DNA of 64,000 nucleotides, taken from contig JBNASD010000001.1 of assembly GCA_049720225.1 (NCBI GenBank), positions 396,815 through 460,814 on the forward strand. The letters are read 5' to 3'. This DNA is from Microgenomates group bacterium (GTDB taxonomy: Bacteria > Patescibacteriota > Microgenomatia > PFEM01 > JBNASD01). Positions 1-64,000 of this stretch are shown in pieces. A program made the translations under genes and the position numbers. The notes under the pieces are model-generated. The model did not search any database and was not told where the DNA came from. It was given only the letters and a program-made list of their open reading frames with translations. How positions within the stretch are numbered: the stretch's first letter is position 1; the number at the start of each line of letters is the position of its first letter.

Positions 1-149
1 CGAGAAATCTTCTGTTCAATTTTAATATCTTTTAAGCCAATTTTACTTCCAGGAAAAAAAATATTTAAATTAAATTCTTTTGGGAGGTCAACAAAAATTG
101 CTCCCAAAGTAATAATTAAAATTAACCAAAATATTTTTTTTGGTTTCAT
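1..149 (-). CDS. Hypothetical secreted/membrane protein, 5' part only (start codon at 149-147; continues past window start)
   Basis: Minus-strand translation MKPKKIFWLILIITLGAIFVDLPKEFNLNIFFPGSKIGLKDIKIEQKIS... gives a signal-peptide/TM-like N-terminus. The ATG overlaps the upstream gene's stop (ATGA). No family recognised. Confidence 0.35.
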   Translation of the reverse strand, partial: MKPKKIFWLILIITLGAIFVDLPKEFNLNIFFPGSKIGLKDIKIEQKIS

Positions 150-340
150 TTTTTCTTAGAAAAATTTTTAACTAGACTCAACTGGCGACAACCAGAAAAG
201 CTATAAGTTATTTTTCCTTTTTCTGGATCAGGAAAAACTTTCACTTCGTCTCCTGGTTTTATCCCTACTGCCTGAACAAAAAAAGAAGGAATCGTCACCG
301 CTAAACTATTACCCGTTTTAATTACTTTTTGTTTTCCCAT
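146..340 (-). CDS. AbrB/MazE/SpoVT-family small DNA-binding protein (antitoxin-like swapped-hairpin domain)
   Basis: 64 aa. The motif KTGNSLAVTIPSFFVQAVGIKPGDEVKV is typical of the AbrB/MazE looped-hinge helix fold. It directly abuts the upstream regulator gene. Confidence 0.55.
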   Translation of the reverse strand: MGKQKVIKTGNSLAVTIPSFFVQAVGIKPGDEVKVFPDPEKGKITYSFSGCRQLSLVKNFSKKK

Positions 341-946
341 TTAAATGATTAAATCCATTTCATCGCCAAAAATTATAATTCTTGCATCTGTTAAAATTCC
401 TAAAAGAAATGGATCGTGACGCTTCTTTCGAAAATCTAATTCCTCTTTAGTCATTACTGTATAATTAATTTCCCGACCAACCTTTTCCTCTTGTTGACGA
501 ATAATTTCCGCTAGATTATTTAAATTTATTTCTCCCACAATCAAAAGATCAACTGCTCCCTGTTTAGTCGGTAATCCTCGCGCAAATCGACCAGAAATCA
601 TTATCAATTTTACCTTTCCAATCTTATTTCTATTTTTTAAAAGTTCTCCCCCTAAACCGGCAGTTTTATTAAATAACGAAAGTAAATCACCAAATAAAAT
701 ATGATTTTTATTAATCCAATAATAAATTCTGTTTCCTCGAGTTTCTTTTTGAACAATCCCCTCTTTCTCCAGTTTAGTTAACTCTCGACGTACCGCATTT
801 ATTTCTTCACCGGTTAATTTTACTAATTGCCGAATATAAAATAACTCTTGTGGTTGAGTAACTAAAATTTCCAATATCTTCCTTCGACACCGTGAAATAA
901 TCAAGGACTGAAGCATTTTTTCTTCTTTCTGGGCAGGAAAATTCAA
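341..946 (-). CDS. Winged-helix (ArsR-like) transcriptional regulator fused to a degenerate minimal-nucleotidyltransferase-like domain
   Basis: The N-terminal SRCRRKILEIL...LTGEEINAVRRELTKLEKEGIV is wHTH-like. The C-terminal ISGRFARG...AVDLLIV resembles the MNT hGS...DhD motif but has only one Asp. Confidence 0.5.
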   Translation of the reverse strand: MNFPAQKEEKMLQSLIISRCRRKILEILVTQPQELFYIRQLVKLTGEEINAVRRELTKLEKEGIVQKETRGNRIYYWINKNHILFGDLLSLFNKTAGLGGELLKNRNKIGKVKLIMISGRFARGLPTKQGAVDLLIVGEINLNNLAEIIRQQEEKVGREINYTVMTKEELDFRKKRHDPFLLGILTDARIIIFGDEMDLII

Positions 947-948
947 AA

Positions 949-2139
949 TTAATAATTAACTTCTCTTCCTATCGGTAATATTTCTATCCAAATCAAACCA
1001 CGATTAAAAGTAATTTCTTTTCCTTTACTGTCAAAAAATCTGGTTCTTGCCTGACGATTCTCCTTTTTCCAAGTTCCTTTAATTACTTGACCATCTTGAA
1101 AAACTAAAGCATTCCCCTGACCAGTAGTTTTATAAAGCATATGTTTTAATTCGTCAATCGGTCCTTTTTCTTCCATAAATTGAATTACAATTACTTTTGC
1201 TTGCAGTTGAGAATTATTATTTAAATCATTATGGGGTTGACCACCATTAAATCTTAGATAAGAATTATTTTCTTTATCATATTCCCATCTTACTGAATAA
1301 TCTTTATAGCCGGCCCAAAAATCAAATTCAATTGATCCTACCTCACCCCGATCCTGAGGTTTTGCTTCGTCTTTAAATTTCCAAGAAACAAAATTTTTAT
1401 TCCAAAAATTTCCTTCTTTATCTTTTTCCTCTAAACCTCGCTTAGAAGCTACTTCCCAAAGTTTTTCCGTAGAGGAATAAACTGTATGTTCGGTAGCTAC
1501 AGGATGACCGATTCTTTCATAATCTCGCCAATAAACTGGATACCCTAAAGCAAATTGATTTAAATCATTTCCTTTTTTAAGCCAACCATACTGTTCGATC
1601 TGCCCTAGCGCATCGGCAGGTCCTGGTTTATTTGCTCCCCCCACATGAGCATATAAAGGATAATCGCCATATTCAGAAGCAAAATCCATAAAATAAGTTC
1701 GCGCTGACCTAACTGGCCCAATAATCACTTCCTCTGCGGCCGCTCCACAATAAAAAACTGCCAAAAATCTGGTAATTCCCCCTTCCGCTACCGCTTCATA
1801 AATTACATCCGCTTTTGATAGGCCTGATTGGGGACGAGAATCTTGATGATTTTCAATCATCACCGTTAAAGGTCTTCTTTTTTCCCAAATTTCTTTTTCT
1901 CCTTTGGTAAACAGAGCGCCGTTTAGAGGACAAACCTCAGTTTTGGGAGCTGATAAATCAACCTTAAATCCTGATTTTTTTTCTTCTTTTTCTTCAATCG
2001 GCGATAAAATCAAGGGGTTCTCTGAAGAATTTAAGAAATACTTAAATCCGGCATAAGAAATTCCCGCTGATAATAAATAAAGAAATATTCCGCCTAAAAT
2101 GGTAAAAATAATTTTTTTATTTTTTGATTTTTCTAGCAT
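949..2139 (-). CDS. DUF3048-family (YerB-like) exported protein
   Basis: N-terminal TM/signal region. The block RPLTVMIENHQDSRPQSGLSKADVIYEAVAEGGITRFLAVFY matches the conserved DUF3048 core as I recall it. Confidence 0.5.
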   Translation of the reverse strand: MLEKSKNKKIIFTILGGIFLYLLSAGISYAGFKYFLNSSENPLILSPIEEKEEKKSGFKVDLSAPKTEVCPLNGALFTKGEKEIWEKRRPLTVMIENHQDSRPQSGLSKADVIYEAVAEGGITRFLAVFYCGAAAEEVIIGPVRSARTYFMDFASEYGDYPLYAHVGGANKPGPADALGQIEQYGWLKKGNDLNQFALGYPVYWRDYERIGHPVATEHTVYSSTEKLWEVASKRGLEEKDKEGNFWNKNFVSWKFKDEAKPQDRGEVGSIEFDFWAGYKDYSVRWEYDKENNSYLRFNGGQPHNDLNNNSQLQAKVIVIQFMEEKGPIDELKHMLYKTTGQGNALVFQDGQVIKGTWKKENRQARTRFFDSKGKEITFNRGLIWIEILPIGREVNY

Positions 2140-2581
2140 TTTTAATTGCCTCCATTTCTTCTGTTGATAATTGATAATTAACGCCTTTACCGTTTTTAAC
2201 TGGTTTAGCGTAAATTCTGGTAATTTCTCGACTGTGTAAAGAAGAAATCACCAAACCATTGTCCTCACCATCTAATAATGCTAAAGAAAAACTTTGATTT
2301 CCTCCGGTATCAGCAAAAGGATTAAAACGCACTAAACCAATTTTTTGAATATTTTTTAAATTCTCTTTTTCTAATCTATTAAGAGTTTTAATAACCTCGT
2401 TAATTCTTTGTGAATCATATTTTAAATTACTTAAAATTTTTTCTAAAACAGATTTTAAATCTTTTTTTTCTACCCCCTCGGTGAGTTTTTTATAATGGTT
2501 AACAGTCTTAAAAAGAAAAAAAGTCAAAAAAACTAACCAAATTAAAAGAAAAATTTCTCCACCAATTAGCAATTTTTCCAT
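2117..2581 (-). CDS. DUF4446-family membrane protein
   Basis: N-terminal TM helix, then a coiled coil, then the RFNPFADTGGNQSFSLALLD motif that is characteristic of DUF4446. It overlaps the downstream DUF3048 gene by 23 nt. Confidence 0.45.
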   Translation of the reverse strand: MEKLLIGGEIFLLIWLVFLTFFLFKTVNHYKKLTEGVEKKDLKSVLEKILSNLKYDSQRINEVIKTLNRLEKENLKNIQKIGLVRFNPFADTGGNQSFSLALLDGEDNGLVISSLHSREITRIYAKPVKNGKGVNYQLSTEEMEAIKNARKIKK

Positions 2582-2625
2582 TCTCTCTTGATTTTAAATT
2601 CCCAACGTGATATTGTCAATATGAA

Positions 2626-2913
2626 ATGTCTAAAAAAAGAAAAACCCGGCAACAGAAAATTATCCTTAGTCTTAAACGACAATTAGTAAAACAACAAGTT
2701 ACTCCTCTCAAAGAAAAAAAAGTAACCCCTCATCAAGAGGAAATCTCTTTTTCTAAAAATAAAAAACTTCCCGAAATCAAAAGTAAAGAAGAAAACGATA
2801 ATTCAATCTTTTTTTATGATCCATCATTAGTCAAAAAAGATCTTTTTAAAACTTTAGTTATCAGTCTGGCTATTTTTAGCCTCCAGATTGTGTTATACTT
2901 AAAATTAAGATAA
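2626..2913 (+). CDS. Small hypothetical protein with a basic N-terminus and a C-terminal TM helix (tail-anchored-like)
   Basis: 95-aa ORF. It starts MSKKRKTRQQK, ends in the hydrophobic stretch LVISLAIFSLQIVLYLKL, and is followed by a Zn-ribbon gene on the same strand. Confidence 0.35.
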   Translation: MSKKRKTRQQKIILSLKRQLVKQQVTPLKEKKVTPHQEEISFSKNKKLPEIKSKEENDNSIFFYDPSLVKKDLFKTLVISLAIFSLQIVLYLKLR

Positions 2914-2939
2914 ATTAAAGAAAGGAGGTGAACTTTTAA

Positions 2940-3086
2940 ATGGCAAGCTTTTATTGTGTAAAGTGCCGAGCGAAAAAAGAAGTTTCTGACGACAAAGTAG
3001 AGCATGTTACCATGAAAAATGGTAAACCAGCTTCTAAAGCAACCTGCCCTGATTGTGGCACCAAAATGTTTAAGATTGGAAAATAA
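2940..3086 (+). CDS. Small zinc-ribbon protein (CxxC...CxxC), 48 aa
   Basis: Not in the ORF track because it is under 60 aa. The ATG at 2940 is preceded by AGGAGGTG 9 nt upstream. Translation is MASFYCVKCRAKKEVSDDKVEHVTMKNGKPASKATCPDCGTKMFKIGK. A strong terminator follows. Confidence 0.5.
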   Translation: MASFYCVKCRAKKEVSDDKVEHVTMKNGKPASKATCPDCGTKMFKIGK

Positions 3087-3115
3087 TTTTTTGGAATAAA
3101 ACAAAAACCTATAAA

Positions 3116-3147
3116 AACAACCCGCCAATGGCGGGTTGTTCATTTTA
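3116..3147 (+). terminator. Rho-independent terminator (11-bp GC-rich stem, 3-nt loop, T-run)
   Basis: aacaacccgcc-aat-ggcgggttgtt followed by cattttaaaaattttt. It also reads as a hairpin on the minus strand. Confidence 0.6.
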
Positions 3148-3163
3148 AAAATTTTTCTATTTT

Positions 3164-3244
3164 TTATCTTTTTTTTCCTTTTTTAGTAGTTTTTTTAACG
3201 GTTCTTTTGGTGGTTTTTTTCCTTGTTTTACAAGCCCTTGGCAT
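3164..3244 (-). CDS. Tiny Lys/Arg-rich ORF (26 aa) with a strong SD; may not be a real gene
   Basis: On the minus strand aaaggaggtgg precedes ATG at 3244. Translation is MPRACKTRKKTTKRTVKKTTKKGKKR. It sits between two hairpins with no space for its own promoter. Confidence 0.2.
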   Translation of the reverse strand: MPRACKTRKKTTKRTVKKTTKKGKKR

Positions 3245-3347
3245 TTTTTTACCACCTCCTTTAATCAAAAAAAAGGACCCTTTTTTAAATAAAAATTAGG
3301 GTCCTTTTTTTGGGCAGTTTTTTCATTGTTTATTTTAAGATACAAAA

Positions 3348-3376
3348 TTGAAAAACAATTTGTCAAGTATTATAAT
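3348..3376 (+). promoter_or_regulatory. Sigma70-like promoter for the RNase P RNA gene
   Basis: TTGAAA (3348-3353), a 17-nt spacer, TATAAT (3371-3376). The predicted start lies about 8-10 nt downstream, at the RNA 5' end. Confidence 0.45.
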
Positions 3377-3385
3377 TTAATTTAC

Positions 3386-3642
3386 CTAGAAAACCGGGTA
3401 GTTGCCCCGACGCAAGGTCGGGGAGGAAAGTCCAGACAGCAAAAGGCAGGGTGGTCGCCGAAAGGCGGACATTCCAAACGAGTAATCGTTTGGGACTAGA
3501 TAGGGCCACAGAGACGAGTAGCTCCGACGTAAAGTCGGGACGAGCTGAAACGAGGCAACCCTCCCTGCTGCAATCTCAGATGGGGTAGGCGCCTTTCCAA
3601 AAAACCCAGGTTGAGAGCGTCAGATTAATAACTACCTATCCC
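3386..3642 (+). ncRNA. rnpB: RNase P RNA (bacterial type, reduced), candidate
   Basis: GAGGAAAGUCCAGAC resembles the universally conserved GGAAAGUCCGGGC P4 5' strand. AAAACCCAGGUUGA near the 3' end resembles AGAACCCGGCUUA. The 5' ggtagtt pairs with the 3' aactacc as P1. It is non-coding, lies between minus-strand genes, and has its own promoter. Exact ends are approximate. Confidence 0.55.
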
Positions 3643-3664
3643 TAAGGGAAAAACAGAATCTGGC

Positions 3665-4654
3665 TTACGAGTTTTCTAGGCGAGAAGAAACTATTGTTTC
3701 AATTAAAATTACCATCGGTAAGGAAATCACTGCCCCTGCTACCCCCCCCAACTTAAAACCAACTAACAAAGCAAAAATGGTAATTAAAGGATTTAAACCT
3801 ACTTCTTTTGACATCACCTGAGGAACAATAATATGATTTTCTAGTTGTTGAACTAAAAAGTATAAAGCCGCCACTGCTAATCCCGTCAAAGGCGAAACTC
3901 CAAAACCAATCAAAATTGCTGGAATTGAAGATAATACTGGCCCAATATTAGGAACCACCTCTAATAAACCTGCTAAAATTGCCAAAGGCAAAGCAAACTC
4001 TATTCCTAAAAGCAATAAACCAAAATAAATCATTATCCCTACAATTAACATTAAGGTTAATTGGGCCCTCACCCATTCTCCCAATCTTTTTTCAATCTTA
4101 TTAATCAATTTTTTAATTTTTGTTCCTGAAGATCCAAAAAAACGTAAAAGATAATCATCAAGCTTTTTTCTTTCTAAAAGTAAATAAAAACTAACAAAGA
4201 AGATAACAAAAATTGTCATTAAATTACCAAAAAAACTAAAAGTATAACGCACGATGTCTAATGAAGCAGAACTTAATTTTTCTAAAAGAAAATTAAGTTG
4301 ATTAGTCAAAAACTTTTCTCCAATTCCCCAAACTTTTAAAGTACGATAGTATTCGGGTAAATGAGAAGTCAAAATTTTAGTTTGATCTATTAAAGCGGGA
4401 ATTATTCCTGCAATTAAAAGCCCTACAATAATTAACACTAAAAAATAAACTAATAAAACAGCGGCAACCCGAGGAATTTTTAGTTTTTCTATTCTTTCTA
4501 CTAAAGGATTAAGAGCAGACATTAAAATCAAACCACCAAAAAAAGTCAGTAAAATTGATCGAATTAAATAAAGAAAATAAAGAAAAACTAAAAATAAAAC
4601 CGTAAAAATAATAGTTCGGTGAGAAATTTCAATTTTTAGGATTTTTTCTTTCAT
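3665..4654 (-). CDS. AI-2E family transporter (PerM/YhhT-like, UPF0118)
   Basis: Polytopic membrane protein. The C-terminal LLEVVPNIGPVLSSIPAILIGF motif is typical of the AI-2E family. Confidence 0.6.
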   Translation of the reverse strand: MKEKILKIEISHRTIIFTVLFLVFLYFLYLIRSILLTFFGGLILMSALNPLVERIEKLKIPRVAAVLLVYFLVLIIVGLLIAGIIPALIDQTKILTSHLPEYYRTLKVWGIGEKFLTNQLNFLLEKLSSASLDIVRYTFSFFGNLMTIFVIFFVSFYLLLERKKLDDYLLRFFGSSGTKIKKLINKIEKRLGEWVRAQLTLMLIVGIMIYFGLLLLGIEFALPLAILAGLLEVVPNIGPVLSSIPAILIGFGVSPLTGLAVAALYFLVQQLENHIIVPQVMSKEVGLNPLITIFALLVGFKLGGVAGAVISLPMVILIETIVSSRLENS

Positions 4655-5651
4655 CTAGCCATTCTTTAACTTTTTTAATTACTTTATTTTGCCAACTTTT
4701 TTGAGTAATGTCAAACCAAATTATCCTTTTTTCTTTTTTAAACCAGGTTATCTGTCGACGAGCATATCCATGTTCAGCAAATTGCCAACGTTTTATCACT
4801 TCAATTTTATTAATTTTGCCTTCAAAAAAATCTTTCCATTCTTTATAACCAATTGTTGTTCCTAAAACCGAATTTTTCCAATTATAGCCACTTTCAATTA
4901 AATCTTTAATTTCTTTTTCTATTCCTTGGGTTATTCTTTCTTCTACCCGTTGATCAATTCGTTGATAAAGAAATTTAGAAGGAGCTCGCAAACCGATCAT
5001 AAGGAAATCTTTTTGAAATTTCAATTTCTGATTTTCTACTTGAAGTGAATTTTTAATTTTTGAATTTTTAATTATTTCAATAGCGCGAATAAGACGACGA
5101 GGGTTTTTTCGATCACTTTCATTCATTTTTTGCCACCGATGGGGAGCTAACTGCTGAATTATTTTCTGAAGTTTTTCAATTCCCCATTTCTCTAATTTTT
5201 TTCTTAATTCCCAATCGGGAGGAATTCCTAAAGTTTCTATTCCATCAACTACTCCCTTAATATAAAATCCTGTTCCCCCTACTAAAATCGGTAGTTTTTC
5301 TTGCCGCCAAATATTTTCGATTACTAAGTTAGCACATTTTACATAATCGGCAACATTAAATTGATAATTTGGTTCTACGACATCATAAAGCCATACCTTA
5401 ACTCCACTAATCTCATAATACCCAATAGTGGATTTTGAATTTTGAAATTTTAATTTTTTAATTTGTTTAGAATTTAGAATTTTGAATTTAGAATTTGCAG
5501 GTAAATCTTTGCCCGTACCGATATCCATTCCTTTATAAACCTGCCGAGAATCAGCGGAAACAATTTCCCCGTTAAATTTTTTTGCCAGTTTTATCCCCAA
5601 TGCAGTCTTTCCGGTGGCAGTGGGTCCGCAAATAACTAAAAGCCTATTCAT
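4629..5651 (-). CDS. miaA: tRNA dimethylallyltransferase MiaA, with a low-complexity K/N-rich insertion
   Basis: N-terminal P-loop LLVICGPTATGKTALGIKLAKKFNGEIVSADSRQVYKGMDIGTGK. It carries the insertion NSKFKILNSKQIKKLKFQNSK, encoded by AATTC/AAATT repeats. Confidence 0.85.
   Translation of the reverse strand: MNRLLVICGPTATGKTALGIKLAKKFNGEIVSADSRQVYKGMDIGTGKDLPANSKFKILNSKQIKKLKFQNSKSTIGYYEISGVKVWLYDVVEPNYQFNVADYVKCANLVIENIWRQEKLPILVGGTGFYIKGVVDGIETLGIPPDWELRKKLEKWGIEKLQKIIQQLAPHRWQKMNESDRKNPRRLIRAIEIIKNSKIKNSLQVENQKLKFQKDFLMIGLRAPSKFLYQRIDQRVEERITQGIEKEIKDLIESGYNWKNSVLGTTIGYKEWKDFFEGKINKIEVIKRWQFAEHGYARRQITWFKKEKRIIWFDITQKSWQNKVIKKVKEWLDERKNPKN
5432..5497. repeat. Degenerate tandem AT-rich repeat (GAATTT/AGAATTT units) in-frame inside miaA
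   Basis: gattttgaattttgaaattttaattttttaatttgtttagaatttagaattttgaatttagaattt. Confidence 0.5.
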
Positions 5652-6780
5652 TTTTGGTTAAATTTATCTTTTTTTTATTAATTAAATTCTCCAAAATTTG
5701 CCATCTTCTTTTTTTCTCTTCTGGTGAAACATCGTCTTTTAGGTGATAAGCGGCAGTTCCTGGTCGGGGAGAATATCTAGCAATATAAGCTTTTTCAAAA
5801 CCAACCTTTTGACAAAGTTTCACCGTATTTTCAAAAGCTTTTTTTGTTTCTCCTGGAAAACCAACAATAATATCAGTGGTAATTTTAATTTCCGGAATTT
5901 TTTGGCGAATTTTTTTAACTAATTCAAGATATTGTTTTGCAGTGTAAGGACGATTCATTTTTCGTAAAATTTCATCATCGCCCGATTGCACCGGTAAATG
6001 AAGAGTTTTATCAATTTTCGGCAGATTCATTGCTTCAATAATATCATCGGTTAAATCCCAAGGGTTTGAAGTAATAAAAGAAATTTTTTTAATTCCTGGA
6101 ATATCATGTAAAATTGCTAAAAGTAAAGCAAATGGAGTTTTAAATTTTTTCTTGTATTTTTGAATTTTTAATCTTAATTTTGAATTTTTAGTTTTTAATT
6201 TTAAATTCTTTTGATCCTTTCCGTAAGAATTAACATTTTGTCCTAATAAAGTAAGATGTTGATATCCTCGACGTGCCAATTCTTCTGCCTCACAAACTAT
6301 TTCTTCCAATGGTCGACTAATTTCTTTTCCTCGAGCATAAGGAACCACGCAATAAGTACAAAAATGATCACATCCCTCCATAATTGTTATGTAAGCATGA
6401 AATCTGTCTTCTCGTTTTGGTTCTATCTTTTCCTCTCCAATTAGTTCTTGAATGGTCTTGAATTCATCAACCTCTGGTAATTTTCGCTTTAACTCCTCTA
6501 AACTATACCGCCGACGCTCTCCTAAGGCTGAACCAACCATACACCCAGTTAAAACAATTTTAAATTCTGATTTTAAATTTTTAAATTTTTTGAGGTTTCT
6601 TATTAATCCAAATACTCGATTTTCTGCGCTCTCTCTCACTGAACAAGAATTAATAATTACCACATCGGCTTCTTCAATTTTTGCGGCTGGTTTATATCCT
6701 TTTTTCTCCATCACCGCCGCAATTTTTTCCGAATCCGCAAAATTCATTTGACAACCAAAGGTTTTAATAAAATATCTCAT
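5644..6780 (-). CDS. miaB: MiaB-family radical-SAM methylthiotransferase (MTTase N-domain + radical SAM; no C-terminal TRAM domain)
   Basis: MRYFIKTFGCQMNFADSE is the MTTase N-terminus and CDHFCTYCVVPYARG is the radical-SAM CxxxCxxC. The protein ends soon after YSPRPGTAAY, so the TRAM domain is absent. It is adjacent to miaA and has two K-rich repeat insertions. Confidence 0.75.
   Translation of the reverse strand: MRYFIKTFGCQMNFADSEKIAAVMEKKGYKPAAKIEEADVVIINSCSVRESAENRVFGLIRNLKKFKNLKSEFKIVLTGCMVGSALGERRRYSLEELKRKLPEVDEFKTIQELIGEEKIEPKREDRFHAYITIMEGCDHFCTYCVVPYARGKEISRPLEEIVCEAEELARRGYQHLTLLGQNVNSYGKDQKNLKLKTKNSKLRLKIQKYKKKFKTPFALLLAILHDIPGIKKISFITSNPWDLTDDIIEAMNLPKIDKTLHLPVQSGDDEILRKMNRPYTAKQYLELVKKIRQKIPEIKITTDIIVGFPGETKKAFENTVKLCQKVGFEKAYIARYSPRPGTAAYHLKDDVSPEEKKRRWQILENLINKKKINLTKNE
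6140..6212. repeat. Degenerate tandem AT-rich repeat (TTTGAATTTTTA units) in-frame inside miaB
   Basis: tttgaatttttaatcttaattttgaatttttagtttttaattttaaattc. A second shorter block lies at 6556-6592. Confidence 0.5.
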
Positions 6781-6840
6781 ATATGGAATTTATTTAAAGA
6801 ATTTTTCCAGAAAATTTATTTATGATAAAATTATTCCTTT

Positions 6841-7497
6841 TCAAAATTGAAATTTTTCTTTTTTTAAGTAAGAAATGTTTTTAAAAAAACTGGTTAGAAA
6901 AATAATTAATAAAAAAAGAGAGCTAACAAAAAAAACCCAATCGGCTAAAGAAAGATTAAATTTAAAGAGGGTTAATTTTTTATTTTTTAAAAACCAAATT
7001 AAAATATTAAAAATAATCAGTAAAAATCTTCCTTCCGTTCCTCCTATTTTCCCATAAGAAAGATAAAAAACTTTACTTACTGAATGAATTAAATAGGCGT
7101 TAATCATTAAAAGAAGAATTAAGGAAAGAAAAATTATCGCCCAAAAAGTATCCGTTAAAGGAGAAAAATAAATTCCTAAAATCACTCCCGTCACCGCTGT
7201 AGAATCTAAAAGATGATCAAGATAATAACCATAATTTGGGCGAGATTTTCCTCTAAACTTTGCTAATTTTCCATCTAATCCATCGGCTAGCCAATGATAA
7301 AAAATTAAAAAGTTAATTAACCAAAGTAGGTTTAAATTTTTTCCTGCTAAATAATAAATCAACCCAGAAAAAATAAAAGCAAAAAATGCAGAAAAAGAAA
7401 GCATATCCGGAGTAATCCATGAAGGAATTTTTTTTACTACTCCCCAGAGAAACTTTTCTTCCCACTGACTAAAAAAACCAAAATTTACTCGTTTCAT
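6841..7497 (-). CDS. CDP-alcohol phosphatidyltransferase family membrane protein
   Basis: ADGLDGKLAKFRGKSRPNYGYYLDHLLDST fits D(x)2DG(x)2AR...G(x)3D(x)3D. It has several TM helices. Confidence 0.6.
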   Translation of the reverse strand: MKRVNFGFFSQWEEKFLWGVVKKIPSWITPDMLSFSAFFAFIFSGLIYYLAGKNLNLLWLINFLIFYHWLADGLDGKLAKFRGKSRPNYGYYLDHLLDSTAVTGVILGIYFSPLTDTFWAIIFLSLILLLMINAYLIHSVSKVFYLSYGKIGGTEGRFLLIIFNILIWFLKNKKLTLFKFNLSLADWVFFVSSLFLLIIFLTSFFKNISYLKKEKFQF

Positions 7498-7710
7498 TTT
7501 TCTAATTTTATCATTTTGAATTTAATTTTGAAAGAATTTACTTATCTTTTTTTGAGAAAAAAGCAAAAGTGTTAAAAGTAAGCTTAAGGAAATTTTTTCT
7601 TATTTATTTGGTTTTTTCTGATTTAAAAGAAAAAGCAAAAATCGCCCGTGAAAGAAAAAAGAAAAGATTAACACTCTTTAGAAATTTTTTAAGTCTAAAG
7701 AAAAAAACAT

Positions 7711-8100
7711 TTGAATAGCATACTATCAAAATGGGGAATAGTTAATTTTACGCTTCAAGGAATAGAACTTGTCGATAACCAAACAAGTCAGTTTAGACTA
7801 ATAATTGAAGTAGATGATCCCATCTTTATTAAAGCTATCGAAGATAATAATCCGCCGACGATAAGATACAAAATTACGAATTCCATAGATGAACTTGATG
7901 CTGACTTTTTACTCGTTGAAGTAGATTCGAAAATAGTAATAAGAACAAGCGGAATAATTTTTCCTAAAATAGATAATATTAAGGGACTATTCGATCAACT
8001 TTATGATCGTGGTTATAGAATAAAAGAAAAGACAGAAACACCATCTTTCTTAGAACCATTTCAACCATGGAAAGAATTAGTCAAGGAAAAAAATAAATGA
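7711..8100 (+). CDS. Orphan 129-aa ORF with no family recognised (putative)
   Basis: It is the only plus-strand ORF in a minus-strand neighbourhood. It is 390 nt open in AT-rich DNA, but has no in-frame ATG (TTG start at 7711, frame opens at 7699) and no obvious SD. Confidence 0.3.
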   Translation: MNSILSKWGIVNFTLQGIELVDNQTSQFRLIIEVDDPIFIKAIEDNNPPTIRYKITNSIDELDADFLLVEVDSKIVIRTSGIIFPKIDNIKGLFDQLYDRGYRIKEKTETPSFLEPFQPWKELVKEKNK

Positions 8101-8170
8101 ACTTAACCACCGCTACTCGAATAACAACGAAGGGAATACCTCCAAAATCTCAAAGAAGCATTGAAAGTTC

Positions 8171-8684
8171 CTAGGCTAACAAAAATGATCCCATAACTCC
8201 CCACCAAGATAAAATTCCCAATAAAGCTTTAGCGGGCACAGTAATCAAAATTATTACCGGAATAGTAAAAGTCAAGATTATTCTAATCCCTTTGTTATAA
8301 ATATCAGTAGGAAACCGCGCCATACTTGTTAAATCGCGATAAACCCAAACTAAATGGTCAATTTCTGTAGTTAGAACACAAACGGAACAAAAAAATAAAT
8401 GAAAAGCAAAAGCCAAAATTAAGGCATTAAAAAATAAAATCAAAAAAATAAAAAATTGCAAATATTAAAAAAGCCAAAATAAATAAAATATACCCATAAA
8501 GGAACCAAAATAATTCCATTAAAATATCAGTCCACCCAAAAATAGGTCTAAAAAAAGAAAGTAAGGGCTTTAATAAATCTAAATCGTAATTACCAGAAAC
8601 AACTAATGACCGCAATTGATAAACGCCACGAAATAAAAATTGCACAGTAATATCAACTAAGCAAAAAAGCAATTCCCACAACAT
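8171..8684 (-). pseudogene. Polytopic membrane protein remnant split by a frameshift (two overlapping ORFs; possibly an ABC-2-type permease C-terminal part)
   Basis: ORFs 8427-8684 and 8171-8461 overlap in different frames and both are very hydrophobic. The total is only ~170 aa, which suggests N-terminal truncation. Confidence 0.35.
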
Positions 8685-8724
8685 AAGCTAACATTAGTAA
8701 TTTTTGCCAATTGCCAATATTTTT

Positions 8725-9738
8725 TCATACGCCTCTTTTAAAATTTAACCATTTTTCTACTCCATAAGTAAACCAATAAAAAGGAGAGATAATTAAATCC
8801 TGAGTGGGTAAAAGAGTAAATTCTCTTCCTCCAAATCCGGTTTTAAATAAAGTTAATCCCTGCCAACTTTTTGGTGTTCTTTTTTCTTGATAAATCCCCC
8901 AAAAATTATAAGTTTGGCAACCTCTTTTTTTTGCTTCTTTAATCGCTTCCCATTGAAGAAGATAACTTGCTGGATATGAAGTATGAATTGAAGCTCCTTG
9001 ATGATAAAAAGCTCCCTTTTTGGTAAAAATTATCAAAGCACCAGCTAAATATTTTCCTTGCAAAGATACCAAAAACCATTGACAGCTATTGGTTTTTTTA
9101 AAAACTTCAAATTCCTTCTTTAAATATTCAAAGGAAAAAGGCACAAATTTTTCGCGTTTTGCAGTTTCTAAATATAATTTCCAAAAAATTTCTAAACCTA
9201 CCAAATCCTCTCTTTTTTCTACTTTTAATTCGCTTTTTAAAGCTTTTCTTATTAAATATCGTGTTGTTTTTCGCATTTCTTTTAATAATTCTTCTTCATT
9301 TTTATTTAGATTCAATACCCACATCTTTTCTGCATGCATATAAATAGGTGCTTGGCGAAAACCTAATTCCTGATAAAATTCTTTTACCTTTAAGTTGTCT
9401 TCCTGCCAAGGAGCAATTCTTATAAACCAAAAATTATTTTTTATCGCAATTTTTTTAATTTTTTTAAGAAGAAAAACCAATGGTTTTTTTAACGAAGAGA
9501 AATCATTTAAAAAAATTGGCCCATGGGGAATAAATAAAAATTTTCCTCTTTTTATTTTTTGTTTAATTATTAATACCAAAATTAAAGGAATATTTTTTTC
9601 AAATAACCCTAATCTTAAAATTGAATTTCCCATTCTTTTTTGAAATTCTCCCCATTCCCAAGAATGCAAAAAAGAAAAATTACCTTGGTTGAAAAATTTT
9701 TTCCAAATTAATGAAGAATTTATTTTTCTAATTTCCAT
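8725..9738 (-). CDS. FemAB-family peptidyl/aminoacyl transferase (peptidoglycan interpeptide-bridge formation; GNAT-like)
   Basis: The N-terminal ...FSFLHSWEWGEFQKRMG... is the FemAB/FemX signature. The two-lobed length (337 aa) fits. Confidence 0.6.
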   Translation of the reverse strand: MEIRKINSSLIWKKFFNQGNFSFLHSWEWGEFQKRMGNSILRLGLFEKNIPLILVLIIKQKIKRGKFLFIPHGPIFLNDFSSLKKPLVFLLKKIKKIAIKNNFWFIRIAPWQEDNLKVKEFYQELGFRQAPIYMHAEKMWVLNLNKNEEELLKEMRKTTRYLIRKALKSELKVEKREDLVGLEIFWKLYLETAKREKFVPFSFEYLKKEFEVFKKTNSCQWFLVSLQGKYLAGALIIFTKKGAFYHQGASIHTSYPASYLLQWEAIKEAKKRGCQTYNFWGIYQEKRTPKSWQGLTLFKTGFGGREFTLLPTQDLIISPFYWFTYGVEKWLNFKRGV

Positions 9739-10924
9739 TTATTAATTTAACAATTTTTTCTGCTTCTTTTAAGGAAATATTAGTTGGCAAATTAATTATT
9801 TCTCGACAGATCTTCTCTGCTTGAGGACAACTTTTTGGTTCATATTTCATTTTTTTTAAATTCACCCCTTTTGGGGCTACAATTTGATTATACCAAGTAC
9901 CTAAAAAAATTCCTTTTTTAGCTAACTTTCTTTTAATTTCTTCCGGATTTTTTACTCGTAATGGGTAGCGAAGTAAACCATTTTCGCTCTGATAATTCAA
10001 ACCAAAACTTTGGTTGTAAAATTCAGTAATCACTTGTCTTTTTTTTTCTATTTCTTTTTTTCTTTTTAATTGAGAAAGCAAAAGTTTTCCTAAAACTAGA
10101 GGATAAATTTTATCAAAATCAAAATTATAAAATCCCCTTTTTTCTTTTTCTGTTACTTCAGGAATTAAAAAGCCAATTTTCTTTGCCCAGTAATGAATTA
10201 ATTTTCCTAAACTTATTTTATAAGTTTTTTTAATTAAAACAGCTAGGGGTTTATAAAAAAGAATCTTAAAAATAGTTATTTTTGAAGGAAAAGAAAGACT
10301 CTTTTCTTCTTCTTTCAATCTTTTGCCAATTTTTTTATCACTCGTAACAATAGCTCCGCCAAAAACGGAAGAAAAAACTTTAGACCGACCAAAAGAAAAT
10401 AAAAAATTACCATTTTTGGTAGAAGAAAAAATTTTTTGATTAAATCCATGGGCAAGATCCTCGGCTAACAAAAGACCATTTTTTTCGGCAAAAGAAAGAA
10501 TTTTTTCTCGATAAAGGGGAGTCAAACCAAAAGTATGTTGAAGAAGAATAACTTTTGTTTTGGGAGTAATTTTTTTTAATAAATCAAAAAAATCCATTGA
10601 GTAAGTTTTATTTTCAATATCAACATAAATTGGTTTCAAATTATTCGTCAATATTGGCAAAACTACTGCTTCACAGGTAAATCCTTGAATTGCTACTTCA
10701 CTTTTCGGCGGGAAGTTTAAACTTTTAAGAAAATGAAACCAGGCACTTCGGCCAGTAAAGAAAGGGAAAAAATCAGAATTAATTTTTAAACCAAGTCTAT
10801 TTAAAATTTCTTTTTTAGTTTTTAAATCAAGAGGTTTTTGCCAATTCCAAGGCTGAAAAATTAAAGAAAAAGAAATCAACGCGTCTTTAAAATTTTCATT
10901 AGGAGCAAAATTAAGATTAATCAT
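9728..10924 (-). CDS. DegT/DnrJ/EryC1/StrS-family PLP-dependent sugar aminotransferase
   Basis: FTCEAVVLP, LLQHTFG and AEDLAHGF blocks. The PLP-lysine motif SFGRSKVFSSVFGGAIVTSD matches SFxxxK...GEGGxxxTnD. Confidence 0.65.
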   Translation of the reverse strand: MINLNFAPNENFKDALISFSLIFQPWNWQKPLDLKTKKEILNRLGLKINSDFFPFFTGRSAWFHFLKSLNFPPKSEVAIQGFTCEAVVLPILTNNLKPIYVDIENKTYSMDFFDLLKKITPKTKVILLQHTFGLTPLYREKILSFAEKNGLLLAEDLAHGFNQKIFSSTKNGNFLFSFGRSKVFSSVFGGAIVTSDKKIGKRLKEEEKSLSFPSKITIFKILFYKPLAVLIKKTYKISLGKLIHYWAKKIGFLIPEVTEKEKRGFYNFDFDKIYPLVLGKLLLSQLKRKKEIEKKRQVITEFYNQSFGLNYQSENGLLRYPLRVKNPEEIKRKLAKKGIFLGTWYNQIVAPKGVNLKKMKYEPKSCPQAEKICREIINLPTNISLKEAEKIVKLINGN

Positions 10925-11804
10925 AGATTGAAATTGGAAATTGAAAAATGTCTATTTTATAAATTTTTTTATTAATTTTAATTTTAAAATCCTGCCCAAA
11001 AGAAACAACCAACCGATCAGCAGGAATTATTCCAAATCCTCCTTTTCTTGTGGTTAATCCCTTTTTTCTTCGCCATTCAATTGCTGGATCTAAAGGAAAC
11101 CATTGTCCATCAGGAAGCAAAACTTCTACCCAAACATGCATAAAAAAAGAATCCCAATTTAAAGGAAAAACTCGGAAAAAAATTTTTTTATTTAGAATAA
11201 AACCCACTACTAATCGTCCAGGAATCTTTAATCCTTTAAGAAGAGAAAGTAAAACCGTAGAAAAACCTCCACAATCAGTAATTTTTTCTTTTAAAGCTTG
11301 AGAAAAAGAATAAAGACCTTTAATTGGATTTCCGTAAACTAAATTTTCTAAAACATAATTGTAAGCTATTTCGATAAGATTACTTACATCTTTCTCTTTT
11401 TGCCAATTCTTAATTATTTTTTTAATTTCTCTTGATTCTCCATTCACGAACCGATCTGGTTTAAATAAAAAGGAATATTTTTTTAAAAGATCAAAAGGAT
11501 AATCATTTAAAGAAAATTTTGGTATTTTTAAACTCACTGAATAAGGAAAATAGTCGAAGGAAATGATTTTATTTTTATTATCTTTTTTAGATATAAGAAT
11601 TAAATTACCAAATTTATCAGAAAAAATAATCGATGAAGAAGGAAAAAAAAGATTTTCAATTTTTTGATAATGATTAGTTTGGGGAAGGGCAAGAATAACT
11701 TTTTCTTCTTTAAATTGCCACTTCACCTTCAACCAATTTTTATGCGTAATTTTTTTTGACAAAAAGCTCCCGAATAATATCTTCAATTGCTGGCTCTTCA
11801 ACAT
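10917..11804 (-). CDS. Transglutaminase-like cysteine-protease-fold protein
   Basis: The Cys-His-Asp triad context is ITDCGGFSTVLLSLL ... FMHVWVEVLL ... FPLDP. Its 5' end overlaps the truncated ABC ATPase ORF. Confidence 0.6.
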   Translation of the reverse strand: MLKSQQLKILFGSFLSKKITHKNWLKVKWQFKEEKVILALPQTNHYQKIENLFFPSSSIIFSDKFGNLILISKKDNKNKIISFDYFPYSVSLKIPKFSLNDYPFDLLKKYSFLFKPDRFVNGESREIKKIIKNWQKEKDVSNLIEIAYNYVLENLVYGNPIKGLYSFSQALKEKITDCGGFSTVLLSLLKGLKIPGRLVVGFILNKKIFFRVFPLNWDSFFMHVWVEVLLPDGQWFPLDPAIEWRRKKGLTTRKGGFGIIPADRLVVSFGQDFKIKINKKIYKIDIFQFPISIYD

Positions 11805-12240
11805 TTTCCAGAAAGGTTACTAATTCATCTAAAGTTTGTTTATATTTTTCTTCAGGGATCTCATAAATTTCTTTATTAAGCCCAAAATTTTCTAAAGGAG
11901 GTAAATCCTCCCAAAGTTGATTTTTTTGTCTCATTACTAAAGAAATTTGTTTTAAAAATTCTAGTTTTTGTTGGTGAGGTAAAAAACCTAAAACAGAAAT
12001 AAAACCGGAAGTAGGATATAAAAGACCAGAAAGACATTTTAAAGTAGTAGTTTTCCCTACACCGTTTGGGCCAATAAAACCAACTAACTCCCCTTCCTCT
12101 ATTTTAAAAGAAATATCGTCTACTGCTTTAATTTCTTCGGAACGACGATTAAAAATTGCCTTTATTGATCCCAACAAACCGACATCTTTCTTATAAACCC
12201 GATAATACTTTTTCAGATTTTTAACCTCGATTATCGGCAC
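11740..12240 (-). pseudogene. ABC transporter ATP-binding protein, N-terminal fragment (Walker A + Q-loop only; signature, Walker B and H-loop missing)
   Basis: It has GPNGVGKTT (Walker A) and a Q-loop region, then ...LDELVTFLENVEE and stops where LSGGQ should follow. At 166 aa it is well short of the ~230-300 aa typical for these ATPases. Confidence 0.6.
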
Positions 12241-12246
12241 TTAATT

Positions 12247-12519
12247 TCATTTCACTGCTTTTTTAAGAGGTTTACCGGGAGAAAATCGCGCTGCCCGATG
12301 ACTCTTGACAATCTTCTTCTCTTTGGTGCCGGGAACCAAAACGGGTTTATCTTTTACCTTCACCACTTTAAAAGTTCCAAATCCCGACAAAACGACCTTT
12401 TCTCCCTTTTTTAAAGCTCGAGTAATCTCACCCAAAAAGGTTTCAATTGCCTCTTTGGCAGCTTTTCGGGTAAGATGAGCTTTTTGGGCAACGAGAGAAA
12501 TTATTTCTCTTTTAGTCAT
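12247..12519 (-). CDS. hup: HU-family nucleoid DNA-binding protein
   Basis: MTKREIISLVAQKAHLTRKAAKEAIETFLGEI...GFGTFKV...RNP-like arm. Confidence 0.85.
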   Translation of the reverse strand: MTKREIISLVAQKAHLTRKAAKEAIETFLGEITRALKKGEKVVLSGFGTFKVVKVKDKPVLVPGTKEKKIVKSHRAARFSPGKPLKKAVK

Positions 12520-12576
12520 TTTTCCCCCTCCTTTCTGGGCAGAATTAATTTAACTTTAAAATAGCAGGAAAAATTG

Positions 12577-12600
12577 TTTTTGTCAATAATTTGACAAAAA
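12577..12600. promoter_or_regulatory. Inverted repeat in the divergent hup / GH130 promoter region (candidate operator; arms contain TTGACA)
   Basis: tttttgtcaa-taat-ttgacaaaaa is a 10-bp inverted repeat with a 4-bp spacer. TTGACA in either orientation can act as a -35. Confidence 0.3.
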
Positions 12601-12669
12601 TTTAAAACTTATAAATAATTTAAGTAATAAAAAATAATAAATTCGAGATAAATTCGAAAAACTTTTTTA

Positions 12670-14322
12670 ATGAAGAAAAAACTCAATAATGTATTGAGAA
12701 TTTTAGGTGTTGGTAACTTAACTAATCAAGTTTTTATTTTTAAATTCTATCCTTCTAAAAAGAAAAATTTTTTCCAAATCACAAGCAGTAAAGATGGTTT
12801 TGATTTTAAACTCTTCAAAAAATGGGGAGAAATTATCAAACAAAATGGTCAACAGGAAAAAATCGTCAATTGCCAAGACTTTTATCTTAGTAAGATTAAA
12901 AATTCTTTTTTTCTTACTTACAAACTTAAAGAAAATAAAACCAATCAACTTTGTGGAGCAATTTGGAGTGGTTTCTCTCATTGGCAAAAAACAGGAAAAA
13001 TAGACAAAATTAAAGAAAGTGGGGTAGTTGTTCCCTCTTACACTTATCAAAAACATTACCTTCTTTATTTTGGTGAAAAAGCAATTAATCTTGCGGTCTC
13101 TTCAGATTTAATCAAATGGCAAATCTTACCAAAACCCATTTTTTCCTTAACCAAAAAACTTCTTAATAAAGGTTTCCGTTTAAAAATAGGAGGAGTGGTC
13201 CCAGAAAAAAAGAAACTTCTTTTGTTATATTTTCTTTTTCAGAATGGAAAAAATCCCAAAAATTACGCTATCGAGGGAATCATTATCAACAAGAATAATC
13301 CCTTTAAATTATTTAAAAAACTAACTTCTCCACTTTGGAAACAGAAAAATGAATGGAAAAAAGAAACCGTTTTTCCTGTGGGAATTTTGAAAGTTAAAAA
13401 CTATTTTGTCGCCTATTGGCAAAATTCAAAAGGTATTTTATATGCTTATCCTTTTTATTTTTCTTTTCCGGAAAAATCCTATTTTCAAAAAAGAGCCTTT
13501 TCTTTTTTGGAAAAATTTTCTCAAAACCCCATTTTAAAACCAAAAAGAGAACATCAATGGGAATCTAAAGCGGTATTCAATACCGCCGCCGTCAAAATAA
13601 AAAACAAAATCCATTTCATTTATCGGGCAGTAGGAGAAAATGACATTTCTGTTTGGGGATATGCCGCGAGTAAAAATGGGTTTGAAATTAATGAAAAATC
13701 GGAAAAGCCAATTTTTACCTCCTGTTTATTAAAAAGAAAAAGTTATTTTCCTTTTCAACTTGGTTTACCTTTTTATCTTTCAGGAGTAGGTTTCGGCGAA
13801 GGTAAATATGCCATTTTTCATAGTCTTTCCCCAGAAATTTTAATAGATTATTTTGACGATTTAAATTTTGACGGAAAAACTTTTATCAGAAGCTATTATG
13901 ACGGAAAACCTAAAAAGGCAATTTGGGAAGAAAGAATAAGAGGAGTAGGTCCTCCTCCTTTGAAAACCCCTGAGGGTTGGTTAGTTTTTTATCATGCAAT
14001 GGATAAACAAAACTCTAATCTTTATAAAATAGGAGCAATGATTTTAGATCTAAACCAACCGACAAAAATTTTATATCGCGCTCCTTTACCAGTTTTAGAA
14101 CCAAGCGAAATTTATGAAAATGAAGGATTAAAACCAGGAATTGTTTATAGTTGTGGAGCGGTCATTTTTCGAAAAAAAATTTTCCTTTATTATGGAGGGG
14201 CAGATACAGTTATTTGCGTTGCTTCCGCCCCTTTAAATATTTTTTTAAACCAATTAAAATCTAATGAAACACCGAATTTAAATCTTAATTTTAGAACTAT
14301 TAATTTAAATGATAGAAATTAA
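12670..14322 (+). CDS. Tandem two-domain GH130-like (DUF377, 5-bladed beta-propeller) protein; degenerate, the GCEDPR catalytic motif is absent from both domains
   Basis: The second domain has NPILKPKREHQWESKAVFNTAAV...IHFIYRAVGENDISVWGYAASKNG and the C-terminal GPPPLKTPEGWLVFYHA...YSCGAV...LYYGGADTVICVA blocks shared with the next gene. No GCEDPR motif. Confidence 0.6.
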   Translation: MKKKLNNVLRILGVGNLTNQVFIFKFYPSKKKNFFQITSSKDGFDFKLFKKWGEIIKQNGQQEKIVNCQDFYLSKIKNSFFLTYKLKENKTNQLCGAIWSGFSHWQKTGKIDKIKESGVVVPSYTYQKHYLLYFGEKAINLAVSSDLIKWQILPKPIFSLTKKLLNKGFRLKIGGVVPEKKKLLLLYFLFQNGKNPKNYAIEGIIINKNNPFKLFKKLTSPLWKQKNEWKKETVFPVGILKVKNYFVAYWQNSKGILYAYPFYFSFPEKSYFQKRAFSFLEKFSQNPILKPKREHQWESKAVFNTAAVKIKNKIHFIYRAVGENDISVWGYAASKNGFEINEKSEKPIFTSCLLKRKSYFPFQLGLPFYLSGVGFGEGKYAIFHSLSPEILIDYFDDLNFDGKTFIRSYYDGKPKKAIWEERIRGVGPPPLKTPEGWLVFYHAMDKQNSNLYKIGAMILDLNQPTKILYRAPLPVLEPSEIYENEGLKPGIVYSCGAVIFRKKIFLYYGGADTVICVASAPLNIFLNQLKSNETPNLNLNFRTINLNDRN

Positions 14323-16219
14323 ACGACACCCTAAAAATCCAATTTTAACCCCTGACGAAACTCAATTTTGGGAGGCCGAAGCTACTTTCAATGGAAGTAT
14401 TGCTCCCGATGACAACTTTTATCATTTTGTTTATCGAGCAGTTTCTTTTCCTCATTTTTATTTTGATAAAGAAATCTCTTTATCAACAATTGGCTACGCA
14501 AAAACTAAAGACGGAGTTAAATTTTTTGATCGTCAGCCACTTATTATGCCTGAATATCCCTGGGAACAATTTGGATGTGAAGACCCCCGAATTACTAAAT
14601 TTGAAGGAAAATATTGGATTTTTTATACTGCTTTGAGTAATTTTCCTCCTTCTCCTCAGGACATAAAAATAGGAGTAGCAATTACTTCTGATTTTAAAAA
14701 ATTAAAAAAACATCAAGTTACTGATTTTAATTCTAAAGCAATGGCATTATTTCCCGAAAGAATTAATGGAAAAATTGTGGGAATTTTAACAGTTAACACT
14801 GATTTACCCCCAGCAAAGATTGCTTTAGTTTTTTTTGATAACGAAGAGCAAATTTGGTCAAAAGAATTTTGGCATAATTGGCTTTCTTCATTAAGTAATT
14901 TTATTCTTCCTCTCAAAAGAAATCCCTCTGATCAAGTAGAAGTAGGGGCTCCTCCTTTAAAAACACCTAAAGGGTGGTTGTTAATCTATTCCCACATTAA
15001 AAATTATCTTTCTCCTCCGCCTGTTTTTGGAATCGAAGCGGTACTATTAGATTTGGAAAATCCTCTTAAAATCTTAGGGAGGACTCTTCAACCACTTTTG
15101 ATTCCACTTCAAGAATATGAACTTTATGGTCGTGTTCCTAATGTCATTTTTCCCTCAGGAGCAGTAATTAAAAAGGAAAAAGTTTATCTTTATTATGGTG
15201 CCGCTGACACTTCTTGTTGTTTAGCAGAAATTCCTCTCAAAAGATTACTTACTCTCCTTACTACTAAAAAACATCCCCCTTCTCCTCCTTTTCGTTTAGA
15301 AAAATATTTGGGAAATCCTATTCTTACTCCTAAAAAAGAAAATAAATGGGAATCAAAACAAACTTTTAATCCAGGGGTAATTTTTGAAGGCGGAAGAATT
15401 CACCTTCTTTATCGAGCGGTTGGCGAAGACAATACTTCAGTATTAGGATATGCCTCTAGTAAAGATGGCTTTTATTTTGATGAAAGATTAACCAAACCAG
15501 TTTATCTACCTCGAGAAGAGTTTGAGAAAAAAACAAGCCCAGAAGTAGCTTCAGGATGTGAAGATCCGCGGTTAACTAAGATTGGTGACCGAATTTATAT
15601 GCTTTATACCGCTTTTGATGGGAAAAATCCCTGGAAGGTAGCAATGACTTCTATTAAGGTAAAAGATTTTTTGGCGAAAAATTGGCAATGGGAAAAACCA
15701 ATTATTATTTCTCATCCAGAAAGAAGCGATAAAAACGCTTGTTTGTTAGAAGAAAAAATTAATAATCAATATGTTTTTTTTCACCGGATTGGTCATTGTA
15801 TTTGGATTGATTTTGTAGATGATTTAGAATTCAAAAATGGTCGATTTCTTGGAGGAAAAATAATTTTATGGCCTAGAAAAGGAAAGTGGGATAGTCATAA
15901 GGTAGAAATCGCCGGTCCCCCTTTAAAAACAAAAAAAGGTTGGCTGTTAATATATCATGGTCTTTCTTTAGAGGATAAAAAATATCGATTAGGAGCGGTT
16001 CTTTTAGAGCTTAAAAATCCGGAAAAAGTTATTAGTCAATTAGACGAACCTATTTTAGAACCAGAAGAAGAATATGAAAAAAATGGAGTAAGACCAGGAA
16101 CTGTTTTTTCCTGCGGGGCGGTAATTTTAGGAGAAAAAATTTTGGTATATTATGGGGCCGGTGACCAAACAATTGCGGTAGCTTCAGTAAATTTAAATTC
16201 CCTTCTTAACCGCTTTTAA
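14309..16219 (+). CDS. Tandem two-domain GH130-family glycoside phosphorylase/hydrolase-like protein (both domains keep GCEDPR)
   Basis: Domain 1 has NPILTPDETQFWEAEATFNGS...YRAV...FGCEDPRITKFEGKYWIFYTA. Domain 2 has NPILTPKKENKWESKQTFNPGVIFEGGRIHLLYRAVGEDN...SGCEDPRLTKIGDRIYMLYTA. Both are hallmark GH130 blocks. Its start overlaps the previous gene's stop. Confidence 0.7.
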   Translation: MIEIKRHPKNPILTPDETQFWEAEATFNGSIAPDDNFYHFVYRAVSFPHFYFDKEISLSTIGYAKTKDGVKFFDRQPLIMPEYPWEQFGCEDPRITKFEGKYWIFYTALSNFPPSPQDIKIGVAITSDFKKLKKHQVTDFNSKAMALFPERINGKIVGILTVNTDLPPAKIALVFFDNEEQIWSKEFWHNWLSSLSNFILPLKRNPSDQVEVGAPPLKTPKGWLLIYSHIKNYLSPPPVFGIEAVLLDLENPLKILGRTLQPLLIPLQEYELYGRVPNVIFPSGAVIKKEKVYLYYGAADTSCCLAEIPLKRLLTLLTTKKHPPSPPFRLEKYLGNPILTPKKENKWESKQTFNPGVIFEGGRIHLLYRAVGEDNTSVLGYASSKDGFYFDERLTKPVYLPREEFEKKTSPEVASGCEDPRLTKIGDRIYMLYTAFDGKNPWKVAMTSIKVKDFLAKNWQWEKPIIISHPERSDKNACLLEEKINNQYVFFHRIGHCIWIDFVDDLEFKNGRFLGGKIILWPRKGKWDSHKVEIAGPPLKTKKGWLLIYHGLSLEDKKYRLGAVLLELKNPEKVISQLDEPILEPEEEYEKNGVRPGTVFSCGAVILGEKILVYYGAGDQTIAVASVNLNSLLNRF

Positions 16220-16229
16220 TAATTTTTTT

Positions 16230-17630
16230 TTATTTTGCTTTTGTTAATTCTGTGGCTCGGGTTTCTCTTATACAGGTGACTTTAATTTGTCCGGCATAAG
16301 AAACTTTTTCTTCTAAAGCATCACTAATTTTTTTGGCTAAAACGACTAGTTCTTCATCAGAAATTTCTTCTGGTTTAACTAAAACGCGAACATCTCTACC
16401 TGCTTGATAAGCAAAAGCTTCTTTTACTCCCGGAAAACTATTGGCAATTTCTTCTATTTGGGCAATTCGCTGAACATATTCTTCATGAGCTTCATAACGA
16501 GCGCCAGGTCGAGCTCCGGAAGCAGCGTCGGCAATCCAAACAATTCGTGATTCAGGCGAAGAAAATGGCTTATCCTCATGATGTTCGGCAATACACGCTA
16601 CCACTTCTTCAGGAAGACGATATTTTCTTGCCAAATCAACACCAATTTGCACATGAGTTCCTTCTTGGTCGGTAACTACCTTTCCAATATCATGCAATAA
16701 ACAACCTAATCTGACAATATTTACTTTGGCCCCTACTTCATGAGCAATTTGTACCCCAATTTTTGTTTCTTCCAAAGTGTGAACAATCATATTTTGACCA
16801 TAAGAAAATCTAAATTTAAATCTTCCTAAAAGTTTAATCAAATCAGGATGAAGACGATAAACGCCTACTGCTTGGCAAAGTTTTTGCCCTTCTTCAAACA
16901 TAATTTTTTCTACTTCCTGTCGAGTTCGAGCGACTACTTCTTCAATTCTTGCCGGCGTAATTCGACGGTCGCGAATTAATTTTTCCAAAGCCCGTCGGGC
17001 AATTTCTCGCCGAACAGAATCAAAACAAGACAAAGTCAAGTCATTACTTTCGTCTAATTCTATTTCTACTCCGGTAACCCTCTCAAAAGTCCGAATATTT
17101 CTTCCTTCTCTCCCAATAATTCTTCCTTTAATTTCTTCTGAAGGAAGATGGACTACAGAAACAGTATATTCGGCTACATAATCAGCCACTCCATGTTGCA
17201 TTGCCTCAATTAAAATTTCTTTTGCTTTTTCTTCTGCTTGACTTTTAATCTCTTCTTCCGCTTCTTGAATTCGTCGGGCAATATCTTCGGCTAACTTTTT
17301 CTCTATTCCTTCTAAAATCAAATTTTTTGCTTCCTGGGTACTTAGACCGGCTATTTTTTCTAAACGTGTTAATTGCTTTTTTTTGATTTCTTCAATTTCT
17401 AATAATTTTTCTTCAATCTGTTTTTCTTTTTGAGCTAAAAATTTTTCTCTTTCTTCTAAAGCTCCCTCTCGCCTTTCCAATTCGGCAATTCGAGTAGCTA
17501 ACTCTTGAGCCAATCGCACCTCTTCCTCACCTGAAGGAGGAGTTATTTTCTTTCTTCTTTTTCCCTTAGCTTCTTTTTCCTTTAATTCTTCTTTAGCTAA
17601 AGTTTTAAGAAAAACATCTAAAAATCCCAT
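16230..17630 (-). CDS. rny: Ribonuclease Y
   Basis: N-terminal coiled coil, KH domain (IIGREGRNIRTFERVTGVEIELDE), HD domain (LLHDIGK...). Confidence 0.85.
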   Translation of the reverse strand: MGFLDVFLKTLAKEELKEKEAKGKRRKKITPPSGEEEVRLAQELATRIAELERREGALEEREKFLAQKEKQIEEKLLEIEEIKKKQLTRLEKIAGLSTQEAKNLILEGIEKKLAEDIARRIQEAEEEIKSQAEEKAKEILIEAMQHGVADYVAEYTVSVVHLPSEEIKGRIIGREGRNIRTFERVTGVEIELDESNDLTLSCFDSVRREIARRALEKLIRDRRITPARIEEVVARTRQEVEKIMFEEGQKLCQAVGVYRLHPDLIKLLGRFKFRFSYGQNMIVHTLEETKIGVQIAHEVGAKVNIVRLGCLLHDIGKVVTDQEGTHVQIGVDLARKYRLPEEVVACIAEHHEDKPFSSPESRIVWIADAASGARPGARYEAHEEYVQRIAQIEEIANSFPGVKEAFAYQAGRDVRVLVKPEEISDEELVVLAKKISDALEEKVSYAGQIKVTCIRETRATELTKAK

Positions 17631-17647
17631 AGAAACCTCCTTTTAGT

Positions 17648-17762
17648 TCTTGGCTTTTGGCAATTAAAAGAATTCCGCGAGGAAATAGCGGGTTAAATGA
17701 TATTTAAAGAAAAAAATTTAAAAATTATTCTCAAAATCATCTTTTAATGCCAAAGGCCAAGA
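17648..17762 (-). promoter_or_regulatory. Long-range inverted repeat (~22-bp arms enclosing ~70 nt) in the rny 5' leader / recX-rny spacer
   Basis: tcttggcttttggcaattaaaag (17648-17670) against cttttaatgccaaaggccaaga (17741-17762). The proximal arm ends 8 nt from the rny SD (ggaggt). Confidence 0.35.
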
Positions 17763-17772
17763 AAAAAAATTT

Positions 17773-18315
17773 TTAAATTTTTAACTTTTTAATTTTATCA
17801 CTTTTTTTATCAATTGACAATTTTAGTATTTCCTCAATTGTTTCAAAACTAAAGCCCCGCGAAGATAAAAAATTAAAAATCTTTCTTTTTAATTCTTCCC
17901 CTTTAAAACGAGAAAAAGATTCTTCTTTTTTTAATAGAGCTCTCCAAGCAAGTTCTTTCTCATCCAAAGAAGATAATACTTTATCGATTATTTTTTCTTC
18001 TATTCCTCTTTTTTTAAGTTCAAAAATTAATGCTTTTTTTCCTTTAGGACGAAATTCTCCTCGTTGCTCTACCCACCAAAAGGCGAATTGATAATCGTCA
18101 ATTAGTCCTTGTTTTTTTAATAAATAAATAATTGAATCAATCTTTAAAGAAGAAATCTTTTTTCTTCTAAGAAAGTCTTTAACTTCTTTTTCACTTCGAG
18201 GTCTAAAGGATAAAAAACGAAGGGTTTTTTCCAAAATATTATTCTTTAGCTTCACCAATTTCTTGTCCGGCAGAAATTTTTTCTTCTTTAACTTTTTTCC
18301 AAATTTTTTCTTCAA
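17773..18315 (-). CDS. recX: RecX regulatory protein (start uncertain; the annotated start overlaps the recA 3' end by 77 nt)
   Basis: Three-helix repeats [20 protein letters not shown]...[15 protein letters not shown]... It is immediately downstream of recA. Confidence 0.7.
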
Positions 18316-19273
18316 TTTCCGCCATCAACTTTCTATCTTTTTCTAAAAAAGCTTTAGCAGCTTCTCGGCCTTGTCCTAAAATTTGTTTTCCGTATTTATA
18401 AAAAGAGCCTGATTTTTCAATTACCCCCAAATCAATCCCTACATCTAAAATATTGCCGCTTTGGGAAATTCCTGAATCGTTCATAATATCAAATTCAGCT
18501 ACTCTAAAGGGAGGGGCCACTTTGTTTTTTACTACCCTTACCCGATGGCGTGAACCAATTACTTTCTCTCCTTCTTTAATTACATCGATTTTCCGAATAT
18601 CAAGACGAATTGAAGAATAAAATTTTAAAGCCAATCCACCAGGAGTTGTTTCTGGATTACCAAACATCACTCCAATTTTAAGACGAATCTGATTAGTAAA
18701 AATCGCCACTGCCCGAGATTTAGAAATTACCGCGGTTAATTTTCTTAATGCTTGAGACATCAATCTTGCCTGAATACCAATCATTGCATCTCCCATTTCT
18801 CCTTCAATCTCTGCTCGCGGCGTTAAAGCAGCTACTGAATCAATTGCCACTACATCTACTCCTCCCGAACGAACTAAAGTTTCTACAATCTCTAATGCTT
18901 GTTCACCAGTATCTGGTTGAGAAATTAAAAGTTCATCTAAATTCACGCCAATAATTTTTGCCCAAGTAGGATCTAAAGCATGCTCGGCATCAACCAACGC
19001 TGCCACTCCTCCCATTTTTTGCGCTTGGGCTAAAATACTTAAAACTAAAGAGGTTTTTCCTGACGACTCTGGGCCATAAATTTCCACAATTCTTCCCCGA
19101 GGTAAACCACCAACCCCTAAAGCGATATCTAAAGCAATTGAGCCGGTAGGAATGACATCAACTTTTCTTGCCGCTTCCCATTCTCCCAATCTCATTATTG
19201 CTCCCTTGCCATATTGTTTAATGATCTGATCAATAGCTGTTTTGACTGCTTGAAGCTTTTGATTATCTTTCAT
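18239..19273 (-). CDS. recA: Recombinase RecA (likely ATG start at 19273; the ORF track's TTG at 19291 adds 6 aa)
   Basis: [19 protein letters not shown]...[17 protein letters not shown]... Confidence 0.9.
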
Positions 19274-19319
19274 TAACTTTAATTTTGACAAACTTTTTGC
19301 TAAAATTCAATAAGGAAAT

Positions 19320-19394
19320 CGGGGTGTGGCGCAGTAGGATTAGCGCACACGCATGGGGTGCGTGGGGTCGCGGGTTCGAGTCCCGCCACCCCGA
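19320..19394 (+). tRNA. tRNA-Pro (anticodon GGG)
   Basis: Hand-folded cloverleaf: 7-bp acceptor stem CGGGGTG/CACCCCG, D arm GCGC/GCGC, anticodon stem CACGC/GCGTG with loop ATGGGGT (U33, GGG, G37), T arm GCGGG-TTCGAGT-CCCGC, discriminator A. CCA is not encoded. Confidence 0.8.
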
Positions 19395-19456
19395 CTAAAA
19401 AATAATCCCATTTATTTTGCCTTTTACAGCTAGCAAATAAAAAAATAATATAAAAA

Positions 19457-19488
19457 CGCAGTAGGATTAGCGCACCCTGACTAAAAAA
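19457..19488 (+). repeat. Truncated duplicate of the tRNA-Pro gene (D-arm fused to the 3' acceptor end)
   Basis: cgcagtaggattagcgcac + cctgac + taaaaaa matches tRNA positions 11-29 plus the 3' end cccgac-taaaaaa. It lies 62 bp downstream of the intact tRNA. Confidence 0.5.
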
Positions 19489-19567
19489 ACTAATTCCTTT
19501 TTTTAACAGGTAAGTAGTATTAGGAGATAATAGGCAAGAAGTTATCGAATCTTAAAAATTTAAAGTT

Positions 19568-19996
19568 TTAACGTTTTGGACTTTGTTTCTTCTTTCTTGC
19601 TTTACTCATTTGACCTGGTTTTCGCCGTTCTTTTGCCCGAGGATCGCGCGTTAAAAGACCTGCTTTTTTCAATGAAGAATGGTAAAGTTCCCGATTTTCC
19701 TTGTCTAAAGCGCGAGCTAAACCGTGGATAACCGCCCCTAATTGAGCAGACTTTCCTCCTCCTTCAACTTTAATAGTAGCATAATACTTTCCTTCGGTTT
19801 TAGTAACCACAAATGGTTTTAAATATAAAGCCTTATTTACTTCACCCGGAAAATACTGACTAATTGGCAAATCATTAACAATAATTTCTCCTTTTCCACG
19901 ATAAAGCCTTACGCGGGCAACTGCTTCTTTTCGCCGCCCAACGGCAAAAGTAAATTCTTTTTTAGTTGATTTTTTTTCTTCCTTTTTTCTCGCCAT
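19568..19996 (-). CDS. rpsI: 30S ribosomal protein S9
   Basis: GRRKEAVARVRLYRGKGEIIVNDLPISQYF... with a basic C-terminal tail. Confidence 0.9.
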   Translation of the reverse strand: MARKKEEKKSTKKEFTFAVGRRKEAVARVRLYRGKGEIIVNDLPISQYFPGEVNKALYLKPFVVTKTEGKYYATIKVEGGGKSAQLGAVIHGLARALDKENRELYHSSLKKAGLLTRDPRAKERRKPGQMSKARKKKQSPKR

Positions 19997-20010
19997 AATT
20001 TTTTTACATT

Positions 20011-20427
20011 TTATAATTTAAATTTATCTTGATAAGGATGATTTTCGTCAACAAAAACTTTTAAGCGGGCTAACCTTTTATCCCGAAGTTTATTTTTGGG
20101 CAACATTCCAGAAACGGCGTGAATAATTACTTTCCGTGGATCTTTTGTCATTTGTTCTTTTAAAGTAATTTTTTTGAGTCCGTCAGGATACCCAGAATAA
20201 CGAGTATAAACTTTTTGTTCTTCTTTTCTTCCGGTAACTTTTATTTTTTTCGCATTAATCACTACTACCCAATCTCCACAGTCTAGGTGAGGGACAAAGT
20301 ATGGCTTATGTTTACCAATCAAAAGTTGTGCTATCTGTGTGGCTAATCGACCTAAAATTTTTCCTTTAGCATCAATTAAATGCCATTCTCTTTTAATTTC
20401 TTTTTCTTTAACAGTGGGAGTTTTCAT
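20011..20427 (-). CDS. rplM: 50S ribosomal protein L13
   Basis: WHLIDAKGKILGRLATQIAQLLIGKHKPYFVPHLDCGD. Confidence 0.9.
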   Translation of the reverse strand: MKTPTVKEKEIKREWHLIDAKGKILGRLATQIAQLLIGKHKPYFVPHLDCGDWVVVINAKKIKVTGRKEEQKVYTRYSGYPDGLKKITLKEQMTKDPRKVIIHAVSGMLPKNKLRDKRLARLKVFVDENHPYQDKFKL

Positions 20428-20822
20428 TTTTTGGGTTTTTCTTTTTTAGTAGTTGATTTAACCTGTTTTTCTCTCTTTTTTTCTTTTTCTTTCTTTTCTG
20501 GTTTTTCAATTAATTCTAACTTCACCAAGGGAGCATTATCTCCTTTTCTTTTGCCTAAACGTACTATTCTGGTATATCCACCTGCTCTTTCTTTAAAAAT
20601 AATTCCCAATTCATCAACAATTTTATTAACTAACTTTTTATCTTGAAGAAAAGCAAGAATTAAACGACGAGCAGAAACAGTTTGCTCTTTTCCTTTATTA
20701 ATCAATTTTTCAACAATTGGTTGAACCTTTTTCGCTTTTGCTAAAGTAGTTTTTATTTCACCGTGAGTAATTAAACTCTTAATTAAATTTTTAAATAGCA
20801 ATTTTCTTTTATTGGTATTCAT
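20424..20822 (-). CDS. rplQ: 50S ribosomal protein L17
   Basis: LFKNLIKSLITHGEIKTTLAKAKKVQPIVEKLI...GYTRIVRLGKRKGD. Confidence 0.9.
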   Translation of the reverse strand: MNTNKRKLLFKNLIKSLITHGEIKTTLAKAKKVQPIVEKLINKGKEQTVSARRLILAFLQDKKLVNKIVDELGIIFKERAGGYTRIVRLGKRKGDNAPLVKLELIEKPEKKEKEKKREKQVKSTTKKEKPKK

Positions 20823-21751
20823 TTTTCTTTATTTAAAGATAGTCCTTTACCGGCTAACACTTTTTCGATTTCTTTAACCGATTTCTCTCCCAAATTTTTT
20901 ATTTTCAATAATTGCTCGGGGGTAGCTTTAACTAAATCTTTCACTTTCTTATATCCTGCTTTTTTTAAAGCGTTTACTACTTTTAAAGGTAAATCAAAAT
21001 CTTCTAAAGGTGTCTCTAGTAAAGAATCGTCTTTACTATTAGCTATTTGATTATTATCTTCTTCTTTATTAACGGGTTTTTTGGGTTTTACAATTTGATT
21101 AAAAAAAGATACTAAGATTTCTCCACTTTTCTTCAATGCCTCCGCTGGAGAAATAGTCCCATCGGTCAAAACTTCTAAAGTAAGTTTATCAAAATCAGTT
21201 TTTCTTCCAACACGAGTGGGCTCGACATGATAATTTACTTTTAAAACTGGACTAAAAATAGCATCCAGGGGAATTACTCCAATTCGATCACTGGTTCTTT
21301 CCTCTAATGAGAGATAACCAACTCCCTTTTCTACTAAAAGCTCTGCCTTAATTTTGCTTTTTTTATCTGCCAAATAACCTAAAACTAAGTCTTTATTAAC
21401 AACTTCAATCTCTGCTGGCGTTTTGATATCTCCTGCTTTTATTTCTCCCGGGCCACTTTTTTCTAAAGTTAATTTTAATGGTTTATCTCCTTTATATGAA
21501 AATCTTACTTTCTTTAAATTCAAAAGAAATTCTAAAATATCCTCTCTTAATCCTTCTAGGGTAGAAAAGCGGTGGCGAACACCACTAATTTTTACCTCTA
21601 CAATCGCTGTTCCGGGTAAAGAGGTAAGTAAAACTCTTCTTAAAGCACTTCCAAGAGTATATCCATATCCCTGTGGTAAAGGGGCAATTTCAAATAAAGA
21701 TAAATTTTTTTCTTTTTTAGTTTCTTGAATAGTAAAATTAGGTTCGATCAT
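20819..21751 (-). CDS. rpoA: DNA-directed RNA polymerase subunit alpha
   Basis: N-terminal domain ...PLPQGYGYTLGSALRRVLLTSLPGTAI...; the C-terminal domain has ...LPLKVVNALKKAGYKKVKDL. Confidence 0.9.
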   Translation of the reverse strand: MIEPNFTIQETKKEKNLSLFEIAPLPQGYGYTLGSALRRVLLTSLPGTAIVEVKISGVRHRFSTLEGLREDILEFLLNLKKVRFSYKGDKPLKLTLEKSGPGEIKAGDIKTPAEIEVVNKDLVLGYLADKKSKIKAELLVEKGVGYLSLEERTSDRIGVIPLDAIFSPVLKVNYHVEPTRVGRKTDFDKLTLEVLTDGTISPAEALKKSGEILVSFFNQIVKPKKPVNKEEDNNQIANSKDDSLLETPLEDFDLPLKVVNALKKAGYKKVKDLVKATPEQLLKIKNLGEKSVKEIEKVLAGKGLSLNKEK

Positions 21752-21775
21752 TTTTTTCCTCCTTTTTTTAAAATC

Positions 21776-22402
21776 TTAACGAGAATAAAATTCAACAATT
21801 AAACTTTCATCTATTTCTGATTCAATTTCCTCGCGGGAGGGTAATCGCTCTATTTTACCAACAGTTGCTTTTCTTTTCAACCATTCGGGAATTTTTCTTT
21901 CTTTTTCTTCTAAGGCTTTCTTAACAATTTCTATTTTTAACGCCTGTGGTCTCAAACTAATTACATCACCAACTTTAACTTCATAGGAAGGAATATCAAC
22001 TTTTTTATTGTTTACCAAAATATGCCCATGACTTACCAATTGCCTAGCTACAGATCGGGAAGGAGCAAAACCTAACCGATAAACTACATTATCTAATCTT
22101 CTTTCTAAAGTTTGGAGTAAAAGAAGACCTGTTTCTTTTCCTTTTGCTTTCAAAGATTTTTCAAAGTAACGTCGAAATTGTTCTTCGGAAACTTGATAAA
22201 GACGCTTAAGTTTTTGTTTTTCCTTAAGCTGTCTGCCATAATCGCTAGTAGTGGTTTTTCTTTTCGGTCCGTGTTGCCCTGGAGGCACCGCTCCTTTCCT
22301 TTCAATTGGACAGGAAGAAGAATAACAACGGTCTCCCTTTAAAAATAATTTCATTCCTGAGGAACGACATAATCGACATTTTGGACCTAAATATCTTCCC
22401 AT
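21776..22402 (-). CDS. rpsD: 30S ribosomal protein S4
   Basis: MGRYLGPKCRLCRSSGMKLFLKGDRC... Confidence 0.9.
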   Translation of the reverse strand: MGRYLGPKCRLCRSSGMKLFLKGDRCYSSSCPIERKGAVPPGQHGPKRKTTTSDYGRQLKEKQKLKRLYQVSEEQFRRYFEKSLKAKGKETGLLLLQTLERRLDNVVYRLGFAPSRSVARQLVSHGHILVNNKKVDIPSYEVKVGDVISLRPQALKIEIVKKALEEKERKIPEWLKRKATVGKIERLPSREEIESEIDESLIVEFYSR

Positions 22403-22404
22403 TT

Positions 22405-22746
22405 TTATACCCTCCTCCTTTTCTTTGGTCGAGGACCATTATGAGGAATTGGCGTTATATCGGCAATTAAATCAATTTTTAATCCTTCTGCTTTTAAAAC
22501 TCGCAAAACCGCATCCCTTCCCGGACCTGGACCCTTAATATAAACTTCCACTTCATCCACTCCCAATGCTTTTGCTTTTTTCACCACTGCTTCAATTGCA
22601 GTAGTGGCAGCAAAGGGAGTTGCCTTTCTGGCGCCCTTGAAACCTACCGTTCCAGTAGAACCCCAACACAAAGTGTTTCCTTTTAAATCAGTAAAGGTAA
22701 CTAAAGTATTATTAAAAGTGGCTTTGACGTAAATTTTAGCTTTCAT
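22405..22746 (-). CDS. rpsK: 30S ribosomal protein S11
   Basis: KATFNNTLVTFTDLKGNTLCWGSTG... Confidence 0.9.
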   Translation of the reverse strand: MKAKIYVKATFNNTLVTFTDLKGNTLCWGSTGTVGFKGARKATPFAATTAIEAVVKKAKALGVDEVEVYIKGPGPGRDAVLRVLKAEGLKIDLIADITPIPHNGPRPKKRRRV

Positions 22747-23155
22747 TCTTTCCCTCTTTCTTTGCTTGGGCTTCTAAACGAGCCAAGTCTTTTTTCTTTA
22801 ATGCTCCAACGGTTTTTCTTTTTCCTCTTTTGGTCCGTGCATTAGAACGAGTCCGTTGTCCTCTTACCGGCAAATTTCTAATATGACGTACTCCCCGATA
22901 GCAATGAATACTTTTCAACCTTTCGATATCCTGAGTGACCATTCCGCGCAAAGTTCCTTCTACAGGAATTTTTTCAATTGCTTTTTGCAATCGAGAAATT
23001 TCTTCTGCCGTTAATTCTTTTACTCGCTTAGAGGGAGAAATTTCCACTTCTTTCAAAATTTTCCAGGCGGTTTTTTTGCCAATACCATAAATATCGGTTA
23101 AACCGATATCAATTCTTTTTTCCTCTTTAATATCAACACCAACAATTCTTACCAT
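22736..23155 (-). CDS. rpsM: 30S ribosomal protein S13
   Basis: MVRIVGVDIKEEKRIDIGLTDIYGIGKKTAWKIL... Confidence 0.9.
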   Translation of the reverse strand: MVRIVGVDIKEEKRIDIGLTDIYGIGKKTAWKILKEVEISPSKRVKELTAEEISRLQKAIEKIPVEGTLRGMVTQDIERLKSIHCYRGVRHIRNLPVRGQRTRSNARTKRGKRKTVGALKKKDLARLEAQAKKEGKNES

Positions 23156-23157
23156 TT

Positions 23158-23271
23158 TTATCCTTGCCTTTGTTTATGTTTTGGATTTTTACAAATAACA
23201 TAAAGCCGGCCGCGCCGGCGAACAATTTTACAAGTTTGGCATAATTTTTTAATACTGGAAATTACTTTCAT
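23158..23271 (-). CDS. rpmJ: 50S ribosomal protein L36 (37 aa; not in the ORF track)
   Basis: Minus-strand translation [37 protein letters not shown] with a C-x2-C...C...H zinc-binding pattern. Its ATG overlaps the infA stop (ATGA). Confidence 0.85.
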
Positions 23272-23489
23272 TCTAATCGATAAATAATTCTCCCTCTTTT
23301 ATCATCATAGGGAGTTAACTCTACTTTTACCCTATCTCCAGGCATAATCTTTATCCGATAAAGCCTCATCTTTCCTGCTAAATGACAAAGGATTATTCGG
23401 CCATCTTCTAATTCTACTCGAAAAAGAGTATTAGGAAGAGCTTCTTTTACCCTTCCTTCCACTTCGATCTTTTTTTCTTGCTTTACCAT
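23268..23489 (-). CDS. infA: Translation initiation factor IF-1
   Basis: [54 protein letters not shown]. Confidence 0.9.
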
Positions 23490-23506
23490 TGAAAAACTTT
23501 ACAATT

Positions 23507-24295
23507 TTAACAAACTTCTAACTTAGTTTCAAGGGGAGTAAGAATTAATGGTCCTTTTTTAGTTACCAAAACCGTATCTTCAAAAACGGCTGATAGTTTA
23601 CCATCTTTTGTCTTTAATGTCCAACCATCTTTATCTAAAACTAAATCCGGCTTTCCTTGAGAATAAATTACTTCAATAGCTAAACTCATTCCTTCCTTAA
23701 TTAAAGGCGTGTTTTCAATTTTTCCTTTTAAAAAACAGGGAATCATTGGTTCTTGATGAAGTTCTTCACCAACGCCATGACCAGTAAGAATAAGGGAAGG
23801 ATTATACCCCGCTTTTTTAATTTCTTTTTCAATTATTAAAGAAATATTACCAATCCGATAACCCGGTTGAGCAAAACTAATTGCTTTTTTTAAAGCTTTT
23901 TTTCCTACCTTTAAAAAATTCAAAATTTCTTCTCTATCTTTTTGATTTTCACCCTTCACCCAAACTGTCCTTGCCATGTCAGTATGAAATCCTTGATAAT
24001 AAAATCCCATATCTAAGGTCACTAAATCGCCCTTTTTAATTTGATAACTATTAGGAACACCATGAACAATTCCCTCATTAACATTAATACAGGTACTCCA
24101 AAAATAATTTTTTACTGTTTTAAAAGAAGGACAACCTTTTTCTTTTTTAATTAAATCCTCTGCTAATTGATCTAAAAAAGAAAGAGAAACACCAGGACGA
24201 ATATAAGAAAAAACCTGCCAAAAAATTTTAGCTAATTTTTTTCCTCCAATTTTTAAGGCTTTTTGTTGATGTTCTTTTTTATAAAGAGGAATCAT
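23507..24295 (-). CDS. map: Methionine aminopeptidase, type I
   Basis: HGVPNSYQIKKGDLVTLDMGFYYQGFHTDMARTV... Confidence 0.85.
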   Translation of the reverse strand: MIPLYKKEHQQKALKIGGKKLAKIFWQVFSYIRPGVSLSFLDQLAEDLIKKEKGCPSFKTVKNYFWSTCINVNEGIVHGVPNSYQIKKGDLVTLDMGFYYQGFHTDMARTVWVKGENQKDREEILNFLKVGKKALKKAISFAQPGYRIGNISLIIEKEIKKAGYNPSLILTGHGVGEELHQEPMIPCFLKGKIENTPLIKEGMSLAIEVIYSQGKPDLVLDKDGWTLKTKDGKLSAVFEDTVLVTKKGPLILTPLETKLEVC

Positions 24296-24936
24296 TAAAG
24301 ATTTGCCAAAATTTCTTGATAAATTTCTTTAATTTTTCTTTCACCGTTAATTCTTACCAAAATCTTATTTTTTTCTGCCTCATTAATTAGAGGTTGGGTT
24401 TCTTTTTTATAAATTTTTAAACGATTTTTAATTAATTTTGGTGTATCATCTGGACGAGAAATTAATTTAACTTGACATTGATCGCAAATTTCGTCATTTT
24501 TCGGAGGACGAGTAGCCAAGTTATATTCTAAACCACATTTTGAACAAATTCTTCTTTGAGAAAGACGAAAAATAATTGTTTTATCGCTTACCTCTAAAAG
24601 AAAAACCTTATCAATTTTTAATCCCTTTTCCTTTAAAAATTCTTGCAAAATTTGATATTGAGAAAGGTTTCGAGGAAAACCGTCAAAAATAATTCCCTTC
24701 TTTAGATTCTTTTTTTGAAAAAAATCTTTTAATACCATTTTCATTATTGAATCAGGCACTAACACTCCTTTTTTATTTATTAACTCATCAATTTTTTTTC
24801 CTAACTTATTTTCCTCTTTTGCTTTTTCCCTTAAAATTCTTCCGGCTTCAAAATAAATTAAATTTAATTTTTGGTGTAAAAGTTTTGCTTGAGTGCCTTT
24901 ACCACTTCCTGGTGGACCCAAAAGAATAAGAATCAT
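24295..24936 (-). CDS. adk: Adenylate kinase (with Cys4 zinc lid)
   Basis: MILILLGPPGSGKGTQAKLL...; the lid has CSKCG...CDQC. Confidence 0.9.
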   Translation of the reverse strand: MILILLGPPGSGKGTQAKLLHQKLNLIYFEAGRILREKAKEENKLGKKIDELINKKGVLVPDSIMKMVLKDFFQKKNLKKGIIFDGFPRNLSQYQILQEFLKEKGLKIDKVFLLEVSDKTIIFRLSQRRICSKCGLEYNLATRPPKNDEICDQCQVKLISRPDDTPKLIKNRLKIYKKETQPLINEAEKNKILVRINGERKIKEIYQEILANL

Positions 24937-26219
24937 TTTAGGAAAGAATCGTAACTACGCATAACTAACATTGCCTCTAATTGTTTAACTGTTTCTAAAA
25001 CTACCGAAACAATAATTAAAATTCCTGTTCCCCCAATTGACATGGTCGTTATTCCCGTCATTCGTTGAAGCAAAGAAGGAAAAATAGCAATTAATCCTAA
25101 AAATGTCGCCCCGGCAAAAGTAATTCTTTTTAAAATTCTTTCTAGATATTCCGCAGTTGGTTTTCCTGGTCTTACTCCCGGGATAAAACCGCCATATTTT
25201 TTAAGCTCATCGGCAATTTTTACCGGATCGAAAATAATAGCAGTATAAAAATAGGTAAAACCAAAAACCAAAAGAAAATAAGTTAAATTATAAATTATTC
25301 CGTTAGGATCAAAAACTTTTACTAACATTTGGGAAATACTTTTAACTAACTGATTATCTATCCCTTGAAGAAAATTTCCCAACATTGAAGGTAATAATAC
25401 TAAAGAAACGGCAAAAATAATGGGAATCACTCCTGCTTGATTTATTTTCAAAGGTAAGTAAGTAGTTTGTCCGCCATAAACTCTTCCTCCTTTAATCCGA
25501 CGCGCATATTGAATTCTTATTTTTCGCGAAGCTTCATTAATAAAAACTACCCCTCCAATTACTCCCACACTCATCAAACCAAAAAATAAAAGATTAAAAA
25601 AGTTTTCCCCTCCCGAAACCGAAAGAGTTTGAATTAAAGAAATAGGTAAGCGAGCAACAATTCCTCCAAAAATAATCATCGAAATTCCGTTACCAATTCC
25701 TTTCTCAGAAATTAACTCTCCCAACCACATCAAAAAAACCGTCCCCGCGGTCATTGCAAAGACAATACTAGTCAATACTAAAGGAGTAACCGAGGTAATA
25801 ATTCCTTGATTTTTAAGCAGAATATACATTCCCAATGATTGCATCATTGCCAAAGGAACCGTTACTAAACGAATATACTGATTAATTTTCTTTCTTCCAT
25901 ACTCTCCTTCTTTAGAAAGAGCTTCTAAGGAAGGAATAACAATGGTTAATAACTGAAAAATAATGGAAGCATTAATATAAGGAACTAATCCCAAAGCCAT
26001 CACAGAAAAGTTAGCCAGTGTCCCACCAGAAAAAATATCCAATAGTCCTAAAAGTTGACTTTGAGCAAATAATCTTTTTAAGGCAGTAGTATCTATTCCG
26101 GGAATAGGAACGTGAGCGGTAAAACGAAAAATAATAAAAATAAAAGCGGTAAAAAGAATTCTCCGACGTAAATCAGGAGTCCGCCACGCATTTAAAAAGG
26201 TATTTAAAATTTTATTCAT
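24933..26219 (-). CDS. secY: Preprotein translocase subunit SecY
   Basis: 10-TM protein sitting between rplO and adk. Confidence 0.9.
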   Translation of the reverse strand: MNKILNTFLNAWRTPDLRRRILFTAFIFIIFRFTAHVPIPGIDTTALKRLFAQSQLLGLLDIFSGGTLANFSVMALGLVPYINASIIFQLLTIVIPSLEALSKEGEYGRKKINQYIRLVTVPLAMMQSLGMYILLKNQGIITSVTPLVLTSIVFAMTAGTVFLMWLGELISEKGIGNGISMIIFGGIVARLPISLIQTLSVSGGENFFNLLFFGLMSVGVIGGVVFINEASRKIRIQYARRIKGGRVYGGQTTYLPLKINQAGVIPIIFAVSLVLLPSMLGNFLQGIDNQLVKSISQMLVKVFDPNGIIYNLTYFLLVFGFTYFYTAIIFDPVKIADELKKYGGFIPGVRPGKPTAEYLERILKRITFAGATFLGLIAIFPSLLQRMTGITTMSIGGTGILIIVSVVLETVKQLEAMLVMRSYDSFLK

Positions 26220-26673
26220 TTTTTCCTAAAATTATTTCCCCTTTTGCCTTCTTAATCTTCTCCGCCGCTTTTTTAGAACAAGGTAAAGCCACCTTTAAAG
26301 CAACCTTTAACTCTCCATCGCCTAAAATTTTCACCGGATACTTTTCCGCTTCATTTTTTTTGATAATTCCTTTTTTTACTAAACTTTTAATATCCACTGT
26401 TTCCCCTTCTTTAAAAAGGTTAAGATATTTTAAATTAACAACAATTGGTTTTTTTTCTTTTGGCTTCAATTTTCCTTTTCCCCGTTGAAGAGGAAGGCGT
26501 CGCAACAAAGATTTCTTTGTTTTGGTTCCGGCAAAAGTTAAAGAAACTTTTTCTCTTACTTTTTGTCCTTTGTTTCCTCGACCAGTGGTATGACCACCCT
26601 TTCCAGAACCATAACCTCGACCAACGCGTTTTTTTTCTTTGGTTTTAATTTTTGAAAGCTGATTAAGTTGCAT
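26212..26673 (-). CDS. rplO: 50S ribosomal protein L15
   Basis: RVGRGYGSGKGGHTTGRGNKGQK. It directly follows rpsE, with no L30 gene between them. Confidence 0.9.
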   Translation of the reverse strand: MQLNQLSKIKTKEKKRVGRGYGSGKGGHTTGRGNKGQKVREKVSLTFAGTKTKKSLLRRLPLQRGKGKLKPKEKKPIVVNLKYLNLFKEGETVDIKSLVKKGIIKKNEAEKYPVKILGDGELKVALKVALPCSKKAAEKIKKAKGEIILGKNE

Positions 26674-27118
26674 TTTTTACCTCCCTTGGTTTTAACTTTT
26701 TTAACGCCTCAAAAGTGGCATAAATATTAGTTATTTTATTCCGACTTCCTAAAATCTTTCCTACTACATCAGCAATTCCTGCCGACTCTACTACCGCTCT
26801 AATTGATCCTCCCGCAATAATTCCTGTTCCCACAGGAGCTGGTTTTAAAAGAACCTCCGCTGCTCCCTTTTTTGCTTTTACCGCATGAGGAATAGTTCTT
26901 TCCTTAATTGGAACAGTAATAAAATTCTTTTTAGCTTTAGAAATTGCTTTTTTAATCGCACTTCTTACATCCAACGCTTTACCTAAACCAACTCCAACTT
27001 GACCCTTTTTATCACCAACCACCACTAACGCCGAAAAGGAAATTTTATTTCCTCCTTTAGTTTTTTTCGCTACCCTTCTTATTTCAATAATTTTTTCTTG
27101 AAATTCTTTATTTTCCAT
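26663..27118 (-). CDS. rpsE: 30S ribosomal protein S5
   Basis: IIEIRRVAKKTKGGNKISFSALVVVGDKKGQVGVGLGKA. Confidence 0.9.
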   Translation of the reverse strand: MENKEFQEKIIEIRRVAKKTKGGNKISFSALVVVGDKKGQVGVGLGKALDVRSAIKKAISKAKKNFITVPIKERTIPHAVKAKKGAAEVLLKPAPVGTGIIAGGSIRAVVESAGIADVVGKILGSRNKITNIYATFEALKKLKPREVKNAT

Positions 27119-27119
27119 T

Positions 27120-27416
27120 TTAGAAATTTAAACCTCCTTCTCTGGCACCTTCAGCTAAAGCTTTAACTCGGCCATGATATTTATATCTTCGCCGATCAAA
27201 AAATACCTTCTCAATTTTTTTTGCCAATGCCTTTTTTGCCAAAATTTTTCCCACTTCTCTTGCTTTTTGAGTTTTGGTTAGTTTTTTTCCCAATTTTTTT
27301 AAATCTGCCAAATCACTGGCAGCTACCAATGTTTCTCCTTTCTCGTCATCAATAATTTGGGCATAAATATATTTATTAGAACGGTGAACCGCTAAGCGAT
27401 ATCTTTTTTCTTTCAT
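27120..27416 (-). CDS. rplR: 50S ribosomal protein L18
   Basis: [18 protein letters not shown]...[18 protein letters not shown]. Confidence 0.9.
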
Positions 27417-27973
27417 GCGCCTCCTCCTGCCGCACCGGCTTTACCGGCTTTTCCTGGCTTAAGTTTAACTTCTTCGCCCTCATATCTAATTCCTTTTCCT
27501 TTATAAGCATCGGGTGGTTTAATTGCTCTAATCTCGGCTGCTGTTTTTCCTACTAAAGCTTTATCAATTCCCATTACTTTAATGGTATCGTTTTTTTCTG
27601 TTTCAAAATTAATCCCTGGTGGTGGAGTTACTCTCACCGGATGAGAAAAACCTAAAGATAAAACTAAATCTTCCCCCTCTTTAATCACCCGATAACCGGT
27701 ACCAACAATTTTAAGAGTTTTAGTAAATCCTTGAGTTACTCCCTCCACAGCATTAGCGATTAAGCTTCTTATTGTTCCCCACAAACATTGAGCTTGACGA
27801 CTATTTTTAACCTTCTTAACTATTAATTTGTTTTCCTCTTTTTCTACTTTAATTTCTGGCCTGATTTTTATTGGCAATTCTCCTTTCGGTCCTTTCACTA
27901 AAACCTGACCGTTGGTAATTTCCACGGTTACTCCTTCAGGTATTAAGATTGGTTTTCTTCCGATTCGACTCAT
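27413..27973 (-). CDS. rplF: 50S ribosomal protein L6 (start at MSRIGRKPI; the track ORF extends 11 codons upstream to 28006)
   Basis: [19 protein letters not shown]... with a Gly/Ala-rich C-terminal tail. Confidence 0.85.
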
Positions 27974-27977
27974 TTTT

Positions 27978-28367
27978 TTACCAAATTTGACCAATAATTT
28001 CACCACCTAATTTCCTTTTTCTTGCTTCTTTATGACTCATTATTCCCTTTGAGGTAGAAACTAAAGTAATTCCTAATCCAAACTTAGGTAAAGGAATTTT
28101 ATCTGCCGGTGCATAAATTCTTACCCCAGGCTTAGAAACCCTTTTAACTCCCTCAACCGCTGGTTTTCCATTTTGATATTTTAACTCTAAAACTAATTTT
28201 TTAAATTTATTTTCCTTCACTCGATAACTTTTTAAAAATTTTTCTTTAACTAAAATTTTGGCAATTTCTTCTTTTATTTTAGAATAAGGAATCTCCACTA
28301 ATTCATTTTTGGCTAAGTAGCCATTTTTAATTCTTGTCAACATATCACCAATTGGATCAGAAATCAT
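27978..28367 (-). CDS. rpsH: 30S ribosomal protein S8
   Basis: MISDPIGDMLTRIKNGYLAKNE... Confidence 0.9.
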   Translation of the reverse strand: MISDPIGDMLTRIKNGYLAKNELVEIPYSKIKEEIAKILVKEKFLKSYRVKENKFKKLVLELKYQNGKPAVEGVKRVSKPGVRIYAPADKIPLPKFGLGITLVSTSKGIMSHKEARKRKLGGEIIGQIW

Positions 28368-28380
28368 TTTTTTCTCCTTT

Positions 28381-28569
28381 TTACCAACTAGCTTTTGTAA
28401 CGCCAGGTAATTCCCCTTTATGGGCTAACTTTCGAAAGCATAATCGACAAATTCCAAATAACCGCAAGTATCCTCGCGGTCGACCACACAAAACACAGCG
28501 GTTTTTCTTCCGCGTCGGATATTTCGGTTTTTTCATTAAATCTTTAACAACTGCTGATTTGCTAGCCAT
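28381..28569 (-). CDS. rpsZ: 30S ribosomal protein S14, zinc-binding type Z
   Basis: 62 aa with [22 protein letters not shown]. Confidence 0.9.
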
Positions 28570-28585
28570 GTTTTTTATTTAATTT

Positions 28586-29074
28586 TTAACTTTTAACTTT
28601 TTCAAAAGGCATTCCCATCTCTTCTAATAGTTTTTTTGCTTCCTCGTCATTTTTAGTATTAGTAACAATATTAATTCCTAACCCTCTTATTTTATCAATT
28701 TTGCTATAATCTATCTCCGGAAAAACAATTTGCTCAGGAATTCCTAAACTATAATTCCCTCGACCATCAAATCCTTTTAAAGATACCCCTTGAAAGTCTT
28801 TTAATCTTGGTAAAACAATATGAAAAAGTTTTTTTAAAAATCCTTCCATTCTTTTTCCTCTTAAAGTAACCTTTAAGCCAATTGGATCACCTTTTTTAAT
28901 TTTAAATCCTGCCTCTGAAGCTTTTGCTCTACAAACTACTGGCTTTTGACCAGTAATTGCCATTAGATCGTTACTTGCCATCTCAATAGCCTTCGGATCA
29001 TGAGCGCCTTCTCCAACGCCCATATTAACAATAACTTTTTCTATTCGATAGTGTTTTAAACTGCTTGCTGGCAT
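28586..29074 (-). CDS. rplE: 50S ribosomal protein L5
   Basis: [18 protein letters not shown]...; located between L24 and S14. Confidence 0.85.
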
Positions 29075-29370
29075 TTTTTACAAATCCTTTCTTTTCCTTC
29101 TTTGGTTAACAAAAATCCTACTCGGGTTGGTTTTCCACATTTTGGACAAACTAAAGCAACTTTAGAAACTGCCAATGGTTTGGCAATTTCTACAATCCCT
29201 CCTTTTTCTCCTTCTTTTCTTGGCTTAACATGTTTTTTTACAATATTTATTCCTGGAATTAATACTTTTCCCTCTTTGGGAAAAATTTTTTCCACTTTTC
29301 CCTTTCTTCCTTTATCTTTACCAATTAAAACTACTACGGTATCGCCTTTTTTAATCTTTTTAATCCTCAT
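29056..29370 (-). CDS. rplX: 50S ribosomal protein L24 (KOW domain plus C-terminal Cys4 zinc-ribbon variant)
   Basis: [21 protein letters not shown]...; the C-terminus has [11 protein letters not shown]...CKKCQ. Confidence 0.85.
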
Positions 29371-29735
29371 AAAACCTCCAATGCTAAGGAAGCAATCTTA
29401 TTATAACCTTTATCCTTAACTTCTCGAGCAATCGGGCCAAAAACTCTCGTTCCGCGCGGAGTTCCATCTTTATTAATAATTACTCCCGCATTATCATCAA
29501 AACGAATATAAGAACCATCAGGTCGCCGAAATTCTTTTTTTGTTCTAACAATTAATACTTTTACTTTTTCTTTATCTTTAACCATTCCATTAGGAATCGC
29601 TTTATCAACTACCGCTAAGACAACATCGCCTAAATAAGCAAATTTTCTTTTGCTTCCTCCATAAATATGAATGACGCGTAATCTTTTAGCACCAGTATTA
29701 TCTGCTGGTGTCAAAATCGTTCTTAATTGAATCAT
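29367..29735 (-). CDS. rplN: 50S ribosomal protein L14
   Basis: [28 protein letters not shown]... Confidence 0.9.
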
Positions 29736-29962
29736 CTTTTAACCACCTCCACGATTTTCCATTTTTTGGTTTTGCTAATTGGCCGACATTCCACAAATTT
29801 TACCCAATCACCTTCTTTTACGCCAATTTCATCATGAACGTGATATTTTTTGCTTCTTTTAATTCTTTTTTTGTACAAAGGATGCACTTTAAAAGACTCC
29901 ACTACGACCGTGGCGGTTTTAGCCATTTTCGTACCAATAACTTTTCCCTCAAATGTTTTCAT
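29732..29962 (-). CDS. rpsQ: 30S ribosomal protein S17
   Basis: [40 protein letters not shown]. Confidence 0.9.
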
Positions 29963-30161
29963 TGGCTAACTCCTTTTCTCTTAAAATTGTTTTTAACTGG
30001 GCTAACTCATCAGCTACCTTTTGGGGCAGATGAACATCCTTTAATTTACCGGTAGCTTTTTCCAGTCGTAATTTTACTAATTTTTCTTGAGTTTTTCTAA
30101 TCAATTCCAAAAGTTCTTTTTTGGTTTTGGTTCTAATTTCTTGTAATTCTTTCTTTTTCAT
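29949..30161 (-). CDS. rpmC: 50S ribosomal protein L29
   Basis: [36 protein letters not shown]. Confidence 0.85.
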
Positions 30162-30571
30162 TCTTCCTCCCGAGAAACAAATTTTGTTTTAAAAGGTAAT
30201 TTAAAACCAGCTCTGGTTAAAGCTTCTTTAGCTATTTCTTTGGAAACTCCCGAAAGCTCAAAAAGAATCCGTCCCGGTTTTACCACCGCCACCCAACCAA
30301 CAACATCTCCTTTTCCTCCTCCCATTCCCACTCCTAAACCCTTGCTCGTAATTGGTTTGTCAGGAAAAATCCTAATCCAAACTTTACCCCCTCTTTTAGT
30401 ATAGTGAGTAATCGCCACCCTGGCTGCCTCTATTTGCTTTGCATGAAGCCAACCCCCCTCTAAGCTTTTCAATCCATACTCCCCAAACGCCAAGGTTGTC
30501 CCTCGACTTTCTTTTCCTTTTACTCTTCCGCGAAATTGCTTTCGGTATTTTGTTTTTTTTGGTTGCAACAT
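30158..30571 (-). CDS. rplP: 50S ribosomal protein L16
   Basis: [19 protein letters not shown]... Confidence 0.9.
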
Positions 30572-30572
30572 T

Positions 30573-31232
30573 TTATTCTTTTTCTCCTTTATAAATCCAA
30601 ACTTTAACTCCTACATAACCAGAACGAGTCAACGCTGGTACTTCGGCATAATCAATATCTGCCCTTAAAGTTGAAGCAGGAATATTAGCACTTTTTCCTT
30701 GATCTCCAAAAATCTCATGACGAGCAATTTCGATTCCAGCAATTCTTCCTGATAAAACTATCTTCACTCCTTTTGCCCCTGCGGATTTAACCCTTTCAAT
30801 TGCTTTTTCGACCACCATCCGGTAGGGAACTCTTTTTACTAATTGCTCTGCAATTCGTTGAGCAACTAACAACGCTGATAAATCAGGATTTTTTACCTCA
30901 ACGATTTCTTCTAATTCTAAATTTTTTTCCGGATCAGGAACAGAAACAATTTTGCAAAGTTCTTGTTTTAAAAGCTCTAATCCCTTTCCCCCTCTTCCAA
31001 TTACCATTCCCGGTCGACTAACATATAAAGTAATTTTAATTTTGTTAAAAAATCGATCAATTTGAACTCTTACTAAGCCAGCTAGTTTTAATTTTTCTTC
31101 TAAAAATCGCCGAATTTTGTAATCTTCCAAAAGATATTTTTTATAAGTTTCCTCATCCGGCGCAAACCAACGAGAGCGCCAATCTTTATCTAAAGGCAAA
31201 CGAAATCCTAATGGATTAACTTTGTGTCCCAT
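30573..31232 (-). CDS. rpsC: 30S ribosomal protein S3
   Basis: [12 protein letters not shown]...; KH domain. Confidence 0.9.
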
Positions 31233-31626
31233 TTTTTTCTCCTTTCTTGGATTTTTCTTTTACTTTTTTATTTTTCTTTTCTTCTGTCTTTTTTTCTTCT
31301 CCTTCTAAATAAATAGTTAAATGACTAGTTCTTTTTAAAATTGGGTGCCATCGACCACGAGAAACCGGTCTTCCTCTTTTAAGAATTGGTCCCTTGTTTA
31401 CTTCAATTTTTTTAATTGTCAATGATTCCTTTTCTAAATGATAATTATTAACCGCATTGGCAATTCCCTGTTTTAAAGTTTTTTCCAAAAATACTGCTCC
31501 TTTTTTTTCTAAGTTTTTTAAAACGGTTAAAGCATAACTTGCCTTTAACCCTTTTATCGCTTGGGCGACTAAATTAAGTTTTCTTGGGCTAATTCTTAAA
31601 AATTTTGATTTGGCAATTACTTCCAT
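31216..31626 (-). CDS. rplV: 50S ribosomal protein L22 (Lys-rich C-terminal tail)
   Basis: AKSKFLRISPRKLNLVAQAIKG... Confidence 0.85.
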   Translation of the reverse strand: MEVIAKSKFLRISPRKLNLVAQAIKGLKASYALTVLKNLEKKGAVFLEKTLKQGIANAVNNYHLEKESLTIKKIEVNKGPILKRGRPVSRGRWHPILKRTSHLTIYLEGEEKKTEEKKNKKVKEKSKKGEKNGTQS

Positions 31627-31633
31627 AATCGTT

Positions 31634-31918
31634 TTAAGTTTTACTAATAATTCTTTTAACTACTTTTCCATGACCACGGAAAGTTCTTGTTAGGGCAAAT
31701 TCTCCCAAACGATGACCAACCATTGCTTCGGTAACAAAAACCGTCACAAAATTTTTTCCATTATGAACTTCAAAAGTATGACCAACAAATTCTGGCGGGA
31801 TTTGGCTTGCCCGTGCCCAAGTTCTAATAGGTTTCTTTTCGCCAGTTTCTTTCTGTTTTAAAACTTTTTTTAATAATTTTGGATCAACCCAAGGTCCTTT
31901 TTTAAGACTTCTTCCCAT
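31634..31918 (-). CDS. rpsS: 30S ribosomal protein S19
   Basis: [19 protein letters not shown]... Confidence 0.9.
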
Positions 31919-31920
31919 TT

Positions 31921-32664
31921 TTACTTCCTCCTTTTAATAATTAATTTATCAGAATATTTTCCTTTTTTTCTTGTTTTTACTCCTAATGCTTTCTTTCCCC
32001 ATGGCGTTTTGGGAGAAGACATTCCAATTCCCGATCTTCCTTCTCCACCACCGTGAGGATGAGAATCAGGGTGTTGAGCTACACCCCTTACTGTCGGCCT
32101 TATTCCCATATGCCTTTTTCTTCCTGCTTTTCCTAAAATTACATTTTTCCAATCAACGTTACTTACCTGCCCAATAGTTGCAAAACATTCTAAAGGAACT
32201 CTTCTTATCTCCCGTGACGGTAACCGCAAAATCGCATATTCTTCTTCTTTTCCCTGAAGTAAAGCTCCTCCACCTGCTCCTCTAACTAACTGTCCTCCTT
32301 TACCTCTAGTCAATTCGATATTATGGACAATCGTCCCTACCGGAATATTTTTTAAAGGTAAAGCATTGCCTATTTTAATCTCGACCTTTTCTCCAGAAAT
32401 TACTTCATCACCAACTTTTAATCCCTCTGGGGCTAAAATATATCTTTTTTCTCCATCTTTATAACTTAACAAAGCAATATTAGCAGTTCGGTTAGGATCA
32501 TACTCAATTGCCTCTACTTTGGCAGGAATATCATATTTATCACGCTTAAAATCAATTTCTCGTAAAAATCTTTTTTCTCCGCCACCCCGATGGCGAACAG
32601 TCACTCGACCGGTATTATTTCGCCCGGCTTTACTTTTTTTTGGTTTTAAAAGTTTTTTAATCAT
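31921..32664 (-). CDS. rplB: 50S ribosomal protein L2 (short, 247 aa)
   Basis: ...[19 protein letters not shown]...[10 protein letters not shown]... Confidence 0.9.
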
Positions 32665-32969
32665 TTCTTCTCTTTTACCTCACTTTCCGGAAAAATATCA
32701 ATTTTATCTCCTTCTTTTAACTGGACAATTGCTTTTTTCCAATCACCTAATTTAATTTCTTTCCATCGTCGTAAAAGCCGTTTCTTTTTTCCTTTAACAT
32801 TTAAAATATTAACTTTAACTACCTTAACATTAAAAAATTTCTCTATTGCTTCTTTAATCTGATTTTTAGTCGCCCTTTTGGCTACCTGAAAGCAATATTT
32901 ATTTTCATTTTGTGCCAAAAAGGCCTTTTCTGTAATAATCGGTTTAATAATTACATCCTTAAGATCCAT
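32661..32969 (-). CDS. rplW: 50S ribosomal protein L23
   Basis: [23 protein letters not shown]... Confidence 0.85.
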
Positions 32970-33627
32970 TTTTCTTTAAAAATACCTCCTTTAACTTTTC
33001 AACGCTTTCTGGCAAAAAAACTAAATAACGGTGACTTAAAACTTGATAAGTATTTAGATTTTCCGCTAATAAAATGTCCATATTTTCTATATTCCGCGCA
33101 GAGAGAATAATATTTTCTAAAATTTGAGGTAAAACTAAAAGGGTTTTGGGTGAAGATTTAGGGGTAAAAATTTTTAAATTTTTCAAAATTTCCCACATTT
33201 CTTTGGTTTTAGGTTTAATTTTTTCTACTCCCTTTACGACTAAAATTTCTTTGTCTTTAAGCTTTAAAGTTAAAGCTGAAAATAAAGCTTTTCGCCGCAT
33301 TTTTTTCGGCATTTCTAATTTATAATTTTCCTCTCCTGTTGGCCCATGAGCAACCCCACCGCCCACAAAAATTGGCGCCGAACGAGAACCATGGCGCGCC
33401 CTCCCGGTCCCTTTTTGCCGATACCATTTGGATTTTGTTCTATTAACTTCACTGCGAGTCTTTACTTTTGCTCCCGCTTTTCTTTGATTGGCTAGATAAA
33501 CTCTCACTGCCTGGGCAATTAATTCTGGCTTTGGATCTTTAATCCCAAAAATTTCTTTCGGCAATTCAAACTTACCCACAATATTTCCTTTGGTATCAAA
33601 TAAATCTACTTTAGGCATATTTTTCAA
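32959..33627 (-). CDS. rplD: 50S ribosomal protein L4
   Basis: ...[26 protein letters not shown]... Confidence 0.9.
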
Positions 33628-34231
33628 TTAATAAAAATCCCCGGCGTGGACCAGGGACTAAACCTTTAACTTCTAACATTCCTTCTTTTACGTCAAAAAT
33701 AGAAAGTCCTTTAATGGTTACCTGATCTCCTCCCATTCTTCCGGCCATTTTTTTTCCTTTATAAACTCTTCCGGGAGTAGTCGTTTGTCCAATGGAACCC
33801 GGCGCTCTTTCGCGATCTGATTGTCCATGAGTCCGTGGTCCGCCCGCAAATCCCCATCGCTTAACCACTCCGGCAAAACCTTTTCCTTTTGATTTGCCGG
33901 TTACTTTAACTTTATCTCCCTTTTTAAAAATTTCTTCTGCTTTTATTTCCTGACCAACTTTAAATTTTGTTGGATCCTCTACCTTAATCTCTCTCAAAAA
34001 TAAAGGTGGTTTTTCTAATCCTGCTTTTTTAGCATGACCAATAAGAGGTTTATTTGCTTTTTTCTTTTCACCAAAACCCAATTGAATAGCATTATAACCA
34101 TCTTTTTCCTTTGTTTTAATTTGCACCACCCAACAAGGACCGGTTTTAATGATTGTTACCGGAATTCGTTTTCCTTCTTTGGTAAATCTTTGAGTTTGCT
34201 CAATTTTTTGTCCTAAAATTGCGTTTAACAT
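33611..34231 (-). CDS. rplC: 50S ribosomal protein L3 (ATG at 34231; the track ORF starts 2 codons upstream at TTG)
   Basis: MLNAILGQKIEQTQRFTKEG...FAGVVKRWGFAGGPRTHGQS. Confidence 0.9.
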   Translation of the reverse strand: MLNAILGQKIEQTQRFTKEGKRIPVTIIKTGPCWVVQIKTKEKDGYNAIQLGFGEKKKANKPLIGHAKKAGLEKPPLFLREIKVEDPTKFKVGQEIKAEEIFKKGDKVKVTGKSKGKGFAGVVKRWGFAGGPRTHGQSDRERAPGSIGQTTTPGRVYKGKKMAGRMGGDQVTIKGLSIFDVKEGMLEVKGLVPGPRRGFLLIEKYA

Positions 34232-34242
34232 TCTCAAAACAT

Positions 34243-34270
34243 AAAAAAAGTGCCGGAGGCACTTTTTTAA
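34243..34270 (-). terminator. Intrinsic-terminator-like hairpin + U-tract between rpsJ and rplC (candidate attenuator; bidirectional symmetry)
   Basis: Minus-strand RNA ...uuaaaaaagugcc-ucc-ggcacuuuuuuuaug: a 7-bp GC-rich stem and U7, ending ~10 nt before the rplC ATG, which has no SD. Confidence 0.45.
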
Positions 34271-34323
34271 AAATTTTATTTTTAAATTAAATCTTTATTT
34301 AAAAGATTTTCACCTCCATTTTA

Positions 34324-34353
34324 AAGATAGCAAATTATACAATAAAAAAAGAA
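34324..34353 (-). promoter_or_regulatory. Candidate internal sigma70-like promoter in the rpsJ-rplC spacer
   Basis: Minus-strand TTGAAA-(18 nt)-TATAAT (ttgaaaacccttctttttttattgtataat), followed by a GGAGGUG-containing leader and then the terminator hairpin. Confidence 0.35.
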
Positions 34354-34371
34354 GGGTTTTCAACTGGAATT

Positions 34372-34683
34372 TTAATACTTAATTTCAATACTTACTCCTG
34401 CAGGAAGCTCTAAATGGGATAAAGAATCAATAGTTTTAGGAGTAGGATCAATAATATCAATTAACCGCTTATGAATTAAAATCTGAAAATGTTCTCGCGC
34501 GTCTTTATCAGTGTGGGGAGAGGTAGTTACCGTAATTAATTTTCTTTTAGTTGGTAGGGGAACTGGTCCCACTACCTTAGCGCCAGACGCAATTACTGTC
34601 TGTAAAATTTTTTCGCAACTCTCATCGATTACTCGATGATCGTAAGCTTTTAAACGAACACGAATTCTGCCTTTTTTAGCCAT
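34372..34683 (-). CDS. rpsJ: 30S ribosomal protein S10
   Basis: [26 protein letters not shown]... Confidence 0.9.
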
Positions 34684-34688
34684 AATTT

Positions 34689-35876
34689 TTAGGCAATAAT
34701 TTTAGAAATGACACCTGCTCCTACCGTATGACCACCTTCTCGGATAGCAAAACGCAATCCTTCCTCTAATGCTACCGGTTGAATTAGTTTTACCGTCATT
34801 TTGGTATTATCTCCCGGCATTACCATCTCTACACCTTGCGGTAAAACTACCTCACCAGTAACATCGGTGGTTCGGATATAGAATTGAGGTCGGTAACCGG
34901 TAAAGAAGGGTGTATGTCGACCTCCCTCTTCTTTAGACAAAACATAAACTTCTGCCTCAAATTCTTTATGAGGAGTAATCGTTCCTGGTTTTGCCAAAAC
35001 TTGACCCCTTTCTACTTGATCTTTCTCAATTCCTCGAAGCAATACTCCAATATTATCTCCCGCTTGTCCTTGATCTAAGGTTTTTCTAAACATTTCAATT
35101 CCCGTTACCACTGTTTTTTGTGTCTCTCGTAAACCAACAATTTCTACTTCATCATTAAGTTTTACTACCCCTCTTTCCACTCTTCCTGTCACCACTGTTC
35201 CTCGTCCTTTAATAGAAAAGACATCCTCAATCGGCATTAAGAATGGTTGATCAAGCGGTCTTACTGGTTCGGGAATGTATTCATCAACCGCTTTCATTAA
35301 ATCTTCGATTGCTTTTACCGCTTCTGGATCGCCTTCTAAAGCTTTTAAAGCAGAACCGCGAATTACCGGCACTTCATCACCGGGAAATTTATATTTATTT
35401 AAAAGTTCCCTTACCTCCATTTCCACTAAATCTAAAAGTTCTTTATCCTTAACTACATCTACTTTATTTAAGAAAACAACAATTGCCGGCACGTTTACCT
35501 GCCGAGCCAACAAAACATGTTCTCGAGTTTGAGGCATTGGTCCATCATCAGCAGCCACTACTAAAATTGCCCCATCCATTTGGGCTGCTCCGGTAATCAT
35601 GTTTTTAATAAAGTCTTTATGTCCTGGACAGTCAATATGAGCGTAATGGCGTTTTTCGGTTTCGTACTCAACGTGAGAGATAGAAATTGTCATTCCTCGA
35701 GCTTTTTCTTCCGGTGCATTATCAATTTGCTCATAAGCTAAATAATTTGCCATTCCCTTTTGGGACAAAACTTTAGTAATTGCTGAAGTTAAAGTTGTTT
35801 TTCCATGGTCTACATGACCAATAGTACCAATATTAACATGGGGTTTAACTCTTTCAAATTTTGCTTTATCTGCCAT
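34689..35876 (-). CDS. tuf: Elongation factor Tu
   Basis: ...[21 protein letters not shown]... Confidence 0.95.
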
Positions 35877-35914
35877 CTTTACCTCCTTTTAAAAACTTAA
35901 TTTAAACTTTAAAT

Positions 35915-35943
35915 ATTCTAATATAGTAAAAAAATTTTTTCAA
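35915..35943 (-). promoter_or_regulatory. Candidate internal promoter for tuf in the fusA-tuf spacer
   Basis: Minus-strand TTGAAA-(17 nt)-TAGAAT, followed by aaggaggt 8 nt before the tuf ATG. Confidence 0.4.
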
Positions 35944-35989
35944 GTAGTAATTTTAGCAATTTTAAAAGAAATTTCAACTCTTAATTTTT

Positions 35990-38125
35990 TTATCTAATAT
36001 TAATTCCCGTTCTTTGCTCGATTATTTTTTGGGCAATATTCTGAGGAACCTCTTCATAATGAGAAGGCTCCATATAAAAGGTTCCCCGACCTTGAGTCAT
36101 ACTCCTTAAAGTAGTTGCATAACCACGAACTTCCGCTAAAGGAATTAAAGCTTTAATAATTCTCACGTTCCCTCGTTGCTCGGTACTTAAGATTTGCCCT
36201 CTTTTTGCCGACAAATCACCAATTACTTCTCCCATAAATTCCTCGGGCACACTTACTTCCATTTTCATTATTGGCTCTAATAATACCGGTTGAGCTAACT
36301 TTGCTGCTTCTTTAAGAGCTTGTGATCCAGCAATTTTAAAAGCAATATCGGAAGAATCAACCTCATGATAAGTACCGTCATAAACTGCTACTGCCATATC
36401 TACCAAAGGATAACCCGCTAACACTCCTTTTTCCATTGCTTCCCTTACCCCTTTTTCTACCGCGGGAATAAATTCTGAAGGAATGGCACCTCCTTTAATT
36501 TCGTTAATAAATTTAAATCCTTCTCCTCGATTTAAAGGTTCAACCCGCAAAAAACAATGTCCATATTGACCTCGCCCCCCTGATTGACGAATATATTTTC
36601 CTTCTGCTTTTGCCACTTTCTTAATTGTTTCTTTATAAGCTACCTGAGGTTGACCGGTATTAGCTTCGACATTAAATTCTCTTTTCATTCGATCAACTAA
36701 AATTTCCAAATGGAGTTCGCCCATTCCCCAAATAATTGTTTGTCCGGTTTCCGGATCAACTTTAATCTTAAAAGTTGGGTCTTCTTCTGCTAATTTCTGT
36801 AATGCCAAAGAAAGCTTTTGTTCGTCCGCTTTAGTTTTTGGTTCAATTGCTAAAGAAATTACCGGTTCGGGAAAAGAAATTGATTCCAACAAAACCGGAT
36901 TGTTTTTTCGACATAAAGTATCCCCAGTTTTTACTTTTTGGAAACCAATCACTGCGGCAATTTCTCCGGCCACTACTAAATCAATTGGTTCTCGCTGATT
37001 GGCGTGCATTAATAAAAGACGACCAATTCGCTCCGAATTTCGTTGAGTAGAATCATAAATTTCATCACCACTACGAATAGTTCCAGAATAAACCCTAATA
37101 TAAGTTAATTTTCCTACGTGAGGATCTGTCTGAATTTTAAAAGCTAAAGCAAGCGGCTCTCCTTGAGGATTAGGAGTAAATTTTATTTTTTCGCCGGTTT
37201 CCGAATGGGTTGCTTCTACTGGCGGTAAATCTAAAGGAGAAGGAAGAAAATCAACAATTCCATCTAAAAGTGGTTGAACTCCTTTATTTCTTAAAGAAGA
37301 ACCACAATAAACAGGAACTAATTTGCCGGTAATCGTTGCTCTTCTAATTCCTGCCTTAAGGTCTTCTAAAGAAATTTCCTCGCCGGCTAAATATTTATCT
37401 TGAATTTCTTCATCATTTTCGGCAATTTTTTCGATAACCTTTTCGCGAATTTCCGCCAGCTGATTTTTTAATTCTTCGGGAACTTCTTCTTCTTTATATT
37501 TTTCCCCACTAGGATCAATACTTTCATCCCAACGAAGCGCTTTTTGTTCTAAAACCAACACTACTCCTTTGAAATCTTTTTCTTTTCCCCAAGGTAAAGT
37601 TAAAATCAAAGGAACCGCTCCTAGTCTTTTTTCAATTGTTTCTACAGTAAAGAAAAAGTCTGCTCCCAGTTTATCCATTTTATTAATAAAACAGATTCGA
37701 GGTACATTATATTTATCTGCTTGTCGCCAGACTGTCTCTGACTGTGACTGAACACCCTCTTCCGCATCAAAAATTACCACCCCGCCATCTAAAACACGCA
37801 AAGAGCGTTCTACCTCGGCGGTAAAATCAACATGACCAGGAGTATCAATAATATTAATCCGGTGCTCTCGCCAAAAAGTAGTCGTCGCTGCGGAAACAAT
37901 CGTAATTCCTCGCTCCTTTTCCTGAGGCATCCAATCCATTTGGGTGGTTCCTTCATCAATGTCACCAATTTTGTAAGTCTTTCCGGTGTAATACAAAATC
38001 CGCTCGGTGGTTGTTGTTTTTCCCGCGTCAATATGGGCAATTATTCCTATATTACGAACTTTTTCGATAGGAACAATTCTTTGATTAGAATTTTTATTAC
38101 TGGAATTACTCATTTTAGTTACCAA
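35990..38125 (-). CDS. fusA: Elongation factor G
   Basis: ...[26 protein letters not shown]... Confidence 0.95.
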
Positions 38126-38598
38126 CGAAAGTGAGCAAAAGCTTTATTAGCTTCTGCCATTCGGTGAACTTCTTCTTTCTTTTTAACTGCGCCTCCTTGA
38201 TTTTGGAAGGCGTCCATAATTTCCGCGGCCAATTTTTCGTAAAAATGATGATATTCTTTATTTGGTCGTTGTCGGGCATATAAAACTAACCAGCGAATTG
38301 CCAAAGATTCTCTTCTTGAACCCCTCACTGGCATTGGTACTTGATAAGCTGCTCCTCCTACTCGCCGTGGCCGAACTTCCATTGTTGGTTTAATATTTTC
38401 TAATGCCTGGGTAAAAATCTCTAAAGGATTTTTTCCGGTTTTTTCTTTTATAATTTCAAAAGCTTTATAAACATGCTTTTGGGCAATCGTTTTTTTTCCA
38501 TCCTTCATTACCCGATTAATTAAACGAGTTACTAACCGACTGTTATAAATCGGATCAGGGGGTAAAACTCTCTTTTTTACTGGTCCACTTCTTGGCAT
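38119..38598 (-). CDS. rpsG: 30S ribosomal protein S7
   Basis: [31 protein letters not shown]... Confidence 0.9.
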
Positions 38599-38601
38599 TT
38601 T

Positions 38602-39057
38602 TTAAGCGGTAGCAGTTGCTCCTTCAGAACTAGCTTTAACTTCTTTGGTTGTCTCTTTTTTAACACCATATTTTGAACGCGCTTTCTTTCTTCCCACCAC
38701 TCCACTCATATCATATTTTCCCCTAATAATATGATATTTCACTCCCGGTAAATCTTTTACTCTCCCTCCTCTAACTAAAACAATCGCGTGTTCCGCTAAA
38801 TCATGGCCTTCCCCGGGAATATAAGCAGTGATTTCTTGCTTATTAGAAAGTCTTACTCTGGCTACTTTTCTTAAAGCAGAATTTGGCTTTTTCGGAGTCA
38901 TTGTTTTAACCGCCAAAACCACTCCCCGTTTTTGGGGGCTAAAAGCGGTAAAAACTTTTCTTTTAAGGGCGTTAAAACTTTTTCTTAAAGCGGTTGCTTT
39001 AACTTTTTTGATAATTTTTTTCCGCCCTTTTCTCACTAATTGATTAATCGTTGGCAT
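38602..39057 (-). CDS. rpsL: 30S ribosomal protein S12 (start at MPTINQL; ~20-aa C-terminal extension)
   Basis: [14 protein letters not shown]...[11 protein letters not shown]...; non-canonical extra C-terminal tail [19 protein letters not shown]. Confidence 0.9.
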
Positions 39058-39083
39058 AAGAAAGAATTTTATCAAATTAATAA

Positions 39084-42000
39084 TTAATCTTCAATCCTTG
39101 CCCTTTCAGGAGTGACAGGAATTAATCGACCAATAATAACATTCTCTTTTAATCCCAACAGTTTATCTTCTTTATTTTCCAAGGAAACATCAGCCAAAAC
39201 ATTGGTAGTTTCTTCAAATGAAGCTGCAGAAAGCCAAGAATCAGTATAAAGAGAAGTCCGTTTTAATCCTAAAATGACTGGCTTAGCAGTTGCCGGTTTC
39301 TTTCCTTCCTTAATTACCCGTTGGTTTTCTTCTTCGAAAGCATTTTTACTTACTAGATCACGAGGCAAGAACATCGTATCTCCTTCGTCAATTATCCTTA
39401 ATTTATCTGACATTTTTCTTACGATTACTTCAAAATGCTTATCATTTATAGGAATTCCCTGAGATTCATAAACCGCTTGAATTTCGTTAATTAAATATTC
39501 TTGAGCTGGCCTCATTCCTTTAATTTCAACAATATCTTTAATATTTAAAGGACCGCTGGCTAACGGCGTTCCTACTCCTACTAACTGGCCATCTTCTACT
39601 AATAAAGTGTTTAAAGAAGAAACAAAATAACTTCTTACCTGTCCTTCATTATTTTTAATTTTTATTTCGTAACCTCCCTCAACTTCTTTTACACTCACCC
39701 TTCCACTAATTTCCGCCATTGGTACTACCGCCTTTGGAGTTCTTACTTCAAATAGTTCTTCAACCCGAGGAAGACCTTGTGTTACGTCTAAACCAACAAT
39801 TCCTCCAGTTTGCTTTGTTCTTAAAGTAAGTTGAGTGCCTGGCTCTCCAATTGATTGGGCAGCAATTACTCCCACTGGTGTTCCGATTTCCACTAATTTT
39901 TTACTCGAAAGATCCCAACCATAACACAACTGACAAACTCCATATTTAGTTTGACAAGTTAAAGGAGAACGAATTTTTACTTCTTTTATTTGATGCTTTT
40001 CTAATAATTCTAAACTATGACGAGTAATTAATTCTCCTTTTTTAAGAATTACTTTATCTTTTTCAATCTTAATATCTTCGGCCAATACTCTTCCTAAAAT
40101 TCTTTCAAAAAACTTATCTCCACGAACTCCTTCTTTAGAAATAATAATTCCTTCCTGTGTACCACAATCTTCCTCACGAACAATGACATCATGAGCAGCA
40201 TCAACTAAACGCCGAGTTAAATATCCAGCATCAGAAGTTTTCAAAGCGGTATCAGTTAATCCCTTTCTTGCTCCCCGCGCACTAGTAATGTATTCAAAAA
40301 CCGATAATCCCTCCTTGAAATTAGATTTAATAGGCATTTCTACGATTTTTCCTAAAGGATCGACAATTAATCCCTGCATTGCGGAAAGCTGTTTTATTTG
40401 ATCTTTGGAAACTCTCCTTAATCCTGCCTCTACCATTAATTTAATACTATTTCCTTCTTTAAACTCACCCCATGTTTTTTCCGCTAAAACTTCCGTGGTC
40501 TCTAACCAAATTTTCTGTAATAATCTTTTCTTTTCTTGGAGGGTAATTAATCCTTGTTTATAATTTTCTTCTATCTCCGTTGCTTTTTCGTTTGCCTCAT
40601 CAATTATTTTTTCCTTTCCTGGATAAACCACACAATCCCAAATTCCTACAGATAAACCAGAAATAGTTGCTCCCCAAAAACCTAGTTGTTTAAGGTCATC
40701 AATTAACTGAACAATTCTTTCGTTATCGCAAATTTCTAAAGCTTGGGTAACCAAAGCTTTAATCCTTTTTTCTTGAATTCCTTCATTAATAAAGGGCATT
40801 CCCTCGGGTAAAACCCGATTAAAGAGAATTCTTCCTACTGTTGTTTCTATTATCTTTCTCTCTTTTGGTTCTCTTACTTTTATTAATTGCCGCAATTCTA
40901 TTTTTCCTACTTGATAAGCTAAAATCGCCTCGTCAAAATCAACAAAAATAGTTTTACAAGGAGAGAGTTTAGGATCAATCGAGGTAATAAAGTAACAACC
41001 TAAAGCCATCTCTTTTCCCGGGACAGTAATAGGAGAACCATCGGCAGGACGCAAAAGATTGCTTTTTGGCGTCATTAATTCTTCTGCCTCTTTAATTGCT
41101 TCTTTACTCAAAGGAACATGAACCGCCATTTGATCGCCATCAAAATCCGCATTATAACCGGCACACACACAGGGGTGAATTTGGATTGCCCGACCATCAA
41201 TTAATACCGGATAAAAAGCTTGAATTCCTAATTTATGTAAAGTAGGTGCCCGGTTAAGCAAAACTGGATGATTTTTAGTAATTCTTTCTAAAATATCATA
41301 AACTTCAGGGGGCCGATGTTCTAAAATATATTTGGCATTTTTAACATTTTGGGCTAAACCAGCTAAAATTAACTCTCTTAAAATAAACGGCTTGAACAAC
41401 TCTAACGCCATTTCCTTTGGTAAACCACATTGAGTAAGTTTTAATTCTGGCCCAACAACAATTACTGATCGCCCAGAATAATCAACTCTTTTTCCTAAAA
41501 GATTTTGCCGGAATCTTCCTTGTTTTCCCCGAAGCATATCTGATAAAGAACGGAGTGGTTGCCTACCTCTCATTACTCGTCGCGTCCCTTTTTTAGCGCT
41601 ATCAATAAGAAAATCAACCGCTTCTTGAAGCATTCTTTTTTCGTTTCGAATAATAATTTCTGGTGCTCCTAAACTAATTAAATGTTTCAAACGATTATTC
41701 CGATTAATTACCCGGCGATATAAGTCATTTAAATCTGAAGAGGCAAATTTTCCTCCAGAAAGCTGAACCATTGGTCTTAAATCAGGAGGAATTACCGGCA
41801 ATACTCTTAAAATCATCCAAGAAGGATCAACTCCTGCCCGACGCAAACTTTCAATTAATTTTAATCGTTTAGCAATTTTAAGATATTTTTCTCCTTTAAC
41901 ATGCCTTAATTTTTCTTTTAATTCTCCCGCTAATTTTTCTAAATCGAGTTTTTCTAAAACTTCTAAAATTACTTCTGCTCCCATTCCCGCTTTGAAAAAG

Positions 42001-42770
42001 CCGTTTAATTCATATTCTTCTAAACGAACATACTCTTCCTCACTGACTAAACTAAATTTTTTAATTCTTCTGATTAAGTCAGTCAATAATTGATGATCCT
42101 CTTCTAATTTCTGAAGTTCTAAAAGATTATTATCTTTGAGAGTTTGAATTTTTTGTTTAAATTTAAGTTTTATTTCTTCTAAAGCAAGGTTTCTTTGATC
42201 TTTATTCTTAATTTTTCTTTCAGTTTCTTTTTTTTCTTTTTCTTCCTCAAGTTTAAGCTTTTCTATTTCTTTGTTTAATTTTTCTTTTAATTCTTTTTTA
42301 TTTTTAGCCAAAATCTCTCCTACTTTTTTCAAAGCTTCTTTTTGTTTTTCTTCATCAACTTCCGTCACTAAATATTGAGCAAAGTAAATGACTGATTCTA
42401 AACTTCGTGGGGGAATATCTAAAAGAACCGAAAGTTTTGGGGGACTACCTTTAAAATACCAAATGTGCGCTACCGGAGCAGCCAAAGTAATATGCCCCAT
42501 TCTTTCTCTTCTTACTCGTGATAAAGTTACTTCCACTCCACACTTATCACAAACCACTCCTTTATACCTAATTCTTTTATACTTTCCACAATAACATTCC
42601 CAATCTTTAGTTGGTCCAAAAATCCTTTCACAAAATAAACCATCCTTTTCCGGCTTAAAGGTTCGGTAATTAATGGTTTCTGGTTTTAATACCTCACCAT
42701 GAGACCACTGTTTAATTGTCTCCGGTGAGGCTAATTTAATTCTTAAAGATTTAAAATCAATTAGTTTCAT
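39084..42770 (-). CDS. rpoC: DNA-directed RNA polymerase subunit beta'
   Basis: Zn-finger [21 protein letters not shown] and the active site [12 protein letters not shown]. Confidence 0.95.
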
Positions 42771-45700
42771 TTTCTTTTTCCTCCTTTACTCCTTCAGGAA
42801 TAATATCCAATCCTAAACTATTTAATTCTTTAACTAATACTTTAAAAGATTCAGGAACATTGGCTTGGGGAATATCAATTCCCTTAACAATTGCCTCAAA
42901 CGCTTTTGCTCGCCCAACTACGTCATCAGATTTAATCGTTAACATTTCCTGTAGGGTATGCGCCGCTCGATGAGCTTCTAAAGTCCAAACTTCCATTTCT
43001 CCTAAACGTTGCCCTCCCATTTGGGCTTTTCCTCCTAATGGTTGTTGGGTTACAAGAGAGTAAGGACCAGTAGATCGCGCATGAATTTTATCCTCTACCA
43101 TATGGACTAATTTCAAGATATAAGCAACTCCGACAACTGTTTTTTCTTTCCGTGGCTCGCCGGTTCGTCCATCATAAAGTGTTACCTTTCCGTCTACTGG
43201 TAAACCTGCTTTTTTCATTTCTTCGGCAATTTGATCTTCAGAAATTTTTTCAAAGACAGGGACCGCTACCTTATAACCTAATTTTTGGGCTGCCCAACCT
43301 AAATGAGCTTCAAAAAGCTGACCAAGATTCATTCTGGCAATTACTGAAAGAGGAGAAATAATAATATCTACCGGCGTTCCGTCTTCCAAATGAGGCATAT
43401 CTACCTCAGGAATTACTCGAGAAATCACTCCTTTGTTTCCATGGCGGCCAGCTAATTTATCACCAATGGTAATTTTTCTTAATTGAGCCACCTTAACAAT
43501 TACTTTTTTAATTACTCCTACATCTAATTCATCGCCTTTCTCCCGATCTAAAATCTGAACATCAATCACTGTTCCCCATTCTCCATGAGGCATTCTTAAG
43601 GAAGTGTCTTTAACTTCTTTTGCTTTTTCCGCAAAAATTGCCCGTAAAAGTCGTTCTTCAGCAGTTAATTCTGTTTCCCCTTTAGGAGCAATTTTTCCTA
43701 CTAAAATATCATTAGGACCAACTTCCGATCCAATCACCACAACTCCATCTTCTCCTAAATGAGCTAAATCCGCCTCAGCAACATTAGGAATATCGCGAGT
43801 TAATTCTTCTGGTCCTAATTTTGTCTCCATTACTAAACATTCATATTCTTCAATGTTAATTGAGGTAAGGATATCCTCTTTAACCAACCGATCAGAAATA
43901 ACAATCGCATCTTCATACTCTAAACCATCCAAAGAGCAATAAGCAATTAAAAGATTTCTTCCTAAAGCTAGTTCTCCTTGATCAACCGCTGGCCCATCCG
44001 CTAAAAGGTCTCCTTTTTTTACTTTTTGTCCTGGAAAGACTACTGGTCGTTGAGAATAACAAGTGCTATTGGGATTGGTGCGTTTAAATTTTGTTAATTC
44101 AAAAGTTCCGCTTTTTTCTAAAACTATCTTTCGCGCATCAACATAAACCACCTTGTCGTCTTGAGGAGCCCTAATTACTCTTCCCATAATATCCGCTACC
44201 ACTTTTTCCATTCCCGTCCCCACGATTGGCGCTTCTGGTTTCACTAAAGGAACTGCTTGACATTGCATGTGGCTGCCCATTAACGCCCGGTTGGGCATAT
44301 CATTATGCAAAAAGGGAATTAAAGAAGCAGATGTTCCTACTATTTGCTGAGGAGTAATATCAATATATTCAACATTTTCTACGGGAGCTTCTAGAAATTC
44401 CCCTTGATATCTTACTGGAACCCAGGAATCAGTAATAAAACCATCTTTATCAATATTAATTCCCTGATGGGTAATATAATGTTCTTGTTCGTCATCAGCG
44501 GTTAAATAAACAATTTCATCAGTCACTTTCATTTTTGTTTTTCCTCTAACCTTTACTTTCTCTACTTTAAAATAAGGAGTTTCTAAAAACCCATATTCAT
44601 TTATTCGAGTATATAAAGCTAAATAAGTCACCAACCCAATATTAGGACCTTCAGGTGAACGCACCGGACAAATTCTTCCATATTGAGAAGCATTAATATC
44701 CCTAATCGAAAAGGAAGCTCTTTCCCGCGTAACCCCACCGGTTCCCATTACCGATACTCTTCTAAGATTGTCTAGTTCTGATAGGGGATTGGTACCATCT
44801 AAAATTGTTGATAATCGATTGCTCCGGAAAAATTCATTTAAAGCAGCAATTAAAGGACGAGCATTAATTACTTGTACGGGAGAAATATTTTCTTCTGGAG
44901 AAAAAAGACTCATTTTTTCTTTGACTGCCCTTTCTAAACGAGCTAATCCTACCCTAAAACCATTCTCTATTATTAATTCCCCTACCTGACGAAGACGACG
45001 ATTACTCAAATTATCAATATCATCAACTCTTCCTTTGCCATTTTCTAATTGAATTAAGTACTTTACCGTTTCAATAATATCTTTTAATGTTAAAACCCAA
45101 TTTTCTGGAACGTTAGGAAGATTCATTCCCAATCGTTTATTAATTTTAAAACGCCCTACTTTTCCTAAGAAATAACGTCGAGGATTAAAAAACATATTTT
45201 CTAAAAAGTTTTTAGCAGTTTCTAAAACCACTGGCTCGCCTGGTCTTAATTTTTGATAAATTTCAATTAGCGCCTCCATTTGAGATTTAGTAGAATCTTT
45301 TTGAATAGTAGCCGTTAAAAATGGTTCACTTTCTTTTGATATATCAGAAAAAGCAGCAAAAATTTCTTCATCAGAAGATAACCCTAAAGCTCTTAGTAAT
45401 ACTGTTACGGGAAATTTTCTTCGGCGATCAATTCTTACCACAATATTATTATTTTTTTCTATCGTAAATTCTAACCATGAACCATGTTTTGGTCTTATTT
45501 CTGCAGTATAAACCATCTTCCCCCAAGTAGGATCAACCTCTCCTACAAAATAAACTCCTGGTGATCTTACTAACTGATTAACTACTCCTCTCTCAATTCC
45601 GTTAATAATAAAAGTACCGTTCTCTGTCATCTTGGGAATATCTCCTAAAAATACCAGCTTTTTATTCTGCCTTCCTGTCTTTTTGCTTACCAAAGTCACC

Positions 45701-45966
45701 TCTACTTTCAAAGGCATATCGTAGGTTAGTCCTTTATTTAAGGCTTGAAAGGGAGTAATTTTTGGCTCGCCAAAGAAATAATCTCCAAAATGAAGCTCCC
45801 AGTTTTTCCCTGTAAAATCAACAATAGGAGAAATCTCCGTAAAACATTCCTTAATCCCTTCTTCTAAAAACCACTTATAAGAATCTTTTTGAACAGCTAA
45901 TAAATCTAATGGAGGTAAATTTTTATATTCTTTTCCCCAGTTAATTCTTGGTTTTTTGGCAGTCAT
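42757..45966 (-). CDS. rpoB: DNA-directed RNA polymerase subunit beta (compact, 1069 aa)
   Basis: Conserved beta-subunit blocks, e.g. ...GDKLAGRHGNKGVISRV..., placed upstream of rpoC. Confidence 0.95.
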   Translation of the reverse strand: MTAKKPRINWGKEYKNLPPLDLLAVQKDSYKWFLEEGIKECFTEISPIVDFTGKNWELHFGDYFFGEPKITPFQALNKGLTYDMPLKVEVTLVSKKTGRQNKKLVFLGDIPKMTENGTFIINGIERGVVNQLVRSPGVYFVGEVDPTWGKMVYTAEIRPKHGSWLEFTIEKNNNIVVRIDRRRKFPVTVLLRALGLSSDEEIFAAFSDISKESEPFLTATIQKDSTKSQMEALIEIYQKLRPGEPVVLETAKNFLENMFFNPRRYFLGKVGRFKINKRLGMNLPNVPENWVLTLKDIIETVKYLIQLENGKGRVDDIDNLSNRRLRQVGELIIENGFRVGLARLERAVKEKMSLFSPEENISPVQVINARPLIAALNEFFRSNRLSTILDGTNPLSELDNLRRVSVMGTGGVTRERASFSIRDINASQYGRICPVRSPEGPNIGLVTYLALYTRINEYGFLETPYFKVEKVKVRGKTKMKVTDEIVYLTADDEQEHYITHQGINIDKDGFITDSWVPVRYQGEFLEAPVENVEYIDITPQQIVGTSASLIPFLHNDMPNRALMGSHMQCQAVPLVKPEAPIVGTGMEKVVADIMGRVIRAPQDDKVVYVDARKIVLEKSGTFELTKFKRTNPNSTCYSQRPVVFPGQKVKKGDLLADGPAVDQGELALGRNLLIAYCSLDGLEYEDAIVISDRLVKEDILTSINIEEYECLVMETKLGPEELTRDIPNVAEADLAHLGEDGVVVIGSEVGPNDILVGKIAPKGETELTAEERLLRAIFAEKAKEVKDTSLRMPHGEWGTVIDVQILDREKGDELDVGVIKKVIVKVAQLRKITIGDKLAGRHGNKGVISRVIPEVDMPHLEDGTPVDIIISPLSVIARMNLGQLFEAHLGWAAQKLGYKVAVPVFEKISEDQIAEEMKKAGLPVDGKVTLYDGRTGEPRKEKTVVGVAYILKLVHMVEDKIHARSTGPYSLVTQQPLGGKAQMGGQRLGEMEVWTLEAHRAAHTLQEMLTIKSDDVVGRAKAFEAIVKGIDIPQANVPESFKVLVKELNSLGLDIIPEGVKEEKENETN

Positions 45967-46094
45967 TATTTTTATATTTATATCTACTTAAATTTTAATT
46001 AAATGAATTCACCAAAAAATACCCAAAATAAAAATATTCCCAGAATAGGGAATTATCTTAAGCTAAGCTAAAAAGGGATAATAGCATATTATAA

Positions 46095-47072
46095 CTAGTC
46101 TGTCAAGTCCAAAAATTTATTAATATTTTCCTGATGCTCTTCCAAAGTTCTAGCAAAATGAAGCTTCCCTTTCTTATCAGAAAGATAATACCAAAATTCG
46201 GAATCTTTAGCATAAATTACCGCCTTAATTGAAGCTAATCCAGGATTGCAAATTGGGGTAGGAGGTAAATTTTTATATTTATAAGTATTATAAGGAGAAT
46301 CAATTTTTAAGTCTTCTTTTTTAATCACCGGCCACCAGTTATAAGAATCAAATAATTCTGGAGAAAAATAAAGATTGACTTTAGCATATTGAATAGTGGC
46401 ATCTGTCTGTAAAGGCCAATTGTTTTTTAATCTCTTAATTAAAATTCCGGCAGCGATTTCTCTGTCTTCAGGATATTTTACTTCTCTTTCAATAATTGAA
46501 GCTAAAATTAATTTTTCATAAGAAGTAAGACTTTCCTTTTCTTCATCTAAAAAGGGTTGGGCTTTTTTGTCAAAATTTTCTTTTAAAATTTTAACAATCT
46601 TTTCCTCATCGATATTTTTAGGAAAAAGATAAGTATCAGGAAATAAATAACCCTCTAATTTATTAGTTAAATCAAGAAACTTCTTTTCCTCAAAATTCTC
46701 TAAATTTGCCTTAAGTCGACGGGCAAATTCTTCTTTTCGCCAACCTTCAGGAAAAGTAATCCAAATATCATTTGTTCCCCTAGTTAAAGTTAATGCTATT
46801 TCTTCCGGCGATAAAGAGGAAGAAAGAGTAAAACTTCCTGCTTGAATTTTTCCTTTTAATCCTTTTAAAAATACTAATAATTGAAAAACAAAGCGATCAT
46901 TAATTAACCCTTCTTCTTCTAATCTTTTGGCAATTGAAGTAACATCTTCTCCTTTTTTGACCACAAACGTCTTTTTAACTTCCTGCTTTCCTAAAGAAGA
47001 AGTAACCGGTTTAATTCCTTTTTGCCACCAAAAAAAGCCACCTACGGTGACTCCTAAAAAAAATAACCACAC
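46095..47072 (-). CDS. mltG: Endolytic murein transglycosylase MltG (YceG-like), GTG start
   Basis: N-terminal TM anchor and the YceG fold blocks ...GYLFPDTYLFPKN...NTYKYKNLPPTPICNPG. Confidence 0.75.
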   Translation of the reverse strand: MWLFFLGVTVGGFFWWQKGIKPVTSSLGKQEVKKTFVVKKGEDVTSIAKRLEEEGLINDRFVFQLLVFLKGLKGKIQAGSFTLSSSLSPEEIALTLTRGTNDIWITFPEGWRKEEFARRLKANLENFEEKKFLDLTNKLEGYLFPDTYLFPKNIDEEKIVKILKENFDKKAQPFLDEEKESLTSYEKLILASIIEREVKYPEDREIAAGILIKRLKNNWPLQTDATIQYAKVNLYFSPELFDSYNWWPVIKKEDLKIDSPYNTYKYKNLPPTPICNPGLASIKAVIYAKDSEFWYYLSDKKGKLHFARTLEEHQENINKFLDLTD

Positions 47073-47098
47073 TAAAAATCTTCTTCTAATTCTAATAA

Positions 47099-47299
47099 TT
47101 ATACCTCCTCAAATAATGCCCGCCGATATTTTTTAGTTTTAGGGTCATAAATAAAAATCCGGCCGCATTGGCAAGTTACTTTCTCGGTTCCATCCTTCCT
47201 TTTTTCTCTTTTTCCTTTGGCTAAAAATCTTCCGCAACCTACGCATTGCCCCCGAGAAAGTAACCAGGCCTGAACCGGCGCAATGATATTTTTAAACAC
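47099..47299 (-). CDS. Small Cys-rich (zinc-ribbon-like) hypothetical protein
   Basis: 66 aa with CVGCG...CQCG. Its stop overlaps the ruvX start region. Confidence 0.35.
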   Translation of the reverse strand: MFKNIIAPVQAWLLSRGQCVGCGRFLAKGKREKRKDGTEKVTCQCGRIFIYDPKTKKYRRALFEEV

Positions 47300-47678
47300 C
47301 CTGCCTCCTTTCTTCTAAAAATTTTTCTAATATTAAAGCTGCTGCAAAAGCATCTTCTTTTTTTCTTCTTTTTTTCCTTCTTATCCCTGCTGCTATCATT
47401 TTAGCAATCGCCTCTTTACTCGTCAAGGTTTCATCAACATAAAAAATAGGTAGTTTAGTTTTCTTGGCAATTTTTCTCGCAAATTCTAAAACGTCTTTCT
47501 TTAATTTTTCCGAGGGAATTCCAATTACAATCTCTTTTATCTCTTCTTCTTGACAAATTTTTAAAATTTCTGAAAACAATTCTTTTTCCGATACTACCTT
47601 GTAGGGATAAATTACTTCTCCACTTCCAATGGCTAGCCCTATTTTTTTTAAACCAAAATCAATTCCCAAGATGTTCAT
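47292..47678 (-). CDS. ruvX: Holliday-junction resolvase-like RuvX/YqgF
   Basis: MNILGIDFGLKKIGLAIGSG... is the RNase H-like N-terminal motif. Confidence 0.8.
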   Translation of the reverse strand: MNILGIDFGLKKIGLAIGSGEVIYPYKVVSEKELFSEILKICQEEEIKEIVIGIPSEKLKKDVLEFARKIAKKTKLPIFYVDETLTSKEAIAKMIAAGIRRKKRRKKEDAFAAALILEKFLEERRQGV

Positions 47679-48357
47679 AAAGTTGGGCGGGAACCAATTT
47701 TGCTTTAACTACTAACCTTCTTAAATAAGTTCCTGGAGGAACGCAAGTAATAAGACTTAAATACTCTCCGTCATAAGTTTGTTCTAAAACAGAAACGTCT
47801 TCGGGAGAAACTTCGACTAATTCAAAAACTTCATAAAAATAACGAATTCCGTCGAAGTCTAAAATAATTACATCACCTTTTTTTAAAGTTGGCAAAGTAG
47901 AAAAGATGGTTTTGTAATTTTTAGGATTAAAAAATTGCGGCAACACTGAATGACCAAAAATTACTACATTTCCGTATTCTCCCGGCAACGCAGTTCCCGG
48001 ATATTGGATTAAACTTTGAGAAAGATCTTCTCCACCAATTTTTACCACCGCATTCTTAATTCCCAATTTGGGAATTGATAAGTTATAATCGGTAATTTTA
48101 CTTGGGCGGGGAGTTAGGGCCGGAGAAGTAATAAACCAAGAGTGAGGATCATTAAAATTAGGAGAAAAAGAACTTTCCACCGGCGAAATAAAAGCTACTT
48201 TTTTTTCGCGATGAGTTGTTAATTGATACCACAAAATAGGAAAAATCGCATTGATAATCAAAAATAATCCTCCTAGCAAAAAAATCCATGGTAAAAAATT
48301 AAGAAATTTTTTTCTTTCTTTTTCTTTGGGAGTATTTTTAACATAACAATAAAGCAT
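47659..48357 (-). CDS. Sortase-family transpeptidase (N-terminal membrane anchor)
   Basis: IPKLGIKNAVV, active-site His in VVIFGHSV, Cys in LSLITCVPP, downstream Arg (RRLVVKA). Confidence 0.7.
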   Translation of the reverse strand: MLYCYVKNTPKEKERKKFLNFLPWIFLLGGLFLIINAIFPILWYQLTTHREKKVAFISPVESSFSPNFNDPHSWFITSPALTPRPSKITDYNLSIPKLGIKNAVVKIGGEDLSQSLIQYPGTALPGEYGNVVIFGHSVLPQFFNPKNYKTIFSTLPTLKKGDVIILDFDGIRYFYEVFELVEVSPEDVSVLEQTYDGEYLSLITCVPPGTYLRRLVVKAKLVPAQLYEHLGN

Positions 48358-48358
48358 C

Positions 48359-50590
48359 TTATTTTCTTTTCACCTCCACAGTAATATTTTTAACTAATTG
48401 GGGAAATGTCAAAAATTTTGCCGGAAGTTGAGGAGTTATCTCTATTTGATAAGAATTTACCTTCGATAAATTATTTAAATAAGTCTGACCAGCAGATAAA
48501 GATTTACCTCTTAAATCTTTTTTAATTGCTTCTAAATCAAACGTAGGAAATAGATAAGCTTTAAATTTAACTTTGAAATTGGCTGTTCCGTCTTTATTTA
48601 CTTTTTCTAATCTAAAATCAACTTCTTTCTCTTCCGGTTTATATTGATAACCTTCGGGAATAAGTTGCGAAATCTTTTTTTCTAAAACCTTATTAAAATC
48701 CGCATTAGAATAAGTTAAAACTTTAAACTCTACTTCTAAGTTAAGTTTTATTTCTTCTGCCTCTTCATCAGTTTCTCTGTCAAAAATTTCTTTTTTAATT
48801 GTATAACTTAAAGAATCTTTAATTACTTCTTTATCAGGAGAAATTTTTTCTTTAAATTTTTCCCAAATTTCCTCTTTAAGAGATTCGAGAATTTCTTTTT
48901 TTAATTCTTCTTTGTCTTTTTTCGCCACTACTTGAATTTCTCGACTAGTTCCTCCACTAAACGCCTCTTCATTTTTAGCCACAAAGTCTGATTTTGAATA
49001 ATTATTAATATTAAACTCTGTTCCAGCAGCTAAATTTCCCTCCGCCCCTATTTTTACTGCCTTTACCTTTACCTTTGCTTTTCCTGGAACCTTCACATAA
49101 TCTGCCCCGACGCTTTCAGAAGCAACCGTCACCTCTTCTTCTAAAGTAAATTTCAATCCATCAGGACCAATAATCTCCGTTCCTTTTTCAAACTTTTTTT
49201 CTTTAGCGGTGCGATTATAGATTACCACCTCTCCTGAAGCGGGTTCTCCTACTACTTTGACACCAGTAGTTTCTTTTTTTCCTTCTTTGGACAAAACTAA
49301 AACTATCTCTTCTCCTGGTAAAATTAATTTTTCTTCGTCGGGAGATTTTATCTGAGGATCAACGGTAACTCCCAAATCCTTTTCTAAAATCTCTGGTTTA
49401 ACCCACAAAATAATTTTTGCTTTAGGAATAAACCACCAATAAGCAAATAACCCCCCTCCCAAAAGAAAAAGTAATAAAAATAAAACCAAAAGTATCGACC
49501 TTTTTCTTCCTTTTAAAAGAAGAATTTTTTCTACTGAATTTTTAATTATATTTCCCACCTTAAGGAAAAGGGGAAAAGCCATTTCTTTTAGGTTTTTTAT
49601 CTTTTCTAAAGATGGCTTCATCTTTTCTGTTTCTTGAGAAGATTCCTCTGTTGATACAACAGTTGGCGGAATTATCTCTTCTTCTTTAAGAGTAATATCT
49701 TCTCCCTTTACAAAACCAAAATTTTCTTCTTCTTTAACTGAAGGGGAAATTTCCTCAATCTTTTCTTCTTCCTCTAAAACTTCCGATTCTTCAGAAATTT
49801 CCTCTTTGGTTGGTATTTTCGCTTCCTCTTTCAAAATAACTCCTTTTACTTCCCCTATCTCTTTACCTCCTGCTAATACTAAAGAGAGTAAAGAAAACTC
49901 AAAAGGAAGAATCTCTACTTTTGGCAGATGAAAAAAGTTAATTTCCAATTCTTCCCAAGAAATCTCTTCTATCTGTCTTTTTTCTTCTTCTAAATTTTCT
50001 TGATTATAAAGAATAATTCTTGCAGGTAAAACTTCGCTTTTATCAAATCGAGAAAATCCCTCAATTAAATCTTCTTTTAAGTTTTCACTCCGAACTAATT
50101 CTTCGGTAGCAATAAATTTTCCTACTTTAATTAAACTTAAAAATATTTTTTTTGAAGTAAAATTAATTAGAATTGCGCTTAAAGGAATTCCTTCTTTGAT
50201 TTTAAAATGATGAGCAATTGCCTCAGGAGTAATTACAAATCCTAATGCCTCAAAGTTCATCTCTCGACAAATTGTTTTTAAGATTGCCATCTTTTCCTCT
50301 TTTACTTCATTACTTTCTTTAAGCCAACTAAAAGGAATACCAAAAATTATTTTTTGAGAAGCGATATTCTCTTGAGGAGGAAGAGATTGATCAATAGCAG
50401 TAATTATTTCTTCATCATTTTCAAAAAAAACCATTTTCCCTACTTTTACCACTTCTACTATTCCTTCAGAAGAAATCCTCCACCAGGCAGAGTTGACAAA
50501 TTCATCTTCAATTAAAACCGCTAAATAAGTTTCCGGTGGTCTTTTTTCCTCAAAAGATTTAATTTTTTTAAAAAAATTACTGATTTCCAT
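48359..50590 (-). CDS. Large bitopic hypothetical protein: ~240-aa N-terminal cytoplasmic domain, ~120-aa Glu-rich linker, single TM helix, ~370-aa Lys-rich extracytoplasmic region
   Basis: TM helix SILLVLFLLLFLLGGGLFAYWWFIP near residue 350. The acidic block EEISEESEVLEEEEKIEEISPSVKEEE precedes it. No family recognised and no C-terminal LPXTG sorting signal. Confidence 0.5.
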   Translation of the reverse strand: MEISNFFKKIKSFEEKRPPETYLAVLIEDEFVNSAWWRISSEGIVEVVKVGKMVFFENDEEIITAIDQSLPPQENIASQKIIFGIPFSWLKESNEVKEEKMAILKTICREMNFEALGFVITPEAIAHHFKIKEGIPLSAILINFTSKKIFLSLIKVGKFIATEELVRSENLKEDLIEGFSRFDKSEVLPARIILYNQENLEEEKRQIEEISWEELEINFFHLPKVEILPFEFSLLSLVLAGGKEIGEVKGVILKEEAKIPTKEEISEESEVLEEEEKIEEISPSVKEEENFGFVKGEDITLKEEEIIPPTVVSTEESSQETEKMKPSLEKIKNLKEMAFPLFLKVGNIIKNSVEKILLLKGRKRSILLVLFLLLFLLGGGLFAYWWFIPKAKIILWVKPEILEKDLGVTVDPQIKSPDEEKLILPGEEIVLVLSKEGKKETTGVKVVGEPASGEVVIYNRTAKEKKFEKGTEIIGPDGLKFTLEEEVTVASESVGADYVKVPGKAKVKVKAVKIGAEGNLAAGTEFNINNYSKSDFVAKNEEAFSGGTSREIQVVAKKDKEELKKEILESLKEEIWEKFKEKISPDKEVIKDSLSYTIKKEIFDRETDEEAEEIKLNLEVEFKVLTYSNADFNKVLEKKISQLIPEGYQYKPEEKEVDFRLEKVNKDGTANFKVKFKAYLFPTFDLEAIKKDLRGKSLSAGQTYLNNLSKVNSYQIEITPQLPAKFLTFPQLVKNITVEVKRK

Positions 50591-52337
50591 AATTTAATAC
50601 TGCATAAATTCGCCGTTTACCAGCACCGGCTGATTCTTCTTTAACTATTTTAACACCCCCAATTTCTCCAGTAGAATTCACATGAGGTCCTCCACAAACT
50701 TCTTTAGAAAAATAATTACCTTCTTCACCAATAGTATAAACTTTTACTTTTTCAGAATATCTGTCGCCAAAAAAAGCCAATGCTCCTTCTTTTTTAGCTT
50801 CCGAAAGAGTAGTAATTTTCATTGTCACTGGTAAGTTTTCTTTTATTTTTTGATTAATAATTTCCTCAACTTTTTTTATTTCTTCTTTAGTTAAAGGTTG
50901 AGGATGGATAAAATCAAATCTCAATCGTTGAGGAGTAATATTGCTTCCTACCTGTCTTATATGAGTACCTAAAACTAATCTTAAAGCCGCTTGAAGAAGA
51001 TGAGTAGCCGTGTGAAGTTTAATTACCTCCGGAGAATGATCGGCTAATCCTCCTTTAAATTTTTTTACTCCTCCTTGACGAGAAATTTCTTGGTGTTTTC
51101 TAAATTCTCTTTCAAAAACTTCTTTGTCGATCACTTGTCCCCTTTCTTGGGCGATTTCTTCAGTCATTTCTAAGGGAATTCCGTAAGTTTCATATAACCA
51201 AAAAGCAATTTTTCCATCTAACGTGGAATACTTTTCTATTTGACGAAGACCCTTTTCTAAAAGACGGTAGAATTTTTCTTCTTCGGTAGTCAAAACTTGG
51301 TCAATTGATTCCTCTTTATTTTTTAATTCCGGATATTCCTCTTTCATTGTTGCAATTACTGCTTTCCCTATTTTTGAAGAAAATCCTTCTTTTAAATCTA
51401 ATTTTTTCCCAAAACGAATCGCTCTTCTTATTAACCTTCTTAAGACATAGCCTTGTTCAATATTTGCTGGCAGAACCCCATCGGCAATTAAAAACACAGC
51501 CGCCCTCAAATGATCAGCAACAATCCGAAATGACTTTTGATTTTCAAAATATCTCTTTTTACTTAACTGTTCAATTTCTTCAATTAATGGTAAAAAAACA
51601 TCAATTTGAAATACATCTTCTTTATCTTGCAAAACTACACCTGTTCGTTCTACTCCCATTCCTGTATCAACGTTTTTTTGCTTTAATTTTTCATAAGTAC
51701 CATCTGGTTTTCGGTTATATTCCATAAAAACGTTATTCCAAACTTCAAAAAATCGGCCACAACCATCACCCGGCCGACAGTAAATACCACAAGGCGATTT
51801 ACCGGTATCATAAAAAATTTCACTGTCAGGTCCCCCAGGACCAGTTTCACCTGCCTCCCACCAATTATCCTCCTTTCCTAAAGGAAAAATTCGTGAAGAA
51901 GGAATTCCCAACTTTTGCCAAATTTTTTCTGCCTCTTCATCTTTAGGAGCATTTTCATCACCAGCAAAGATAGTAACATAAAGACGTTTTGGATCTAAAT
52001 TTAAAACTTTAGTTAAAAATTCATAACTCCAACTTAAAGCTTCCTCTTTCCAATAATCTCCTAACGACCAATTTCCTAACATTTCAAAAAAAGTAAGATG
52101 AGAAGTATCGCCAATTTTTTCAATGTCATTAGTTCGCAAACAACGTTGTAAACTACAAAGTCTTTTTCCTAGAGGATGAGGTTCTCCCAATAAATAGGGA
52201 ACTAATGGCTGCATTCCCGCAGAAATGAATAAAGTCGTGGGGTCATTTTCGGGAACTAACGGCAAGTTAGGTAAAACTTTATGTCCCTTTTTAATAAAAA
52301 AATCTAAAAATTTTTTTCTTAACCACGAGGAATTCAT
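50577..52337 (-). CDS. alaS: Alanine--tRNA ligase, compact form (catalytic + tRNA-recognition + editing HxxxH/CxxxH; no C-Ala domain)
   Basis: ...FISAGMQPLVPYLLG... is class-II motif context. The editing domain has HTATHLLQAALRLVLG...CGGPHV. Confidence 0.85.
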   Translation of the reverse strand: MNSSWLRKKFLDFFIKKGHKVLPNLPLVPENDPTTLFISAGMQPLVPYLLGEPHPLGKRLCSLQRCLRTNDIEKIGDTSHLTFFEMLGNWSLGDYWKEEALSWSYEFLTKVLNLDPKRLYVTIFAGDENAPKDEEAEKIWQKLGIPSSRIFPLGKEDNWWEAGETGPGGPDSEIFYDTGKSPCGIYCRPGDGCGRFFEVWNNVFMEYNRKPDGTYEKLKQKNVDTGMGVERTGVVLQDKEDVFQIDVFLPLIEEIEQLSKKRYFENQKSFRIVADHLRAAVFLIADGVLPANIEQGYVLRRLIRRAIRFGKKLDLKEGFSSKIGKAVIATMKEEYPELKNKEESIDQVLTTEEEKFYRLLEKGLRQIEKYSTLDGKIAFWLYETYGIPLEMTEEIAQERGQVIDKEVFEREFRKHQEISRQGGVKKFKGGLADHSPEVIKLHTATHLLQAALRLVLGTHIRQVGSNITPQRLRFDFIHPQPLTKEEIKKVEEIINQKIKENLPVTMKITTLSEAKKEGALAFFGDRYSEKVKVYTIGEEGNYFSKEVCGGPHVNSTGEIGGVKIVKEESAGAGKRRIYAVLNYGNQ

Positions 52338-52381
52338 TTTCTTAAATGATAGCTAATTTTAATTCTGAAGGCAAATTTAAT

Positions 52382-52735
52382 TTAAACTAGAGGCCTGCCG
52401 TTCCGTTTAAAAAAACGACTAAATTTTCTTTTTTCTTTGACAATTTTATCTATTAAATTATCTTTTCTTTCCTCTAATGATTCTATTTTTTTAACAATTT
52501 GCTCTTGAGTTTCTTTTGCTTTTCTTTCTAATTCTCCTTTATTTTCCTCTATTTCTTCCACTAAATCACCTAATTCTTCCAGAGCTTCTTTTCCTTTTTT
52601 AATTAATTTCTTTTTTACTTTTTTTCCCTCATTGGTGGCTGTTAAAAAATAAAGAACTCCTCCTCCAACAATTATCCCCAAAAGCAATCCGGTTAAAAAA
52701 CTTTCACAATGACATTCATTATTATTCTTCTCCAT
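52382..52735 (-). CDS. YtxH-like protein (N-terminal GxxxG TM helix + coiled coil)
   Basis: LTGLLLGIIVGGGVLYFL, then a K/E-rich coiled coil. Confidence 0.4.
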   Translation of the reverse strand: MEKNNNECHCESFLTGLLLGIIVGGGVLYFLTATNEGKKVKKKLIKKGKEALEELGDLVEEIEENKGELERKAKETQEQIVKKIESLEERKDNLIDKIVKEKRKFSRFFKRNGRPLV

Positions 52736-53003
52736 CTTCCTCTTCCTTTCTTTCTTTAACTTTTTTAAGAAAAAGAGTTAAAAATCCAAGAAGGCCAGAA
52801 AGACTACCTAAAGAGTTCGATAAAGAAGCTATTGGTTTAGAAAAAGATTCAGAGATTATTCCCGCATCATCTAAAATTTTATTTACTTTTTTTACTGATT
52901 GTTGAACTTCTTTAAGAATGAAGAAGACTTGGATTCCTACTAATAAAAGAAGAAAAGTTAAAACACAAACAACAATAATTAAAAGAGTTTGGGCAGGTTC
53001 CAT
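52722..53003 (-). CDS. DUF948/YtxG-like small membrane protein
   Basis: N-terminal TM helix, an amphipathic segment, and an acidic tail. It pairs with the following YtxH-like gene, as in the Bacillus ytxG-ytxH arrangement. Confidence 0.35.
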   Translation of the reverse strand: MEPAQTLLIIVVCVLTFLLLLVGIQVFFILKEVQQSVKKVNKILDDAGIISESFSKPIASLSNSLGSLSGLLGFLTLFLKKVKERKEEEDGEE

Positions 53004-53020
53004 ATTATTTTAAGTTTAAC

Positions 53021-53665
53021 TTATTTATTTTCTTTGTCAAGACGAAGAATAGTTAAAATTTTCTCGGTTTTTTTTCCTTCTTTATCAACTGCTTCAATTA
53101 TAAACTTATTTTCTCCCAAAAAAAGTTCGGTTTTAAAAGTAAATTCTCCATTTAAAGAAACTAATACTGGTAAATCATTTATTTTTATTACCGCATCCGG
53201 ACGAGTTCTTCCTTTAATTTCTATTTCTTTCTTATCAGTCTCAAAAGAAAGGGAAGAAGGATAAAGAAGTTTTATTGGCGGTGGTTTTTTAAAAACAAAA
53301 TATTGATAACTTAAATAAAAACCAACGCTGAAAATAATAATTAAAATTGCTAAAACAAAAGAAAGATTAAATTTTATTTTTTTCTCTTTTTTGAAAGTAG
53401 TTTTTTCTTTTGTTAAAAAGTTTTTTTGAGAAACAGCAAAATCACGACGAAAAAAAGCTAACGCTTTTTCTGGAGAAACACCTAAATATTGAGCATAATT
53501 TTTAATAAAACCACTGGCAATTACAACCGAAGGAAATAAAGAAAAATCGTTTTTTTCAATTGCCAACAAAAATTTTTTTCTAATTTTAGTTTCTTTTTCT
53601 GCTTCTTCGAGAGTAATTTTTTTCTTTAAACGAGCTTCTTTAATAATTTCACCAACAGTTTTCAT
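53021..53665 (-). CDS. RodZ-like HTH membrane protein
   Basis: The N-terminal XRE-like HTH is GEIIKEARLKKKITLEEAEKETKIRKKFLLAIEKNDFSLFP...GFIKNYAQYLG, followed by one TM helix and an extracytoplasmic domain. Confidence 0.55.
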   Translation of the reverse strand: MKTVGEIIKEARLKKKITLEEAEKETKIRKKFLLAIEKNDFSLFPSVVIASGFIKNYAQYLGVSPEKALAFFRRDFAVSQKNFLTKEKTTFKKEKKIKFNLSFVLAILIIIFSVGFYLSYQYFVFKKPPPIKLLYPSSLSFETDKKEIEIKGRTRPDAVIKINDLPVLVSLNGEFTFKTELFLGENKFIIEAVDKEGKKTEKILTILRLDKENK

Positions 53666-55800
53666 TATTTTTCTTCAGAAGAAGATAAATATTTTTCAAC
53701 ATTTTCTAAATAAACTTCCCGAGGTTTTGCCCCTTCTCCTGGCCCAACTAAGCCGGCTGCTTCTAATTGATCGATAATTCTTGCGGCGCGAGCATAACCT
53801 ACTTTTAGTCTTCTCTGAAGCAAAGAGGCAGAAGCGCGATCATATTGACGAATAATCCTAATTGCTTCTTCAAAAAGGGGATCTTTTTCTTCACCAAAAT
53901 CTTGTTTGGAAGCTAATTCAATTTTTTGATGAACTACTTCTTCTGAATATTCCGGGGAGATACCCTTTCTTTTTAAAAACTCAATCACTCTTTTAATTTC
54001 TTCATCGGAAATAAATGCCCCCTGAATTCTGGTTGGTTTTGCTTGATCAGGAGGAATAAAAAGCATATCTCCTCGTCCCAAAAGTTTCTCTGCTCCTGGC
54101 ATATCAATAATTACCCGCGAATCTACCTGAGAAGAAACATTAAAAGCAATTCGACAAGGAATATTGGCTTTAATTAACCCAGTTAAAACATCTACTGATG
54201 GCCTTTGAGTTGATAAAATTAAATGAATTCCGGTGGCTCTCGCCATTTGAGCGATTCGACAAATAGTATCTTCCACTTCTGCCGGCGCAAAAAGCATAAT
54301 ATCTGCCAATTCGTCAATAATAATTAAAATATAAGGCAAAGCAGAAAAACCTGATAGTTCATTATAAGCATCTAAGTTTCTCACTCCTACCTCAGTAAAT
54401 AACTTATATCTTCTTTCCATCTCTGAAACTGCCCACTTTAAAGCAGACAAAACTTTATCGGGTTCATAAATTACCGGTGTTAAAAGATGAGGAATACCAT
54501 TATATTGAGTAAGTTCCACCCTTTTTGGATCAATTAAAATAAATTTTACCTCCCAAGGAGAAGCACGAAATAAAATGGTATTAATAAAAGAATGAATACA
54601 AACACTTTTTCCCGAACCAGTGGCACCGGCGATTAAGATATGAGGCATTTTTCCAATATCAACCACTACCGGCTCTCCAGAAACATTTAAACCTAAACCT
54701 ACCGCTAATTTTGATTTATTCTTTTTTAATTTTTCTGAAGTAAGCATTTGTCTTAAAGTAACAAATTCAGGAGAATAATTGGGAACCTCTACTCCCACTA
54801 AAGATCGACCAGGAATAGGTGCTTCAATTCTAATTTGGCCAGTAGGAGCGGCAAGAGTCATCGCTAAATCATTTGAAAGGGCAGTAATTTTAGAAAGTTT
54901 AGTTCCTAAAGGAATTTTTAATGCATACTGAGTAACTGTTGGTCCAGGATTAACTTCCACCACCCGCGCAGAAATTCCAAACGATTCTAGTGTTTCTTCT
55001 ATTCTTTCGGCGTTCTTTTTAATATCTCCTCTTTCCGCCTTTCCTAAAGGAACTTCTGAAAGTAAATCTAAAGGCGGATATTCCCAAACTTGATTAATAG
55101 GGGAAAAAGAGGAAATAGGTTTTTCGATTTCTCCCTCTTCTGATATCTTTTCTTTTTCTTCTAATTTCTTTTCTGAAGAAATCATAATTTCCTTTTTTAA
55201 AGGAATAGTGGGTTTAGATAAAGAAGGAGTATTTAAAACAAAACTTCTTTTTTTGAATTTCCCAAAAGTGCGAAAAATTTTTTTAAACTTTTCAATATTT
55301 TTAGATAAAAAAGAAAGAATTTCTTCTAAAGAAATCTCAAAGGTGATAACCATTCCAATTAAAAGGAAGCCAAAAAGAATCAAAAAAGCTCCAGAAGAAC
55401 TAAGAAGAACCATTAAATTTTGCCAGAGAGTTAATCCTACCAAACCTGCTTTTGTTAAACCAATTGAAGCAATAAAAGTTATCCCTCCGCCAATTACTAC
55501 ATTAGGTTGAGTAATTCTCCATTTCAAACGCGTCATCATCAAACCGGAAAAAATTAACAAAAATGGCAAAAAAACAATTCCCCAACCAAAAAGATAATTC
55601 AAAATCGTCCAAAGTTTTAAAAGAAATTTTCCTTGCCGAGAGAAAGAAAGAATAATTAACCCTGCTAAGGAAAAAAGAAGAATTGAAGATAAAGTATATA
55701 AAGTTTCTGGCTTTAATTTTAATTTAAAGGCTTTTCGACGCCTAAAAGATCGTCTCTTTTTAGAAATTTTCCCTGGTTTTTCTTCCAAATTTTTGGTCAT
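53665..55800 (-). CDS. ftsK: DNA translocase FtsK/SpoIIIE
   Basis: Four N-terminal TM helices, Walker A GATGSGKSV, and the C-terminal gamma wHTH. Confidence 0.85.
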   Translation of the reverse strand: MTKNLEEKPGKISKKRRSFRRRKAFKLKLKPETLYTLSSILLFSLAGLIILSFSRQGKFLLKLWTILNYLFGWGIVFLPFLLIFSGLMMTRLKWRITQPNVVIGGGITFIASIGLTKAGLVGLTLWQNLMVLLSSSGAFLILFGFLLIGMVITFEISLEEILSFLSKNIEKFKKIFRTFGKFKKRSFVLNTPSLSKPTIPLKKEIMISSEKKLEEKEKISEEGEIEKPISSFSPINQVWEYPPLDLLSEVPLGKAERGDIKKNAERIEETLESFGISARVVEVNPGPTVTQYALKIPLGTKLSKITALSNDLAMTLAAPTGQIRIEAPIPGRSLVGVEVPNYSPEFVTLRQMLTSEKLKKNKSKLAVGLGLNVSGEPVVVDIGKMPHILIAGATGSGKSVCIHSFINTILFRASPWEVKFILIDPKRVELTQYNGIPHLLTPVIYEPDKVLSALKWAVSEMERRYKLFTEVGVRNLDAYNELSGFSALPYILIIIDELADIMLFAPAEVEDTICRIAQMARATGIHLILSTQRPSVDVLTGLIKANIPCRIAFNVSSQVDSRVIIDMPGAEKLLGRGDMLFIPPDQAKPTRIQGAFISDEEIKRVIEFLKRKGISPEYSEEVVHQKIELASKQDFGEEKDPLFEEAIRIIRQYDRASASLLQRRLKVGYARAARIIDQLEAAGLVGPGEGAKPREVYLENVEKYLSSSEEK

Positions 55801-55818
55801 ATCTTAATTTTATAATAT

Positions 55819-57477
55819 TTAAACCTCCATTATCAAAACGACAATCATCGGTTTTCTTCCTGTTTTTTCAAAGAAAAATCTTTCAATCTCCTCTTCAATT
55901 TTTTGACGAAGGAAATAAACATCCTTTCCTTGATTCTTTTTAATTAAACTAATAATTTTTTGTTTTCCTTGATTAATTAGAGGAAGATTTTTCTTTATAT
56001 AAACAAAACCCCGACTAATAATTTCCGGTTCTCCAATCAACCGTTTAGTCTCTTGATTTAAAAGAACAAAAATCACCGCAATTCCCTCAGTGGCTAAAAT
56101 TTTTCTGTCTCTTAAAACTATCTCTCCTACATCACCAACACCATAAGCATCAACAAATACCTTTTTAGGGGTAAATTTTTGGGAAATTTTTACTTGATTA
56201 TTTGGAAAAAATTCAACAAATTCTTCTTTATCAGGTAAAAGAATTTGTTTTTCTCTAAATCCCTCCTTCAAAGCTAATCTTTTATAAGCAACCATATGGC
56301 GAAAATTCCCTCCAATAGGAATAACATATTGAGGGTTAACCATTTTTAACAACTTTGCTAAATCCTGCTGAAAACCATGACCGGAAACATGAACGCCACT
56401 ATGAATATCCTGATAAACAACCTCTCCTCCCAAACGATAAATATTGTCAATTAATCGATAAATTGCTGCTTCATTTCCAGGAATATAATCGGTAGAAAAA
56501 ATTACTTTATCTCCAGGTTCGATTTTTACTTCCTCTTCCTCTCCGGAAACAATTTTATCCAAAGCAGAACCTAATTGACCTTGACTGCCCGCTACCAATA
56601 AAGTCAATTTTTCAGGCGGATATTTCTTAATTTCTTTTTTAGAAAGAAAAATACTTTCTTTAAAATTAAGATATTTAAGTTGCCGGGCTAGCTTTACATT
56701 TTCTTTTACCGAACGACCCAATAAAACTATTTTTCTCCCATAATCTAAGGAAGCCTCAATTGCTTGTTTAAGACGAGAAATATTGGAAGAAAAAGTAGTT
56801 ACTAAAAACTTTCCTTGGCAATTTTCCATTTCTTCCAAAAACATTTTTTTGAGTTTGTTTTCGGGAGGAGTAAAACCTGCTACCTCTGCTCTTAAACAAT
56901 CGGAAAGAAGACAAAGGACTCCTTTTTGACCCACTTTTTTAATTTTATCTTGAGACGTAGCTTGACCAATAACAGGAGTTAAATCAAGTTTAAAATCAGC
57001 CGCATGATAAACTATTCCCAGTGGTGTATTAATTACTAAATGATAAGTATCAGGAATTGAATGAGTAACGCTTATAAATTCTAAAAAAAATTCTCCTAAA
57101 CTAATTTTTGTTTTTTCATCAAACTCTCGAAAATCTGCCAACACTCCAAATTCTTTACATTTTAATTTACTTAATGCAATTGCCCATTTAGGTCCATAAA
57201 CAGGAATTCTTTTAGAAAACTGAGGTAAAATATAAGGAAGAGCCCCAATGTGATCTTCATGTCCATGAGAAAGAATTATTCCCCGAATTTTTTCTTCTTT
57301 ATTTTTCAAATAACTAATATCAGGAATAATTAAATCAACGCCCGTAATATCTTCTTCCGGAAAACCAACCCCACAATCAACCACTAAAATATCTTTTGGG
57401 GTTTCGTAAACAAACATATTTTGGGTTACTTCCCCAAATCCACCTAAAGAAATTATTTTTAATGATTTTTCTTCCAC
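55819..57477 (-). CDS. rnj: Ribonuclease J (metallo-beta-lactamase + beta-CASP)
   Basis: HGHEDHIGALPYILPQ plus beta-CASP motifs. Confidence 0.85.
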   Translation of the reverse strand: MEEKSLKIISLGGFGEVTQNMFVYETPKDILVVDCGVGFPEEDITGVDLIIPDISYLKNKEEKIRGIILSHGHEDHIGALPYILPQFSKRIPVYGPKWAIALSKLKCKEFGVLADFREFDEKTKISLGEFFLEFISVTHSIPDTYHLVINTPLGIVYHAADFKLDLTPVIGQATSQDKIKKVGQKGVLCLLSDCLRAEVAGFTPPENKLKKMFLEEMENCQGKFLVTTFSSNISRLKQAIEASLDYGRKIVLLGRSVKENVKLARQLKYLNFKESIFLSKKEIKKYPPEKLTLLVAGSQGQLGSALDKIVSGEEEEVKIEPGDKVIFSTDYIPGNEAAIYRLIDNIYRLGGEVVYQDIHSGVHVSGHGFQQDLAKLLKMVNPQYVIPIGGNFRHMVAYKRLALKEGFREKQILLPDKEEFVEFFPNNQVKISQKFTPKKVFVDAYGVGDVGEIVLRDRKILATEGIAVIFVLLNQETKRLIGEPEIISRGFVYIKKNLPLINQGKQKIISLIKKNQGKDVYFLRQKIEEEIERFFFEKTGRKPMIVVLIMEV

Positions 57478-57478
57478 T

Positions 57479-58063
57479 TTAATTAATTAAACTAAATTGT
57501 TTATTTAAAAAAACACCCAATTTTAAGAAATCTTTTTTTAAATCTTCCTTTATTTTACCATTTCTTAATCCAGCGGCTGGATGATAAAAAGGAACAAGAA
57601 TCCTTTTTTTATTTTCCCAAAAAATAACTTTAAATTGGCCATGAATCTGAGAAATTAATCTGCCTGGTAAAAATTTATTTAAAGAAAATCGACCAAGAGT
57701 AATAATAATTTTTGGATCAATTATCTTAAGTTGTTCATCTAAAAAAAGTTCGCAGGCTTTAATTTCTTCTGGTAATGGATCTCGATTAGCTGGCGGTCGG
57801 TGTTTAATAATATTAGTAATAAAAACATCTTCTCTTTTAACTTTAATAGAAGATAACAATTCATCTAAAAACTTTCCCGCTTTTCCCACAAAAGGTTCTC
57901 CTTTTTGATCTTCCCAATAACCTGGGGCTTCACCAATTAAAACGATTTTACTTAAAGAGTTTCCTTTTCCTGGAACCGCTTTTTTGGCGGTTTTATACAA
58001 CAAACATCTCCGACAAGAATTGATTTTTTGGGCAATTATTTTAAGTTTTTCTTCTTTAGTCAC
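57479..58063 (-). CDS. Uracil-DNA glycosylase, family 4 (Fe-S)
   Basis: CRRCLL...GEAPGYWEDQKGEPFVGKAGKFLDELL...HPAA. Confidence 0.75.
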   Translation of the reverse strand: MTKEEKLKIIAQKINSCRRCLLYKTAKKAVPGKGNSLSKIVLIGEAPGYWEDQKGEPFVGKAGKFLDELLSSIKVKREDVFITNIIKHRPPANRDPLPEEIKACELFLDEQLKIIDPKIIITLGRFSLNKFLPGRLISQIHGQFKVIFWENKKRILVPFYHPAAGLRNGKIKEDLKKDFLKLGVFLNKQFSLIN

Positions 58064-58073
58064 TTTTAAAAAT

Positions 58074-59132
58074 TTACCAGCTAGGAAGGAATTCTTTTAT
58101 ATTTTCCGCTGTAAGATGAAATTTTTCCCCTTTTTTTTCAACAATCATTTTAGCAATTTTTCGACAAATTCCATTAATTGTTCTTTCTAAAGTCCGTATT
58201 CCCGCATCATAACCTAAAGGACGAACTATTTTAGGCCAAACCCCATCATCGATTATTAACCAATCTTTTTCTAAACCCATTTCTTCCATCGTTTTAGGCA
58301 AAATATAATTTTTACCAATAACAATTTTTTCCTCATCACTATAAGAAGGCATTTGGATTATTTCTAATCTATCTAAAACGGCAATTGAAATATTAGTGGT
58401 GTTATTACAAGTAGCAATAAACATCACCTCGGAAAGATCAAAAGGATAATCAATAAAATGATCCCGAAAGGCAAAGTTTTGTTCTGGATCCAAAAGCTCT
58501 ACTAAAACTCCCATAATACTTGCTCTTCCTTCTTCGGTAACTCGATCAATTTCGTCTAACAAAATTACCGGATTTTTGGTTCCTGCTCTTCTTAAAGCTT
58601 TTATTACTAATCCTGGCTCGGCATCCGGCCTTAACCGTGATTGACCTCTTAAATCAAGTGGATCTCCCATTCCTCCAAAGGGAATTCGGGCAAATTTTCT
58701 TCCCAATGCCTCAGCAATTGAATAGGCTAATGTTGTTTTTCCGGTTCCTACTAAACCAACAAAACACAAAATTGGTGCTTTATATTTTTCCTCTTGTTTT
58801 CTTTTTCTTTTAAGAATTAATACTGCTAAATATTCCAAAATTCTTTCTTTTACTTCTTTTAAACCATAATGGTTTTTTTCTAAAACTTTTTGGGCAAAAT
58901 CTAAATCTAAAATATCTTCACTTTTCTTTTCCCAAGGTAAAGAAGTAATCCAATCAAGATAATAAGAAGTTCTTTCGTATTCGGTTGAATATTCACCAAA
59001 ACGAGCCATTCTTGATAACCGAGAAATCATTCCTTCCGCTTCTTCTTTTAAATCAAGAGGTAAAACGCTTTTTTCTAATTTTTGTTTTAATTTCTCAATT
59101 TCTTCGAGAAGTTGGGCAGAATTATTAGTCAT
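58074..59132 (-). CDS. Lon-like AAA+ ATPase module only (no N-terminal LON domain, no S16 peptidase domain)
   Basis: It aligns by eye to Lon from the coiled-coil/YLDWxxxLPW region (TSYYLDWITSLPWEKK; DHYGL equivalent NHYGLKEVKERILEYLAV) through Walker A GLVGTGKTT, Walker B ILLDEIDRV, sensor ATCNN, and the alpha-subdomain end ...NIKEFLPSW*. It is flanked tightly by pnp and the UDG gene. Confidence 0.65.
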   Translation of the reverse strand: MTNNSAQLLEEIEKLKQKLEKSVLPLDLKEEAEGMISRLSRMARFGEYSTEYERTSYYLDWITSLPWEKKSEDILDLDFAQKVLEKNHYGLKEVKERILEYLAVLILKRKRKQEEKYKAPILCFVGLVGTGKTTLAYSIAEALGRKFARIPFGGMGDPLDLRGQSRLRPDAEPGLVIKALRRAGTKNPVILLDEIDRVTEEGRASIMGVLVELLDPEQNFAFRDHFIDYPFDLSEVMFIATCNNTTNISIAVLDRLEIIQMPSYSDEEKIVIGKNYILPKTMEEMGLEKDWLIIDDGVWPKIVRPLGYDAGIRTLERTINGICRKIAKMIVEKKGEKFHLTAENIKEFLPSW

Positions 59133-59134
59133 TT

Positions 59135-61213
59135 TTATCTCCTTTTTGGAGGAAATTTCATTGAAAGATTAATCCTTCCTAATTCGTCTATTTCTATTAC
59201 TCTTACCTTTACTTTTTGTCCTACCTTTACTAACTTTGCCGGATTAGAAACAAAACCGGCTGCCATCTGAGAAACATGAACTAATCCTTCCTTTCCCGGT
59301 AAAATTTCTACAAAAACACCAAACGGTTGAATTCTTTTAACGGTTCCAATAAAGACATCACCCACTTTTGCCTCCCGAATTAATCCTTTTATCCAAGCAA
59401 CCGCTTTGTCAACTGCCTGTTGATCTAAAGCAGAAATATTTACTTTCCCTTCATCATCAATTTCCACATTTGCCCCGGTTTCACTGATAATTCGGCGAAT
59501 TGTTTTTCCTCCAGGCCCAATTATCTCTCCAATTTTTTCTTCAGGAACTTTAATTACTTCTACTTTAGGAGCAAATTTGGAAATTTGAAAGCGAGGAGCA
59601 GGTAAAACTTCTTTCATTTTTTCTAAGATAAAAAGACGTCCTTCTTTTGCTTGAATTAATGCTTCTGCTAAAAGTTTTTCATCAAAATCTAAACTTTTTA
59701 CATCCAATTGAACCGCGGTAATTCCTTTTTCTGTCCCTGCAACTTTAAAATCCATATCGCCATTAAAATCCTCCAAGCCAATAATATCGGAAAGAATAAG
59801 TTTTTCAATCTTTCCTAAGGCAATTCCGGCGACAGGAGCTTTGATGGGAACCCCGGCATCCATTAAGGAAAGAGTAGAACCACAAACCGACGCCATCGAA
59901 GTAGATCCATTGGAAGACATCACCTCGGAAACAACCCGAATGGTATAAGGAAACTTTTCTTCGGAAGGAATTACCGGTTCTAACGCTTTTTCGGCTAATG
60001 CTCCGTGACCAATTTCTCGCCGGGAAGGCCAACCAATTTTCCCTGTCTCTCCCACTGAATAAGGAGGCATATAATAGTGATGAATATAGCGTTTTGTCTC
60101 TTCTCCTTCCATACTCTCAATTAACTGTTCTAACGAAGGAGAACCTAAAGTGGTTACTGTAAGAACATGGGTATTTCCCCGCCGAAAAATTGCTGATCCG
60201 TGAGTTCGCGGTAAAACTCCTACCTCAATTTCAATTGGTCTTATTTCTTTTAATCCTCTTCCGTCAATTCTCTTTTTCTCTTTTAAGACCTTTTCTCTGA
60301 TAATTTCTTTTACTACTTCATCTACCGCCAATGATAAAAAGTTTTCTTTTTCCCCAGAATATTTTTCTTCCAAAACCTTTTTAATTTCTTCTAGAAAAGC
60401 TAATGATTCTTTATCCTTTCCTGCCTGAAGAAGAATTTCTTTAATTTTCTTTCCGTAATCTTCTTTGATTTCCGCTACTAATTTTTTATCAGGAATTAAA
60501 GGAGAAAAAACTTGCTTTTTCTTTCCTAATTTTTTTCTTATTTCTTCAATAAGATGAATAATTTTTTCTCCTTCTTTTTTAGCAAAACTCACCGCCTGAA
60601 GAAAAACTTCTTCCGGAATTTCTTTTCCTCCTCCCTCTAACATTACTACCGCTTTTTTATCAAAAGCGACCACTAAATCTAATTCCGAATATTCTAAATC
60701 TTGGTAGGTAGGATTAGCGATTAAAAAACCTTTTCCGTTTTTAGGAATAAAACCAACCCGTAAAGCTCCAATTGGTCCTTCCCAAGGAATATCAGAAATC
60801 GCTAAAGCAGCGGAAGTCGCACAAATGGCCGGAATATCAGGATTATTCTCCGCATCAACTGACAAAACAGTAATCATTACTTGGACCTCATTACGATATC
60901 CTTTAGGAAAAAGAGGGCGAATTGAACGATCTACCAAACGGGCAGTTAAAACCGCCTCATCAGAAGGTCTTCCTTCTCTTTTAACCCAACGAGAACCCTT
61001 AATTTTTCCCCCGGCATATAACCTTTCAATATATTCTACCTGAAGAGGAAAATAATCAACTTCTTCATTACTACTTCCTGAAACTACCGTTGATAAAACT
61101 ACAGTGTCTCCTAAACGACCCAAAACGGAAGCATTAGCTTGCGGGGCGAGTCGACCAACCTCCAAAATTAACTGCTTACCACCGATTTCAATTGAAAAAC
61201 TTGCGGGTTTCAC
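59135..61213 (-). CDS. pnp: Polyribonucleotide nucleotidyltransferase (PNPase)
   Basis: Two RNase PH domains, a KH domain and a C-terminal S1 domain. It sits downstream of rpsO. Confidence 0.9.
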
Positions 61214-61479
61214 TTACTTAAATTAAGCTTATTAATAACATTTTTATATCTCTCTTCGTCTTTTTTTAGAAGATAATTTAAAAGTCTTCGGCGTTTAGCT
61301 ACCATCGATAAAAGACCACGTCGAGAATGAACATCCTTCTTGTGGGTTTCTAAATGTTTTACTAGCTTTTCAATTTGGGCAGTCAAAAGAGCAATTTGAA
61401 CCTCTGGAGATCCAGTATCCCCTTTTGCTTGAGCAAATTTAGCAATGATTTTTTTCTTTTCTTCGCTGGTTAATGCCAT
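61210..61479 (-). CDS. rpsO: 30S ribosomal protein S15
   Basis: [39 protein letters not shown]...HSRRGLL. Confidence 0.9.
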
Positions 61480-61529
61480 ATTTATTATTTTAACAAAGGT
61501 TTAAAAACTTAACAAGAAGAAATATTATA

Positions 61530-62324
61530 TCATATAGAACCATTTCCTTTATAAATTTTAGGAGTAAACCAATCAGAAGGTATTTGTTCTTCTTTCTTTT
61601 TCTCTTCAATAACTTTCTCTTCTTTTTCTTCCCTTCTTCCTCCTCTTCTTCCTCCATTTTTTAAACAAAAAACTGCTGCTTCAAAAGCATCCACGCCTGC
61701 TTTAAGACCAAAATTTTCCGTTCCTTTTTCCAAACCATATAAAAGATTAGTGGCAATATCTTCATCAATTGGTAAATTATATAAAGCAATAAATTTTGTG
61801 ATTAATGAAGACCAACAAGAATAGGAAAAATCTTTCAATCTTAACGACTTGACATTTTCTTTTTTAAATAATTGGGAATAATTTTGAGAAATTTCCTCCA
61901 ACTCGTCAATGTTATTAACATCCATTAATAAAATTAAATCCGCTTCTACATCGGTTGAGGAAAAATTTAATTCCTCAGGTTTCAAAGGAGGATATCCTTC
62001 CTTAGGCCGAATAATTAAATCAAAAGTCTCTTCTCCCTCATTGTAGCTTACTTTTTCAATTATTTTTTTAGGTAAAGAAATAATCAATCCTCTTCCTTCG
62101 GGTTTATTTTTAATTTTATCTACCCCTACTAAATGAGAAAACCCAACAGTAATTGGGGAATAAGAAATTAAAGAAACCTCTTTTTTGTTTTTTTTTAAAG
62201 AAAGATATAAAGAAAGAGCCGCTGCCAATCTATCTTCTTCTAATTCTTTTGGCAAGAAAATAAAAATGGTTTGGGCAGAATTTATTAAAGAATGAAGTTG
62301 AGTTAAATCCTGCAAAAAATCCAT
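61530..62324 (-). CDS. DHH/DHHA1-fold (NrnA-like) protein with substituted catalytic motifs; probably a non-catalytic paralog
   Basis: It occupies the nrnA-like slot between infB and rpsO. Motif I has PKELEEDRLAAALSL instead of HxNPDGDAxGS. Motif III has LMDVNN instead of DHH. The C-terminus has a Gly/Arg-rich tail GGRRGGRRE. Confidence 0.4.
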   Translation of the reverse strand: MDFLQDLTQLHSLINSAQTIFIFLPKELEEDRLAAALSLYLSLKKNKKEVSLISYSPITVGFSHLVGVDKIKNKPEGRGLIISLPKKIIEKVSYNEGEETFDLIIRPKEGYPPLKPEELNFSSTDVEADLILLMDVNNIDELEEISQNYSQLFKKENVKSLRLKDFSYSCWSSLITKFIALYNLPIDEDIATNLLYGLEKGTENFGLKAGVDAFEAAVFCLKNGGRRGGRREEKEEKVIEEKKKEEQIPSDWFTPKIYKGNGSI

Positions 62325-63797
62325 TTATTGGGGCAGCTTCTTAAATGATATTATCACATCACCAATTTTAAAGTCAATTCCTTCAAAAATTGCTCCAAAT
62401 TCCTCTCCTTTAATTACTTTATTAACATCTTCTTTTCCTTTCTTTAAAGAAACTATTTTTCCATCTCCAATAATTTCTCCTCTTCTTTTAAGATGAATGG
62501 GAAACTGTTTGTGAATTTCCCCTTCTTTCACTCTTCCGCCAGCTACTCTTTGATTTTTCACCAAAAATTCCGCTAAAATTTCTGCCTCTCCTAAAATTTC
62601 TTCATCAATTGTTGGTTCTAAAATCTTTAGTACCTTCTTTTCTAATTCTTCTAAAAATTCATATATAATTTGGTAACTGCTAATTTTTACTTTTTCAAAT
62701 TCTGCTAATTTTTTAATTTTTCCCGAAATTTTAATATTAAAAGCGATAATTTCTGCTCCAGTAGTCTTCGCGAGTAAAACATCAGATTCTCCTATTTCCC
62801 CCGTTCCTGAAGCCACTACTTCTACTTCTTGAGGAAGGCTATTTAAAATTGCCTCTAATGTCCCTTGGGTATCTGTTTTTAAAATTATTTTAATCTTCTT
62901 TTCTTCCTTTTCGTTTGCCAGAAAAGAGGCAAATTCTTTTTTTTCTTTTGAAAATTCTTCTTTTCTAGTTTTGGTTACTCTCGCTCCTACTGGAGGTACT
63001 TCTTCAAATCCTAAAATTTCTACTGGTTGAGAAGGACCAGCAAAATCAATTGGCTTTCCTTTATCATCAACCATTAATTTTATTTTTCCCTTCACTTCTT
63101 CAGCGAAAATCTCCTCTCCTTTCTTTAAACTTCCATCTCTTATTAATACTGTCGCTAATGGGCCTCGACGCGGATCTAGCTTTGACTCAATTATTACTGC
63201 CTCTAATTCCTTTTGAGGGTTTCCTTTGATTTCATTAATTTCGCTTAATAAAATTATCATTTCTAAAAGATCTTTTATTCCCTGTCCAGTTTTTGCCGAA
63301 ACAGAAACCGCAGGAATTTTTCCTCCCCATTCTTCTACTAAAATATTATTTTCTGCTAAATTTCCCTTAAGCCAATTTAAATCAATATTTGGTAAGTCAA
63401 TTTTATTTATGGCCACAATAAAAGGAATTTTTGCTTCTTGAATATGTTTCAAACTTTCTAAAGTTTGTGGTTTCACTCCTTCATCAGCGGCTACTACTAA
63501 CACCGCTAAATCCGCCACCGTCGCCCCTCGGGAACGCATTTTAGAAAAAGCAACGTGACCAGGAGTGTCAATGAAAGTAATTTTTTCGACTTTACCTTCA
63601 GAAGTTTGAAAACTGACCTGATAAGCACCAATATGTTGACTAATTCCTCCGTATTCTTTTCTGGTTAAGTCTTCTTGATAAATTTGAGAAATTAAAGTGG
63701 TTTTTCCATGATCAACATGACCTAAAACCACTACAATTGGTGGCCTTTTTTGAAGTTTTTCTTCGATATCTTTTTTAAGATTGGTAGAAATTGCCAT
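62325..63797 (-). CDS. infB: Translation initiation factor IF-2 (compact, starts at the G domain)
   Basis: [21 protein letters not shown]...DTPGHVAF... Confidence 0.9.
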   Translation of the reverse strand: MAISTNLKKDIEEKLQKRPPIVVVLGHVDHGKTTLISQIYQEDLTRKEYGGISQHIGAYQVSFQTSEGKVEKITFIDTPGHVAFSKMRSRGATVADLAVLVVAADEGVKPQTLESLKHIQEAKIPFIVAINKIDLPNIDLNWLKGNLAENNILVEEWGGKIPAVSVSAKTGQGIKDLLEMIILLSEINEIKGNPQKELEAVIIESKLDPRRGPLATVLIRDGSLKKGEEIFAEEVKGKIKLMVDDKGKPIDFAGPSQPVEILGFEEVPPVGARVTKTRKEEFSKEKKEFASFLANEKEEKKIKIILKTDTQGTLEAILNSLPQEVEVVASGTGEIGESDVLLAKTTGAEIIAFNIKISGKIKKLAEFEKVKISSYQIIYEFLEELEKKVLKILEPTIDEEILGEAEILAEFLVKNQRVAGGRVKEGEIHKQFPIHLKRRGEIIGDGKIVSLKKGKEDVNKVIKGEEFGAIFEGIDFKIGDVIISFKKLPQ

Positions 63798-63813
63798 CCT
63801 TTCACTTTAGTTA

Positions 63814-64000
63814 CTAATTCTTTTCTTCCTCTCTTTTATTTGATTTTTCTTTTTCTGATTTAATATCAATTTTATATCCGGTTAATTGAGAAGCTAAATT
63901 CACATTTTGACCATTTTTTCCAATCGCTAAAGAAAGTTGATCCTCTGGCACCCAAACAATTGCCTTCTTTTCTTTTTCATTAATTTCTACACGAGAGACC
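63814..64000 (-). CDS. nusA: Transcription termination/antitermination factor NusA, 3' end only (KH2 domain; rest is beyond the window end)
   Basis: ...[51 protein letters not shown]...*. Confidence 0.7.

Follow-up and report, generated by a model that had tools for sequence, protein, structure and literature searches.

Organization of the locus

How did the genes for three putative enzymes come to lie among the remains of an ABC transporter operon, and did their arrival destroy the transporter? The question arises from the window, the whole 64-kb stretch analysed here, which comes from a metagenome-assembled genome (MAG) of a tiny-celled Microgenomates/CPR bacterium. Its minus strand reads, 5' to 3', HU, a 166-aa ABC ATPase remnant, a transglutaminase-like (TGase-like) gene, a DegT-like gene, a FemAB-like gene and a broken permease gene (Table 1). 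We refer to the three enzyme genes as the cassette. An ORF check of the window found every reading frame described in an earlier, sequence-only reading of this DNA.

Table 1. Features of the locus in window coordinates
Feature	Position	Strand	Basis
HU (Bac_DNA_binding); first gene of a probable transcription unit	12247..12519	-	Pfam PF00216, E 2.2e-24
DUF990-type ABC transporter ATPase remnant	11740..12240	-	Partial match to Pfam ABC_tran (PF00005) and alignment to relatives
Transglutaminase-like Cys-His-Asp enzyme, predicted soluble	10917..11804	-	Pfam PF01841 Transglut_core, E 3.3e-15
DegT/DnrJ/EryC1/StrS PLP aminotransferase-like protein, divergent, predicted soluble	9728..10924	-	Pfam PF01041, E 7.5e-28
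FemAB/FemX-family transferase, 337 aa	8725..9738	-	Pfam PF02388, E 3e-28
Permease 1/permease 2 chimera pseudogene (ABC2_membrane_6)	8103..8728	-	Three-frame translation, frame-aware tblastn, Pfam

Probable ancestral operon and position of the cassette

The sequence-only reading had called for a comparison with relatives that might retain an intact transporter, and these were found. In about 60 related loci, genes for an ATPase (327 aa), permease 1 and permease 2 were contiguous and the cassette was absent. For synteny we fetched 80 genome loci, selected for a full-length ATPase. Most of these had uninterrupted matches to permease 1 at an offset of ~0-60 nt and to permease 2 at ~800-900 nt, none with the cassette. 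The ATPase gene was immediately preceded by HU in most relatives. The ancestral Microgenomates order would have been RNase Y, HU, ABC ATPase (327 aa), permease 1, permease 2, MiaB and MiaA.

The cassette followed the ATPase gene only in the window and in five other loci (L001, L086, L087, L090 and L091). These loci form a small clade; a neighbor-joining tree built from the concatenation of all three proteins (979 columns) grouped the window with L086 and L087 at bootstrap values of 100/100. The cassette adjoins a full-length ATPase of 327-329 aa in L086, L087 and L091. Because the FemAB-like gene is followed by permease 1 in L087 and L091 (beginning MRKYLTLAKIT; the window keeps MKKYWQLAKIT at this place), we place the insertion between the ATPase and permease 1 genes. 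The TGase ATG overlaps the ATPase stop codon in L001, L087, L090 and L091, at the position of the permease 1 ATG in the cassette-free L008, and the FemAB stop codon overlaps the start of permease 1 (ATGA). In the clade ancestor, a pre-existing three-gene module would have been inserted precisely at the boundary of the two genes, where the ATPase stop codon and the permease 1 start codon meet, an event that would have disrupted no gene and kept the stop/start overlaps at both junctions.

Because these overlaps are retained at both junctions, the module is probably transcribed together with HU and the ATPase gene. Upstream of HU, at 12586->12558, there is a sigma-70-like site (TTGACA-17-TATTTT with TG; a consensus match only), and no terminator-like sites were found between HU and the TGase gene.

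The sequence-only reading allowed for a strain-variable locus. A recent or strain-specific event is not supported, as the cassette is common to two subclades between which its proteins share only 56-67% identity; the insertion appears to be old and vertically inherited. The absence of direct repeats, integrase and transposase was confirmed at the locus, where only AT-rich chance repeats were seen, and neither the ORF list nor Pfam gave a recombinase ORF within 7400-12800. A proposed comparison of composition did not set the cassette apart: its codon-usage distance (0.063-0.078) was in line with the window mean (0.067), and its GC content was only ~1.5 sd low. The locus therefore lacked the hallmarks of a mobile element or genomic island (recombinase, flanking repeats and atypical composition).

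An internal deletion in the ATPase gene

The ATPase ORF matched Pfam ABC_tran at profile positions 2-94 of 137 only (E 2.5e-16), and the sequence-only reading had the gene cut at its LSGGQ motif. Everything from the signature motif onward (LSGGQ-type; LSLGQ in this ATPase subfamily) was indeed missing from the domain, but the last ~21 residues proved to be the true C-terminus. Compared with full-length relatives, the remnant retains codons 1-145, with Walker A and the Q-loop, and the last 21 codons with the stop codon; 161 codons (483 nt) are deleted in frame at the junction 11806|11805. The ORF ends in PAIEDIIRELF…NYA, and its terminal sequence (EEPAIEDIIRELFVKKNYA, then the stop codon) is the same as in the full-length L001, L008 and L086. 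Alignment to L001 and L086 placed the signature motif, Walker B and the H-loop all inside the deleted codons, and none of the three was found in the remnant. In the sister locus L086, the stretch deleted from the window is bordered by the imperfect repeats ATAGAAGAG and ATCGAAGAA. A deletion between these two short repeats would account for the loss of all three motifs together with the C-terminal domain.

A cassette that entered the ATPase gene at LSGGQ, split ATPase from permease and destroyed the transporter in one step would leave an ORF without any of the domain from shortly ahead of the signature motif onward, and with its end overlapped by the TGase ORF; both are seen here. However, the authentic C-terminus and stop codon still end the ORF, comparison with L086 shows the missing codons as an in-frame loss from within the gene, and the same cassette stands behind a full-length ATPase in L086, L087 and L091. 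We rejected the split on this last comparison and regard it as extremely unlikely. What survives of the sequence-only reading is that the cassette was inserted in a transporter operon and that its flanking genes are dead in the window; the ATPase gene was not split, and the cassette follows its stop codon. Loss of the signature motif was a separate event, later than insertion of the cassette.

The retained part of the ATPase has also changed. Walker A (GxxGxGK[ST]) is present as GPNGVGKTT, with an A to V change at a position at least 95% conserved in 84 relatives. Substitutions affect four of 57 near-invariant positions, compared with a mean of 0.5 in other ATPases, and include residues beside the Q-loop and within Walker A. 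Identity to outgroups was 2-7 points below that of L086 (5-7 in seven of eight comparisons). Both the near-invariant-site changes and the lower outgroup identity indicate that the remnant is probably under relaxed constraint.

We considered whether the 166-aa ORF has a function, either as a short P-loop protein or as an expressed leader, kept in frame so that ribosomes reach the TGase start and TGase expression is tied to that of the strongly expressed HU gene. The deletion preserves the frame exactly, Walker A is still recognizable, the 3' end overlapping the TGase start is retained in every cassette-bearing locus, L090 included, and terminator-like sites are absent as noted above. Nevertheless, an in-frame deletion is expected by chance one time in three, the ancestral TGase ATG that overlaps the ATPase stop has become ACG in the window, the substitutions fall on residues that are otherwise near-invariant, and L090 lacks the 5' part of the ATPase gene. 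No conserved family of 166-aa length was found among short matches to the remnant; the one examined was a complete 189-aa ORF ending at Walker B, a different position, and several others were labelled partial. A retained role for this ORF thus seems unlikely.

Decay of the transporter genes

We mapped the permease remnant by three-frame translation and by aligning it to the intact L007 and L008 permeases with frame-aware tblastn. The sequence-only reading had recognized a broken permease at 8684-8171. The permease match (PF06182) and the frameshift were upheld, but the pseudogene is longer (8728-8103) and more damaged: within 626 nt it has at least three frameshifts, two deletions and in-frame stop codons, and it lacks ~50 residues. 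An uninterrupted permease ORF of ~260 aa was not found. Its 5' part consists of permease 1 codons 1-12, a deletion and a further permease 1 stretch (MLAYVVGIAFL), after which the sequence continues, from a homologous position, as permease 2 (~residue 70 through the C-terminus, RFWRYSLRCYSSSGG, then the stop codon). The piece at 8461-8171 matched ABC2_membrane_6 (PF06182) at positions 112-200 of 229 (E 8.6e-13). The piece at 8684-8427 had no Pfam match of its own; tblastn matched it to permease 2 of the relatives L007 and L008 with 53-71% identity. Both permease genes would have merged into this one chimeric, frameshifted pseudogene in the window lineage. The window copy of the transporter is non-functional, though a second copy may exist in the genome beyond the 64 kb seen here.

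Frameshifts and deletions can also be errors of a MAG, with transporter genes that are intact in the organism, and one of the frameshifts does fall in a T-rich homopolymer tract (8427-8461). However, an assembly or sequencing artefact would have to produce all the lesions of the 626-nt pseudogene together with the clean removal of 483 nt in frame from the ATPase gene, yet leave no interruption in RecA, RecX, RNase Y or the window's other long ORFs, of which two encode 1228 and 1069 aa. It would also leave unexplained the excess substitutions at conserved sites of the remnant, and the same genes have decayed differently in independent datasets (L087 and L090). We consider such an artefact very improbable.

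The state of the transporter genes differs among the cassette-bearing loci. The ATPase gene is intact in L086, L087 and L091, frameshifted in L001, reduced to the last ~63 codons in L090 and internally deleted in the window. The permease junction lies at ~residue 70 in the window and at ~residue 226 in L087. Sequencing error could account for the single frameshift seen in each of L001 and L091. Decay differs among these relatives and is therefore independent, and the clade ancestor must have had all transporter genes intact beside the cassette. The transporter genes would then have decayed separately in different descendants while the enzyme genes stayed intact. We hold the whole sequence of an ancestral operon, insertion of the module and later independent decay of the transporter, with the enzymes preserved, to be highly probable.

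The cause of the decay is a separate matter. The transporter may have become dispensable for unrelated ecological reasons, with the cassette a neutral passenger in a decaying, rearrangement-prone region. The region is indeed plastic: RNase Y and HU are separated by two inserted GH130 genes, and additional ORFs sit between the permease remnant and MiaB in the window. Some cassette-free relatives (L009, L044, L045, L048 and L064) have an orphan ATPase with no downstream permeases, and the cassette and intact transporter genes were together in the clade ancestor. Against this, all inspectable cassette-bearing loci are damaged except L086, where the permease region is cut off, and most cassette-free loci are intact. 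This association is strong, although the 80 loci were chosen for an intact ATPase. We view the neutral passenger as a possible, though not the favored, explanation.

A conserved three-enzyme module

The sequence-only reading treated the three enzyme genes as a coherent unit, and in this it was right: the order TGase-DegT-FemAB is kept across loci. DegT lay at most 300 nt after TGase in 50 of 60 loci, and FemAB at most 1 kb after DegT in 40 of 40. The unit was also found after a DsbA-like gene (28 loci) and after a Mur-ligase gene (15 loci); at least 13 loci had a Wzt-like ABC ATPase gene no more than a few kb downstream, and genes for polysaccharide deacetylase and GT2 were recurrent neighbors. 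As judged from these gene neighborhoods, TGase-DegT-FemAB is a conserved module of Patescibacteria that occurs in several genomic contexts. The window has full-length versions of all three ORFs, with an invariant catalytic Cys, His and Asp and an aligned PLP lysine. All three proteins scored far under every NCBIfam equivalog cut-off.

The TGase-like protein scored 56.7 bits against PF01841 (gathering score 23), and D159-C160-G-G, H205 and D221 were invariant across 30 homologues. Its start codon is either ATG at 11804 or GTG at 11726 (the NCBI annotation, 269 aa; P0121). Its AF2 model had a pLDDT of 94.6, and a Foldseek search with this model returned 3isr (E 1.7e-11, TM ~0.5), TgpA and PeiP/PeiW; no solved structure was matched at the sequence level, and no NCBIfam model. 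The clusters found for this family (128) were almost only from Patescibacteria.

The DegT-like protein scored 98.2 bits against PF01041 (gathering score 19.8), and matched PDB 7b0d at E 2.8e-17. The Lys of its FSFGRSK aligned to that of FSFYPTK in 7b0d and of FSFYPAK in QdtB, the latter being the catalytic lysine of QdtB. The NCBIfam equivalogs PseC, WecE, ArnB, DesI, RfbH and LegC gave 28-47 bits, compared with cut-offs of 375-650.

The FemAB-like protein scored 99.2 bits against PF02388 (cut-off 24), also matched Acetyltransf_6 and has no coiled-coil insert. Its best solved relative was S. aureus FemX (PDB 6snr, E 6.6e-16). NCBI names it 'lipid II:glycine glycyltransferase FemX', and its score against the FemX equivalog NF047883 was 33.8 bits (cut-off 500). 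The suggestion that FemAB-type proteins are unusual in this lineage was not borne out by the 4191 clusters found at E<=1e-10, which, among those listed and where named, were Microgenomates, Roizmanbacteria or Patescibacteria.

From family membership, fold and neighbors, we tentatively suggest that the module may be a pathway in the cytoplasm by which a precursor of the cell envelope is modified. In this scheme a keto-sugar-type substrate would receive an amine through the aminotransferase, the FemAB-like enzyme would transfer an amino acid, supplied by aminoacyl-tRNA, to an amine either of that substrate or of the peptidoglycan stem peptide, and the TGase-fold enzyme would make or cleave an (iso)peptide or amide bond. 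It is more speculative, and on balance rather doubtful, that the module is a dedicated, undescribed Patescibacteria-specific pathway for a non-canonical envelope component whose arrival made the transporter redundant or harmful, so that its repeated loss was selective and not drift. Examples of such a component would be an aminoacylated amino-sugar, or a peptidoglycan stem with unusual branches or isopeptide links. The locus itself reflects ordinary genome evolution; the enzyme trio is uncharacterized.

Comparison with known systems

The transporter remnants belong with the uncharacterized DUF990-type ABC-2 transporters (an ABC_tran ATPase and two ABC2_membrane_6 permeases), annotated by JGI as 'ABC-2 type transport system', which are intact at the same chromosomal position in relatives. 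Unlike an intact system, the window has an ATPase without motifs past the Q-loop and permeases fused in a frameshifted chimera. The cassette resembles genomic islands and mobile cassettes as a multi-gene unit that occurs at differing positions in related genomes and was inserted in a conserved operon. It differs from genomic islands in having no integrase, transposase, tRNA target or flanking repeat and in its host-like codon usage.

Among the enzymes, the TGase-like protein resembles 3isr of Cytophaga hutchinsonii in its Transglut_core domain and, according to the confident model, in its two-domain layout; the predicted fold would also be common to the pseudomurein endoisopeptidases PeiP/PeiW. 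It is predicted to be cytoplasmic (no hydrophobic segment), whereas the TgpA domain of P. aeruginosa is periplasmic. The DegT-like protein shares the PLP lysine and an ED-x-AH motif with sugar and inositol aminotransferases (QdtB 3frk, PseC, WecE, ArnB and the glutamine-scyllo-inositol transaminase 7b0d), but the alignment is limited to residues ~57-204 and a weak C-terminal stretch, and it has an additional N-terminus of ~55 residues compared with known sugar aminotransferases. The FemAB-like protein has the size of the coiled-coil-less FemX of Weissella viridescens (PDB 1ne9, 4ii9). Unlike FemX/FemAB genes, those of the window type are always paired with a DegT-like gene, usually with a TGase-like gene upstream, an arrangement that to our knowledge is undescribed for FemX/FemAB.

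The window locus and its surroundings

The three cassette genes, encoding a transglutaminase-like (TGase-like), a DegT-like and a FemAB-like protein, lie on the minus strand of the window between remnants of a DUF990-type ABC transporter. A sequence-only reading had described a cassette that was inserted into, split and destroyed the transporter operon. The ORFs it listed were all found, but the permease remnant proved to have a different extent (listed below with the other features); three-frame translation of this region, which has no intact ORF, gave pieces of ABC2_membrane_6 permeases terminating in the C-terminus typical of that family, RFWRYSLRCYSSSGG*.

Features of the window locus
Feature	Position	Strand
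RNase Y	17630-16230	
Two tandem Glyco_hydro_130 (GH130) genes, 550 and 636 aa	12670-16219	plus
HU	12519-12247	minus
ABC ATPase ORF, 166 aa	12240-11740	minus
Junction of the ATPase deletion	11806|11805	
Transglut_core protein (TGase-like)	11804-10917	minus
DegT/DnrJ/EryC1/StrS-family protein	10924-9728	minus
FemAB-family protein	9738-8725	minus
Permease remnant	8728-8103	minus
Two additional ORFs, 218 aa and 129 aa (129-aa ORF on plus strand)	6841-8100	

A search around the cassette gave one promoter-like site, upstream of HU, and no terminator was found from HU to the TGase gene; together with the overlapping stop and start codons, this suggests that the trio would be co-transcribed with HU and the ATPase remnant. 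A repeat search around the cassette retrieved only AT-rich chance repeats, and no recombinase flanks it, in agreement with the earlier reading, which had seen no direct repeats, integrase or transposase. The cassette (GC 0.265-0.276) is slightly more AT-rich than the window (about 30% GC; mean 0.323, sd 0.035), and its codon usage is typical for the window and therefore gives no sign of a recent foreign origin.

Two further stretches are peculiar to the window. The GH130 genes, each aligned to two stretches of the GH130 profile, lie between RNase Y and HU, unlike in the related loci L006, L008, L086 and L087, where HU directly follows RNase Y; the pair has the look of another insertion specific to this lineage, close to that of the cassette. 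The interval between the permease remnant and MiaB, nearly or wholly empty in relatives, contains two additional ORFs. The 218-aa multi-pass membrane protein has a weak likeness to CDP-alcohol phosphatidyltransferase (archaetidylinositol phosphate synthase of NCBIfam, E 2.9e-9, far under the cut-off), and the 129-aa ORF had no family match.

The ancestral transporter operon

Using a reconstructed full-length ATPase, we scanned one genome per species and obtained a comparison set of 80 loci, mostly from Microgenomates-type MAGs. Mapping the window proteins onto these loci revealed a conserved block of RNase Y, HU, ATPase, permease 1, permease 2, MiaB and MiaA. Permease 1 usually starts 0-60 nt past the ATPase and permease 2 at 800-900 nt, each usually as one uninterrupted match, and both are intact ORFs of 261-278 aa in L007, L008, L011 and L013. 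TGase, DegT or FemAB genes followed the ATPase in none of the 80 loci. Intact ATPase and permease genes without the cassette, as the sequence-only reading had envisaged, thus exist among relatives. A literature search found no published description of this transporter.

The operon is somewhat plastic, as a few loci have additional permease paralogues, a transposase-like ORF or an orphan ATPase. In L087, a second permease pair upstream of the ATPase (7429-9007) is 28-29% identical to permeases 1 and 2, and its first gene is broken into small ORFs; similar paralogue pairs lie upstream or downstream in L010, L041, L020 and other loci. L037 has a 346-aa ORF (10946-11986, start MQYIGIDLHKQYG) between permease paralogues downstream of the ATPase, which we take to resemble an IS110-type transposase. 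L009, L044, L045, L048 and L064 encode a full-length ATPase, yet the roughly 4-6 kb downstream of it contain no ABC2_membrane_6 permease gene; in L044 and L048 large ORFs (519 to >1400 aa) stand in place of the permeases; the ATPase can thus persist as an orphan, or the permeases are encoded elsewhere.

Insertion site and age of the cassette

We surveyed TGase-like homologues (128 clusters) and their contigs, and the cassette directly follows this ATPase in only six loci: the window, L001, L086, L087, L090 and L091. Four of these, L001, L087, L090 and L091, have a TGase ATG that overlaps the stop codon of the ATPase (TATGCTTGA/TAA), and in the cassette-free L008 the permease 1 ATG is at the equivalent position (TATGACTAA). 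At the other end, the gene after FemAB in L087 and L091 begins MRKYLTLAKITFEEY... and is permease 1, its ATG overlapping the FemAB stop; the same place in the window reads MKKYWQLAKIT. The junctions on both sides indicate that the insertion fell between two genes, those of the ATPase and permease 1, without breaking any gene. The cassette therefore did not split the ATPase as had been proposed; that gene was internally deleted instead and kept its C-terminus. Replacement of permease 1 by the cassette was also considered and rejected, because permease 1 follows FemAB in L087 and L091 and its first 12 codons remain in the window. The ancestral TGase ATG has mutated to ACG in the window and ACA in its sister L086, and in the NCBI annotation the window gene begins with a GTG (269 aa).

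The closest species-representative genome, L006 (GTDB representative MAG Kamch4342-D-MF-044), has an ATPase 87-89% identical to that of the subclade of L087, L091, L090 and L001. Its contig ends exactly on the ATPase stop codon (7281-7283), where the cassette of its relatives begins, which may reflect population heterogeneity at the ATPase/cassette junction.

In a neighbor-joining tree of concatenated TGase, DegT and FemAB (979 columns, 38 loci), the window, L086 and L087 grouped in 100 of 100 bootstraps. Pairwise identities separate subclade A (window and L086) from subclade B (L087, L091, L090 and L001). Between the two, the cassette proteins are 56-67% identical and HU 82-91%; HU is 73-79% identical to that of the nearest cassette-free locus, L008. 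The insertion is an old, vertically inherited rearrangement, not a recent event.

Independent decay of the transporter

The transporter genes around the cassette carry different lesions in different loci, as follows.

Condition of the ATPase and permease genes where the cassette follows the ATPase (six loci)
Locus	ATPase	Permeases
L086	intact, 329 aa	contig stops within FemAB
L091	intact	permease 1 with one frameshift, then contig end
L087	intact	chimera of permeases 1 and 2 containing stops; junction at about residue 226
L001	one frameshift in an A-run	contig stops before permeases
L090	last ~63 codons only	contig stops before permeases
Window	161-codon in-frame deletion	permease 1/permease 2 chimera

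Because the lesions are unlike, the ancestor had the cassette beside an intact transporter, which decayed later in each lineage. Sequencing error could account for the single frameshifts of L001 and L091 but not for the lesions in the window, L087 and L090. The remaining long reading frames of the window run through without a break, among them RecA, RecX, RNase Y and two ORFs of 1228 and 1069 aa, which argues against a general assembly error. The window permease remnant opens with codons 1-12 of permease 1; after a deletion comes another piece of permease 1, MLAYVVGIAFL, and the sequence then switches at a homologous position to permease 2 (about residue 70 to the end), with two more frameshifts after the switch.

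The full-length ATPases of the closest relatives, L001 and L086, have 327-329 aa and end in ...NIEE(S/P)PIEDIIR(E/D)LF..KNY(A/T), and the window ORF ends in ...LENVEEPAIEDIIRELFVKKNYA. Compared codon by codon with L086, it keeps codons 1-145 and the last 21; the missing codons spanned the LSLGQ signature, Walker B, the H-loop and the C-terminal domain. On either side of this block, L086 has an imperfect repeat that codes for I-E-E (ATAGAAGAG and ATCGAAGAA), which fits a deletion by slippage or illegitimate recombination. What remains shows signs of mildly relaxed constraint: four of 57 sites conserved at ≥95% are altered (A to V in Walker A, R to Q, and G to R and W to E near the Q-loop), compared with a mean of 0.5 and a maximum of 3 among 84 relatives, and its identity to all outgroups is 2-7 points below that of L086 (5-7 points in seven of eight comparisons). 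The 166-aa protein is a dead remnant. Short matches of 130-290 aa raised the alternative of a genuine short ATPase family, which we rejected because several are labelled 'partial' and none shares the window's layout of N-terminus plus C-terminus.

A 189-aa Roizmanbacteria ATPase was also rejected as the same short form, being truncated elsewhere, at Walker B. In the four Roizmanbacteria contigs L002-L005, this orthologous ATPase is a complete ORF ending ...PKVLFLEVISKLSSV*, followed by a hairpin, ATGGACAGT...ACTGTCCAT (e.g. L003 9950-10086). All four independent assemblies reach their contig end 58-109 nt further on, within the same sequence, which suggests that a multi-copy or variable element may have inserted in the ATPase gene.

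The enzyme trio as a conserved module

Gene order was counted in 80 metagenome loci plus others. Of the 60 loci with enough sequence, 50 have the DegT start no more than 300 nt from the end of TGase and six have it farther downstream; FemAB lies within 1 kb after DegT in 40 of 40. The flanking genes vary between clades. Upstream are a DsbA-like thioredoxin (28 loci), a Na/H exchanger (10) or, directly before the TGase-like gene, a Mur-ligase-family gene (15, including L122 45-1286); the latter encodes about 413 aa with Mur_ligase_M (E 1.9e-36) and Mur_ligase_C and no N-terminal domain, which hints at a link to peptidoglycan-precursor chemistry. Downstream, polysaccharide deacetylase, DUF5656 and GT2 genes recur, and at least 13 loci have a convergent Wzt-like ABC ATPase gene within a few kb, and about as many have an ABC-2 permease.

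No hydrophobic segments were predicted in any of the three proteins. The TGase-like protein has an invariant D-C-G-G, H-x-W-x-E and D triad; a PDB sequence search with it gave no match. Its confident structure model (pLDDT 94.6) is nearest by Foldseek to the putative cysteine protease 3isr (E 1.7e-11), with S. pyogenes TglA (9crn), TgpA and the pseudomurein endoisopeptidases PeiP/PeiW also near. The DegT-like protein retains the PLP lysine, and the nearest match to the FemAB-like protein is FemX of S. aureus (6snr, E 6.6e-16). None of the three reached, or nearly reached, an NCBIfam equivalog cut-off, and a literature search found no published description of the trio. FemAB-type enzymes had been thought unusual in this lineage; they are not, since homologues form 4191 clusters at E≤1e-10 and, among the matches listed, the named ones are from Microgenomates, Roizmanbacteria or Patescibacteria.

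Proposed function and significance

We propose that the trio would modify a cytoplasmic envelope precursor in three steps: the PLP (DegT-like) enzyme would aminate it, the FemAB-like enzyme would transfer an aminoacyl group, and the TGase-fold enzyme would form or cleave an (iso)peptide or amide bond. The transporter may have become dispensable after, or because of, the insertion. This is the weakest point of the proposal: the association between cassette and transporter decay is strong, but the comparison loci were chosen because their ATPase is intact, and permeases are missing from some lineages without the cassette as well.

The locus illustrates operon remodelling and loss in CPR/Patescibacteria; because these genomes are streamlined, an insertion followed by several independent pseudogenisations makes a useful small case study. 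Public annotation lists the 166-aa product as an 'ATP-binding cassette domain-containing protein', but counts of transporters should leave it out. The locus also exposes a trio conserved in Microgenomates and relatives. Its frequent neighbours are Mur-ligase, DsbA-like, glycosyltransferase, polysaccharide deacetylase and ABC-2 exporter genes, and it could mark a cell-wall chemistry specific to the lineage, in organisms whose envelopes have hardly been described. The feature noticed from the sequence alone is real, and that account was largely right apart from the split ATPase, the age of the event and the rarity of FemAB. As a rearrangement it is ordinary and of a kind already known, in which a module enters an operon and pseudogenisation follows; the enzyme trio that it brought in is conserved but uncharacterised.

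Follow-up and report, generated by a model that had tools for sequence, protein, structure and literature searches.

To our knowledge, all described Lon subfamilies (A, B, C and BA) carry their ATPase and their peptidase on one chain. LonC retains its peptidase, while BrxL, ComM and RadA/Sms are DNA-acting proteins that still possess a Lon-protease-like domain. The latter three are reported as examples of Lon-type modules put to non-proteolytic ATP-dependent uses (PMC10164562, PMC11612176), and LonC from Meiothermus is reported to be a natural Lon derivative in which ATPase-driven unfolding is uncoupled from proteolysis and ATP-powered unfolding is absent (PMC3391209). In LonA (endopeptidase La, MEROPS S16) the central module has three parts: the three-helix bundle NTD3H, an AAA+ large subdomain and a lid peculiar to Lon. 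It is preceded by an N-terminal domain of ~240 aa that binds substrate and includes a long coiled coil, and followed by an S16 Ser-Lys peptidase domain. A fragment of E. coli Lon with nearly the limits of the central module, Lon(235-584), was obtained in the laboratory by limited proteolysis (PDB 6N2I) and consists of the last three helices of HI(CC) together with the NB and H domains.

Within the window, by which we mean the whole 64-kb stretch of Microgenomates DNA that was analyzed, one gene (Table 1) encodes the three parts of this central module and neither of the flanking domains of LonA. Its boundaries are near-identical to those of the 6N2I fragment, so that the protein amounts to a naturally occurring counterpart of E. 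coli Lon 235-584, although the fragment is a protease product with canonical pore loops and the Microgenomates protein a natural, selected product with derived ones. With its ATPase apparently intact and its peptidase lost, it would be the mirror image of LonC as the latter is described in PMC3391209. LonB, LonC and LonBA are marked by an S16 peptidase domain and by a transmembrane or Lon-insertion segment inside the AAA+ module; the protein has no Lon_C, and its AAA+ module matches that of LonA without a large insertion.

Table 1. Features of the Lon-type ATPase gene and its surroundings (positions are those of the window).
Feature	Position	Strand	Residues	Basis or remark
Complete gene for a Lon-type AAA+ ATPase lacking protease and N-domain	58074..59132	(-)		ORF, Pfam, partial match to TIGR00763
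N-terminal three-helix bundle	58944..59120	(-)	~5-63	AF2 helices 5-21, 26-45 and 49-63; alignment to E. coli Lon 249-305
AAA+ large (alpha/beta, nucleotide-binding) subdomain	58347..58859	(-)	~92-262	Pfam AAA, AF2, Foldseek
Walker A GLVGTGKT	58734..58757	(-)	126-133	K132 and T133 invariant
Remodelled pore-loop 1, RGQSRLRPDAEPG	58611..58649	(-)	162-174	Alignment, family counts
Walker B ILLDEIDR	58542..58568	(-)	189-197	D193 and E194 invariant
Pore-loop 2 region VTEEGRASIMG	58509..58541	(-)	198-208	Alignment to MtaLon
Sensor-1 N244 (58401-58403) and trans-acting Arg finger R255 (58368-58370)	58368..58403	(-)	244, 255	
Lon-type lid (small alpha-helical) subdomain	58125..58286	(-)	283-336	Pfam Lon_lid
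Sensor-2 R313	58194-58196	(-)	313	Invariant
C-terminal tail FLPSW-COOH	58077..58091	(-)	348-352	Alignment to LonA, family comparison
Stop codon of the ATPase gene	58074-58076	(-)		
Upstream neighbour pnp (polynucleotide phosphorylase)	59135..61213	(-)		Next to the ATPase gene in most Microgenomates loci
Shine-Dalgarno GGAG, putative	59139..59142	(-)		Within the pnp 3' end, 6 nt 5' of the ATPase ATG; sequence read
Downstream neighbour, UDG-superfamily protein	57479..58063	(-)		Pfam UDG; present in only some related loci

Residue for residue, the 352-aa product, read from an ATG start, matches the NCBI entry P0001 ('MAG: AAA family ATPase [Microgenomates group bacterium]'). Pfam recognized AAA at residues 122-260 and Lon_lid at residues 283-336 (E=3e-12) in this protein, while LON_substr_bdg (PF02190) and Lon_C (PF05362) gave no match in it even at E<=1. 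The match to the NCBIfam profile TIGR00763 ('lon') was confined to profile positions 253-571 of 795 and, with 345.5 bits against a cut-off of 608.05, stayed below the equivalog threshold, as did that to NF008053 (281 against 891). A phmmer search of the PDB aligned residues 10-349 with residues 249-579 of E. coli Lon and also matched the Lon proteins of B. subtilis, Y. pestis, Meiothermus and human (E about 1e-80); over this shared stretch (NTD3H, AAA+ large subdomain and lid) identity to LonAs was 36-47% and that to E. coli Lon 40%. The C-terminus corresponds to about residue 581 of E. coli Lon, the point at which a LonA chain enters the linker to its peptidase. When full-length E. coli Lon was compared by tblastn with all six frames of the window, only its residues 249-579 were found, at 58086-59105, and nothing significant was detected for the Lon N-domain or peptidase. 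The first-pass annotation, made from the letters alone, had limited the Lon match to the end of the coiled coil and the AAA+ module and had proposed this domain complement for confirmation by Pfam; profile, phmmer and tblastn searches agree with it on both counts. Its claim that the missing domains are not hidden in other frames also holds, as the six-frame search was negative and the flanking genes leave gaps of only 2 and 10 nt.

The fold of the AF2 model was that of a Lon module. Foldseek returned Lon and LONP1 as best matches, with TM scores of 0.7-0.8 for Lon structures, and 6N2I was among the best when scored by target length (TMq 0.77, TMt 0.80). The N-terminal bundle is equivalent to the NTD3H of LonA (helices alpha8-alpha10 of the HI(CC) domain), the role of which in Lon has been described (PMC7239648, PMC6722904), and keeps the conserved Y58 and W61 (E. 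coli Y294 and W297). An exchange of NTD3H Met284 for an invariant Tyr was dropped as a candidate feature because it depended on the alignment. Equivalents of E. coli K362, D423/E424, N473, R484 and R542 were invariant or nearly so in 119 family sequences as well as in the wider clade, including N244 (118/119) and R255 (119/119), whose Lon counterparts N473 and R484 act as sensor-1 and trans Arg finger (PMC7239648). The residues that characterize the AAA+ superfamily (HCLR clade), that is the Walker A Lys, the Walker B Asp-Glu, the sensor-1 Asn, the Arg finger and the sensor-2 Arg, are thus all in place, and the Walker A/B, sensor and alpha subdomain assignments made at first reading stood up to alignment with E. 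coli Lon and to family conservation. Also shared with LonA is the LLDPEQN motif with E447, the inter-subunit Glu bridge, and the residues that couple NTD3H to the pre-sensor-1 hairpin are kept (Y294 and W297, with Y456 as F and E458 as D). The hairpin stretch aligned without gaps (DHFIDYPFDLS versus DHYLEVDYDLS in E. coli Lon), and AF2 placed a helix at residues 219-228 of this stretch with low confidence (pLDDT <50). From the conserved trans-acting R255 and E217 we infer that the protein probably hydrolyzes ATP and forms hexamers. The module is basic in E. coli Lon (pI 9.1, net +7) and acidic in the Microgenomates family (median pI 6.2, net -2).

The pore loops depart from those of LonA. In pore-loop 1, E. 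coli Y398, I399 and G400 are replaced by R168, P169 and D170, and these exchanges are kept throughout much of the family (R 101/119, P 100/119, D 118/119), with (P/L)DAEPG as the clade signature; among full-length LonA representatives, on the other hand, the Tyr was present in 46/46 and followed by V or I in 46/46. The loop carries a charge of +1 versus +3 in Lon and includes a conserved Asp and Glu; AF2 confidence in this region was low. In pore-loop 2, G202 (G in 112/119 family members) aligns with Trp431 of Meiothermus Lon and M432 of E. coli Lon, a position that F, Y, W or an aliphatic residue occupies in LonA representatives. Both positions matter for substrate handling in Lon, as Tyr398-Ile399 contacts substrate in Lon structures (PMC7239648; bioRxiv 10.1101/2020.04.29.068361) and Trp431 touches substrate and is needed for Ig2 degradation by the Meiothermus enzyme (bioRxiv 10.1101/2020.04.29.068361). 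A few clade members (P0120, P0140, P0142 and P0149) have Phe at the Tyr398 position, so some lineages may still grip polypeptides. The strong conservation of the remodelled loop across the aligned proteins shows it to be important, which does not imply any particular binding target. Judged by its motifs, the gene is Lon's ATP motor stripped of the domain that recognizes substrates, of the protease and of the pore residues with which Lon grips and pulls proteins.

Relatives of the protein were detected in at least 577 species-level genomes, the best 80 of which were Microgenomates lineages. The best 120 protein matches were 69-81% identical and, except for one shortened entry of 305 aa, 346-381 aa long. 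The ATPase was more conserved than PNPase in 64/65 loci, and median identities over the same loci were 61.8% for the ATPase, 55.9% for PNPase, 55.5% for FtsK, 46.4% for IF-2 and 43.5% for RNase J. In a rough NJ tree the protease-less Microgenomates and Dojkabacteria-type proteins formed one clade that includes the query, and the query has each of the traits that define this clade (NTD3H and AAA+ only, the (P/L)DAEPG loop and intact ATPase motifs). None of the sampled clade members contained an N-domain or a peptidase domain, and the extra segments seen in some of them were low-complexity sequence and not degenerate Lon domains. The gene is real and, within Microgenomates (CPR), strongly conserved under strong purifying selection, and the protein is most likely a descendant of LonA reduced to NTD3H, AAA+ large subdomain and lid, with predicted activity as a functional, housekeeping-grade ATPase. 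The view of the first reading that this is a functional Lon-derived AAA+ protein with clean domain boundaries and not a pseudogene is thus supported by its occurrence in these genomes, its invariant catalytic residues and its conservation relative to PNPase, while the Arg-Pro and Gly pore loops speak against the second half of that view, an unfoldase.

The gene lies in a tightly packed array. The pnp stop codon (TAA, 59135-59137) precedes the ATPase ATG by 2 nt, and the UDG gene starts with GTG at 58063, 10 nt past the TAA stop of the ATPase gene, which leaves no space for hidden Lon domains. The GGAG within pnp probably serves as a ribosome-binding site and would give the ATPase a separate translation start, one that is probably coupled to pnp. 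In most related Microgenomates loci the gene order was rpsO-pnp-X-(udg)-rnj-ftsK, with the Lon-type ATPase as X; in a distant lineage (L088) the order rpsO-pnp...X...ftsK was loosely kept, and in sub-lineages L086 and L087 the adjacency to pnp was lost. Functional coupling to pnp was considered and rejected, since the adjacency is kept in Microgenomates and not in the other sub-lineages, and on account of this limited range it was treated as inherited synteny. The gene context is inherited housekeeping synteny and cannot tell candidate clients apart.

The reading that we prefer, with a probability of roughly 45%, is that the protein forms an oligomer that neither degrades nor threads polypeptides and acts on a specific client as an ATP-driven remodeller or switch. 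Conservation of the trans Arg finger and of the inter-subunit Glu bridge would make sense only with subunits in contact, and these would most likely assemble into a ring or spiral oligomer that hydrolyzes ATP co-operatively. In LonA the peptidase ring is the main element in hexamerization, which counts against an oligomer that lacks this ring. Crystals of the matching E. coli fragment nevertheless show it as an open helical hexamer (PMC6722904). With the N-domain and S16 peptidase lost and the pore grip residues replaced, the oligomer would be unable to thread or unfold proteins processively. The charged conserved loop (S-R-L-R-P-D-A-E) would take the place of the aromatic and hydrophobic grip residues, and a specific client would be remodelled by binding and release through the axial face. 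A threading-independent role as chaperone or remodeller is possible.

Best placed among the alternatives, although unlikely, is an unfoldase or chaperone derived from Lon and working by itself, much like ClpX or ClpB on their own; polypeptides would be engaged and passed along the axial channel but not degraded. Chaperone-like activity of Lon independent of proteolysis has been reported, the AAA+ machinery and the NTD3H/hairpin coupling residues are intact, and some clade members have the aromatic Phe in pore-loop 1. Such an unfoldase would have to work without the N-domain that recruits Lon substrates and, in Microgenomates, with Arg-Pro and Gly at the very positions that LonA needs for substrate contact or degradation; the Arg-Pro loop might grip polypeptide in a non-canonical way.

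Rather doubtful is the broader proposal that the protein is the only Lon descendant in Microgenomates and Dojkabacteria, an essential core ATPase that has given up proteolysis and threading and would handle new clients by its Arg-Pro-Asp-Ala-Glu axial loop; one possible role would then lie in assembling or turning over complexes of the ribosome or of RNA processing. A search of the protein database for S16 domains of Microgenomates, with the Lon_C of a CPR LonA as query, returned mostly short fragments on short contigs, and the few with a named source were Desulfobacterales or myxobacterial lineages. The full-length Falkowbacteria LonA (P0185) was an orphan whose next relatives were about 45% identical and, where named, came from Syntrophales, Desulfobacterales or Proteobacteria, which suggests that canonical Lon may be rare in CPR.

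Improbable is a two-component protease in which the ATPase docks on a separately encoded S16 domain or another self-compartmentalized protease, possibly by the face on which the peptidase sits in Lon and by its C-terminal tail (FLPxW) with the conserved aromatic residue. ATPase and peptidase are on separate chains as a rule in ClpXP, HslUV and the proteasome, and the protein stops at the peptidase linker with a terminal aromatic residue that is conserved across the Microgenomates family. This residue is not conserved in the wider clade, including Dojkabacteria-type members, and docking by the tail is speculation; moreover, a feeder ATPase would need the threading pore loops that are lost here. 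No partner was found either: Lon_C or another peptidase was absent within +-10 kb of 84 related loci (1.4 Mb) and from the vicinity of clade members in three distant genomic contexts, Pfam scans of 20 larger ORFs of the window gave no peptidase partner, and E. coli Lon residues 1-248 had no tblastn match in the window or the 84 loci. For the window, this bears out the statement at first reading that it holds no separate S16 partner. Two stand-alone Lon_C proteins of ~216-220 aa, encoded on long contigs, were rejected as 'split Lon' candidates (ENA assemblies, contexts unlike CPR), and at least one of the two was an ordinary lon split by a frameshift, with an ORF for LON_substr_bdg and AAA abutting the Lon_C ORF.

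About as improbable is a repurposing for nucleic acid or ribonucleoprotein, with the ATPase attached to the ribosome or to an RNA degradosome and working with PNPase and RNase J. Most Microgenomates loci have the gene between pnp and rnj, and this position and the loosely kept order in L088 point this way, as does the exchange of the pore-loop-1 Tyr for Arg, and there is a Lon-like precedent in BrxL, which binds DNA in its central chamber (PMC10164562). The Microgenomates family is mildly acidic where the E. coli Lon segment is basic, and its pore-loop 1 is less positive than that of Lon and contains conserved acidic residues; from BrxL, ComM and RadA it differs both in this acidity and in having no Lon-protease-like domain. 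The BrxL models of PADLOC did not match the protein, which gave only weak generic AAA matches (DolB 1.5e-8, IetA, TRIP13), and core housekeeping genes surround the gene in place of a BrxL-type defence island. Adjacency to pnp, gone in L086 and L087, would be weak evidence in any case given the long co-directional housekeeping arrays of CPR genomes. A literature search on DNA-binding lysines of E. coli Lon returned nothing usable, and the argument from these residues was dropped. The weakest explanation, by which a normal lon is decaying or has been split by a frameshift or assembly error, has its model in the frameshift-split lon of long-read assemblies (L089). It is refuted by the recurrence of the same ~350-aa architecture and boundaries in hundreds of assemblies that different projects made independently, by complete and tightly packed flanking genes, by the lack of Lon N-domain or peptidase remnants in any frame of the window and the 84 loci, and by strong purifying selection.

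Our literature searches returned nothing relevant, either on a Lon ATPase described as having no protease or on Lon of Microgenomates or Patescibacteria. A widespread derivative with what appears to be an intact motor amounts to a natural experiment on the abilities of the Lon motor without proteolysis and without threading, and it bears on proteostasis in CPR/Patescibacteria, whose genomes are very small. If these lineages should have no S16 peptidase at all, their quality-control network would be unlike the textbook bacterial one, and if the protein were indeed the sole Lon descendant, a whole bacterial radiation would have turned its main quality-control protease into a different machine. 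Many clade proteins carry the JGI label 'ATP-dependent Lon protease', which is a misannotation; the NCBI name 'AAA family ATPase' is the safer one.

The Lon-AAA protein keeps the motor of Lon and is not a Lon protease. The first-pass annotation had proposed a Pfam check, which recovered only AAA (residues 122-260) and Lon_lid (283-336) and detected neither LON_substr_bdg nor Lon_C, even at E<=1. The NCBIfam Lon equivalog TIGR00763 aligned solely over positions 253-571 of its 795 and scored 345.5 bits against a cut-off of 608, and phmmer against PDB matched residues 10-349 to E. coli Lon 249-579 (E about 1e-80) as well as to the corresponding regions of Lon from B. subtilis, Y. pestis, Thermus, Meiothermus and humans. 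Among five features of LonA membership, four are lacking (N-domain, S16 domain, pore-loop pair and equivalog score), and the features of an AAA+ ATPase are present. When full-length E. coli Lon (from NC_000913.3) was used as tblastn query, only amino acids 249-579 matched the window (58086-59105), with no N-domain or peptidase match elsewhere in it. The gene is tightly packed, with the pnp stop codon 2 nt upstream of its ATG, GGAG 6 nt ahead of the start and a UDG-superfamily gene beginning 10 nt after its stop. The window has a GC content of about 33% and carries a housekeeping gene array almost entirely on the minus strand; Pfam scans of 20 of its other ORFs (RecA, RNase Y, AlaRS, sortase, MiaA- and MiaB-like proteins, GH130 enzymes and similar) revealed no peptidase. 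The earlier description of a Lon AAA+ region lacking peptidase and N-domain, with no domains hidden between its neighbors and no S16 partner in the window, is thus borne out.

The ATPase residues and the pore loops of the family were compared in an alignment of 119 members with E. coli Lon, whose numbering is used here. Walker A K362/T363, Walker B D423/E424, sensor-1 N473, the Arg finger R484 and sensor-2 R542 were invariant or nearly so; the roles of the Walker, sensor and trans-acting Arg finger residues in Lon have been described (PMC7239648). The LLDPEQN motif with the inter-subunit "acidic bridge" E447 was kept, as were Y294 and W297 of NTD3H and their PS1-hairpin partners, the latter as F (Y456) and D (E458). 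Pore-loop 1 of the window protein reads RGQSRLRPDAEPG in place of RGHRRTYIGSMPG. The Y398 position is occupied by R in 101 of the 119 members (H in 8, Q in 7, Y in 1), I399 by P in 100 and G400 by D in 118, and R395 is replaced by S. In pore-loop 2, the M432 position, which corresponds to Meiothermus Lon Trp431 by direct alignment, is Gly in 112 of 119. All 46 full-length LonA representatives carry Y398 with V/I399 and a hydrophobic or aromatic residue 432. Y398 and I399 intercalate with the substrate backbone in Lon structures (PMC7239648), while in Meiothermus Lon Tyr397 and Trp431 both touch the substrate and are both needed to degrade the test substrate Ig2 (bioRxiv 10.1101/2020.04.29.068361). 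Pore-loop 1 is also less positive in the family than in Lon, and the family is acidic overall (median pI 6.2, net charge -2, versus pI 9.1 and +7 for E. coli Lon 247-584). As read from this alignment, the protein retains all catalytic residues of a Lon-type AAA+ module, and both substrate-gripping pore loops are replaced.

An AlphaFold2 model (mean pLDDT 79.5) has three helices at the N-terminus, an alpha/beta core and a lid made of helices; its confidence is low at residues 154-170 (pore-loop 1) and 219-228 (pre-sensor-1 hairpin). The best PDB matches obtained with Foldseek were LONP1 and bacterial Lon chains, including 6N2I (TMq 0.77, TMt 0.80). This limited-proteolysis fragment of E. coli Lon (residues 235-584) comprises the last three HI(CC) helices together with the NB and H domains and packs in the crystal as an open helical hexamer (PMC6722904); the Lon-AAA protein is essentially its natural counterpart.

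NCBI lists the identical protein under the title "MAG: AAA family ATPase [Microgenomates group bacterium]", encoded by a contig of 466,595 bp. Its best 120 database matches (69-81% identity) share the AAA+Lon_lid architecture throughout and measure 346-381 aa, apart from one truncated entry of 305 aa. Scanning one genome per GTDB species identified relatives in at least 577 genomes, the best 80 of which include named Shapiro-, Gottesman-, Woese-, Curtiss-, Ames-, Roizman- and Levybacteria, among others, and the chromosomes CP011214.1 and OZ246419.1, both complete. Matches to E. coli Lon in the 84 related loci (1.4 Mb) were confined to its residues ~240-580, and no N-domain or peptidase fragment occurred within 10 kb on either side of the relative. 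Most loci retain the order infB, unannotated ORF, rpsO, pnp, Lon-AAA, (udg), rnj, ftsK, in which udg is variable. Median identity to the window copy was 61.8% for the Lon-AAA protein, a figure somewhat inflated by the choice of loci for similarity to it, followed by PNPase (55.9%), FtsK (55.5%), UDG (51.9%), IF-2 (46.4%) and RNase J (43.5%), and PNPase was the less conserved of the two in 64 of 65 loci. The gene has its own start of translation and is subject to strong purifying selection. Many MAG records with this gene (L008, L011, L012, L015, L021, L025 and others, as well as protein P0036) are titled "uncultured Gammaproteobacteria", "Pseudomonadales", "Bathyarchaeia archaeon", "Clostridia bacterium" or "Nevskiaceae". 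The Microgenomates synteny is nevertheless common to most retrieved loci with enough flank, and these titles probably reflect taxonomic mislabeling.

When 1.84 billion 50%-identity representatives were searched exhaustively, 3,505 matched at E<=1e-30; among them were canonical ~800-aa Lons (41-47% identity) and shorter proteins of about 350-670 aa (43-58%), two of the latter labeled Candidatus Dojkabacteria. Ten of the shorter proteins were scanned and contained AAA+Lon_lid only. Their extra length is low-complexity, Q/P/S/N-rich sequence in which no similarity to the Lon N-domain or peptidase was found; sub-lineages have acquired it at different places, and it is N-terminal in P0142 and P0272 (330-370 aa, including near-perfect repeats of QPQVQPVQFGQQ), C-terminal in P0129, P0140, P0149 and P0165 (200 aa), and located between NTD3H and the AAA+ core in P0144, P0145 and P0151. 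In a rough neighbor-joining tree of AAA+ modules, all protease-less proteins formed one clade separate from the 46 full-length LonAs. Across this clade position 398 is filled by R, H, Q, N, S, E or D, or by Phe in four representatives, and most members have a small or polar residue at 432; the flanking D-A-E-P-G and all ATPase residues are fixed. One distant locus (L088) keeps a loosened rpsO-pnp...Lon-AAA...ftsK order; in other distant lineages the gene adjoins L25 and an FtsA-like gene, or Metallophos-family and Peptidase_M23 genes, and no S16-type peptidase lay near it in the contexts inspected. The representatives P0121-P0141 include proteins of about 900-1700 aa in which a Lon-type AAA+ stretch occurs two to four times. 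The pore loop is GHNRTW(K/R) in a subgroup of these proteins, which might have either Lon-AAA modules in tandem or a Lon interrupted by insertions.

The only full-length LonA clearly labeled CPR among the proteins retrieved, P0185 from Candidatus Falkowbacteria (822 aa, 47% identity, canonical pore loop), was also the closest among the representatives. It is an orphan whose nearest relatives are only ~45% identical, the named ones being Syntrophales, Desulfobacterales or Proteobacteria; horizontal acquisition or mis-binning is a possible explanation. Two database searches surfaced no further CPR Lon, which hints that canonical Lon may be rare in CPR. In L089, apparently a long-read ENA assembly, an ordinary lon is split by an apparent frameshift into a LON_substr_bdg+AAA ORF (8673-10004) and a Lon_C ORF (10001-10651); artifacts of this kind can mimic a "split Lon".

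The family is real and well conserved, an AAA+ ATPase of Lon descent that has lost the recognition domain, the peptidase and the pore loops that grip substrate, and the label "ATP-dependent Lon protease" that many members carry at JGI is misleading. Literature searches found no published description of it, and no Pfam or NCBIfam model specific for it was found. It belongs to neither LonB nor LonC, the latter being its mirror image in that the peptidase is kept without ATP-powered unfolding activity (PMC3391209). PADLOC yielded no BrxL match, and the protein is not a categorically new system.

With a probability of about 0.45, our tentative reading of these sequence features is that the protein would be an oligomeric, non-threading, ATP-driven client remodeler. 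It would work as an oligomeric ring or spiral that hydrolyzes ATP co-operatively, oligomeric function being most likely because R484 and E447, whose action is confined to subunit interfaces, are conserved. Processive threading of polypeptides is unlikely, since the aromatic/hydrophobic paddles have been lost and a charged loop containing Pro is conserved at their site; at its axial face the protein would more probably bind, remodel or release a specific client through rigid-body motions driven by ATP. The first-pass annotation had favored a functional unfoldase or chaperone; the functional Lon-derived module holds up, while a threading unfoldase is doubtful given the replaced gripping residues. 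An unfoldase or chaperone that still threads in a non-canonical way, kept in play by the Phe at position 398 of a few clade members, likewise appears unlikely. The protein ends at the peptidase linker and its terminal FLPxW is conserved in the family, as expected of an ATPase partner of a separately encoded peptidase, but we consider this improbable because no candidate is nearby, the tail is not conserved across the wider clade and threading loops would still be required in a feeder ATPase. A nucleic-acid or ribonucleoprotein remodeler tied to pnp and rnj would fit the gene context and the Arg substitution; the acidic family, its less positive pore-loop 1 and the loss of pnp adjacency in other sub-lineages make it quite doubtful. 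That the gene is a pseudogene, against which the first-pass annotation had argued, or an assembly artifact can practically be dismissed, given the intact catalytic residues, the number of genomes, the uniform architecture, the conserved synteny and the conservation above PNPase.

Location of the Lon-AAA gene and of other genes of interest in the window
Feature	Coordinates	Strand	Basis or remark
Lon-AAA gene	58074-59132	-	ORF, 352 aa
GH130-family genes, tandem pair, mannooligosaccharide-phosphorylase-like	12670-14322, 14309-16219	+	Pfam
743-aa ORF	48359-50590	-	weak Baseplate_J-like match only
Sortase, adjoining 743-aa ORF	47659-48357	-	Pfam
264-aa ORF between infB and rpsO	61530-62324	-	no Pfam match
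RNase J-like ORF	55819-57477	-	552 aa from GTG start

Several other genes of the window deserve mention. The GH130 pair is transcribed in the direction opposite to that of the housekeeping genes around it, and the long N-terminal part of each protein has no Pfam match. In the related genomes L002 and L004 such a pair of large ORF and sortase follows AlaRS, and the distant locus L087 likewise has a Baseplate_J-like ORF close to its Lon-AAA gene. The ORF between infB and rpsO evolves much faster than its neighbors, as it shows only ~31% identity across loci at a conserved position. The RNase J-like orthologues in L002 and L004 are 447-457 aa long compared to 552 aa in the window, where the N-terminus may be over-extended by the ORF call or may be a real extension.
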